Of a stretch of DNA of 43,223 nt, positions 1-43,223 are shown in pieces; positions within the stretch are counted from its first letter, which is position 1, and every line of letters begins with the position of its first letter. The notes beneath the pieces are model-generated. The model was not told where the DNA came from and made no database searches. It worked only from the letters and a program-made list of their open reading frames with translations. Source of the stretch: Chloroflexota bacterium (GTDB lineage Bacteria; Chloroflexota; Limnocylindria; QHBO01); NCBI GenBank assembly GCA_040882375.1, contig JBBEBK010000016.1, positions 1 to 43,223 on the forward strand, in the 5' to 3' direction. The translations under genes and the position numbers were made by a program.

Positions 1-576
1 ACCCGACGCTGAAGCGGGTGCCCGCTCGACGTTCTCACGGAGCCAAGCGGCGTCAAAGCAGTAGGTCCCCGCATTCACCTCGTCGATGGCGCGCGTTGCC
101 GCATCGGCGTCTCGCTCCTCCACGATCGCGGTCACCTCTCCCGCGGCGCGAACGATGCGCCCGTAGCCGGTCGGGTCGGTCACGCGAGCCGAGAGCAACG
201 CAATCTCGTGGCCGTCAGCCTGCTCGGCGATCAGCCCGGTGAAGATCTCGCCCGGAACGAGCGGAGCGTCGCCCATCGCCACGATCACCTGCCTGGTCGA
301 CGCGGGCACGCGGGCCAGGCCGATGCGCACCGCGTCAGCCGTTCCGCGCTGCGGCTCCTGCCGCGCGGTCTCGGCTCGCCCTGCGAGCCTCACCTCGACC
401 GCCTCGGCAGCGTGGCCGGTGACGACAACCAGCTGCTCAACGCCCGCCGCGGCCAGGGTGTCGAGCACGTGGTCGATCATGGTGCGCCCCGCCAGCTGGT
501 GCAGAACCTTTGGAACCCGCGAGCGCATCCGCGTTCCCTGCCCGGCGGCCAGCACGATGGCCGCGACCGTTGTCAC
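1..576 (-). CDS. glmU: Bifunctional UDP-N-acetylglucosamine pyrophosphorylase/acetyltransferase GlmU, N-terminal part (the gene runs off the window start)
   Basis: Hand translation from GTG at 576: VTTVAAIVLAAGQGTRMRSRVPKVLHQLAGRTMIDHVLD...QEPQRGTADAV...NAGTYCF. This carries the LAAGxGTRMxS/PKVLH nucleotidyltransferase signature. The frame is open to position 1, so it is absent from the ORF track. Confidence 0.75.
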   Translation of the reverse strand, partial: MTTVAAIVLAAGQGTRMRSRVPKVLHQLAGRTMIDHVLDTLAAAGVEQLVVVTGHAAEAVEVRLAGRAETARQEPQRGTADAVRIGLARVPASTRQVIVAMGDAPLVPGEIFTGLIAEQADGHEIALLSARVTDPTGYGRIVRAAGEVTAIVEERDADAATRAIDEVNAGTYCFDAAWLRENVERAPASASG

Positions 577-578
577 GC

Positions 579-971
579 TCAACCGCCGTCTCCGACCATC
601 GCGATCGCCTCGACCTCCACCGCCGCGCCCTTCGGGAGCGCTCGCACCGCAACGGTGGAGCGCGCCGGGTAGGGCGCCGAGAAGTGCCTGGCGTAGACCT
701 CGTTCATCGCGGCGAAATCGGCCATATCGGTCAGGAAGACGGTCGTCTTGACGACCCGATCCAGGCTCGTCCCTGCCGCGTCAAGGACGGCAGACAGATT
801 ACGCAGGGCGCGGTCAGCCTGGGCCGCCACGCCTTCGGCGAGCACGCCGGTGGACGGCTCGGAGCCGACCTGCCCCGCCGTGAAGACCAGCCCGCCGGCG
901 CGCATGCCCTGGCTGTACGGACCGATCGCTGATGGGGCGGCATTGGTCTCCACCGGACTTCGGCCGCTCAT
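579..971 (-). CDS. ridA: RidA/YjgF family reactive-intermediate (enamine/imine) deaminase
   Basis: 130 aa. APSAIGPYSQG...GLVFTAGQ...VKTTVFLTDMADFAAMNEVY is a typical RidA motif set. Its ATG overlaps the ispE stop (ATGA). Confidence 0.9.
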   Translation of the reverse strand: MSGRSPVETNAAPSAIGPYSQGMRAGGLVFTAGQVGSEPSTGVLAEGVAAQADRALRNLSAVLDAAGTSLDRVVKTTVFLTDMADFAAMNEVYARHFSAPYPARSTVAVRALPKGAAVEVEAIAMVGDGG

Positions 972-1813
972 GCGTCCTCCATTTCTTCGCTCAATGGCTC
1001 GATGCTAGCCGGTTCACGCCTGATACGGGTCTCTGTGACGCGCACGCCGGCACGTCGGAGCCTGGCGGCGATCGCCGCGGCGCGCTCCGGATCGTCGGTC
1101 CACGCGAAGACGGTCGGTCCGGAGCCGGTCAGAAACGGTGCGCCACCGGCGGCAATCACGAGGGCAAAGATGTCGTCGAGCGCCGGACGCAGGCGCCGCG
1201 CCGGCGCGAGGAGATCGTTGACGCCCTGGCCGGCGGCGCCGTTCCATTAGGACGGGCGAAGCTCGTCGAAGACGGCGCCGGTCTCGAGACGGAACGGCGG
1301 GTGCACGAGCACCACCTCGGTCTCGCGGGGGGACGGCAGCGGGTCCACCCGCTCGCCGATGCCGCCGATGCGCGCGGCGGCCAGCTGGGCGGCGAAGAAG
1401 GGCACGTCGGCGCCGATCGCAGCGAGCGCGGCCATATCGTCGGGTCCAGGCCGCTCGTCTGCACCCGAGGACCTTCGTCCGAGACGCCAGGCGGCCGCCG
1501 CGTCCGAGGAGCCTCCGCCGAGCCCGGCGGCGGCGGGGATGCGCTTCTCGAGCGTCAGACAGGTCAGCTCGGGCTCCCCGCCGATTCCTGCGACGAGGCC
1601 GCGCCATGCCAGGTTCTGTCGATCGATGGGGACCTCGTCGTCGGGCAGCGCCTCCACGCGAAGACCGGCGGAGCCGGGCATCAGCAGGATCCGGTCGGCC
1701 AGCTCCAGGAGCACCATCTCGCTATCGAGGAGGTGAAAGCCGTCCGGGCGGCGCCCGACGACGCGAAGGGCCAGGTTCAGCTTGGCGGGCGCATCCAGGC
1801 GCATCGGGGTCAT
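968..1813 (-). pseudogene. ispE: 4-diphosphocytidyl-2-C-methyl-D-erythritol kinase (IspE) interrupted by one in-frame TAA at 1247-1249
   Basis: The N-terminal part (1250-1813: MTPMRLDAPAKLNLALRV...PAAAGLGGGSSDAAA, GHMP kinase motif) and the C-terminal part (968-1246: ...GVNDLLAPA...GAPFLTGSGPTVFAW...) are in the same frame, separated only by TAA. Together they give about 281 codons, a normal IspE length. Confidence 0.8.
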
Positions 1814-2703
1814 CGGCTGGTCTCCCCCACCACCGGCAAGAGGGGCGCAAGGTGGCCGGTCAGGCAGGCCCATTCCGCCAGCGAGAGCGTCTGGGGGCGT
1901 CGGTCCGGCACGATGCCGCAGGCCGCGAACGCGGCGCTCAGGATCTCGCGGTCGACCGGTAGCTCGCGTCCCAGCCCGTTGTGCAGCTGCTTCCGGCGGT
2001 GCCGGAATCCGGCCTGCACGATGCGGTACAGCTCCTGCCGGCCCGGGCCCGGCGAAACCGTCGGGTGGAGGCGTCGTCGCAGACGCAGGATCGCCGACTC
2101 GACCTCGGGAGCGGGCTGGAAGGCGCTCGCCGGCACGCGCGCCACGACCTCGGCGTCCGCCACGTTTTGCACGAAGACCGAGAGGTAGCTCATCCGCCCG
2201 GGCGGCGCGGCCACGCGTTCGGCCACCTCGTACTGCACGAGGAGCACCGTGAGCTCGGGTGGGCGCTCGCCCTCCAGGAAGGCGTGCAGCAGCGGGCTGG
2301 TGACGTGGTACGGGATGTTGGCGACCAGCTTGAAGGACTCGCCGGGGAAGCAGTCGCGTGGGTGGAGGCTGAGAGCGTCCGCCTCGATCAGCTCGAAGCG
2401 GGGCACCTCGCCAAGCTCGCGGCGCAGGTAGGCCGCGAGTCGGGCATCGAGCTCGACGGCAAGGACGCTGGCGCCCACCGCGAGCAGGCGACGTGTGAGG
2501 ACGCCGAGGCCCGGACCGACCTCCACGACCCGATCGCCGGGCACCAGCTCGGCGGCGTCCACGATGGCGTCCAGGACGGCCGGATCGGTCAGGAAGTTCT
2601 GGCTGAGCGCCTTGCGTGGCCGGAGCTGCTCGGCGGCGAGCAGACGTCGCAGCTGCCCCGGCGTGGGCGGCTCCAGCCTCTCGGCGGCGAGCGGGTCGCT
2701 CAT
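1810..2703 (-). CDS. rsmA: 16S rRNA (adenine1518/1519-N6)-dimethyltransferase RsmA/KsgA
   Basis: LSQNFLTD, the VVEVGPGLGVLT SAM motif and NIPYHVTSPLL. The start at 2703 is taken from its ATGA overlap with the tsaD stop; the longer track ORF (to 2820) overlaps tsaD. Confidence 0.92.
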   Translation of the reverse strand: MSDPLAAERLEPPTPGQLRRLLAAEQLRPRKALSQNFLTDPAVLDAIVDAAELVPGDRVVEVGPGLGVLTRRLLAVGASVLAVELDARLAAYLRRELGEVPRFELIEADALSLHPRDCFPGESFKLVANIPYHVTSPLLHAFLEGERPPELTVLLVQYEVAERVAAPPGRMSYLSVFVQNVADAEVVARVPASAFQPAPEVESAILRLRRRLHPTVSPGPGRQELYRIVQAGFRHRRKQLHNGLGRELPVDREILSAAFAACGIVPDRRPQTLSLAEWACLTGHLAPLLPVVGETSR

Positions 2704-3743
2704 GCGGGGAGCCACGACAGCGCGAGATTGGGTGTCGCCTGCAGGCCGGGCGCCGCTCGTTCGCCGGCGGCAAAGCGGAACCCCGCGGCGGCCCCGATCA
2801 TCGCCCCGTTGTCGGTACACCAGGCCGGCGGCGGCACGAGCAGCGCGATTCCCACCGCATCCAGCCTCGCTCGCAAAGCGGTACGAAGCGACGTGTTGGC
2901 CGCCACGCCGCCGCCCATCGCGACCGCCGCCACCGCATGCTCCTCCGCGGCCTGCACGGTCTTGCGGACGAGGGCATCCACGACCGCTTCCTGGAACGCG
3001 GCCGCCAGGCCGTCCACGGGGATCGGTTCCCCCCGCTCGCGGTAGCCCGCCACCTGGCGAAGCACCGCGGACTTGAGGCCGGAGAAGCTGAAGTCATAGC
3101 GGCCGTCGGTCCTGGCACGGGGGAACCGCAGCGTCGGCCGCACTCCCTCGGCCGCGGCGCTCACCGCAGGGCCACCCGGGTACGGTAGGCCGAGCAGCCG
3201 CCCGACCTTGTCGAAGGCCTCGCCCGCCGCGTCATCGACCGTCTGTCCGAGCAACCGGTATCGGCCATGGTCCGCCATCAGGACGAGCTGCGTGTGTCCA
3301 CCGCTCACCACGAGGCAGAGCAGCGGGAAGGGCGGCTCGGGAGGCAGCGGCTCGCCGGTGCGGACCTCGGTCAGCCAGTTGGCGTAGATGTGACCCTCGA
3401 TGTGGTTGACACCGATCAGTGGCAGGCCGCGAGCGGCGGCGATCGCCTGGCCCACGTTGACGCCCACCAGCAGCGAGCCGATGAGGCCCGGCCCGTAGGT
3501 GACCGCCACCCCATCCAGGTCGGCCCAGCCGATCTCCGCCTCGTCCAGGGCGGCGCGAGTGGTCTGGACGATCCAGCGCAACTGCTGCCGTGCAGCCACC
3601 TCGGGCACGATCCCACCGGTGGCCGCATGGATGGCGATCTGGGTCGCCACCTGGTTCGCCTCGATTCGCCGCCCACCGACCACCACCGCCACGCCGGTCT
3701 CGTCGCAGCTGGTCTCGATCGCGAGGATCCGCGGGCCGCTCAT
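2700..3743 (-). CDS. tsaD: tRNA N6-adenosine threonylcarbamoyltransferase TsaD (Kae1/Gcp family)
   Basis: ILAIETSCDETGVAV, the NHIEGHIY metal site and GGVAAN. The start MSGPRIL at 3743 has an ATGA overlap with the rimI stop. The upstream 93 aa of the track ORF are Arg-rich shadow. Confidence 0.93.
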   Translation of the reverse strand: MSGPRILAIETSCDETGVAVVVGGRRIEANQVATQIAIHAATGGIVPEVAARQQLRWIVQTTRAALDEAEIGWADLDGVAVTYGPGLIGSLLVGVNVGQAIAAARGLPLIGVNHIEGHIYANWLTEVRTGEPLPPEPPFPLLCLVVSGGHTQLVLMADHGRYRLLGQTVDDAAGEAFDKVGRLLGLPYPGGPAVSAAAEGVRPTLRFPRARTDGRYDFSFSGLKSAVLRQVAGYRERGEPIPVDGLAAAFQEAVVDALVRKTVQAAEEHAVAAVAMGGGVAANTSLRTALRARLDAVGIALLVPPPAWCTDNGAMIGAAAGFRFAAGERAAPGLQATPNLALSWLPA

Positions 3744-4264
3744 CGGTCCAGCTCGGCTCGGGCCCAGGCTCGCTCGGCCGTCAGTCGTTGCTGCATCGCC
3801 GGGTCGCCCAGGTCCAGGGTGGTCATGACCAGCGCGTCTTCGCCGTCGTCGCTGTAGTAGTGCGGCCGCCTGCCCGCCTCCACGAAGCCGAACGCGGCGT
3901 AGAGCGCCTGCGCGGCCGCATTGCCAAACCGGACCTCGAGCGTCATGCGAGCCGAGCCGAGTTCGATGGCCAGCTCTGCGAGCTCCAGCAGAAGGCGTCG
4001 ACCGATCCCTCGCCGGCGCCAATCGGGGTGCACGCCGAAGGTGGTGATGTGCGCGTCGTCGGCCATCAGCCAGATCCCTCCGAAGCCGATCACCCGGTCA
4101 TCGATCCGCGCGACGAGGTAGCGCGCCATGCGGTTTGCGGTCAGTTCCTGCTGGAACGCGAAGGCGGGCCATGGCGCGCTGAAGCTGAGCCGCTCGACGT
4201 CCAGGACGCCGGGGATGTCGGCGAGCCCCATCGGCTCGATCAGGATCGGCGCGGTCACGGCCAC
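3740..4264 (-). CDS. rimI: GNAT acetyltransferase, ribosomal-protein-alanine N-acetyltransferase RimI
   Basis: Has the [10 protein letters not shown] acetyl-CoA motif and sits in the tsaB-rimI-tsaD context. GTG at 4264 or, more likely, GTG at 4258, which forms a GTGA overlap with the tsaB stop. Confidence 0.85.
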
Positions 4265-4893
4265 GGCTGGGCCGCCAGTGCGGGGGAGGCGACCCCGCGA
4301 GGCTGTCGCAGATAGCCGGGCTCCAGCGACTCGAGATCATCCCCGGCCGGATCGGCGGCGAGGCGGAACGATGCCTGGGCGCCGACAGTCAGTGCGGCGC
4401 GCAGGGGGGGTCGCCAGCGGGCGATGCCGAACGCAACGGCAAGCTCGGTCGGGACGACCACGAGGGCAGGCTCGACCTCACGGGCCAGGTCGTCCCTGGC
4501 CACGATCTGCGCCGTCGCGTCGCCGCGCCGCAGCAGGTAGGCGTCGTGAGCCCCGGCGCGGGCAACGGCCGCAACCGCATCCGGCTCGTCTGCGAGCCAC
4601 GCTGCCAGGCTCGGAACGCCGATGATCGGCACGCCCAGTCCGAGCGCGAGCCCCTTGGCCAGGCTCATACCGACACGCAGCCCGGTGAACGAACCGGGAC
4701 CGGTCCCCACCGCCACGGCGGTCGCCTGCTCGAGCGTGCGCCCCTCCCGCACAAGCAGCGCCAGCAGCCGTGGCAGCAGATCGCTCGCCTGGCGACCGTC
4801 GCTGGTCCAGCCGTCCGCCGCGATCGGCGTCCCGTCGACCTGCACGAGGGCCAGCGACGGATCGGTGGAGGCGCTCTCGAGGGCGATGATCAT
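4255..4893 (-). CDS. tsaB: tRNA threonylcarbamoyladenosine biosynthesis protein TsaB
   Basis: MIIALESAS...[14 protein letters not shown] is a TsaB signature. ATG at 4893 overlaps the tsaE stop (ATGA). Confidence 0.9.
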
Positions 4894-5390
4894 GCTGCGC
4901 CCAGGGTTTCCCCGGCGAGTTCGGCGTGCGCATCGTCGGTGGCGCGCCATTCGATGGTGCGGCCGTTGCCGCCATCGGAATCAGGGACGAGGGTCAACTC
5001 GAGCCGCTCAGCCGGCAGCACGCTGGTCAGGCGGTCGGCCCACTCCACGACGGTCACTCCGTGCGCCTGCCGGTCGTCGAGAAGGCCGGCAGCGCGTGCC
5101 TCGTCGGGATCGGCCAGTCGGTAGGCGTCGATGTGAAAGAGGGGCAGCCGGCCGTGGTGCTCATTCATCAGGACGAAGGTCGGACTGTTTACCACGGTGC
5201 TGACCCCCAGCCCCTCGGCGACGCCCTTGGCCAGCTCCGTCTTGCCCGCGCCGAGCGGGCCGACCAGCGCGAGCAGCATGCCCGGGCGTGCCAGGGCGCC
5301 GAGTGCACGCCCCAGCGCGCGCGTGCGCCGCGGGCTGTCGCTGCGCCGACTGCCAGCGGCTCGTGCGGTGAAGGCGCCGGTCTGGTCCAT
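4890..5390 (-). CDS. tsaE: tRNA threonylcarbamoyladenosine biosynthesis ATPase TsaE
   Basis: P-loop [13 protein letters not shown] followed by [10 protein letters not shown]...HIDAYRL. Start MDQTGAF at 5390; the upstream part of the track ORF is shadow. Confidence 0.9.
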
Positions 5391-5415
5391 CGGCTCAAGG
5401 ATACGGGAGCGGCGC

Positions 5416-6456
5416 TCAGGACTCGGAGGGCCCGACGATCGCCTCGATGTTGGCAAGCGGCAGCGGCGCGAGCCTGCCGTCCTCGAAGCGGACCAGGCCA
5501 CTCCGCGCGGGAATGCCCGATGGAGCGGCATGCGTCTCGTCGAGGAGCGCCACCAGGACGCCCGTTCTGCCCTGGAAGGGCCTGCGATGCGCGACGACCC
5601 ATTCCCCGACCTTCGGCAGGGCGCGACGCATCGGTGGTCGGCCAGAGTCGTAGAGGTACAGGAGCCGCTCAGCTCCGACCAGGCTGGCCATCTTGCCATG
5701 CTGCTCGGTGAGCCAGCCGAACAGCTGCGGGTCGATGCTGACCTTGCCGAAGCCCTCGAGAAGCAGAATGCCGAACGATCCCGTCAGGCCGCCGGCCTGC
5801 TCGCGCCGACGCTGGATCGCCTCGAAGTCGCGCAGTTCCTTGTCGAGCACGCCTCCGAGCACGACGCCCGCGACGCCCATCGCACGCGCCCGGGTCAGGG
5901 CCTCGGCCGACGCGCGCGAGCCGCCGACCAGGATCTTGCCGGTCGCCGCGGAGTCGATCGCGGCGGCTCGCAGCTCTTCGTCCGGAGACCGCACGCCGAT
6001 CATCAGCTCGCCGTGCACGGCGTCGCCACTGCCACCGACCCCGCGCAACCGCGCGCCCGGCACCTCCACCACCAGGGCGTGCTCCTCCAGGCCTCGTATG
6101 CGTCCACGAATGTGGCCGATCACCGGCTCTTCGGGACCGAGCGGCGCGATCAGCAGCGTCCCATCGACGGCCATCGCCGCCACCACCAGCCCGGTGACCG
6201 GCGAGTGAACCTCGCGGCCGCCCGCATCGCGTGCGATGGGGTCGTCTTCGGCCACCGGGCTGCCGGGTCGCACCAGCAGAACCGCGTCCAGGTCGCTCGG
6301 TCGGCAACGCAGTGGGGCGGTCACCGGAACACGGATCGGGAGCATCGGTCCGCGCCGGAGCCCGATCACCTCGTCGGGCCGGATCTGCGCGCCCACCTCG
6401 ACCGTCAGCGTAGTGCCGCGCGGCAGCCGGATGCGATGCAGCGATGCGCCGTTCAC
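5416..6456 (-). CDS. Hypothetical soluble protein (cluster gene 7). It has a beta-rich N-terminal region and a KOW/SH3-like C-terminal segment.
   Basis: GTG at 6456 is preceded by a GGGAGG Shine-Dalgarno 6 nt upstream and forms a GTGA overlap with the upstream stop. 346 aa. C-terminal VGEWVVAHRRPFQGRTGVLVAL resembles a KOW motif. No family recognised. Confidence 0.7.
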   Translation of the reverse strand: MNGASLHRIRLPRGTTLTVEVGAQIRPDEVIGLRRGPMLPIRVPVTAPLRCRPSDLDAVLLVRPGSPVAEDDPIARDAGGREVHSPVTGLVVAAMAVDGTLLIAPLGPEEPVIGHIRGRIRGLEEHALVVEVPGARLRGVGGSGDAVHGELMIGVRSPDEELRAAAIDSAATGKILVGGSRASAEALTRARAMGVAGVVLGGVLDKELRDFEAIQRRREQAGGLTGSFGILLLEGFGKVSIDPQLFGWLTEQHGKMASLVGAERLLYLYDSGRPPMRRALPKVGEWVVAHRRPFQGRTGVLVALLDETHAAPSGIPARSGLVRFEDGRLAPLPLANIEAIVGPSES

Positions 6457-8114
6457 GCCCCGCCTCCCGGCGGCAGCGCCGCCTCGCGCCCAAGGGTGTC
6501 GCGCCACGAGGCCAGGACGGCGCGTCGGTCGTCGGCGCGCCGCGGCAGCACAAGCGGAATATCCCGTGCGTCCAGGACCAGTCCCACGGTTCCCCCGATG
6601 ACACTCGCGCGAACGCGACGCGATCGCCGAGGCCCGCCCAGCGTGGCGCCGCCGTCCAACTCGATGTCGAGGTCGGCCGCCTGCCCGCGCCCAAGCGGGA
6701 GCAGCTGGACCTGGCCCGCCCGGATCTCGACCGGTCCGACGGTCGGCCAACCGGTGCGGTGCACGGTCACCCGCATGGCAGGTTGCCCGGAGCGCCCACC
6801 CCGCGTGACCACCGCTGCGCCGAGCGGCGTCAGCAGATCGTCGCGCAGCATGCCGAGTCCCTCTGCTATCTCGTCGTCGCCGAGAGCTCCCAGCGGTGTC
6901 AGCGCCCCGGCCGCGTCGATCGCAAACTGGGTGACCCCGAGCGGGCGCACCCCATCGAGCAGCATCTGCATGGCCTGCCCCGGCGTGGGAGCGGCGGCAA
7001 CGGTCCGGCCGGCCCCGATGAGCAGGTCGATGCCATCAAGCGTCGTGCCATCCGCCGCCAGCTCGCCAAGGAGGAGCCGCGCAGCGCCGTGAACGATCGC
7101 CAGCTCTTCACCGGTCTGCGGCAGCGAGCCCGGTCGCGCGCGCAGGTTCTGAAGCGCATCGGCGACCGCCAGCTCATCAACCGCCACAGCCAGCGAATGG
7201 GCAACGCGCGATGCGCCGCTGGGAGCGGTCAGCAGCGGCGATGCAAGGCCCCCGGCGGCGAGCACGCGGCTGCGACCGTGCCCCGCCGGGTCGGCTACGA
7301 TCCAGGTGGCATACCGCGCGCCGAGATCGACCGCCGCCACGCGAAGCCCGCCGGCGCGCGCGAGCTCGGCTACCGATCGGCGCAGACCGACCGGGGCCAG
7401 TCCCCGGACCCCGGTCGGTTCGACGAGCCGTTCGATGAGGGCCTCCAGATGGCGGCGCAGCGACGTGGCGTCCTCGCGGCCGGCCGAGGGACGCGGGTTG
7501 GCGACCTGTCGCAGCACGCCGCGGTCGAAGAGCGCGGCCACGCGTTCGGTCAGTGCCGCAGAGCCTGCCCATACCACCGGCGAGCGACCACCGCCGCGTG
7601 CAGCCGCCACCAGGCCGGCCATCTCCAGTGCACCCTCGCCTCCATGGGCGTCGAAGCCGCCGGCGAGCAGCCAGGCGTCGACCTCGACCGACTGCAGGGC
7701 CGAGAGCCGTTCGGCCACGGTCCTTCCGTCGTCAGCCGTGACCGCTTCCACGACAACCCAGCCCGCGGCCTCGGCAGCTCGCCGGGCGGCGCGGCCCGAG
7801 ACCTCGGCCGATATCGCCGCGAGCGCAATCCGACCGGGACGAGTCGGCGTGTGACAGTCGATCCGGGGAGCGTCGGAGATGAGGGACGCCAGCCTGCCGG
7901 TGAGACGCGGGTCGGCCGTTCCGGCCAGTTGCGCAGCCAGCGTTCGCATCAGTTCGTCGTCGCCCCACTCGGTCGGTTGTGCGGCCTGTGCGGCCAACCT
8001 CCAGCGTCCTCGGCTGCGGCCCACGAGAGTTGCCTTGGTCCATGCCGAGCCAACGTCCACCAGGAGCGACAGCTCGGTGGTGGCCACGTCGGCGGGACGC
8101 GCTGCGTCGATCAT
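6453..8114 (-). CDS. ASKHA-fold ATPase resembling the GlmL/MutL (glutamate mutase accessory, hydantoinase-branch) family (cluster gene 6)
   Basis: 553 aa. LLVDVGSAWTKA (phosphate-1 DxGSxxTK), AWLLAGGFDAHGGE, AAVDLGARYATW and IDLLIGAGRTVAA. ATG at 8114 forms an ATGA overlap with the upstream stop. The 220-aa N-terminal part of the track ORF is Arg-rich shadow over gene 5. Confidence 0.65.
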   Translation of the reverse strand: MIDAARPADVATTELSLLVDVGSAWTKATLVGRSRGRWRLAAQAAQPTEWGDDELMRTLAAQLAGTADPRLTGRLASLISDAPRIDCHTPTRPGRIALAAISAEVSGRAARRAAEAAGWVVVEAVTADDGRTVAERLSALQSVEVDAWLLAGGFDAHGGEGALEMAGLVAAARGGGRSPVVWAGSAALTERVAALFDRGVLRQVANPRPSAGREDATSLRRHLEALIERLVEPTGVRGLAPVGLRRSVAELARAGGLRVAAVDLGARYATWIVADPAGHGRSRVLAAGGLASPLLTAPSGASRVAHSLAVAVDELAVADALQNLRARPGSLPQTGEELAIVHGAARLLLGELAADGTTLDGIDLLIGAGRTVAAAPTPGQAMQMLLDGVRPLGVTQFAIDAAGALTPLGALGDDEIAEGLGMLRDDLLTPLGAAVVTRGGRSGQPAMRVTVHRTGWPTVGPVEIRAGQVQLLPLGRGQAADLDIELDGGATLGGPRRSRRVRASVIGGTVGLVLDARDIPLVLPRRADDRRAVLASWRDTLGREAALPPGGGA

Positions 8115-8755
8115 CGGAGCAGTCCGAGCCAGTCGCCCAGGAGGAAGGCGAGCCGGTCGACCAGCAGCACGAGGCGGCTGACCAGCAGAAAGCCGAGCCA
8201 TCCGCCGATCCCACCGATAAGGAGCCAGCGACCGACCACGGTAACGCGACCCGAGAGCCGGCCGGCGGTGGTGCCGTGCGTGAAGGAGAGCACGACGAGC
8301 ACGGTGATTCCGATGGCCGCCGCGGCATCCAGCATCGACCTGCGCGCCGCGTCCGCCGGAAGAATCGCCGAGGCGATCTGCGGAAGCAGGGTTCCAAGCA
8401 CAGCACCGCCGAGCGCCAGTGCGGCGATCCCGCCGACCAGCACGCTCGTCACCGGGGCCGTGATTCGCTCGGGGAGCCACGCGGCCCCGACCATGATGGC
8501 CACAAATCCCGCAGCGGGGATCAGCGCGACGTGCGCGGCGGGATCGTCCAGGAGCGGCGAGATGAGGCGCGGCACGAGGACCTCGTCGATCGCCAGCAGG
8601 GCAAGGTACCCGGTTGCCAGCCCGGCAAGCAGGTACTGCACCAACCGGAAGACCGTCCGCGCACCGACCAGGTACGACCACACCGCGATGGTGGCGGCGG
8701 CGGCAGACCAGGTCGCGGCGATGCCGCCGAAGTCGTTGCCGAACAGTCCATTCAT
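8111..8755 (-). CDS. Hypothetical polytopic membrane protein, about 6 predicted helices (cluster gene 5)
   Basis: Long hydrophobic runs such as VQYLLAGLATGYLALLAI, AAGFVAIMVGAAW, VLVGGIAALALGGAVLGTLL and WLLIGGIGGWLGFLLV. ATG at 8755 forms an ATGA overlap with the gene 4 stop; the track start at 8770 is also possible. Confidence 0.7.
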   Translation of the reverse strand: MNGLFGNDFGGIAATWSAAAATIAVWSYLVGARTVFRLVQYLLAGLATGYLALLAIDEVLVPRLISPLLDDPAAHVALIPAAGFVAIMVGAAWLPERITAPVTSVLVGGIAALALGGAVLGTLLPQIASAILPADAARRSMLDAAAAIGITVLVVLSFTHGTTAGRLSGRVTVVGRWLLIGGIGGWLGFLLVSRLVLLVDRLAFLLGDWLGLLR

Positions 8756-9627
8756 CCGATGCGCCGCCATCCATCCGGTCGCGATCGCCGCACCAGCGGC
8801 GCCATCAGCGACTGCACCATGAGACCGAGCGCCACCAGCAGCCCGACGAGCATGGGCGTCGCGCCGACCGAGGCCGTCCGGCCTCCATCCGCCGCCGCGA
8901 CGCCGTCCGCATATGCCAGTCCTTCGGGCAGGGTGGCCAGCAGCGCACGGAGCTGGCCGGTTCGCAGATATGGGGCGAGCTCAGGTTCCAGGAACGTGGG
9001 CGCGATCGCGGCGATCGGCAGGTCGGGCACGCGAGGCAGCACCTGCTCCACCCAGCTCCGCACCGATAGATCGCCACCGGACACGACGAGGGCGAGGGCA
9101 AAGGCATCGAGATCCGCCCCGCGCGACCGAATCGCTTCGACGATCGAGCCCTCGGCACCCGACGGCACAATCCGCGCGATCGCGCCGATCAACCCCGCCT
9201 CCGCGGCGCCGGCAAACCCGAGGTCCGCGATCTCCTCGACCCCGCCGCCCAAACGCTGCAGCCGCGAGAGCTCGGCGACCGCGAGCGCTCGACCCTCGGC
9301 GGTGAAGCTGACCATGGCCAGGCGAGCACCGCGCCCCTGGAGATCGGCTATGGCGGCACGCACCACCGGGCGAATCTCCGCGTAGGTGCCCAGGTCGGCA
9401 TCAAATGCCACGAGCACGAGGGCACGCTCGGGCAGGCGGTCGAACGCGGCGTCCATGCCGTTGGCACGGGTCCGATCCGCGCTCTCCAGGCGCAGCGCGA
9501 CGCCTGCCAGGTCGGGCGGAAGGAGGGTGGCCAGCGTCAGCAGCACCAGCAGCGCCAGAACCGGCGCAGCCTCGCGGACCGCGTCAGTTACGACGTTGCG
9601 ACGGGCAGGGTGTGAACTCTCGCTCAT
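8752..9627 (-). CDS. Hypothetical bitopic membrane protein: N-terminal and C-terminal TM helices flank a soluble domain of about 200 aa (cluster gene 4)
   Basis: 291 aa. TM helices AAPVLALLVLLTLATLL and ATPMLVGLLVALGLMVQSL. GC-rich third codon positions. 3-nt gap to the gene 3 stop. Confidence 0.7.
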   Translation of the reverse strand: MSESSHPARRNVVTDAVREAAPVLALLVLLTLATLLPPDLAGVALRLESADRTRANGMDAAFDRLPERALVLVAFDADLGTYAEIRPVVRAAIADLQGRGARLAMVSFTAEGRALAVAELSRLQRLGGGVEEIADLGFAGAAEAGLIGAIARIVPSGAEGSIVEAIRSRGADLDAFALALVVSGGDLSVRSWVEQVLPRVPDLPIAAIAPTFLEPELAPYLRTGQLRALLATLPEGLAYADGVAAADGGRTASVGATPMLVGLLVALGLMVQSLMAPLVRRSRPDGWRRIG

Positions 9628-9630
9628 CGG

Positions 9631-10248
9631 TCAGTCATCGGCGCTGCCGACGCCCAGCAGGATCCTGGCCGCGCTCACCGCGACCAGGATCGCGATCCCG
9701 ATCAGGAGTCCGCGGAAGACCGCGGCCAACGGCACGTCGCGCACCCAGGCGGCCGCTGTCGCGAGCCCAGCCCCCGGGGCACCACCGATCGGCAACAGCA
9801 GCACGACCATGACGCCAGCCGCGGCGACGGTGACGGTCGCCTCGCGCGTACCGATCGACAGGCCACGCCGAACGGCGCCGAGCAGGAAGAGGAAGACGAG
9901 GGCGAAGAGCGAGCTGGCGATCGGCACGAGCAGTGCGGAGACCAGCCAATTGACCGCCGGATCGGAGCTTCCAGTCGATCCTGGGCGCAGCCCGGCCACG
10001 AGGATCAGCCCCATGCCTCCGACGAGCGTGACTGCCCCCCATCGGTCAGGGCCGCCTCGCGCCAGGTCGCGGAGGTGATGGGCGCCCAGCGTGGCTGCCC
10101 CGCCGACTGCGGCTGCCGCGGCCAGCAGGATCAGCAGTTCGACCAGGCCCCCCGCCAGCAGTTCGAGTGACGGGTTGAGGATGAGCAGATCGAGCAGCAG
10201 AATTGTGCCGGTGGCAAGCGCCAGGCCCGCGGTCAGGGATCGACGCAT
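9631..10248 (-). CDS. Hypothetical polytopic membrane protein, about 5-6 predicted helices (cluster gene 3)
   Basis: 205 aa, almost entirely hydrophobic segments such as GLALATGTILLLDLLIL, LLILLAAAAAVGGAATL, LVPIASSLFALVFLFLLGA and LLIGIAILVAVSAARILL. 4-nt gap to the gene 2 stop. Confidence 0.7.
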   Translation of the reverse strand: MRRSLTAGLALATGTILLLDLLILNPSLELLAGGLVELLILLAAAAAVGGAATLGAHHLRDLARGGPDRWGAVTLVGGMGLILVAGLRPGSTGSSDPAVNWLVSALLVPIASSLFALVFLFLLGAVRRGLSIGTREATVTVAAAGVMVVLLLPIGGAPGAGLATAAAWVRDVPLAAVFRGLLIGIAILVAVSAARILLGVGSADD

Positions 10249-10252
10249 CAGC

Positions 10253-11095
10253 TCAGCGACTCGTCAGAAAGCCGGCCGGATCGGGGGCTCCGGCTGCCAC
10301 CGCCAGCGATGCAATCAGGATCACCGCAATGGCGGTCCACAGGAGGCGGTTCGCGGCATGCACCGCGAGTCGCGCGTCGTGGCTGCCCGCGAGATCGGCG
10401 GGCGCCTGGAAGAGCTCCGGCCCGATCATCACGCCGTCCGCCTCGAGCAGCGGACCGACCGCCTGCGACATCGCCGCCGTGCCACCGATCCCCCACGACG
10501 ATGGGGCGAGAAGTCCTCCGAGCACCAGCATGCCCTCCTCGGCGAGGCCGCCTGCCACGACGGCAACCCCATGGTCCCCGGGGAGGGCCATCGCGCTCGC
10601 GCCGGCGACGGGCCGCCCCTCTCCGACGAATTCGACCGATGAGTTCACCGCCCGCTCCGGTGTGTTTGTGCGGCGATGGGCATCGATGAGCACACCCTCG
10701 GCGAGCAGCGCCGCGATCGGATCGTTGGTGATTACCCGGAGCGGGACACCGGCTCGTGCTGCTGCGCGTGCGACGTGCGCGAGGATGGGGAGCGCCGCCA
10801 CCGTCTGGAGACGATCGAGTGCTCCCGTGGCGCGGGTGATCCCCGCGCTGCCGATGGAGACGATGGCGGAGGTGCCCGACTCGGCGGCCCGTGCCATGGC
10901 ATGCCCAACCGCGGCGAGCCGGCCGAGGTCCCGCCCCGCCCATCGAGCGCGTGGACGAGCGACGAGCGAGAGGAGCACCAGCGGGACGAGCAGCAGGGCG
11001 ATCGTCGAGACCGGCCCGAGGCGCATGGAGGAGTCCTCCATCGCACCCGCGATGAGCCCCACCAGCCAGGCAGCGAACTCGCCAATATTCGGCAT
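10253..11095 (-). CDS. Hypothetical membrane protein: two N-terminal helices and one C-terminal helix flank a soluble Ala/Gly-rich domain (cluster gene 2)
   Basis: 280 aa. FAAWLVGLIAGAM, VSTIALLLVPLVLLSLVA and the C-terminal LLWTAIAVILIASLAVAAGA. The AGGAAG Shine-Dalgarno lies 5 nt upstream of the ATG. The ATG directly abuts the gene 1 TAG (TAGATG). Confidence 0.7.
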   Translation of the reverse strand: MPNIGEFAAWLVGLIAGAMEDSSMRLGPVSTIALLLVPLVLLSLVARPRARWAGRDLGRLAAVGHAMARAAESGTSAIVSIGSAGITRATGALDRLQTVAALPILAHVARAAARAGVPLRVITNDPIAALLAEGVLIDAHRRTNTPERAVNSSVEFVGEGRPVAGASAMALPGDHGVAVVAGGLAEEGMLVLGGLLAPSSWGIGGTAAMSQAVGPLLEADGVMIGPELFQAPADLAGSHDARLAVHAANRLLWTAIAVILIASLAVAAGAPDPAGFLTSR

Positions 11096-11446
11096 CTAGG
11101 CTTCCTGCTCGCCGGGCCCGCTACTGGGCGCGGCGCTGGACGCGGTGCGGTGCGTCGCGAGCCGCCCGGCCAGCCGGTCGTAGGCCGCCGAGTCGGCTCC
11201 GGCGGCGACCAGTCGGTCGAGGCGCCACCTGCCCAGCAGCGGGCCGGCGAAGGGCGCCAGAAAGATCCCCGCCAGGCGGAGGATCGGCAGGAGCGGGCGA
11301 TGCGCATCGAGCAGGATGGCGGCCGGGGCGGCCAGCCCGCGTTGCGCGAGGTCGCGAGAAATCGACGCGAGCGCTTCGTCGCGCCCGGGGTCCATCGTCG
11401 GCGCTGACGATCTGGCTTGCGGGTCGGATTGCTTCGGGTCAGGCAT
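11096..11446 (-). CDS. Small hypothetical protein with one hydrophobic helix (cluster gene 1)
   Basis: 116-aa ORF. The first 17 codons have AT-rich third positions, whereas codons after the ATG at 11395 (MDPGRDEAL...) are GC3-rich. The real start is therefore probably 11395 (99 aa). Helix: LLPILRLAGIFLAPFAGPLL. Confidence 0.45.
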   Translation of the reverse strand: MPDPKQSDPQARSSAPTMDPGRDEALASISRDLAQRGLAAPAAILLDAHRPLLPILRLAGIFLAPFAGPLLGRWRLDRLVAAGADSAAYDRLAGRLATHRTASSAAPSSGPGEQEA

Positions 11447-11473
11447 GGTCGATTGGTCGCTCGCTCGACGACC

Positions 11474-12628
11474 TCACCCGGCGTCCGCGGTCACCTCCGG
11501 TAGATGCACGCGCGGGAGGCGGTCGCGGAGGGCGGTCGTTACTTCGTAGTTGATGGTGCGTCGCTCGGCCGCGACCTCATCGGCGCTGATGCGGGCGTTC
11601 AACTGCTCGCCGATCAGGACGAACTCGTCGTCGTAGGTTACATCATGGAGATCGCCGAGATCGACGGTGATGCCGTCCATGCTGACCGCTCCGACGATCG
11701 GACGAACCGTGCCTCGCACCAGGACGCGGCCGTTGTTGGCGTGCGCGCGTGGCCAGCCGTCGCCGTAACCGATCCCGAGGGTGGCGATCCGCGTTGCTCG
11801 CTCGGCGCGGTATCGAAGCCCGTACCCGATCGCCGCTCCCGCCGGCAGGTCATAGACACGCAGCGGCAATGCTCGCAGCGACAGGATCGGGCGGAGGCCA
11901 TGGTCGCTTGATGCTGCCCACGCGGGGAGCATGCCGTAGAGCCCGAGCCCTGGGCGGATGGCGTCGGCGAACGGAGCGGCGTCGGCCAGCAGGCCGCCCG
12001 TCCCGGCGACGTGGACGAGCCCGGGATCGATGCCGGCCGATCGCATGGCATCAAGCGCCTGGGCGAGCCGAAGCAGCTGCACATCGGTGTAGGCGTCGTC
12101 CTCGCCGGGAACGGCCAGGTGGCTCATCGTTCCGACGAGGTGCAGGTGTCGACTGCGCGCCACGAGCAGCGCCAACTCGACCGCGGCCGCGGGCTCGCTC
12201 CCCTGTCGCCCGAGGCCGGAGTCCACCTTGAGATGGACCGATGCCCGTGCGCCCACGTCGGCCGCCGCGCGTGCCAGCAGTTCGATGCCGGGGCGGTCAT
12301 ACACGATCGCCTCGAGGCTCGCGGCGACCGCGGCCGCGGCCTCCGGCGCGCCAAGGCCCCACAAGACCAGGATCGGGACGCTGATGCCGGCATCGCGCAG
12401 CGCGATCCCTTCACCCAGCGTGGCGACGGCGAGGCGCTCGACCCCATGGCGAACCAGGGTGCGGCTCACCTCGATTGCTCCGTGGCCATAGGCGTTCGCC
12501 TTGACCACCGCGATCATCTCGCGACCGCTCCCCGCGCGCCGGCGGAGCTGCGCCAGGTTCTCGACCAGGGCTGAGTGATCGATCTCGATCCACGCGCGAT
12601 GCGGGCTGCGTGCCGCGTAGGTGGTCAT
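11474..12628 (-). CDS. alr: Alanine racemase
   Basis: 384 aa with the PLP-lysine motif AVVKANAYGHGA and a typical C-terminal beta domain. ATGA overlap with the nnrD stop. Confidence 0.93.
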   Translation of the reverse strand: MTTYAARSPHRAWIEIDHSALVENLAQLRRRAGSGREMIAVVKANAYGHGAIEVSRTLVRHGVERLAVATLGEGIALRDAGISVPILVLWGLGAPEAAAAVAASLEAIVYDRPGIELLARAAADVGARASVHLKVDSGLGRQGSEPAAAVELALLVARSRHLHLVGTMSHLAVPGEDDAYTDVQLLRLAQALDAMRSAGIDPGLVHVAGTGGLLADAAPFADAIRPGLGLYGMLPAWAASSDHGLRPILSLRALPLRVYDLPAGAAIGYGLRYRAERATRIATLGIGYGDGWPRAHANNGRVLVRGTVRPIVGAVSMDGITVDLGDLHDVTYDDEFVLIGEQLNARISADEVAAERRTINYEVTTALRDRLPRVHLPEVTADAG

Positions 12629-13527
12629 CCGGATCGCCCGCCGCCCAGCTGCACAATCGCCTCGGGGAGCAGGTTCGCCAGGTCGCGTGCCACAACGCCG
12701 GCGCGTCCGATCCGATCCTCGGCCAGGAGTCCCGCCGCACCGTGAACGGCCACTCCACAGCCGGCCGCATCGAACGGCGCCAGACCCGCGGCGAGGAATG
12801 CCCCGATGGCGCCGGCGAGCACGTCCCCGCTGCCTGCCGTGGCAAGCGCCGGTGTGGCGATATCGGAGCGCACCAGCTCGCCTGCCGGGCCGGCAATCAC
12901 CGTGCGGGCACCCTTGAGGACCACCACCTGGCCCCAGCGTCGCGCCGCCTCGCGCGCCGCTTCAAGGCGCACGTCGTCATCGTCGGAGAGCCGCTCGCCG
13001 GCGGGCAGGCGGCTCAACCTGGCGAACTCGCCGGGGTGGGGGGTCAGCACCAGCGGCCCGCCGACCGCGTGCCACCAGCGATCGCTCTCGGCCAGGGCGA
13101 TCAGGGCGTCGGCATCGACCACGGCCGGGCGGCGCAGCTCGCCGATGAAGTTGCGCGCCCGCCGCAGCGTCGCCGGCTGACGACCAAGGCCCGGCCCGAT
13201 GGCCAGCGCCTCGTAGTTCGGGACCTCGGCCACCAGGCGGCGCCATCCGGCCGGTGCAGTCAGGCCGGGGGCCTCCTCGACGAGCAGCATCGAGGTCAAC
13301 TCGGGCACAAGACCGAGCAGTCGAACACCGACCGCCTCGGGTGTGGCCAGGCAGGCGAGGCCGACGCCGGCACGAATCGCCCCGAGCCCGGTGAGCAGCG
13401 CTGCTCCTGCATATTCGAGAGAGCCGGCCACGATCAGGAGTCGCCCGAAGGTCCCCTTGTGAGCGCGCGCCGGGCGATCGGGCAGCCGTTTGGCGACCCA
13501 GCCCTGCGTCAGCGAGGCGACGGCCAC
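12625..13527 (-). CDS. nnrD: ADP-dependent (S)-NAD(P)H-hydrate dehydratase (YjeF C-terminal/carbohydrate-kinase-like domain only)
   Basis: HKGTFGRLLIVAGS...VVDADAL...VLTPHPGEFARL...GSGDVLAG are hallmark motifs. 300 aa, with no N-terminal epimerase domain. Confidence 0.88.
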   Translation of the reverse strand: MAVASLTQGWVAKRLPDRPARAHKGTFGRLLIVAGSLEYAGAALLTGLGAIRAGVGLACLATPEAVGVRLLGLVPELTSMLLVEEAPGLTAPAGWRRLVAEVPNYEALAIGPGLGRQPATLRRARNFIGELRRPAVVDADALIALAESDRWWHAVGGPLVLTPHPGEFARLSRLPAGERLSDDDDVRLEAAREAARRWGQVVVLKGARTVIAGPAGELVRSDIATPALATAGSGDVLAGAIGAFLAAGLAPFDAAGCGVAVHGAAGLLAEDRIGRAGVVARDLANLLPEAIVQLGGGRSG

Positions 13528-13531
13528 TTCG

Positions 13532-13912
13532 CTAGGGCCCGTCGCTGCGGTGAGCCACCGCCACGGCGATCGCCATTCGGCGTTCGTGCGAGATGGTGAC
13601 CGTCACGTCGCCGAGCCCCAGGGCGGCCGCTCGCGCGGCCGCCCGCCGGTGGAGCAGCACCTGCGGGGCGCCGGCCCGGTTGGGCAGGATCTCGATCTCG
13701 CGCCATCCGACGCCCCGGACCCCGAGGCCGAGCACCTTGCTGATCGCCTCCTTGGCCGCCCACCGACCGGCGATGCGTTCGACCTTGCTGCCGCAGTAGC
13801 GGGCCTCGCCATCGGTCAGCACGCGCGCGCGGAAGCGATCCGGAAAACGACCGAGCAGCGCGACGATGCGGTCGATGTCGATCAGGTCCACCCCGATCTC
13901 GTGGCGGCTCAT
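13532..13912 (-). CDS. acpS: Holo-[acyl-carrier-protein] synthase
   Basis: MSRHEIGVDLIDIDRI...GRWAAKEAISKVLG...ISHE, 126 aa. The start at 13912 was chosen because the rest of the 282-aa track ORF overlaps glmS in an Arg-rich frame. Confidence 0.9.
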   Translation of the reverse strand: MSRHEIGVDLIDIDRIVALLGRFPDRFRARVLTDGEARYCGSKVERIAGRWAAKEAISKVLGLGVRGVGWREIEILPNRAGAPQVLLHRRAAARAAALGLGDVTVTISHERRMAIAVAVAHRSDGP

Positions 13913-13932
13913 TCCGCTGGCGTCAAGTCCGA

Positions 13933-15762
13933 CTATTCGACCGTGACCGACTTGGCCAGGTTGCGCGGCTGGTCCACGTCGGTGCCCCGCGCTACCGCGA
14001 CCTCGTAGGCCAGCAGCTGCAACGGCAGCATCGCGACCACCGCGGACATCGGCTCGAGCGTCTCCGGGACGTAGAAGACATCCTGGGCGTAGTGGCCGAT
14101 CTCCTCGTCCCCCACCGTTGCCACGGCAACCACCGGGGCCTCCCGGGCGCGGACCTCGGCGATGTTGCTCACCACCTTCTCGTAGGTCGCCCCCCTGGTC
14201 GCGACGGCGACGAGCGGCGTGTGCGGGTCGAGAAGCGCGATCGGGCCGTGTTTCAGCTCGCCGGCGGCGTAGCCCTCGGCGTGCACGTACGACAGCTCCT
14301 TGAGCTTCAGCGCGCCCTCCAGGGCGATCGGATACCCGAGGGCGCGGCCGATGAACATGACGCTCCGAACGTCGGTCCACGTGCGGGCCAGCTTCTTGAT
14401 CTGCGGGGCGAGCTTCAGCGTCTCCGCAGTCTGCGCGGGAAGCTCACGCAGGGCGAGCCCGAATGAGCGGAGCTGGCGATCGGTGAGCGTCCCGCGCAGT
14501 CGCGCGAGGTGCAGGGCGATCATCTGCAGCACGACCACCTGGGTGACGAACGCCTTCGTCGAGGCAACCGCCACCTCCGGTCCCGCCTGCAGGTAGCAGA
14601 TCGCGTCGGCCTCGCGGGTGATGGCGCTGCCGACCACGTTGGTGACCACCACGATGGTGGCACCGCGCTCCGCGGCCAGCTTCTGGGGGGCCAGCGTATC
14701 GGCCGTTTCGCCGGACTGGCTGACGCTGATGACGAGCGTGCGATCGTCGATTGGGGGTGGCGAGTAGCGCATCTCGGAGCCGATCTGGCTCGCCGCCGGC
14801 AATCCCGCCCATTCCTGGATCAGGTGGGCGCCGACCTGGCCCGCGTATCGCGCTGTCCCGCAGCCGACGAGATAGACCCGCTCGACGCGGCGCAGCTTCT
14901 CCTCGATCTCGTCGAGCTCGACGAGACTGACGTTGCCGTGGCCATCCACCCGCCCGCGGAGCGCCTCCTGGATGGCGTGCGGCTGCTCGTAGATCTCCTT
15001 GAGCGTGAAGTGCGGGAAACCGCCCTTCTCCGCAGCTTCGATGCTCCACCGAATCCGCGTCACCTCGCGGTCGACCCTCGAGCCGTCGAGATCGATGATC
15101 CGCACCCCGGCGGCGGTCACGTCGGCGATGTCGCCCTCGTGCAGGATCACCACGTTCTTGGTGTGCTCCAGGATGGCCGGCACGTCGCTGGCCAGGAATC
15201 CCTCGCCATCACCGAGTCCCACGATGAGCGGCACGTTCATGCGGGCCCCGACGATCCGGTCCGGGTGGTCGGCGTGCATGACCCCAATGGCGTAGGCACC
15301 GCGAACATCGTTCAGGGCACGGCGCACGGCCTCGACCAGGTCACCGGCGTAGTGCTCCTCGATCAGGTGGACGAGGACCTCCGTGTCGGTGTCGGACGAG
15401 AAGCGGTGGCCGGAGGCGGTCAGGCGGCGCTTGATCTCAGCGTAGTTCTCGATGATGCCGTTGTGGATCAGGGCGAGTTTGCCGGTGCAGTCCGTGTGCG
15501 GGTGGGCGTTGAGATCGGTCGGCCGGCCGTGGGTGGCCCAGCGGGTGTGCGCGATCCCCGGGCCCCCCGCCGGAGTCTCCCCGTTGAGGTGGTCGGTGAG
15601 GTTCGTCAGCTTCCCGGCCTTCTTCTCGATGAAGACCTTTCCTTCCGAGGTCACCAGCGCAATGCCCGCTGAGTCGTAGCCGCGGTACTCGAGTCGCCGC
15701 AGGCCCTCAAGCAGGATGGGGGCCGCGTCGCGCTGGCCGACATAGCCGACGATGCCGCACAT
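13933..15762 (-). CDS. glmS: Glutamine--fructose-6-phosphate aminotransferase (isomerising)
   Basis: 609 aa. N-terminal MCGIVGY catalytic Cys, two SIS domains and the C-terminal ...LAKSVTVE. Strong GGAGGAGG Shine-Dalgarno. Confidence 0.97.
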   Translation of the reverse strand: MCGIVGYVGQRDAAPILLEGLRRLEYRGYDSAGIALVTSEGKVFIEKKAGKLTNLTDHLNGETPAGGPGIAHTRWATHGRPTDLNAHPHTDCTGKLALIHNGIIENYAEIKRRLTASGHRFSSDTDTEVLVHLIEEHYAGDLVEAVRRALNDVRGAYAIGVMHADHPDRIVGARMNVPLIVGLGDGEGFLASDVPAILEHTKNVVILHEGDIADVTAAGVRIIDLDGSRVDREVTRIRWSIEAAEKGGFPHFTLKEIYEQPHAIQEALRGRVDGHGNVSLVELDEIEEKLRRVERVYLVGCGTARYAGQVGAHLIQEWAGLPAASQIGSEMRYSPPPIDDRTLVISVSQSGETADTLAPQKLAAERGATIVVVTNVVGSAITREADAICYLQAGPEVAVASTKAFVTQVVVLQMIALHLARLRGTLTDRQLRSFGLALRELPAQTAETLKLAPQIKKLARTWTDVRSVMFIGRALGYPIALEGALKLKELSYVHAEGYAAGELKHGPIALLDPHTPLVAVATRGATYEKVVSNIAEVRAREAPVVAVATVGDEEIGHYAQDVFYVPETLEPMSAVVAMLPLQLLAYEVAVARGTDVDQPRNLAKSVTVE

Positions 15763-15778
15763 ACGCTCGCCTCCTCCT

Positions 15779-17110
15779 CTAGTTCAGGCGCCCGACTGCC
15801 AGCTCGGAGAGGCCCCTGGCAATCTCTTCGATCTCGCCGGCATCGTCGCCCTCGACCATGATCCGAATCATGGGCTCGGTCCCCGAAGGTCGTACCAGGA
15901 TCCGCCCCTGCGCGCCCAGCCGGGCTTCCGCGCGGGCCACTGCGCTGGCGAACTCGGGATCGAGCTCCCATTGATCCCGGTGGCGGACGGCTGAGTTTAT
16001 CATCACCTGCGGAACGATCGGAATTCGGTCGGCCAGCTCGCCGAGGCTCGGCCCGCCCGCCGCGCGCACCGTACGGATCAGCTCGATGGCGGTCAGCATT
16101 CCGTCGCCGGTCGAGGCGCGATCGCGAAAGATGATGTGCCCGGACTGCTCGCCCCCGAGGACCGCGTCGGCGCGCTCCATCGCCTCGAGCACGTGGCGGT
16201 CCCCGACCGGCGTGCGCAGCATCTTCCCGCCGGCAGCGACGATGGCGCGTTCCAATCCCGCGTTGCTCATCACCGTGGCAACCAGGATCCCGTTCCGCAA
16301 CGTGCCCTCCGCGAGGCGGGCGAGGGCACAGATTCCCATCACCTTGTCGCCGTCGACGAGGCTCCCGCGCTCGTCCACCGCGATCAGGCGATCGCCATCA
16401 CCGTCGAACGCGAGCCCAAGGTCAAGGCCCTCGGAACGGACTGCGGCGGCAAGCGCCTCGGGGTGAGTCGAACCAGATCCGAGGTTGATGTTGGCCCCAT
16501 CCGGGCTGGCACCCAGCGCAGTGACCCGGGCTCCCAGTTCGCGGAACAGATCGGGCGCGATGACGCTGGCGGAGCCGTTGGCGCAGTCGAGGCCGATGCG
16601 AAGCCCGGCCAGCGCATCTCCGGCCGCGATGCGCAGGTGATCGCGGTACCGTTCGATCCACGAATCGTCGCGGACGATCCTACCCAGCCCGGCGTTCGTG
16701 CCGCCGGGCAGCGATTCTGCACGCAGGATCAGCCGCTCCAGTTCCTCTTCGGCCTCGTCGTCAAACTTGCGGCCGCCCGACACCACCTTCAGACCGTTGT
16801 CGTCGGCCGGATTGTGCGAGGCGGAGACCATGATCCCCGCGGCGAATTCGCCCGTTTCGGCGATGTACGCCAGGCAGGGCGTGGTCACGACCCCGACCTC
16901 GACGGCATCGACACCCACCGATGCCAGCCCCGCCGCCGTCGCCGCGACGAGCATGTCCCCTGATCGACGGGTGTCCTGTCCGATCACCACCTGCCGGCCC
17001 CGAGCGTCAAGCAGGTGGCCGACCGCGCGGCCGAGGTCGTGGGCGAGCGTCGGGGTCAGGTCGACGTTGGCAACGCCGCGAATCCCATCGGTGCCGAAGA
17101 GGCGACCCAT
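15779..17110 (-). CDS. glmM: Phosphoglucosamine mutase
   Basis: MGRLFGTDGIRG, the phosphoserine loop SASHNPADDNG, and GGEQSGH. ATG at 17110 forms an ATGA overlap with the cdaR stop. The 90 upstream codons of the track ORF are shadow. Confidence 0.96.
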   Translation of the reverse strand: MGRLFGTDGIRGVANVDLTPTLAHDLGRAVGHLLDARGRQVVIGQDTRRSGDMLVAATAAGLASVGVDAVEVGVVTTPCLAYIAETGEFAAGIMVSASHNPADDNGLKVVSGGRKFDDEAEEELERLILRAESLPGGTNAGLGRIVRDDSWIERYRDHLRIAAGDALAGLRIGLDCANGSASVIAPDLFRELGARVTALGASPDGANINLGSGSTHPEALAAAVRSEGLDLGLAFDGDGDRLIAVDERGSLVDGDKVMGICALARLAEGTLRNGILVATVMSNAGLERAIVAAGGKMLRTPVGDRHVLEAMERADAVLGGEQSGHIIFRDRASTGDGMLTAIELIRTVRAAGGPSLGELADRIPIVPQVMINSAVRHRDQWELDPEFASAVARAEARLGAQGRILVRPSGTEPMIRIMVEGDDAGEIEEIARGLSELAVGRLN

Positions 17111-18345
17111 CAAGCGGCCGCCGGCGTCGCCGACGGCGTCGCGGGCGGCGTGATCACCACGGTCACCGATCCCGGCGAGATGCCGACCAGCAGCAGGCCG
17201 CCAGGCGTGGCCAGCGACGGCACGACGGCGTGCGTGCCGGGTCCGAGGCCGGCCACATCCAGGATCACCGTCAAGATGCCCGGATCGACGGCATCGAGCG
17301 CCGCAAGGGTGCCTCGAAGGATAACCGCCACCTGGCCGACCTGCGGCAGGCAGGCGCTCCCGACCGGCTCGCCGGCACACTGCACGGCCAGCACAAAGGT
17401 CCGCGCCAGGATGGCTGCCCGCAGGTTGACCGTGACCGTCGGTTCGGGCGCCTCGCTCGCCGCCCGCGTGTCCGGCGGAATGACGAGGACACCCGGCACG
17501 GCCAGGGTCGCGGTGGCGCCTGCCAGGGAGATCGGCTCGGTGACCACCTCCGTGATTGCCGCGAGAGCCTCGGGGGAACCGAGCAGCGTGATCACCGCCG
17601 GGTCCACGGCCACGCTGGCGATCTCGTAGCCGGGTGCCGGCGTGCCGGACAGGATCGGCCGCACCGGTACCGTCTTGCTCGTCTCCACCGTGCTCACGTC
17701 GATCTCTACGTGCGTCGTTGAGGGGGTGAGCTCGACCGAGGCCACGGTACGGCCATCCACGTCCACCGGGTCGAGTTCGACCTGGGCCGACACGTCGATG
17801 CCGGACTGATCAATGCGCACGCGCGCCACCGCATGATCCACGCGCGCGAGAAGGCTGGCCGGACCGCTCGCCGTGACCAGCTGATCGCCCAGCTGCGGCG
17901 CCCCAATCTCCAGGCCTGGAGGCACCTCCCCCGAGTCGACCGTGACGCGGACCTGGCGCTCGCCAAGCACGTCAATCGAGACCGACACAGCGCTCGGCTC
18001 GTACGACAGGATCGTGAGTCCCTCGCTCACCGCACGCACCCGCAGGGGCAGCGACTGGCGCTGCGGCGCCAGGTCCATGTCGTAGCCGCTCAGGTCGACC
18101 GTCACGGCGAACGAGTCGATCGTCACCCGCGCCGGGGCATCGGTGGCGATGCGGTAGCGAATATCGACGGTGTCGAGCTGCTGGGTCATGAGGTAGGAGC
18201 CCTGCGGCTGGCCCAGGGTCACAATCGGTACGCCGGGAAATGTCTGCTCCGAGAACGAACCGGAGAAGACGAGGCCGGTGTACAGGATGGTGGCCAGCAG
18301 CAGCGCGCCGAGCTTGAGTGGCCAGTTGCGTACGAGCCAGCTCAT
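17110..18345 (-). CDS. cdaR: CdaR/YbbR-like regulator of diadenylate cyclase (N-terminal TM anchor plus repeated YbbR-like beta domains)
   Basis: 411 aa with the TM helix LKLGALLLATILYTGLVF, then repetitive V/T/D-rich beta-type repeats. Conserved position between cdaA and glmM. Confidence 0.75.
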   Translation of the reverse strand: MSWLVRNWPLKLGALLLATILYTGLVFSGSFSEQTFPGVPIVTLGQPQGSYLMTQQLDTVDIRYRIATDAPARVTIDSFAVTVDLSGYDMDLAPQRQSLPLRVRAVSEGLTILSYEPSAVSVSIDVLGERQVRVTVDSGEVPPGLEIGAPQLGDQLVTASGPASLLARVDHAVARVRIDQSGIDVSAQVELDPVDVDGRTVASVELTPSTTHVEIDVSTVETSKTVPVRPILSGTPAPGYEIASVAVDPAVITLLGSPEALAAITEVVTEPISLAGATATLAVPGVLVIPPDTRAASEAPEPTVTVNLRAAILARTFVLAVQCAGEPVGSACLPQVGQVAVILRGTLAALDAVDPGILTVILDVAGLGPGTHAVVPSLATPGGLLLVGISPGSVTVVITPPATPSATPAAA

Positions 18346-19335
18346 CTACGGACGCTTCCGCTCCGTTGCTCCACCGACCGCCGCGGGCTCGCCGCCGACG
18401 GGCAGGGCGTCATCCGGTGCGGGGATGACCACCCGCTCCTCGGGGTCGATCGGCTGCGTGTCATCGTCGGCGGGGACTCCCCAGCGGCCCTCCAGCGTGC
18501 GCCGCAGCAGGGGTGCCTGGCGGCGCGGCTGCTGGGGGCGGATCAGGTTCAGGATTCGCCGGCGCAGCTGTTCCTCGGTGAGGTTGCGCTCGATGCGCCC
18601 GCGCAGCACGAGCGACACCGATCCGGTCTCTTCGCTGACGACCACGATGATCGCGTCCGACTGCTCGCTGATACCGATGGCGGCACGATGACGAGTGCCG
18701 TAGCGTTCCGAGTCCAGGACGTTCTGCGAGAGCGGCAGGACGACTCCCGCGGCCAGGATCTTCTCGCCGGTGACGATCACCGCGCCATCGTGCAGCGCCG
18801 TCCCGGTGTAGAAGAGCGTGGCGAGCAGCTCCGCGCGCAGGTCCGCATGCAGCAGCACCGCCGACTCGGCCAGGTCGGCCAGGCCGGTCTCCCGCTCCAG
18901 GACGATCAGCGCGCCGTGCCGCGATCCGGCGATCAGGCGTGCCGCACGGCTGATCTCGCGTGCCACCCGCTCGGCTGACGAGACATCGGCGCTGACGAAG
19001 AATCGGTTGAACGACCCAAATCGTCCGATCTGCTCGAGCCCCCGCCGCAGCTCGGGCTGGAATACGACCACGATCGCGAACAGGCCGACCACGGCCCCGG
19101 TCTGCAGCAGGTTCGACAGGAGCCGCAGGTCGGCAGCGTCGGCCACCAGGTAGACCAGGTAGACCATCGTCAGCCCGATGACGATGCGCAGCGCCCGCGT
19201 TCCACGGATCAGGATGAACATCCAGTAGATGAGGATCGCCACGAGGGCAATGTCGATGAGCGCCGTCCAACTGCCGCGCAGGAAGGTCTCGAAGAAGTCC
19301 GTGATGGCGTCTAGCAAGGGATCCGATGATACCAA
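18346..19335 (-). CDS. cdaA: Membrane-bound diadenylate cyclase CdaA (DisA_N/DAC domain) with a Pro/Arg/Asp-rich C-terminal tail
   Basis: Three N-terminal TM helices. DAC motifs HDGAVIV (DGA) and YGTRHRAAIG (RHR). The TTG start at 19335 is uncertain because it lies inside a hairpin arm. Confidence 0.88.
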   Translation of the reverse strand: MVSSDPLLDAITDFFETFLRGSWTALIDIALVAILIYWMFILIRGTRALRIVIGLTMVYLVYLVADAADLRLLSNLLQTGAVVGLFAIVVVFQPELRRGLEQIGRFGSFNRFFVSADVSSAERVAREISRAARLIAGSRHGALIVLERETGLADLAESAVLLHADLRAELLATLFYTGTALHDGAVIVTGEKILAAGVVLPLSQNVLDSERYGTRHRAAIGISEQSDAIIVVVSEETGSVSLVLRGRIERNLTEEQLRRRILNLIRPQQPRRQAPLLRRTLEGRWGVPADDDTQPIDPEERVVIPAPDDALPVGGEPAAVGGATERKRP

Positions 19336-19367
19336 AGGGACCCCGGCGAACTTGCCGGAGTCCCTTT
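19334..19367 (-). terminator. Intrinsic-terminator-like hairpin after rpsI
   Basis: RNA 5'-AAAGGGACUCCGGC-AAGUUC-GCCGGGGUCCCUUU-3': 13 of 14 positions pair, there is a 6-nt loop, and UUU follows. The 3' arm overlaps the putative cdaA TTG start. Confidence 0.4.
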
Positions 19368-19398
19368 GTGCTGCATCGTGCCGGTGGTCGGTGCCGTG

Positions 19399-19791
19399 CT
19401 AGCGCTTGGTGTACTGCGGCGCCTTGCGCGCCCGCTTGAGGCCGTACTTCTTGCGCTCTTTGGCCCTCGGGTCGCGCGTCAGCATGCCCGCCGCCCGGAG
19501 TGCGCCGCGCGAATCGGGGTGTGCGCTGACCAGCGCACGGGCGATGCCGTGCCGAATGGCGCCGGCCTGGCCCGAGAATCCGCCACCGGCCACCAGCACG
19601 CTGGCGGAGTAGCGGCCTTCCGTCTCGGTCACGCGGAAGGGAAGCCGCAGCTGCGCCAGCCCGGCGGTCCCGCCGAAGTAGTCCGCAGCGTCCTTGCCGT
19701 TCACGACGATGCTGCCATCGCCGGGAAGGAGGCGGACGCGGGCGGTGGCTTCCTTGCGCCGCCCGGTGCCGTAGACGTAGCTCGTGCTCAC
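19399..19791 (-). CDS. rpsI: 30S ribosomal protein S9
   Basis: 130 aa. [12 protein letters not shown]... and the C-terminal [19 protein letters not shown] start. Confidence 0.97.
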
Positions 19792-19807
19792 GTGTTGATT
19801 ATCCTCG

Positions 19808-20236
19808 CTACAGCTCGGCAGCGGTCGGCTGCTGGGCCTGGTGTGGGTGGTCCGCTCCTGCGTAGACCTTGAGTTTCTTGAACATTGCCCGGCCGAGGCG
19901 ATTCTGCGGGAGCATCCCCTTGACGGCTCGCTCGATGACGAGCTCCGGCTTCCGCTCGAGCAGCGATGCGAGGCTCTCCTGCTTCAGGCCCCCTGGATAG
20001 TTCGAGTGTCGGTAGTACTGCTTCTGGGTCAACTTGTTGCCGGTCACCTTGATCTTCGCGGCATTCAGGACCACCACGTGGTCTCCCGTATCCAGGTGGG
20101 GCGAGTAGATCGCCTTGTGCTTTCCTTCGAGCAGCGTGGCGATGCGGGTAGCCAGCCGCCCAAGCGTCTGGTCGCTCGCGTCGACCAGCCACCAGCGCCG
20201 CTCGATCTCGCTCGCCTTGACTGCGTACGTCTTCAC
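19808..20236 (-). CDS. rplM: 50S ribosomal protein L13
   Basis: [28 protein letters not shown] start forms a GTGA overlap with the truA stop. Confidence 0.97.
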
Positions 20237-21057
20237 ACTCTCGTCCTCTCGCCCTGTTCCGCGCGGCCCCGGCTATCGGTGGCCGAACCCGTATTCGAAT
20301 AGATGACCCGCTCGAGCGTCAGCCCGCATGCCGGAGCCGCCCGCCCATCGAGGGCGCGCTTCCCGGCGTCGAGCATCCCGGCAACTTCGCCCGGTGTCAA
20401 TCTTCCGCGCCCCGCCTCGAGGAGGAGAGCCGCAATGCTGCGCACCATGCGCCGCAGGAAGGCGTTCGCCGTGACACGGATCTCCACGCTGGTTCCGCGG
20501 CGGACGATCGACACCTCCGTGAGGTGCCTCACTGTCCGTCCCCGCAGGTCGCTCCCGAGCGCCGCAAAGTCGCGTTCGCCGAGGAGCTCCGCGGCGGCGG
20601 CACGCATGGCCGCCACGTTGAGCCGGTCGCCGATCTCGAGCGTCCGATGCCGGTCCGTCGGCCGCTTGTCGCCCGCCATCCTGACGCGGTAGCGGTAGAC
20701 CCGGAGACGAGCGTCGCGCCGCGGGTCGAATCCCGGGGGCGCGGCGCGGAGTGATCGTACCGCCAGGTCACGCGGCAGCATGGCATTCAGCCTTCGCCGC
20801 AATTCCGGCCAACTGATCTCCTCACCGCGCCGGCGGCGAGCGATACAGAAGGCCGCGACCTGGCCGGTGGCGTGCACCCCGGCATCGGTTCGCCCGGCGA
20901 AGCGGACTCGCACCCGCTCGCCGGTCAGTCTGTTAAGCGCCTCCTCCAACTCCCCCTGCACCGTCCGAGCGTTCGGCTGGAGCTGGGAGCCGGCGAAGTC
21001 GGTTCCGTCGTAGGCAATCACCGCTCGCGCGCATCGCTGCAACCCGGGCGAGATCAT
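20233..21057 (-). CDS. truA: tRNA pseudouridine(38-40) synthase TruA
   Basis: [12 protein letters not shown]... and GRTDAGVHA, which carries the catalytic Asp. 274 aa. Confidence 0.93.
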
Positions 21058-21080
21058 TGCGACCTGGTTCTGCGAGCCGG

Positions 21081-21434
21081 TCAGACCAGCTCGATCTGCA
21101 CGATCGGCGCGGCGTCACCGAGACGCTGCCCGATCTTCACGATCCGCGTGTACCCGGAGGCCCTGTCCGCGTACTTCTCCGCGAGCTCACCCATCAGCTT
21201 GTCGACGATGAGGGGCTCGTGCGGCATTGATGCAATGAGGGACCGGCGTGCAGACAGATCTCCGCGCTTGGCCAGCGTGATCATCCGATCCACGATGCCG
21301 CGCACCTCCTTGGCCTTCGCCTCGGTGGTCTTCAGCTTCTCGTAGCGCAGTACCGCCACCGCCAGGTTGTCCAGCATGTGGTAACGGTGAGCGCTCCCCC
21401 GACCGAGCTTGCGACCGGCCAACCGATGTGGCAT
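21081..21434 (-). CDS. rplQ: 50S ribosomal protein L17
   Basis: MPHRLAGRKLGRGSAHR...TTEAKAKEVR...YTRIVKIG. 117 aa. Confidence 0.96.
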   Translation of the reverse strand: MPHRLAGRKLGRGSAHRYHMLDNLAVAVLRYEKLKTTEAKAKEVRGIVDRMITLAKRGDLSARRSLIASMPHEPLIVDKLMGELAEKYADRASGYTRIVKIGQRLGDAAPIVQIELV

Positions 21435-21437
21435 GGA

Positions 21438-22454
21438 TCAGCCTTCCCGGTCGAGTTCTGCGGCTGCCGCCTCGTCCAGCTCGGCGGCGGCGGGGAGATC
21501 GGACTCGTCCGCATTCGACGCGGCGGCCTCTGGGGGAGCAAACCCGCGGAGAGCAAGGCGCTCCTTCATCTCGTCAAGGCTCTTCTTGCCGAAGTTGCGC
21601 ATCCGGAGCAGCTCGTCGTCGCCGAGGGCCAGCAGCTGACCGATCTTGGTGATGTTGTTGCGCTTCAGGCTGTTATAGGCACGCATCGGTAGATCGAGCT
21701 CCTCGATGGGAGCCTCGAGCAGATTGGCACTGACCTGCGGGATCGCATCATCGGCCATGGCCGCGCGGCGACCGATCTCGGTGAAGCGGCCGAACTCACG
21801 CACCAGGATATCGGCGGCCTCGGAGAGGGCAGCCTGCGCGGTGGTCGTGCCGTCGGTCTCGATCTCCAGGGTCAGGCGGTCGAAGTTGGTCATCTGCCCG
21901 ACCCGCGTGTCGCTGACGACGAAGTTCACGCGGCGCACCGGCGTGAAGATGGCGTCAACGGGGATGATGCCGATTGGCAGGTCCTCGGCGTGCTCAGCCG
22001 GGCGGTATCCGACCCCGGTCTCGACGGTGAGGTCCATCTCGATCGACCCGGCGTCGGAATCGAGCGTCAGCAGCACCAGATCGGGGTTGACGATCTCCAC
22101 ATCGGCGGTCTCGGCGATGTCGGCCGCGGTCACCTGGCCGGCACCGTGCTTCACCAGCTTGAGCGTGACGGCGTGGTGGGCGAACGATCGCAGGCGCAGC
22201 TTCTTGATGTTGAGGACGATCTGGGTGAGGTCCTCCTTGACGTTGTCGATGGTGCTGAACTCGTGAAAGACCTTGTGCACCTGGATGGAGGTCACGGCGG
22301 CCCCCTCCAGCGAGTTCAGCAGGACGCGCCGCAGCGCGTTCCCGAGGGTCACCCCGTAGCCATCGGCCAGGGGGTTGACCTCGAAGACGGAGAGGTTGCC
22401 GCGCGACTCGACCTCCTCGATGCGGGTGGTCGGCGTGGATTCAAGTTCGATCAT
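21438..22454 (-). CDS. rpoA: DNA-directed RNA polymerase subunit alpha
   Basis: 338 aa. The N-terminal domain (GNALRRVLL) and the C-terminal domain (LDLPMRAYNSLKRNNITKIGQL) are both present. Confidence 0.97.
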   Translation of the reverse strand: MIELESTPTTRIEEVESRGNLSVFEVNPLADGYGVTLGNALRRVLLNSLEGAAVTSIQVHKVFHEFSTIDNVKEDLTQIVLNIKKLRLRSFAHHAVTLKLVKHGAGQVTAADIAETADVEIVNPDLVLLTLDSDAGSIEMDLTVETGVGYRPAEHAEDLPIGIIPVDAIFTPVRRVNFVVSDTRVGQMTNFDRLTLEIETDGTTTAQAALSEAADILVREFGRFTEIGRRAAMADDAIPQVSANLLEAPIEELDLPMRAYNSLKRNNITKIGQLLALGDDELLRMRNFGKKSLDEMKERLALRGFAPPEAAASNADESDLPAAAELDEAAAAELDREG

Positions 22455-22472
22455 GAACGGGTAAGACTCCTG

Positions 22473-23099
22473 CTAGCGCGAGTAGTACTCGACGACGAGC
22501 TGCTCGTTGAATTCGAGCGGCATCTGCTCGCGGAGCGGCTCGGCGAGTACCGAACCGGAAAGCTTTGACGGATCGACGCTCACCCACTCGGGGATCTGCG
22601 CCGCCTTCATCGTCTCGACGGCAACCTGGAAGATCAACCGACCGCGGCGGCTCTCCCGGACCTCGATCCGATCGCCAACCGTGGCGTTGAAGCTCGGGAT
22701 ATTGGTGGGCCGGCCGTTCACGCTGAAGTGGCCGTGGGTCACCAGCTGGCGCGCCTCCGCCCGCGAGCGGGCGAAGCCCATCCGAAAGACGACGTTGTCG
22801 AGGCGCATCTCGAGCAGCCGCAGCAGGTTCTCGCCGGTCATCCCGGTGCGCTGGTCGGCCTTCTCGAAGTAATTGCGGAACTGCTTCTCGAGGACGGAGT
22901 AGCTGCGGCGCACCTTCTGCTTCTCGCGCAGCTGGATGCCGTACTCGCTGACCTTGCGGCGTCGCTGAGTGTTCATCCCCGGCGGGGTGCTGCGGCGCTC
23001 GAACGCGCACTTCTTGCTGAAGCACCGGCTGCCCTTGAGGAAGAGCTTGAGCCCCTCGCGGCGGCAGATGCGGCAGACCGGGTCGGTGTAACGTGCCAT
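22473..23099 (-). CDS. rpsD: 30S ribosomal protein S4
   Basis: [16 protein letters not shown]...[11 protein letters not shown] (S4 RNA-binding domain). 208 aa. Confidence 0.97.
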
Positions 23100-23106
23100 C
23101 CCTGCC

Positions 23107-23502
23107 TCAGACCCTGCGCCGCTTGGGCGGGCGGCAGCCGTTGTGCGGAATGGGCGTCACGTCGGTGATGGCGGTCACCTCCAGGCCTGCGGTCTGGAGG
23201 GAGCGGATCGCCTGCTCGCGGCCCGCGCCGGGCCCCTTGACGAACACCTCGACCTGGCGCATCCCGTGCTCCATGGCGCGGCGGGCGGCACCTTCGGCCG
23301 TCTGCGAAGCCGCGTACGGCGTGCTCTTGCGGGAGCCCTTGATACCGACCAGCCCGGAACTTCCCCAACTCACGGTGTTCCCGGTCGGATCGGTGATGGT
23401 CACGATCGTGTTGTTGAAGGTCGATTGGATATGCACGTGCCCGACCGGCACGTTCTTCTTCTCTCGCTTCTTGGTGCGCGTCGCGCGCTTCCGCTCAGCC
23501 AT
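23107..23502 (-). CDS. rpsK: 30S ribosomal protein S11
   Basis: [17 protein letters not shown]...[10 protein letters not shown]...[18 protein letters not shown]. Confidence 0.97.
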
Positions 23503-23538
23503 GAATCTCCTGTGGCAATCCGGGACGGATGTTGATGA

Positions 23539-23910
23539 CTACTTCTTGCGCCGGACGCCGACCGTCTTGCGCGGTCCACGACGCTGTCGGGCGTTCGTCT
23601 TGGTGCGTTGCCCGCGGACGGGCAGATTGCGACGATGACGAAGGCCCCGATAGGAGCCGATCTCCATCATGCGCTTGATATTCATGCTCACTTCGCGGCG
23701 GAGATCGCCCTCCACCTTGAAGCGGCGGTCGATCACCTCGCGGATGCGGTTGACCTCTTCCTCGGTGAGATCCTTCACGCGCGTCGCTTCTGCCACGTTC
23801 GCAGCGACCATGACCTGGCGCGCCGACGTGGGGCCGATTCCGTGAATGTAGGTGAGCGAGATGACCGTCCGCTTGTCTCGCGGAATGTCGACGCCGGCAA
23901 TGCGTGCCAT
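23539..23910 (-). CDS. rpsM: 30S ribosomal protein S13
   Basis: [14 protein letters not shown]...LTYIHGIG...[22 protein letters not shown]. Confidence 0.97.
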
Positions 23911-23917
23911 GGCTCGC

Positions 23918-24031
23918 CTATCCCTGCCGCTGCTTGTGCTTGGGGACGACGCAGATGACCATCACCACGCCGGAGCGCTTGATCACCTTGCATCGCTCAC
24001 ATCGCGGCTTAACCGAGGCAGAAACCTTCAT
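23918..24031 (-). CDS. rpmJ: 50S ribosomal protein L36 (zinc-binding CxxC...C...H form)
   Basis: Not in the ORF track (37 aa). Hand translation: [37 protein letters not shown]. The ATG at 24031 overlaps the infA TGA (ATGA). Confidence 0.92.
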
Positions 24032-24246
24032 CTCATCCTGTAGGTGATGCGACCTCGGGTGAGGTCATAGGGGGACAGCTCGACGCGAACCGTGTCGCCT
24101 GGCGTGATGCGGATGAAGTTCTGGCGCAACTTCCCGGAGATGTGCGCGAGAACCTCGTGCCCATCCTCGAGTCGTACCCTGAACATCGCGTTCGGAAGCG
24201 GAAGGATTACTTCTCCCTCGACCTCGATCGCATCTTTCTTCACCAA
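24028..24246 (-). CDS. infA: Translation initiation factor IF-1
   Basis: 72 aa S1-like protein: [50 protein letters not shown] (24246) or GTG (24243) start. Confidence 0.96.
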
Positions 24247-24331
24247 GCGCTACGCACCTTCGATCTGATCATTGACGCGGGGTGTTGCACACACGGAAAG
24301 GCCGCCGCAACCGGCGACCCACGGACAGTGG

Positions 24332-24361
24332 AGTATACACGAACCCCGCGGCGGCAGACAA
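24332..24361 (-). promoter_or_regulatory. Sigma-70-type promoter upstream of infA
   Basis: Minus strand reads TTGTCT, an 18-nt spacer, then TATACT, in the only sizeable gap (138 nt) between map and infA. Confidence 0.5.
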
Positions 24362-24384
24362 CGGGCCAGACGGACCGATACGCC

Positions 24385-25167
24385 TCACCGCGAGGTCAGA
24401 ACCTGCGGCCCGCCGTCGGCCACGGCGATCGTGTTTTCGAAGTGCGCCGACAGGCTCCGATCAGCGGTCGCGACCGTCCAATCGTCGTCGAGGAGGTAGA
24501 CGGCGTCCCCGCCGATGTTGAACATCGGCTCGATGGCGAAGCACATGCCCGCCTCGATCCGCATCCCGGTGCCGGCCCTGCCGTAGTTCGGCACATTCGG
24601 CGCCTCGTGCATGGCGCGACCGATGCCATGGCCCACCAGCGGTCGCACGATTCCCAGACCATGCTCATGCGCCACCGCCTCGATGGCGGCACCGATATCG
24701 CCCAGGCGGTTTCCCGGGACCGCCATCGCGATCCCCGCCTCCATCCCGCGGCGAGTCGCGTCGATCAGTTCCTGTGTGCGGCGCGGCACCCGGCCGACCG
24801 GCCACGTCCGGGCACAGTCCGCGTGCCACCCCTGCCAGATGCAGCCGACGTCGAGGCCCACGATGTCCCCCTCGTTGAGGAGCCGCCTCGGTGATGGGAT
24901 GCCGTGCACGACCTCGTCGTTGACCGACGCGCAGATCGAGGCGGGGAAGGGCGGGTTGGTCCCATAGCCCTTGAACGAGGGGACGGCACCGGCATCGGTG
25001 ATGATCTCCTCCGCAATGTGGTCCAGGGCTGCAGTCGTGATCCCCGGTCGGAGTTCGCGCTCCAGGGCCTCGAGCACATCAACCAGGATCGCACCGGCGC
25101 GGCGCATGCTGGCGATCTCTTCGGGACGCTTGATGGTGACGGCGCCGCCGCGGGCCGGGATCCCCAT
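24385..25167 (-). CDS. map: Type I methionine aminopeptidase
   Basis: 260 aa. VVHGIP, GDIVGLDVG, VGHGIG, FAIEPM and the C-terminal AHFENT provide the metal-ligand pattern. Confidence 0.93.
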   Translation of the reverse strand: MGIPARGGAVTIKRPEEIASMRRAGAILVDVLEALERELRPGITTAALDHIAEEIITDAGAVPSFKGYGTNPPFPASICASVNDEVVHGIPSPRRLLNEGDIVGLDVGCIWQGWHADCARTWPVGRVPRRTQELIDATRRGMEAGIAMAVPGNRLGDIGAAIEAVAHEHGLGIVRPLVGHGIGRAMHEAPNVPNYGRAGTGMRIEAGMCFAIEPMFNIGGDAVYLLDDDWTVATADRSLSAHFENTIAVADGGPQVLTSR

Positions 25168-25170
25168 CGC

Positions 25171-25872
25171 TCAGCGACCTGCAGGGCCGGTCAGCTCGTC
25201 CAGGATGGCGCGCGTCACCGTCGGAATCGGCAAGGTGCCGTCGATGCGATGCACGATCCCCGTCCGATCGTAGTGCTCCAGCACCTCGAGCATCGGCGCC
25301 ACCTGCTTGGCGAGGCGTGCCCGCACCACCTCGGGGCGGTCATCGTCGCGCTGGATGAGCGTCGTCCCGTCCCGATCGCAGTGCCCGGGAACGCTGGGGG
25401 GCTCCCCGGCGAGGTGGTACGGGGTTCCGCATGACGGGCAGACCCGCCGTCCCGCCACGCGGGCCACGAGCTCCTCGATCGGCACCTCGATGGAGATCAC
25501 CCGCTCGATCCGCTGTCCACGCTCCGCCAGCGTGGCGTCGAGCGCCCGGGCCTGGGTGACCGTCCGCGGGAAACCATCGAGGATGGCGCCGTTCGAAGCG
25601 GCCGGCGCCGCGAGCTTCTCCATGAACATGCCGATGGTGATGTCATCGGGCACCAGATCGCCGCGTTCCATGTAGGCACGGGCGCGCTCACCAAGTTCGC
25701 TTCCGTCGCGCAGCGCCTGGCGAAAGAGGTTGCCCGAGGCAAGATGGACGAGGCCGAGCTCCGCGCTCATGGCGGCTGCCTGGGTCCCTTTGCCGGCGCC
25801 GACCGGGCCGACCAGGAGGAGGATCCGTCGCCCGTTGTGCGACGCCGTCGGGCCGTGGCCCGCCCCGGTCAC
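25171..25872 (-). CDS. adk: Adenylate kinase (long form with a zinc-type LID)
   Basis: P-loop GPVGAGKGTQ. LID CPSCGTPYH...HCDRDG. GTG start forms a GTGA overlap with the secY stop. Confidence 0.95.
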   Translation of the reverse strand: MTGAGHGPTASHNGRRILLLVGPVGAGKGTQAAAMSAELGLVHLASGNLFRQALRDGSELGERARAYMERGDLVPDDITIGMFMEKLAAPAASNGAILDGFPRTVTQARALDATLAERGQRIERVISIEVPIEELVARVAGRRVCPSCGTPYHLAGEPPSVPGHCDRDGTTLIQRDDDRPEVVRARLAKQVAPMLEVLEHYDRTGIVHRIDGTLPIPTVTRAILDELTGPAGR

Positions 25873-27152
25873 CGGATGAAGCCCTCGTAGTGACGCATCA
25901 ACATCTGCGCCTCGAGCTGTTTCATCGTTTCGACCACCACGCTGACCACGATCAGGATGCTCGTGCCACCGAGCTGCAGGCCGCTCGTGCCCGGGATGGC
26001 CGTCGAAACAAGGAGGGGCAGCACGGCGAGGGACGCCAGGAAGAGGGCGCCGCCGAGCGTGATCCGGTTGGTGACCCGCCCCAGAAACTCCTCGGTCGGT
26101 TTACCCGGCCGGATTCCCGGGATGAAGCCGCCGTTCTTGCGCAGATAGTCGGCCGTCTGATCGGGCCGAAACTGGAAGGCCGTGTAGAAGTAGGTGAAGA
26201 AGACGACCAGCATGAAGTACAGCACGCCATACACCAGCGGGTTGCTGGAGCTCAGATTGGCCACGACGAACTCGGCGCTCGAGCGGACCCAGTCGATCGA
26301 CGACGCGGTGAAGTACTGGGCGATCTGCGCCGGGAAGAGCAGGATGCTGATGGCGAAGATGATCGGGATCACGCCGGCCATGGTCACCTTCAGCGGCAGG
26401 TACTGGGTCTGGCCCTGGTACATGCGCCGTCCGCGAACGCGGCTCGCGTACTGCACCGGGATCCGACGCTGGCCTTCGTTGATGAAGACGACCCCGGCGA
26501 TGACGACGATCGCGATGATGATGAACGGGATGATCTTGATCAGCCCGTCGGGGCCCGAGACGACCGGCTCCGCGCTGTGCGGCAGCCGGCCCACGATGCC
26601 CGCAAAGATGATGAAGCTGATGCCATTCCCCAGGCCGCGCTCGCTGATCAGCTCGCCGAGCCACATCAGCAGGATCGTGCCCGCGGTGAACGACACGAGC
26701 AGCGTAAGCGTCTCGAAGCTGAAGAGCGGTGACGGGGGGATGACGTTATTCGCCTGGAGCAGGACGGAGAAGCCGTAGCCCTGGGCGAACGCCATCGGCA
26801 CCGTCAGCAGGCGGGTGTACTGGTTCAGCCGGTTGCGGCCGTACTCGCCCTCGCGCGCAAGCTCGCCGAGGCTGGGGATGACCCCCTGCATCAGCTGCAT
26901 GATGATGCTGGCGTTGATGTACGGGTTGACCCCCATCCCGATGATCGACGCGGTCGCCAGGCCACCGCCCGAGAAGAGGTCGAGCAGGCCGAGCAGCTGG
27001 TTCGAGTTGAACAGGTCTGCCAGGTTTTCCTGATTGACACCGGCTACGGGCACGTTGGTCAGGGCACGGAAGACGAGCAGGATCCCGAGCGTGAAGAGGA
27101 TCTTGCGCCGGATGTCCGGTGCGCGGAAGGCGGTGACCAGCGACTCGATCAA
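25869..27152 (-). CDS. secY: Preprotein translocase subunit SecY
   Basis: 427 aa with 10 hydrophobic segments. GVNPYINASIIMQL and the C-terminal QLEAQMLMRHYEGFI are typical. TTG start. Confidence 0.96.
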   Translation of the reverse strand: MIESLVTAFRAPDIRRKILFTLGILLVFRALTNVPVAGVNQENLADLFNSNQLLGLLDLFSGGGLATASIIGMGVNPYINASIIMQLMQGVIPSLGELAREGEYGRNRLNQYTRLLTVPMAFAQGYGFSVLLQANNVIPPSPLFSFETLTLLVSFTAGTILLMWLGELISERGLGNGISFIIFAGIVGRLPHSAEPVVSGPDGLIKIIPFIIIAIVVIAGVVFINEGQRRIPVQYASRVRGRRMYQGQTQYLPLKVTMAGVIPIIFAISILLFPAQIAQYFTASSIDWVRSSAEFVVANLSSSNPLVYGVLYFMLVVFFTYFYTAFQFRPDQTADYLRKNGGFIPGIRPGKPTEEFLGRVTNRITLGGALFLASLAVLPLLVSTAIPGTSGLQLGGTSILIVVSVVVETMKQLEAQMLMRHYEGFIR

Positions 27153-27154
27153 GG

Positions 27155-27763
27155 CTAGGACCCGCTCTCGCTCTCGTCGGTGGCAGTCGGTACGTCGGCC
27201 CGGGCCGGCGCTTCGGGCTCGGCAGCTGCGGCTTCCTCGGAGATCGGCTCGCTCGGCGGTGCCTCGACGCTGGTCTCGTCGGTGCGCTCAACCGGGGCCC
27301 CGTCCGGCCAGCTGATCAGCTGCGCCACGCTACCCGCCGACTCGAGCTTTTCGACCGCCGACTGCGTAAAGGCATGAGCGTGAATCGTGACGCCGCGGGG
27401 CGCCTCGCCACCGCCCAGGATCTTGACCGGCTGCGGACGCGTCTTCTGGTCGCGAAGCAGGCCGTCGTGACGAAGCACGTCCGGCGTGATCAGGGTGCCG
27501 GGCGCCACGTCGCTGAGCCGCGCCAGGTTGATGGCCGCGTACTCGACGCGGAATCGGTTCTTGAAGCCGTGGAGCTTCGGCGTCCGGATGTGGAGGGGCG
27601 TCTGGCCGCCCTCGAACCAGGCCGGAATGCCTCCACCGGCTCGCGACTTCTGGCCCTTGGTTCCGCGCCCGGCGGTCTTTCCGCGCCCGGACCCGTGGCC
27701 GCGCCCAAGGCGACGCGACGGCTTGTGCGCACCCTTGTTCGGGCGTGGATCGTGCAGTTTCAT
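27155..27763 (-). CDS. rplO: 50S ribosomal protein L15 with an acidic C-terminal tail of about 52 aa
   Basis: GRGHGSGRGKTAGRGTKGQKSR...GGQTPL core. The tail SWPDGAPVERTDETSVEAPPSEPISEEAAAAEPE...DESESGS follows the normal end. Confidence 0.93.
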   Translation of the reverse strand: MKLHDPRPNKGAHKPSRRLGRGHGSGRGKTAGRGTKGQKSRAGGGIPAWFEGGQTPLHIRTPKLHGFKNRFRVEYAAINLARLSDVAPGTLITPDVLRHDGLLRDQKTRPQPVKILGGGEAPRGVTIHAHAFTQSAVEKLESAGSVAQLISWPDGAPVERTDETSVEAPPSEPISEEAAAAEPEAPARADVPTATDESESGS

Positions 27764-27969
27764 CAGGCGTCCTTCTCGGTGGCGGCCACGCCGGCACGCG
27801 GCTCCTCGACCGTCACCAGGAAGGCGACGCGGCGGAGCATCCCGCGGTTGACCGGCGTGTCGGCGAGCTCGATCGTCTGGTGGAGCCGATGCAGTCCGAG
27901 CGCGCGGACGGTGCCTCGCGCTCCGGCCCTGTGGCCGATCGTCGAGCGGACCCAGGTGACGCGAAGCAT
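27763..27969 (-). CDS. rpmD: 50S ribosomal protein L30
   Basis: MLRVTWVRSTIGHRAGARGTVRALGLHRLHQTIELADTPVNRGMLRRVAFLV. An alternative GTG at 28005 would overlap the rpsE end. Confidence 0.9.
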   Translation of the reverse strand: MLRVTWVRSTIGHRAGARGTVRALGLHRLHQTIELADTPVNRGMLRRVAFLVTVEEPRAGVAATEKDA

Positions 27970-27994
27970 TGTACCGGCGTCCTGCGCCACCCTC

Positions 27995-28582
27995 TTATCG
28001 GCCACGTGAGCCTCCGAACGGGAAGGCCGGCGCGGGTCGCGCAATGACCTCGTGCGGCTTGCGAGCCGCCTCGGCGCCTCGCTTGCCAAGCAGCTGCTCC
28101 GCGGTCTTGCCCCGAGCGGCGGCGATCTCGTCCGCGGAGCGGAGAGCGGCAAGGCACTTCACCGTCGCGCGCACGACGTTGATCGGGTTGTTGCTGCCCA
28201 TCGACTTGCTGAGCAGGTCGCGGATCCCGGCCGCCTCGGCGACGGCGCGGACCGAGCCGCCGGCGATGACGCCCGTCCCTTGCGAGGCGGGTCGGAGCAT
28301 GACGGTGCTCGCCCCGAAGTCGCGGGTCACCGCGTGCGGAATGGTGGCCCCCACGAGGGGAACCTTCACGAGGTTCTTCTTGGCATCCTCGACACCCTTG
28401 CGGATCGACTCGGGAACCTCTCCGGCCTTGCCGAGACCGACACCCACGATCCCGTTGCCGTCGCCGACGACCACTACGGAACTGAAGCTGAAGCGGCGAC
28501 CGCCCTTGACGACCTTGGCAACCCGGTTGATCTGGACGACCTTCTCTTCCAGGTTGAGTTTTGTTGGATCGATGCGAGCCAT
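27995..28582 (-). CDS. rpsE: 30S ribosomal protein S5 (with a C-terminal extension of about 29 aa)
   Basis: [52 protein letters not shown] at 28582; the upstream part of the track ORF overlaps rplR. Confidence 0.95.
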
Positions 28583-28592
28583 GATTCCTCCG

Positions 28593-28949
28593 CTACAGGT
28601 CGAGGCCGCCCTCGCGGGCGCCCTCGGCGAGCGAGCGAACCCGCCCGTGATATCGATAGCCGCCGCGGTCGAGGACCACGGCCGAAACGCCAGCCGCCCT
28701 CGCCCGCTCGGCGATCGCGCGGCCAACAGCGTGTGCCGCCGCGGTCTTGCCCGGACCGCCACCCAGGGCCGCCTCGCGGCTCGATGCGGCCGCCAGGGTG
28801 TTGCCGGTGGTGTCATCCACCACCTGGGCATAGATGTACTTCGCGCTGCGAAAGACGGAGAGGCGTGGCCGTTCGGTGCTTCCGGAGAGCCGAAGGCGAA
28901 GGCGTTCGTGCCGCTTCCGTCGCAGGGCGTCGCGTGATGGTGTATTCAT
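28593..28949 (-). CDS. rplR: 50S ribosomal protein L18
   Basis: [12 protein letters not shown]...[18 protein letters not shown]......DRGGY.YHGRV..LA.GAREGGL. Confidence 0.95.
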
Positions 28950-28951
28950 GG

Positions 28952-29503
28952 CTACTTCGCGCCTCCGACCTTGCCGGCCTTGCCGGCCTTGCGAAGAACC
29001 ACTTCACCGGCGTAGCGGATCCCCTTGCCCTTGTACGGCTCGGGCTTGCGCCGCGACCGAATGTATGCCGCCGTCTGGCCGACGAGCTCCTTGTCGGCGC
29101 CGAACACGGCCAGGCGGGTAGGTGTCTCGACCTGGAAGGTGATCCCCTCGGGCGCATCCACCTCAACCGGGTGGGAGTACCCCAGCGCCAGCACCAGCTT
29201 GGTGCCCTGCAGCTGCGCTCGGTACCCGACGCCGCTGATCTCGAGCCCCTTGGTGAACCCGGTCGTGACACCCGCGACCATGTTCGCCACCAGCGAGCGA
29301 GTCAATCCGTGCAGCGCGCGGTGACGCGGCTCGTCCGTGGGACGGATGACCCGCAGCTCCCCCGATGCCTGCTCCAGCTGCATCTCCGGGTGGATCTCTC
29401 GCTCCAGGGTGCCGAGTGGCCCGCGCACGCTCAGCGCGCGACCCTCCAGGCTCACCTCCACGCCGGCGGGAAGCGGAATGGGCAGTCGACCGATTCGTGA
29501 CAT
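28952..29503 (-). CDS. rplF: 50S ribosomal protein L6
   Basis: [17 protein letters not shown]...GVGYRA...LGYSHPV...[14 protein letters not shown] at 29503, downstream of the rpsH stop. Confidence 0.95.
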
Positions 29504-29514
29504 TGCCTTCGCTC

Positions 29515-29913
29515 CTACCAGACGTAACACAGGACTTCGCCGCCGAGGTTCAACTTCCGGGCCTGCTGGCCGGTCATGATCCCGCGGGAAGTGGAGAGGA
29601 TAGCCAGGCCGAGCCCGCCCAGAACGCGCGGGATCTCGGTCTTGCGAGCGTAGACCCGCAATCCCGGCTTGCTGATTCGCTTCAGGCCGCTCATCACCGG
29701 GGTATGTCCTTCGACGTACTTCAACCGGACGCTGAGCAGCTCCACGACGCCGTCCTGAGCGGTCGTGAACGACTCGATGAAGCCTTCGTCGGTAAGGATC
29801 CGCGCGATCTCGCGCTTCACCCGGGACGATGGCATGGTCAGCTCGCGGTGGCGTGCCGCACTCGCGTTGCGAATGCGGGTCAGCATGTCGGCGATCGGGT
29901 CGGTGACGTTCAT
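29515..29913 (-). CDS. rpsH: 30S ribosomal protein S8
   Basis: [17 protein letters not shown]......LSTS.GIMT...[13 protein letters not shown]. Confidence 0.96.
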
Positions 29914-30011
29914 CTAGGTGTCATATCTCCTCGGCGGTGGTTCGCGTCCCGCATCCGCGCGGTGGGCGCCTGTCGCTGATCTGGCCGCCGTTCGGCGGTA
30001 GTTGCGTCGCG

Positions 30012-30197
30012 CTACCAGCTCGACTTGGTCACGCCCGGCAGCTGGCCTTCGAGGGCGCGCTCCCGGAAGCAGATTCGGCACAGCGCGAAACGGCGCATGT
30101 AGGCGCGCGGGCGCCCACACACGGCACATCGATTGTGCTGCTGGACCGGGAAGCGCGGCGCTCGCCGCGACTTCGCAATCATGGACTTCTTGGCCAC
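30012..30197 (-). CDS. rpsZ: 30S ribosomal protein S14 type Z (zinc-ribbon form)
   Basis: GTG at 30197. [55 protein letters not shown], 61 aa. Confidence 0.93.
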
Positions 30198-30210
30198 TCG
30201 GCTCTCCTCG

Positions 30211-30963
30211 CTAACTGGCCTGGAACGGCATGCCGAGTAGCTCGAGGAGCTTGAGCCCCTCCTCATCGGTCTTTGCCGTGGTCACGATGCTGATCTCAAG
30301 GCCGCGAAGCCGATCGATCTTGTCGTAGTCGATCTCGGGGAAGACGAGCTGCTCGCGCAGCCCGATGCTGAAGTTGCCGCGACCGTCGAAGGATCGCGGC
30401 GTGATGCCTCGGAAGTCGCGGATGCGCGGGAGCGCCAACCGCACCGTTCGCTCGAGGAAGTCGTACATCCGCAGTCCGCGAAGCGTCACCTTGGCGCCGA
30501 TCGGCATCCCGGTGCGCAGGCGGAACTGTGCGATCGATCGCTTGGCGCGCGTCACAATCGGCTTCTGGCCGGTGATCTGCGCCAGATCAGCCACCGCGGC
30601 GTCGAGCGCCTTGGCGTTCTGGATCGCCTCCCCGAGGCCGATGTTGACGACGATCTTGTCGACGCGCGGGATCTGCATCGGGTTGGCGTAGCCGAACTCG
30701 CGTTGCAGGGCCGGTACAACTTCGTCGATGTAGCGCATCCGCAGACCGCTGCGGGCGAGCGTGGGAGCGGCGGGAGCCGCGGATGCCTGGGTCGAAGCCG
30801 TCTCCGCCTTTGCCGCGCTCTTCACCGCTGCCTGCGTGGACTCCGCGCCCCTGGGGGCCTTCGTTGCCTTGGCTGCCCCCTTTGCCATGGTGGGCTGGGC
30901 CGCCTTGGCGGGCTTTGCGGCCTTGGGGGCGCGCGCCACGGGTGTCTTCTTCTCGGGGCTCAA
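30211..30963 (-). CDS. rplE: 50S ribosomal protein L5 with a Lys/Ala/Pro-rich N-terminal extension of about 73 aa
   Basis: The core [19 protein letters not shown]...MPFQAS is standard L5. The TTG at 30963 has a GAGGTGA Shine-Dalgarno 4 nt upstream and a TTGA overlap with the rplX stop. An alternative ATG at 30888 still leaves about 48 extra aa. Confidence 0.9.
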
Positions 30964-31289
30964 CTCGTCACCTCGATCTGTTCGCCGCAGTGCTTGCAGA
31001 CCCGGATGCGGCGAGCACCCTCCTCGAGTAGGGCGTGGCCGATGCGCGTCGGCTTGTCGCAACGCGGGCACACGACCTGCACGTTTGAGATGTGAAGCGG
31101 CACCGGGATGTCCAGGATCCCGGCCTGCTGGGTGCGGCTCTGTGGGCGTTTGTGCCGCTTCGCCATGTTGATGCCGGGAACCACGACCCCGAGTCCGCGC
31201 TTCGTCCGCTCAACGCGCTCGACGGTTCCACGCTTGCCGCGATCCTTGCCGGCGAGCACAACCACCGTATCGCCCTTCCTGATATTCAT
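30960..31289 (-). CDS. rplX: 50S ribosomal protein L24
   Basis: [23 protein letters not shown] (KOW motif). 109 aa, with a CxxC...C.HC-like cluster (CPRCD...CKHCG). Confidence 0.95.
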
Positions 31290-31290
31290 C

Positions 31291-31659
31291 TCACAGGACC
31301 TCCGGGGCGAGCGACACGATCTTCATGTAGTTGCGCTCTCGCAGCTCGCGCGCGACCGGTCCGAAGATTCGAGTCCCGCGCGGGCTGCCCTGCGGCGTGA
31401 TCAGCACGGCCGCGTTCTCGTCGAAGCGGATGTGGCTGCCATCGGGGCGGCCGTACTCCTTGGCGGTGCGCACGATGACGGCCCGCACCACGTCGCCCTT
31501 CTTGACCCCGGAATTGGGCAGCGCCTGCTTGACGCTCGCGACGATCACGTCGCCGACCTCCGCGGTATCGGAGCTGGAGCGGCCGATCACGGTGATGCAC
31601 ATCAATTCGCGCGCGCCGGTGTTGTCGGCGACGCGCAACCGGGTGGTCTGGCGGATCAT
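31291..31659 (-). CDS. rplN: 50S ribosomal protein L14
   Basis: [18 protein letters not shown]......IRFDENA......[21 protein letters not shown]. Confidence 0.97.
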
Positions 31660-31931
31660 GCTTCGCCGACCATCTCTTCGCCGGATCCGCGGGCGACCAC
31701 CTCGACCACGCGCCAGCGCTTGTCGCGCGAGATCGGGCGGCTCTCCTCGATGCGCACGGTGTCACCGACGTGCGCCGCGTTCTCCTCGTCGTGCGCCTTG
31801 AACTTGCTCGACAGGCGAACCACGCGCTTGTAGACCGGGTGCCGACGCAATCGCTCAACGCTGACCACGACCGTCTTGTCCATCTTGTCGGAGATGACTC
31901 GTCCAACCTTTGTTCGTCGCTTGCCTTGCAT
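31656..31931 (-). CDS. rpsQ: 30S ribosomal protein S17
   Basis: [17 protein letters not shown]...[16 protein letters not shown]....GD.V.I.E.RP.S..K.W. ATGA overlap with the rplN start. Confidence 0.96.
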
Positions 31932-32158
31932 CAGCTGGCCTTTTCGGTTTCGGCGGCCGCGGCGGCGGCCGTATGTTGGCGTTCGGTCATCACGGTCAGG
32001 ATGCGAGCGATCCGCTTGCGCGTCGCAGGCAGCCTGCTGTAGTTCTTCTCCTGGCGCGTGGCAAGGTCGAAGCGGATCTTCCAGAGCTCCTGCTTCGCAT
32101 CCACCAGCGCGTTCTCGAGCTCGTAATCGGAGAGGTTCCGAATCTCGTTAATGTCCAT
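31931..32158 (-). CDS. rpmC: 50S ribosomal protein L29
   Basis: [32 protein letters not shown]. 75 aa, located between rplP and rpsQ. Confidence 0.9.
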
Positions 32159-32573
32159 GCTCGACCCCCTCCTTCACGACGAACTTCGTCTGGATCGGCA
32201 GCTTGTGGCTTGCCAGGCGCATCGCCTCGCGGGCGATCACCTCGGGGACGCCGGACATCTCGAACATCACCCGTCCGGGCTTCACCACCGCCACCCAGTG
32301 GTCGGGCGCACCCTTGCCGGAGCCCATCCGCACCTCTGCCGGCTTCTTGGTGACCGGCTTGTCCGGGAAGACGCGGATCCAGATCCGGCCCCCCCGCTTG
32401 ATGTGGTGGGTCATCGCGCGCCGCGCCGCCTCGATCTGACGGCTGGTGAGCCAGCAGACCTCTTCGGCCATCAGCCCGTATTCGCCGAAGCTGACCAGCG
32501 TGCCTCCCTTGGCCATTCCTGAGCGCCGCCCTCGCTGGACCTTGCGGTGCTTGACCCTCTTGGGGAGTAGCAT
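32148..32573 (-). CDS. rplP: 50S ribosomal protein L16
   Basis: [25 protein letters not shown]......[11 protein letters not shown]......RGG.IWIR.FPDKP.T.KPAE.RMG.GKG. Confidence 0.97.
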
Positions 32574-32576
32574 CGG

Positions 32577-33332
32577 TCAGGCCTCCTCGTCGGCCGAGGC
32601 CGGCTCGACGAGCGCGGCGGTCGGGGCGGTGGTGGCCGACGTCGCTGCGCGGGTGCGGCCGCGGGTTGGTCTCTGGCGCGGCTCGGTGCGGGCCGTGCCC
32701 GGTCGCTCACCGAGCTGATCGCCGCGGTAGATCCAGACCTTGACGCCGATTCGTCCGTAGGTCGTGCGAGCGTGCACCACGCCGTAACTGATATCGGCAC
32801 GAAGCGTGCCCAATGGGATGCGACCCTCTTTGTCCCACTCGGTTCGGCTCATCTCGGCGCCGCCAAGGCGGCCGGCGACCTGGATCTTGACGCCCTTCGC
32901 CCCGGCCTTGATGGTCCGCTGCACGGTCTGCTTGACCGCCTTGCGGAAGGCGATCCGGCGCTCGAGCTGCCCGGCCACGTTCTGCGCCACCAGCACGGCA
33001 TCCAGCTCCGGCTGGAGGACCTCCTTGATCTCGAGCTTGACCTTCTTGTCGGTCTGCTTCCCAATCGAGTTGCGCAGCAGCTCAACATTCTGGCCACCCT
33101 TGCCGATGACGATGCCGGGCTTGGCCGAGTGCACCGTGACGGTGACGTGGTTGATGCCTCGCTCGATCTCGACCTGGCTGACGCTGGCGTTCGACAGCTG
33201 CTTGGCGACCAGCTGCCGGATCCGCATGTCCTCCTGCACCAGGATCGGGTAGTCGCGATCCGCGTACCACTTGGCCAGCCACGGCTTGTTGATACCGATC
33301 CGGAACCCGTAGGGGTGGACCTTGTGACCCAT
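32577..33332 (-). CDS. rpsC: 30S ribosomal protein S3 (Arg/Thr/Ala-rich C-terminal tail)
   Basis: [21 protein letters not shown]...; KH domain GKGG; 251 aa. Confidence 0.96.
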   Translation of the reverse strand: MGHKVHPYGFRIGINKPWLAKWYADRDYPILVQEDMRIRQLVAKQLSNASVSQVEIERGINHVTVTVHSAKPGIVIGKGGQNVELLRNSIGKQTDKKVKLEIKEVLQPELDAVLVAQNVAGQLERRIAFRKAVKQTVQRTIKAGAKGVKIQVAGRLGGAEMSRTEWDKEGRIPLGTLRADISYGVVHARTTYGRIGVKVWIYRGDQLGERPGTARTEPRQRPTRGRTRAATSATTAPTAALVEPASADEEA

Positions 33333-33676
33333 CAGGACTCCTCTCGGTCAGCCACGGCGATGGTGATATGGCTGGTGCGCTTCAGGATTGCGAAGGTTCG
33401 ACCCTGTGCCCGCGGTCGGAACCGCTTGAGGGTCGGCCCCTCGTCGGCCACGGCGGACTCCACGTGGAGCTCGTCGGACGACAGGTTGAAGTTGTTCTCC
33501 GCGTTGGCGGTGGCGCTCTTGAGCACCTTGGCAACGTCCTTTGCCGCGGCGTTGGGCAGGAAGCGCAGGATGGCCGCGGCCTCCTCGACCGGCTTGCCGG
33601 TGATCAGGTCGGTGACCAGGCGCACCTTGCGTGAGCTGATCCGGATGTGCTTGGCGGTAGCGGTGACGCGCATCAA
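33332..33676 (-). CDS. rplV: 50S ribosomal protein L22
   Basis: [27 protein letters not shown]....AA..V.K.L.SA.ANAE.N......DEGP.LKR..PRA.GR....KRTSHITI. Confidence 0.95.
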
Positions 33677-33683
33677 TTCGCTC

Positions 33684-33968
33684 CTACTTCAGCGAGCTGG
33701 AGCGTTCGGTGGCCTTGCCATGGCCACGGTAATGACGCGTCGGCGCGAATTCGCCGAGCCGGTGCCCGACCATGTTCTCGGTGATGAAGACCGGCACATG
33801 GCGCCGACCATCGTGCACCGCGATGGTGTGACCGATCATTGACGGAAAGATCACGCTCGGGCGCGACCAGGTCTTCAGCACATTGCGCTCGTTGCGCTTG
33901 TTCATCTCGTCGATGCGGCCGATCAGGCGCGCCTCGACGAATGGTCCCTTCTTGACGGAACGACTCAT
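33684..33968 (-). CDS. rpsS: 30S ribosomal protein S19
   Basis: [11 protein letters not shown]......[42 protein letters not shown]. Confidence 0.97.
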
Positions 33969-33977
33969 CGAGCTCTC

Positions 33978-34808
33978 CTAACCTCGCCCGTACCGACGGC
34001 GGACGATCATCTTGCCGGTGGTCTTGTTCTTTCGGGTTCGCAGGCCCATGGCTGGCTTGCCCCACGGCGTCTTGGGCGGCATGCCGGTCGGTGACTTGCC
34101 CTCGCCGCCGCCGTGCGGATGGTCGCGCGGGTTCATCACCACGCCGCGCACCGTCGGGCGCCGGCCCTTGTGACGGTTGCGTCCGGCCTTGCCGATGTTC
34201 TGGTTCTCGTGGTCCAGGTTGCTCACCTGCCCGACCGTTGCCATGCAGGCGGCGCGAACACGGCGCACCTCGCCGGAGGGAAGACGGATGGTCGCCATCT
34301 CGCCCTCCTTGGCCAGCAGCTGCGCGCTGCTGCCGGCGCTTCGCACGATCTGGCCGCCTCGTCCGGCCACCATCTCGATGTTGTGGATCTGGGTACCGAG
34401 CGGGATCTTCGTCAGCGGCAGTGCGTTGCCGACGCGCGGCTCCACATCCGGGCCGGACGCGACCTTGTCACCGACGCCGAGCCCATGCGGCAGGAGCATG
34501 TAGCGCTTCTCGCCGTCGGAATAGTGCAGCAGGGCGATGCGAGCCGATCGGTTCGGGTCGTACTCGACGGTTGCGATGGTGGCGGGCACGCCGACCTTGT
34601 CGCGCTTCCAGTCGATCAAGCGGTAGAGCCGCTTATGCCCGGCCCCCTGGTGACGGACCGTGAGCTTGCCCTGGGCGTTGCGACCCGCCTTGCGGACCAT
34701 GCTCTCAGTGAGCGGCTTGTGGGGCTCGCTGGTGGTGACCTCCTCGAAGGTCGAGCGGGTCATCTGGCGAAGGCCAGGGCTGGTGGGCCGATAGTTGCGA
34801 AGTGGCAT
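33978..34808 (-). CDS. rplB: 50S ribosomal protein L2
   Basis: [13 protein letters not shown]......GRNN.G..T.RH.GGGHK..YR.IDFKR...; C-terminal [17 protein letters not shown] at 34808, downstream of the rplW stop. Confidence 0.97.
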
Positions 34809-34812
34809 CTCG

Positions 34813-35109
34813 TTACACCGCCTCGAAGAGTTCAATCTTCTGGCCGGCGGCGATGGTCACCACCGCCTTGCGCCAGCCGGGCACCGTGCCCATCGTCTTG
34901 CGGCCGCGCCGCTTCTGCTTGGGCTTGACCGACATGACGCGAACGCCGATAACGGTCACCTTGAACTCGGCCTCCACGGCCGCGCGGATCTGCAGCTTGT
35001 TCGATTCACGGGACACCTGGAAGGTGTAGTTGTTGCGCTCGGTCTGGGCGACGCTCTTTTCGCTGATGACCGGTCGAATCAGGATGTCGTGGACGCTTCC
35101 GGAAGTCAC
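34813..35109 (-). CDS. rplW: 50S ribosomal protein L23
   Basis: 98 aa from GTG at 35109, which forms a GTGA overlap with the rplD stop: [13 protein letters not shown]......N.YTFQV...NK..I..AVE..F.V.V..V.... Confidence 0.93.
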
Positions 35110-35735
35110 GCGTACACCTCCTGGGCCCGGCTCAGCGCGTCGCGGGTGAACACGATCGTGTCGGCCTCCAGCAGATCGACCACGTTGAGACTGTCGGCCA
35201 GCAGGACGCGAACCTCGCGGAGGTTGCGACAGGAGCGCTCCACGATCGGGTCGCGCACGGCCAACACCACCAGGACCTTGCCCCCGGCGTCCCAGGCGGC
35301 GAGGCGATCGGCGAATGCCCTGGTGCCGATCTCCTCGAGGCCGAATCCCTCGACGACGCGCAGCGCCCCGTCGGACGCCTTGGCGCTCAGCACGCCCTGC
35401 AGCGCGGCTCGGCGCATCTTGGCGGGCATTCGCTGCTCGTAGCCGCGGGGGTGCGGGCCGAAGACGACCCCACCGCCTCGCCATTGCGGGGCAGAGCGGC
35501 TGCCGGCGCGGGCGCGACCGGTCCCCTTCTGGCGCCACGGCTTGCGGCCGCCGCCGGCGACGCGTCCGCGCGTCAGGGTGTCGGCCGTCCCGGTTCGCTG
35601 ACCGGCGAGCTGGCGGACGACGGCCTGGTGGATCAGCGCCTCGTTCACCGGCGCGGCAAAGAGCGACTCGGCCAGCTCGACGCTGCCGGCCTCCTTGCCG
35701 CTGGAGCTGAGGACTTTGGTCTGCGGCATCGTCAC
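35106..35735 (-). CDS. rplD: 50S ribosomal protein L4
   Basis: ...[41 protein letters not shown]. 209 aa from GTG at 35735 (GTGA overlap with the rplC stop) or 207 aa from ATG at 35729. Confidence 0.95.
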
Positions 35736-36355
35736 TTCGCCTTCTGGACCAGCAGGAGTCCGTTGCGGGCGCCGGGGACGGCCCCCTTGACGAGAAGCAG
35801 ATTGCGCTCGTTGTCCACGCGTTCGACGATCAGTCGCTTGACGGTGACCTGGTCGTCGCCCATGTGACCCCCCATCTTCGTCCCCTTGAAGACGCGCCCA
35901 GGCGTGGTGCCGGCGCCGATCGACCCGGGGGCCCGGATGTTGGTCGAGCCGTGGGTCTTCGGGCCGCGCTTAAAGTGATGTCGGGCAATGGTCCCGGTGA
36001 ATCCGTGGCCCTTGCTCATGCCGGTTACGTCGACCAGGTCGCCGGGTTCGAAGAGGCTGACATCCAGCTGCTGGCCGACCTCGAACCCGTCGGTCGAGTC
36101 GACGCGAACCTCGCGTACGTGGCGCGGCTGCTGCTGTTCCCTGGGGAGCGCCTTGAACTGGCCGGCGACCGGCTTGGTGACGCGCTTCGCCGAGCCCGCG
36201 CCGAGCTGCAGGGCGGAGTAGCCGTCCTGCTCGGTCGTGCGAAGCCTGGTGATGCTGTTCGGGGTCGCCTCGATGACGCTCACCGGGACGACGCTGCCGT
36301 CGTCCCTGAAGACCCGCGTCATACCGAGCTTGCGCCCGATCAATCCTGCCGGCAC
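35732..36355 (-). CDS. rplC: 50S ribosomal protein L3
   Basis: GLIGRKLGMTRVF...V.VTVIE......G.SKG.GF.G...RH.F..GP..HGS...R.PGSIG. 207 aa, GTG start. Confidence 0.96.
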   Translation of the reverse strand: MPAGLIGRKLGMTRVFRDDGSVVPVSVIEATPNSITRLRTTEQDGYSALQLGAGSAKRVTKPVAGQFKALPREQQQPRHVREVRVDSTDGFEVGQQLDVSLFEPGDLVDVTGMSKGHGFTGTIARHHFKRGPKTHGSTNIRAPGSIGAGTTPGRVFKGTKMGGHMGDDQVTVKRLIVERVDNERNLLLVKGAVPGARNGLLLVQKAK

Positions 36356-36383
36356 TGTTTTCTGTCTACCTCACTGATGGCGG

Positions 36384-36414
36384 AAACCGGGGCGGATAAG
36401 ATCCGCCCCCGTTT
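36384..36414 (-). terminator. GC-rich hairpin with a short U-run immediately after the rpsJ stop (attenuator/terminator-like)
   Basis: RNA 5'-AAACGGGGGCGGAU-CUU-AUCCGCCCCGGUUU-3': 13 of 14 positions pair. It lies in the 58-nt rpsJ-rplC spacer, where most neighbouring genes are 0-15 nt apart. Confidence 0.35.
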
Positions 36415-36722
36415 CACATCTTGATCTCAATATCCACGCCTGCAGCCAGGCTCAGCCGCATCAGCGCATCCACCGTCTTGGTCGACGGATCGATGATGTC
36501 GATCAGTCGCTTGTGCGTCCGGATCTCGAACTGCTCCCGACCATCCTTGTGGACGAAGGGCCCGCGGATGACGGTGTACTTCTCGATCCGGGTCGGCAGT
36601 GGCACGGGACCCGCCACGGCGGCCCCGGTGCGCTGCGCCGTCTCCACGATCTGCTCGGCCGACTGGTCGAGCAGCTTGTGGTCGTACGCCTTCAGCCGAA
36701 TGCGGATGCGCTGTTTGGCCAT
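36414..36722 (-). CDS. rpsJ: 30S ribosomal protein S10
   Basis: [18 protein letters not shown]...IV.TA.RTGA.V.GP.PLPT.....[18 protein letters not shown]. Confidence 0.97.
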
Positions 36723-36726
36723 CGAG

Positions 36727-37929
36727 TTAGCCGATGAGTTCCGTGATCACGCCCGCACCGACCGTGTGGCCGCCCTCGCGAATCGCGAAGCGCTGCCCCT
36801 GCTCGATGGCAATGGGGGTGATCAACTCGACATCGATGTTGACGTTATCGCCGGGCATGATCATCTCAACGCCCGCCGGCAGCTTGATCGCCCCGGTCAC
36901 GTCGGTCGTTCGCAGGTAGAACTGCGGACGGTAGCCGGCGTAGAACGGGGTGTGACGCCCGCCCTCCTCCTTCGTCAGGACGAGGACCTCGGCCTTGAAC
37001 TGGGTGCCCGGCTTCACGCTGCCGGCCTTCGCCAGCACCTGGCCGCGCTCCAGTTCGTCGCGCTCGATGCCCCTGAGCAGGAGGCCGACGTTGTCGCCGG
37101 CCTGGCCCTCGTCCAGGGTCTTCTTGAACATCTCGACGCCGGTCACCACCAGCTGGCGGCTCTTGGTGTGAATCCCGACCAGCTCGATCGTCTCACCGGT
37201 GCGGACCACGCCGCGCTCGATGCGGCCGGTGGCCACGGTGCCGCGACCCTTGATCCCGAAGACGTCCTCGATCGGCATCAGGAAGGGCTTGTCGATCTCG
37301 CGCGCCGGGGTCGGAATGTAGGTGTCAACCGCCTCCATCAACTCCTTGATGGAGGCGTACTCGGCCGCTTCCGGATCGGTCGAGCCTGACTCGAGCGCCT
37401 TGAGCGCCGAGCCGCGGATGACCGGGATGTCGTCGCCGGGGAAGTCGTACTTGCTGAGCAGCTCGCGGACTTCCATCTCGACCAGGTCGATCAGCATCTC
37501 GTCGTCGACCATGTCCACCTTGTTGAGGTAGACGACCATCGAGGGCACCTCGACCTGCTTGGCCAGCAGGATGTGCTCCCGCGTCTGGGGCATCGGACCG
37601 TCCGCAGCCGAGACAACCAGGATGGCGCCGTCCATCTGGGCGGCGCCGGTGATCATGTTCTTGATGTAGTCCGCGTGGCCGGGGCAGTCAACGTGCGCGT
37701 AGTGGCGCGCCGCTGTCTGGTACTCGACGTGGCTGATCGCGATGGTGATGCCGCGCTGCCGCTCCTCCGGGGCGTTGTCGATGGAGTCGAAGGCGCGGAA
37801 GTCAGCACCGCCCTGGAGAGCCAGGTACTTGGTGATAGCCGCCGTGAGGGTTGTCTTGCCGTGGTCCACGTGACCGATGGTGCCGACGTTCACGTGCGGC
37901 TTGTTGCGGTCGAACTTCTGCTTTGCCAT
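36727..37929 (-). CDS. tuf: Elongation factor Tu
   Basis: 400 aa. [33 protein letters not shown]..., [15 protein letters not shown] stop only 4 nt before the rpsJ ATG. Confidence 0.98.
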
Positions 37930-37950
37930 GGTCTGTCCTTCGTCGCTCCT

Positions 37951-40026
<2,076 letters not shown>

Positions 40027-40033
40027 CGGCGAC

Positions 40034-40507
40034 CTACCACTTGAAGTGGCTGAAGGCCTTGTTCGCCTCGGCCATGCGATGGGTGTCCTCGCGGCGCTTC
40101 ACGGCGGCGCCGATCCCGTTCGCGGCGTCGAGGAACTCGGCGGCGAGCTTCTCACCCATGCTGCGTCCATTGCGCTTGCGGGCTGAGTCGATCAGCCAGC
40201 GCATGCCGAGGCTGATGCGGCGGTCGGCGCGAACCTCGATCGGGATCTGGTAGGTCGAGCCACCGACACGCTTGGGCTTGACCTCGATGAGTGGCATGGC
40301 GTTGCGCAGCGCGAGCTCCATCACCTCGACGCCGGCGCGGCCGGCCTGCTTCTCGCAACGGGCGATGGCGTCTTCGAGAATGCGAGAGGCCAGCTGGCGC
40401 TTTCCGCCGTGCATCAGCTTGTTGGTGAATTGGTCGAGCGTCAGTGCGGTGCCAATGAGGTGCTCTTCGTACTTGCTCTTGCGGGCAACGGTGGGACGGC
40501 GGGGCAT
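40034..40507 (-). CDS. rpsG: 30S ribosomal protein S7
   Basis: MPRR......NKLM..GK...A..I...A......P..EV...RVGG.TYQ.P.EVR..RR..L..RW.......R; ends AFSHFKW. Confidence 0.97.
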
Positions 40508-40514
40508 CGGTCTG

Positions 40515-40934
40515 CTAGCCCTTGCCCGGCGCCTTGGCGCCGTACTTGCTGCGACTCTGCCTGCGGTCGCGCACGCCGGCCGCGTCGAGCGTGCCGCGCA
40601 CGATGTGGTACTTCACCGCCGGCAGGTCCTTCACGCGACCGCCGCGGACGAGCACCACCGAGTGCTCCTGGAGGTTGTGCCCCTCGCCGGGGATGTAGGC
40701 GGTGACCTCCATCCCGTTGACCAGCCGCACGCGCGCCACCTTCCGAAGGGCCGAGTTCGGCTTCTTCGGCGTGCGGGTCATCACCTGGATGCACACGCCG
40801 CGTCGCTGCGGGGCTCCGCGCCCCTCGGAGGCCGTCTGGGTGAGCGTGTTGAACGTGCGGCGCAGCGCAGGCGCCTTGACCTTCCTGCTCGACGGCTTCC
40901 GGCCCTTGCGGACCAGCTGGCTGATGGTTGGCAA
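40515..40934 (-). CDS. rpsL: 30S ribosomal protein S12 (carries a 14-residue internal insertion relative to the E. coli/Thermus forms)
   Basis: TTG at 40934 (GAGG Shine-Dalgarno 8 nt upstream): (M)[12 protein letters not shown]...PQRRGVC...[55 protein letters not shown]. The upstream 28 codons of the track ORF are leader sequence. Confidence 0.96.
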
Positions 40935-41084
40935 CGAGAACCTCGCGTCTTGGGAATGCCTGGACGTATGCCGTTGATCGCTCCCCCGCGGGCGCGCGGC
41001 GGCCCTTCGAAGGGCCATCCGGTGGCTTCAGCGAAGGGTGCCCGAACGGGCACACACGAAGGCGTCCCGCGAGCGGGACACCGA
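40935..41084 (-). promoter_or_regulatory. Structured 5' leader of rpsL with four consecutive GC-rich tetraloop hairpins
   Basis: Hairpins are at 41064-41079 (GUCCCG-CUCG-CGGGAC), 41038-41053 (GUGCCC-GUUC-GGGCAC), 41001-41016 (GGCCCU-UCGA-AGGGCC) and 40986-40999 (CCGCG-CGCC-CGCGG). All lie between the predicted -10 and the Shine-Dalgarno. Confidence 0.4.
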
Positions 41085-41090
41085 AGCGTG

Positions 41091-41120
41091 AGTATACGGC
41101 TCGGCGCGAGAGAGTGTCAA
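41091..41120 (-). promoter_or_regulatory. Near-consensus sigma-70-type promoter for the rpsL operon
   Basis: Minus strand reads TTGACA (41120-41115), an 18-nt spacer, then TATACT (41096-41091), starting 14 nt after the rpoC stop. Confidence 0.6.
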
Positions 41121-41133
41121 CCACGCGGGGAGG

Positions 41134-43223
41134 CTAGGACCCGCCTGGGCCGTCCTCCGCGATGAGCTCCTCGAAGACCTCTTCGACAACCTCGGCCTCG
41201 ATGGCAGGGTTGTCGCCGGCGTCCATCAGTGCGACCACTGTCTCGCCCGCCTCCTCAGCTGCCGCCTCGGCTTCGTCGGGGGCGATGACGCCATCGTGGT
41301 CGGCATCGACGTCGCCGGTCAGGAAGGTCATCGCCGCCTCGCGCTCGCGCAGCGACTCGGCCTCTTCGGGCGAGAGCTCGCGTGCCTTGGCCGCGGCCGC
41401 GGCCCGCGCCGCGGCGCCGGTCCCAGCGGGGATCAGCTTGCCGATGATGACGTTCTCCTTGAGGCCGAGCAGGTGGTCCTTGGCACCGTTGATCGCCGCC
41501 TCGGTGAGCACCCGGGTCGTCTCCTGGAACGAGGCTGCCGCCAGGAAGGAGCTGGTGTTGAGCGACGCCTTGGTCACCCCCAGCAGCACCGTCTGGGCCG
41601 TGGCCGGCTCGCCGCCCTCGGCCAGGATCCGGTTGTTCACCTCTTCGAACTCGAACCGGTCGATCAATTCGCTCGGCAGCAGCTCGGTGTCGCCCGCGGA
41701 GTCGACCGTCACCTTGCGAAGCATCTGCCGCACGATGATCTCGATGTGCTTGTCGGAGATCGTCACGCCCTGTGATCGGTACACCTTCTGGACCTCTGCC
41801 ACCAGGAAGCGCTGGACGGTGTCCACGCCCTTGATCTGGAGCAGGTCCTTGGGATTCAGCGATCCCTCGGTCAGCGGGTGCCCGGCGAGTACCTCGTCCC
41901 CGCTCTCTACCTTCAGCCGCGCCGAGTGAGGTACCTGGTACTCGCGGGTGTCGACGTCTTCGGAGTGGAGGGTCAGCGTTGCACCCTTCTTGGCGATGCG
42001 GCCCTTCGAAGGTGCCTTGACCTCGACCAGCTCGTCATCCTCGCCGAGCCTGGCGAGGAGCTGCCCTTCCTCGACCTCGTCGCCGTTGGCTACGAGCACC
42101 TCGTGCTGTTTGGTGAGCTTGATCGGGGTGTCGTACGCCTCGATGTGGGTGACCTGCACGACGATCGGCTGATCGACTCCGGAGCGCACCACTTCGACGG
42201 TGCCGTCGATCTCGGTCATGATCGCCTGGCCCTTGGGAATCCGGGCCTCGAAGAGCTCCTCGACGCGCGGGAGACCTTGCGTGATGTCCTCGCCCGCCAC
42301 GCCGCCGGTGTGGAAGGTCCGCATCGTCAGCTGCGTACCGGGCTCACCGATCGACTGTGCGGCGATGATGCCCACCGCCTGGCCCAGCGCGACCAGCTGT
42401 CCGGTCGCCAGGTTGCGGCCGTAGCACATCCGGCAGACGCCGTGACGGGCTGCGCAGGTGAGCGGCGAGCGCACGCTGATTCGATCCAGGCCGAGGGCGT
42501 CGATTCGCTCGACCGCCGCCTCGTTGATCTCTTCGTTGCGGGCGACGATCAGCTCGCCGGTCGCCTCGTCCACGATATCGACCGCAACCATCCGGCCGCC
42601 GAGCCGGTCGGTGAACGGCTCGGGGATCTGGGTCGATTCCTCGCGCGTGATCCAGGTTCCCAGGTCGGTTCCGCAGTCGTCCTCGCGAGTGATCACGTCC
42701 TGCGCCACGTCGACCAGTCGCCGGGTCAGGTACCCGGAGTCGGCGGTGCGCAGCGCGGTGTCGGCGAGCCCCTTTCGGGCGCCGTGGCTGGAGATGAAGT
42801 ACTCCAGGACGGTCATCCCTTCGCGGAGGTTGCTTCGAATCGGCAGGTCGATGATCCGGCCGGAGGGATCGGCCATCAGGCCGCGCATCCCCGCCAGCTG
42901 GTGCACCTGCGTCACGTTTCCGCGGGCGCCGGAGTGGGTGATCATCCAGACCGAGCCCTTCTTGTCGAGACCATCGAGCATCTTCTGGGTCACCGTATCG
43001 GTCGTATCGCGCCAGACATCAACGGTCTGCTTGTAGCGCTCCTCCTCGGTGATGAAGCCGCGCCGGAACTCGCGGTCGATCCCGGCCACCTGCGTGTCGG
43101 CTCCCGCGAGCAGCGCGACCTTCTCGGCGGGCACGCGGATGTCGTCGATGCCGATGGTGATGCCGGCCACGGTCGCGTAGTGGAAGCCGAGCGTCTTGAT
43201 GCCGTCGACCAGGTGGGTGGTGG
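41134..43223 (-). CDS. rpoC: DNA-directed RNA polymerase subunit beta' (C-terminal roughly 695 aa; the gene continues beyond the window end)
   Basis: ...[58 protein letters not shown]..., GKLIPAGTG, then a 93-aa acidic tail. The frame is open to 43223. Confidence 0.97.

Follow-up and report, generated by a model that had tools for sequence, protein, structure and literature searches.

The window, a stretch of 43,223 nucleotides from a Chloroflexota bacterium of the class Limnocylindria (contig JBBEBK010000016.1), carries seven consecutive open reading frames on its minus strand, here called g1 to g7. They encode a small helical protein of 116 aa that belongs to the soluble core (g1, 11096–11446), a 280-aa DUF6754 protein (g2, 10253–11095), a 205-aa polytopic protein with six transmembrane (TM) helices and an N-in orientation (g3, 9631–10248), a 291-aa bitopic protein with both termini inside (g4, 8752–9627), a polytopic protein of 214 aa with about six TM helices (g5, 8111–8755), a divergent ASKHA ATPase of the MutL/GlmL family of 553 aa (g6, 6453–8114) and its obligate soluble partner of 346 aa (g7, 5416–6456). 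All seven frames are free of internal stops at these coordinates, and the start choice of g2, g5, g6 and g7 agrees with the lengths of gene-called homologues (280, 214, 553 and 346 aa). The start of g1 is uncertain, its first ~25 aa being unconserved and M18 offering an alternative. The close coupling seen in the preliminary description was found again at every junction: g1 and g2 abut (TAG, then ATG directly), g2/g3 and g3/g4 are separated by 4 and 3 nt, respectively, g4/g5 and g5/g6 share ATGA overlaps, and g6/g7 share a GTGA overlap.

Such packing is real within the seven genes, but it is not peculiar to them, as only 27 nt separate the alr stop from the g1 start and 25 nt the g7 stop from the tsaE ATG. 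A scan of positions 2500–16500 gave no promoter or terminator signal above chance. Because the flanks are equally tight and such signals were not found, the block lies within a longer co-directional housekeeping array in this genome. Upstream lie cdaA, ybbR, glmM, glmS, acpS, nnrD and alr, and downstream tsaE, tsaB, rimI, tsaD, ksgA, ispE, ridA and a partial glmU. The envelope-precursor neighbours pointed out earlier (cdaA, glmM, glmS, alr and glmU) are thus present; their association with the block, however, is confined to Limnocylindria-like loci (the window, L001 and L092), with one exception elsewhere, a PGM/PMM gene adjoining 35 Anaerolineae loci. Since the flanking genes vary by lineage, context is of little use for functional direction. 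The block was also taken to be resident rather than recently acquired, which is upheld by synteny kept across classes, by the lack of any mobility sign and by a neighbour-like base composition: GC2 (0.51–0.61) and GC3 (0.80–0.86) are of the coding type, and GC3 is 0.82–0.91 in the neighbours. Neither integrase, phage nor PADLOC matches were found at the locus, which bears no mobility or defence sign, and flanking repeats around the block amounted to short chance matches. A defence or mobile element was accordingly rejected, no defence, phage or repeat signal having been detected.

The seven genes form a true conserved operon that has been vertically inherited and extends from Chloroflexota to Planctomycetota. 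Synteny in Limnocylindria and Anaerolineae, together with the recurrence of all families beyond Chloroflexota, bears out their earlier reading as one unit. Among 80 Anaerolineae species genomes, the full set was found with its order kept in 63 (57 with the exact g1–g7 order and 6 with the same order and one gene split); 14 further loci are cut by contig ends, and three are without one detectable component. This conservation is far beyond chance. Synteny is kept at 65% identity in L001 and at 33% identity in L004. Furthermore, all seven families occur in a Planctomycetota metagenome-assembled genome and an FCB-like contig (HMM E-values of 1e-17 to 1e-83), with the order permuted to g1-g6-g7-g2-g3-g4-g5. 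Co-occurrence is therefore strong, and no component matches a characterised complex. Our searches found no published description of the seven-gene system, and nothing among known structures, papers, defence models and Rfam families accounts for it.

Two modules make up the system, a cytoplasmic core of g1, g6 and g7 and a four-gene membrane cassette of g2–g5. In the close relative L092 the cassette is missing and the core occupies the same alr–tsaE slot, and the soluble core without g2–g5 is also present in both Bacillota loci examined. The occurrence of the core without the cassette in these three loci implies that the ATPase is not an obligate motor of the membrane set, and its presence at the same slot in a relative suggests that g2–g5 may not be the primary client of the core.

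Within the core, the single helix originally ascribed to g1 is not borne out as a TM segment, since the protein is only weakly hydrophobic and in 60 of 70 homologues no segment exceeds the TM threshold. Homologues of g1 were detected by HMM in 71 loci; E-values were 1e-17 to 1e-20 in L087 and L089 and 1.7e-7 in L092. Wherever the cassette is absent or downstream, g1 lies directly upstream of g6. The assignment of g6 as an ASKHA-fold ATPase is supported by its match to PF13941 (E=1.6e-24; 87 bits, with the cutoff at 27), a family of the ASKHA clan, and weak Hydantoinase_A and Hydant_A_N matches place it on the hydantoinase/GlmL branch; no relative of it was found in the PDB. ATP binding is plausible, judging by the family-conserved phosphate-1 motif DVGSAWT (8037–8057; D20xG22SxxT26) and phosphate-2 motif DLGARYAT (7305–7328; D263xG265AxxxT270). 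A family-specific, beta-rich C-terminal extension (6456–6797) carries the motif GGTVGLVLDARDIPL (6552–6596). The family comprises 926 representative clusters (E<1e-3), and its C-terminal motif G[ILV][VI][IV]D[AT]RGRP was matched at least 600 times in species-representative genomes, at least 576 of them confirmed relatives. The window g6 departs from the family at 12 positions that are at least 95% conserved, including the C-terminal GRP motif, and its mode of action may differ from that usual in the family. Profile-search results excluded g6 as a transporter nucleotide-binding domain.

The partner protein g7 is composed of an N-terminal barrel-sandwich hybrid region (6061–6456), a central alpha/beta domain (5647–6060) and a C-terminal KOW/Tudor-like barrel (5434–5619), all on the minus strand. 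Its AF2 model (pLDDT 87) gave Foldseek matches at the domain level only, namely to NusG DII and KOW, MccF and the pyruvate kinase C-terminal domain. A census of 56 family members recorded RnfC_N in 35, NQRA_N in 15 and KOW in 20, and the g7 profile weakly matched the Spt5/NusG KOW domain and the NqrA N-terminus in the PDB. In other phyla, g6 and g7 are found as fusions of ~1000 aa (P0278, P0315 and P0349). One g6–g7 fusion, in an Ozemobacteraceae relative, is followed by a Wzz/GNVR protein. In a single case, L093, mreBCD-pbp2-rodA lies 3.6 kb from a g6–g7 pair.

The membrane architecture noted at the outset, with two terminal TM helices each in g2 and g4 and about six each in g3 and g5, was reproduced with topology calls based on simple hydropathy and a positive-inside count over homologues. 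Likewise, profile searches placed none of g1–g5 in a characterised family: g1, g3, g4 and g5 have no Pfam family, and g2 matches DUF6754 only (PF20539, E=2.7e-12, above cutoff). The g2 protein has 405 relatives, those from Limnocylindria all being ~280 aa long, and holds a Rossmann-like alpha/beta domain (about 10376–10942) between its two TM helices. An N-out orientation with the domain in the cytoplasm is predicted in 65 of 68 homologues. Its AF2 model is poor (pLDDT 57, alternating beta and alpha), with generic Rossmann-like Foldseek matches only (best E 7e-3), and residues E72, G74, G82, G182, E187 and G225 are invariant. The g3 protein has six TM helices in 62 and an N-in orientation in 65 of 71 homologues, conserves P109, R179-G180, G184 and R195, and has homologues in L087 and L089 (E 1e-44 to 1e-51). 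For g4, a ~205-aa alpha/beta domain (about 8872–9492) is predicted to be extracytoplasmic, this N-in, C-in topology being called in 63 of 71 homologues; E84, W192, E194 and Q195 are invariant in 70 sequences, and neither a Pfam nor a PDB relative was found. Homologues of g5 occur in L003, L004, L087 and L089, and its conserved residues are T22, S27-Y28, R37, G45, a G108...G117...G121-T122..P125-Q126 motif and R201. Sequence comparison rejected paralogy both between g3 and g5 and between g4 and g2.

In Anaerolineae the system is elaborated. Their g4 proteins are 450–1360 aa long and carry two additions: a Zn ribbon at the N-terminus, and an acidic tail, absent from the window g4, that repeats [DE][LI]PDW[LIV] motifs. 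Both are consistent with the N-in orientation. An eighth gene, g8, follows g7 in 75 loci. Its product combines a membrane anchor with a spacer rich in Thr and Pro and with a wall-sorting signal of the LPxTG type, which is present in 64 of 79 copies. In addition, 16 Anaerolineae loci carry a B12-binding small subunit, 27–30% identical to GlmS/MutS, and MeaB directly upstream in divergent orientation.

Several readings of the system were weighed. The reading we favour, at low confidence (a probability of roughly 35%), is a chaperone-like ATP switch that docks on a membrane platform and acts on the envelope through g4. GlmL-type accessory proteins and their ASKHA relatives have been proposed to work as conformational switches or chaperones. 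Here, g6 and g7 would form such an ATP-dependent switch or chaperone, unlike a transporter nucleotide-binding domain; it would dock on the cassette from the cytoplasmic side, with the g2 domain as the most plausible site, and would control or assemble the outward-facing g4 domain as an effector on the cell envelope. Anaerolineae would elaborate the same design with a long, acidic cytoplasmic tail on g4, whose PDWL motifs may provide multivalent docking sites, and a wall-anchored eighth protein. The genes may encode an envelope-associated, ATP-driven machine, as put forward in the preliminary description, although the occurrence of the core without g2–g5 speaks against a machine in the strict sense. 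The envelope role is plausible given the predicted outward g4 domain, the LPxTG signal of g8, the Wzz/GNVR neighbour, and the cdaA/glmM/glmS/alr and PGM/PMM contexts.

A membrane translocase or transporter, in which g3 and g5 form the channel, g2 and g4 are accessory and g6/g7 provide energy by an ASKHA rather than a P-loop ATPase, appears unlikely. The ~200-aa polytopic g3 and g5 do keep Gly-rich and polar motifs in hydrophobic segments and are tightly coupled to the ATPase gene, the stoichiometric gene set is kept across phyla, and the neighbouring LPxTG protein could be cargo. Yet a scan of 114 sequences assigned neither g3 nor g5 to a transporter family, the ATPase core occurs without the membrane genes, no linked substrate-binding protein or riboswitch was found, and to our knowledge no transporter is powered by an ASKHA or hydantoinase-type ATPase. 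Membership of g6 in the actin/ASKHA clan could instead point to a cytoskeletal or positioning system, with g6 polymerising like actin and g2 or g4 serving as membrane tether, by analogy with MreB–RodZ, FtsA–FtsZ/FtsN and MamK–MamJ. The RodZ-like build of g4 (cytoplasmic Zn ribbon, TM helix, outside domain) would fit, as would mreBCD-pbp2-rodA near the L093 pair and a MamJ-like linker function of the Anaerolineae PDWL tail, whose repeats we take to resemble short ASKHA-binding peptides such as the FtsZ C-terminal peptide. We consider this quite unlikely: the MreB neighbourhood is seen in one locus only, g6 belongs to the hydantoinase/GlmL branch, from which we know of no filament-forming protein, and the repeats are restricted to Anaerolineae, their presence not covarying with g6 residues.

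The relationship of g6 to GlmL, the B12-binding subunit and MeaB at 16 Anaerolineae loci and the existence of the core without membrane genes would also suit a chaperone for cofactor (B12) or enzyme reactivation like GlmL, DdrA or EutA, with a cytoplasmic client encoded elsewhere and membrane proteins that only anchor or regulate. This is improbable, given that neither a methylaspartase nor the E subunit of glutamate mutase was found in the window and 91 related loci, that the B12 neighbours are limited to one subclade, that no cobalamin riboswitch was found, and that g6 stays far below the GlmL cutoff (34 against 475 bits) and has its conserved linkage with g7 and the membrane cassette rather than with any mutase. 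Finally, it is most improbable that the genes are no functional unit, being unrelated, tightly packed hypotheticals of a compact high-GC genome or a recent island. Housekeeping neighbours are packed as tightly and no promoter or terminator proper to the operon could be detected, but synteny contradicts this, gene set and order being kept across classes and phyla; gene fusions exist, GC3 resembles that of the neighbours, and no repeats, integrase, phage or PADLOC matches were found.

The proposed membrane-docked switch can be set beside several known systems. With GlmL/MutL, the accessory protein of B12-dependent glutamate (methylaspartate) mutase (PF13941, NF040745, TIGR01319), g6 shares the ASKHA core, lying above the Pfam MutL threshold and having both phosphate-binding motifs. 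However, it is only 22% identical to bona fide GlmL, over the N-terminal ~210 residues only, and its 34 and 29 bits compare with an equivalog cutoff of 475 and a subfamily cutoff of 204 bits; g6 was rejected as a GlmL because it falls far under the equivalog and TIGR01319 cutoffs. GlmLs align to g6 residues ~24–490 and lack its ~110-aa C-terminal extension, and the conserved partners of g6 are g7 and membrane proteins, with no GlmS, GlmE or methylaspartase gene here.

Like NqrA and RnfC, peripheral subunits of Na+-NQR and Rnf, g7 has a barrel-sandwich hybrid domain at its N-terminus, matching RnfC_N and NQRA_N (E~0.05 for NqrA in the PDB); an alpha/beta domain comes next and then a small beta-barrel, and six-TM proteins of ~200 aa are co-encoded. 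In contrast, no flavin, NADH or Fe-S signature is present here, g3 has no cysteine, neither g3 nor g5 matches an Rnf-Nqr family in Pfam, the last g7 domain is KOW rather than SLBB, and the 50 matches that Foldseek listed for the complete g7 model do not include NqrA. The predicted topology of g4 (N-in, outside domain, C-in) resembles that of Wzz/PCP co-polymerases, and a true Wzz/GNVR protein follows the Ozemobacteraceae fusion; g4, however, has no Wzz or GNVR match, its domain is alpha/beta rather than coiled coil, and the cluster holds no conserved polymerase, flippase or glycosyltransferase. No sequence relationship was found to MreB–RodZ, FtsA–FtsN or MamK–MamJ, although Anaerolineae g4 is RodZ-like (cytoplasmic Zn ribbon, TM helix, outside domain) and its acidic repetitive tail, missing from the window g4, is MamJ-like. 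PilM–PilN–PilO and GspL–GspM of type IV pili and type II secretion differ in that g6, of the hydantoinase/GlmL branch, has no PilM or FtsA Pfam match, g1–g5 match no characterised family, g2 and g4 have two TM helices each instead of one, and a secretin, a pilin and a hexameric secretion ATPase are all missing from the conserved gene set. These systems nevertheless likewise combine a cytoplasmic actin-fold protein and small bitopic membrane proteins in one operon, and they follow the same trans-membrane logic, with domains on either side of the membrane.

The seven minus-strand genes of the operon, designated g1 to g7 in order of transcription, were each located precisely where the preliminary description had placed them: g1 at 11096-11446, g2 at 10253-11095, g3 at 9631-10248, g4 at 8752-9627, g5 at 8111-8755, g6 at 6453-8114 and g7 at 5416-6456. 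The coupling it had reported was also recovered, with successive junctions of 0, 4 and 3 nt followed by ATGA, ATGA and GTGA stop-start overlaps. Start codons agree with the lengths of gene-called homologues for g2 (280 aa), g5 (214 aa), g6 (553 aa) and g7 (346 aa). Such tight packing is common to the neighbouring genes too and is not specific to g1-g7. The block begins 27 nt after the end of alr and ends 25 nt before the start of tsaE, embedded in a long co-directional housekeeping array with the order cdaA, ybbR, glmM, glmS, acpS, nnrD, alr, g1-g7, tsaE, tsaB, rimI, tsaD, ksgA, ispE, ridA, glmU. The last of these, likewise named earlier as a neighbour, is present as a partial minus-strand gene encoding the N-terminal 193 aa at the left end of the window, together with ridA (1-576 and 594-971, respectively). 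Window positions 2500-16500 showed no promoter or terminator signal stronger than expected by chance.

The GC content of the window is approximately 70%, and its proteins have their nearest relatives in Chloroflexota MAGs, of which several are named Candidatus Limnocylindria. Third-position GC in g1-g7 is 0.80-0.86 (second-position GC, 0.51-0.61) and equals that of the neighbouring genes, as previously claimed. No significant repeats were detected around the operon, defence-system models gave no PADLOC match for the window, a single marginal match was obtained with PHROGs, and phage records contained no relative of the operon. None of the marks of a defence or mobile element (model match; integrase, transposase or repeats; atypical composition) was found, and the view of the block as resident rather than recently acquired, with no flanking repeat, is retained.

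The gene set is conserved well outside this genome. In a relative with 65% identity, the same seven genes lie between alr, accompanied by a macro-domain gene, and tsaE, while in a relative with 33% identity the order g1-g7 is kept in a different neighbourhood. A scan for the C-terminal motif of g6, using one genome per species, returned at least 600 matches, of which 576 were confirmed; the best 80 of these at least 600 matches were all from Anaerolineae. Family HMMs identified the exact order g1-g2-g3-g4-g5-g6-g7 in 57 of these 80 loci and the same order with one gene split in 6, while 14 were cut by contig ends and 3 had one component undetected. All seven families were also recognized (HMM E-values 1e-17 to 1e-83), in the order g1-g6-g7-g2-g3-g4-g5, in a MAG labelled Planctomycetota and in an FCB-like contig, with the proviso that MAG taxon labels may be wrong. 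The FCB-like contig has g6 fused to g7, and fusions of this kind, giving proteins of about 1000 aa, occur in several lineages including Ozemobacteraceae. Co-occurrence and linkage in other genomes, the check proposed in the preliminary description, are therefore strongly supported.

Other loci contain only part of the set. In a high-GC relative (ENA ERZ25039500 contig_24246, 8637-11699), which shares the cdaA-to-alr and tsaE-to-glmU array with the window, the slot between alr and tsaE holds only g1 (105 aa), g6 (540 aa) and g7 (359 aa), without g2-g5, and g7 and tsaE share 4 nt. In Clostridium sp. 'deep sea' and a Bacillota MAG, g6 is found with a g7 of 448-451 aa and a membrane protein of 132-139 aa, and another Chloroflexota genome encodes g6 and g7 alone. 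Based on these core-only loci, the system is composed of two modules: a core of g1, g6 and g7, and a separable membrane cassette of g2-g5. The cassette lies between g1 and g6 in Chloroflexota and after g7 elsewhere.

Several partial loci also have individual features. In Bacillota MAG GCA_049323415.1 (locus L086, 4376-15789), there are two MutL-family paralogues, one of them a 1332-aa fusion with a peptidase M1 domain at the N-terminus; a g7-like protein of 451 aa and a membrane protein of 132 aa come next. A 3.5-Mb Chloroflexota contig (locus L093, 1-5406 and 9001-15469) has a core-only g6-g7 pair 3.6 kb from mreB-mreC-mreD-pbp2-rodA on the opposite strand, followed by a 1031-aa Pro/Thr-rich repeat protein. 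In Ozemobacteraceae MAG GCA_964597625.1 (locus L003, 1083-5347), g5- and g1-like genes precede a 1003-aa g6-g7 fusion, and a genuine Wzz/GNVR polysaccharide co-polymerase gene follows with a 4-nt overlap.

Five of the products had been described as lacking a characterized family, and this was borne out. For g1, g3, g4 and g5, no Pfam family was found when homologues were scanned singly (70 g4 domains; 114 g1, g3 and g5 sequences), and only noise was returned. The g2 protein matches DUF6754 (PF20539) over model positions 17-244 of 257 with 46.8 bits (E=2.7e-12), above the gathering threshold of 27 bits, and its orthologues are annotated with PF20539 in Anaerolineae, Planctomycetota and FCB-like loci; we know of no function for this family. 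The structure model of g2 was poor and of low confidence, and Foldseek returned generic Rossmann-like matches only. By a simple census of hydropathy and the positive-inside rule, the alpha/beta domain of g2 is predicted to be cytoplasmic in 65 of 68 sequences and the g4 domain to lie outside the membrane in 63 of 71; the same method predicts six TM helices with the N-terminus inside for g3 and about six for g5. For g1, described earlier as a small protein with one helix, a correction applies: its hydrophobicity is low, in 60 of 70 homologues no segment exceeds the TM threshold, and homologues do not share its N-terminal ~25 aa. Pairing of g2 with g4 and of g3 with g5 as paralogues was ruled out by BLASTP and hhalign. 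No PDB relative was found for any of the seven components, nor an informative one with the g2 and g4 family profiles.

The ATPase g6 matches Pfam MutL (PF13941, Actin_ATPase clan) with 87 bits (E=1.6e-24; gathering threshold 27 bits). As the match covers mainly its N-terminal half, g6 is regarded as a divergent member of the family. Both ASKHA phosphate-binding motifs, DVGSAWT and DLGARYAT, are present in g6 and kept in its family. Scores against the GlmL equivalog NF040745 (33.8 bits, residues 17-236 only; curated cutoff 475 bits) and the TIGR01319 subfamily (29 bits; cutoff 204 bits) fell far below the cutoffs, and some distant g6 relatives bear the JGI label TIGR01319. Identity to bona fide GlmL is 22%, restricted to the N-terminal ~210 residues. 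In addition, g6 has a C-terminal extension of about 110 aa, absent from canonical GlmLs, with a strongly conserved motif (family consensus GG..G.VIDARGRP). Sequence searches of the PDB with g6, its profile or its C-terminal-domain profile identified no informative relative. Outside GlmL the MutL family is large, with 926 representative clusters. The Limnocylindria g6 (6453-8114) differs from the consensus at 12 positions where conservation among Anaerolineae, Planctomycetota, FCB-like and Bacillota relatives is at least 95% (for example AGN to AGS, RWL to HSL and DARGRP to DARDIP), and this lineage appears to be fast-evolving or functionally shifted.

Its partner g7 has no Pfam match of its own. 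On the basis of its AF2 model (pLDDT 87), Foldseek and the weak hits collected from 56 family members, it divides into three domains: an N-terminal region resembling the barrel-sandwich hybrid of RnfC_N/NqrA_N, an alpha/beta domain in the middle and a KOW barrel at the C-terminus. Foldseek matches were at domain level only, and PDB searches with the g7 sequence and profile gave no informative relative. A pyruvate kinase Foldseek match and a similar Gly-rich pattern prompted the reading of the central domain as a PEP-utiliser-type swivelling domain, which is unsupported because PF00391 matches 0 of 56 members. Residues ~135-150 of g7 (window 5980-6010; family consensus ALIQGVWGNG) resemble the CW_7 peptidoglycan-binding repeat of Cpl-7 lysozyme (PDB 5i8l), with E~1 per repeat and 2e-7 for the whole chain solely through its three-fold occurrence. 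As the motif is short and lies in a predicted beta-strand, the resemblance is probably due to chance, and g7 was not accepted as a CW_7 relative.

In Anaerolineae the system is further elaborated. The g4 proteins there reach 450-1360 aa, with a Zn ribbon at the N-terminus and an extended acidic region in which 2-8 copies of the motif [DE][LI]PDW[LIV] lie amid hundreds of acidic residues (among others at 4914-8051 of locus L004, 5163-8297 of L010 and 6335-8230 of L058). The motif is similar to peptides that actin-fold proteins bind. The idea that the repeats bind g6 at the positions where the g6 of the window, whose g4 is repeat-free, has diverged was rejected, since Planctomycetota and FCB-like loci pair a short repeat-free g4 with canonical g6 residues. 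An eighth gene of about 194 aa, g8 (L004, 11561-12217; also, for example, L025, 5478-6062), directly follows g7 in 75 Anaerolineae loci and has no counterpart in the window. Its product starts with an acidic tail and a single TM helix, continues with a Thr/Pro-rich spacer and ends in LPxTG, a hydrophobic stretch and a basic tail; the LPxTG sortase-type wall-sorting signal is present in 64 of 79 copies, and no sortase candidate with a TLxTC motif was found within 9 kb. Flanking genes differ between loci, with PGM/PMM in 35, MeaB with a B12-binding subunit in 16, and PFOR and PRPP synthase in others. In the 16 loci (for example L050, 3509-3919, and L021, 2240-3256) the B12-binding small subunit, which shares 27-30% identity with GlmS/MutS, is found with MeaB just upstream of g1, both in divergent orientation. 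These neighbours occur in one subclade only and without any GlmE, a curious arrangement beside a GlmL-like gene.

Altogether, a conserved unit, the g6-g7 pairing, intact ATP-binding motifs and predicted domains on both membrane faces are established. For GlmL-type accessory proteins, whose role is itself unproven, an ATP-dependent switch or chaperone function has been proposed. By analogy, g6 and g7 may constitute such a switch or chaperone, which in this organism would sit on the cassette, the cytoplasmic domain of g2 being the most plausible docking site, and would control the outward-facing domain of g4, which in turn may act on the cell envelope; we give this reading a probability of about 0.35. 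The predicted outer position of g4 would agree with the ATP-driven envelope machine proposed in the preliminary description, while the core-only forms argue against g6 as an obligate motor of g2-g5.

Other explanations were considered less probable. An ASKHA-energised transporter, with the polytopic g3 and g5 in the membrane, seems unlikely. No P-loop (Walker A/B) or permease family match occurs among the seven proteins, which speaks against an ABC or other P-loop-driven transporter. An actin-like cytoskeletal system tethered to the membrane, a reading in keeping with the clan of g6, is somewhat more doubtful still. A membrane-anchored reactivase of B12 or another enzyme would recall GlmL and the B12-binding neighbours in Anaerolineae, but it is improbable: no mutase gene and no cobalamin riboswitch were found, and these absences argue against a B12 role. 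Neither the window nor 7 Anaerolineae loci contained any riboswitch or RNA leader. That the genes form no functional unit at all is scarcely credible beside their recurrent order.

The switch reading can be extended, again tentatively, to an undescribed and ancient trans-membrane apparatus of several phyla (Chloroflexota, Planctomycetota and an FCB-like lineage, with reduced forms in Bacillota and Ozemobacteraceae). Here the GlmL-type ASKHA ATPase and its barrel-sandwich/KOW partner would couple cytoplasmic ATP turnover to the outward-facing, enzyme-like g4, and in Anaerolineae this coupling would reach the wall-anchored LPxTG protein. If true, this would be a machine of a new class, for biogenesis or maintenance of the envelope, none of whose components is characterized. 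Literature searches on DUF6754, PF13941, TIGR01319, GlmL with ASKHA and similar terms found nothing relevant, and as far as these tools show the whole system is undescribed. For six of the seven proteins there is no characterized family, and the remaining one is only distantly related to an accessory protein of unproven role. The gene set has nevertheless been kept together across very early-diverged bacterial lineages, and in Limnocylindria it lies amid core housekeeping genes; that a system so widely conserved lacks an assigned function points to a true gap in the knowledge of bacterial cells. Should the core act through the cassette on the envelope, the operon would encode an ASKHA-driven membrane apparatus of a new type and would offer a first functional handle on DUF6754 and the non-GlmL MutL family. 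The modular structure, with the core present with or without the cassette and with natural g6-g7 fusions, makes the question experimentally tractable.

The nearest known systems are GlmL, NqrA/RnfC, Wzz/PCP, PilMNO/GspLM and MreB-RodZ/MamK-MamJ. GlmL belongs to the same superfamily as g6, but both score tests and the gene context separate them: a GlmL gene lies between or beside those for the glutamate mutase S and E subunits, usually with methylaspartase, and GlmS, GlmE and methylaspartase of P. acidaminophilum had no match in the window (tblastn, E<=0.01). Rnf and Na+-NQR combine an RnfC/NqrA-type subunit with RnfA/E(D)- or NqrB/D/E-type membrane subunits and redox cofactor motifs; the likeness here is confined to the N-terminal barrel-sandwich domain of g7, as g3 and g5 lack an Rnf-Nqr match and g3 contains no Cys. 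Wzz-type co-polymerases are defined by a Wzz (PF02706) or GNVR domain and two TM helices flanking an extracytoplasmic domain, a topology that g4 is predicted to share, although 0 of 70 g4 family members match Wzz/GNVR in sequence. PilMNO/GspLM systems consist of a PilM/GspL-type ASKHA protein, the PilN/PilO/GspM families and a linked secretion ATPase, secretin or pilins. Their logic is similar but homology is absent: g6 has no PilM/FtsA-type match, g1-g5 match no characterized family, and secretion ATPase, secretin and pilins lie outside the conserved gene set. The MreB-RodZ and MamK-MamJ pairs likewise resemble the unit in logic rather than by homology.
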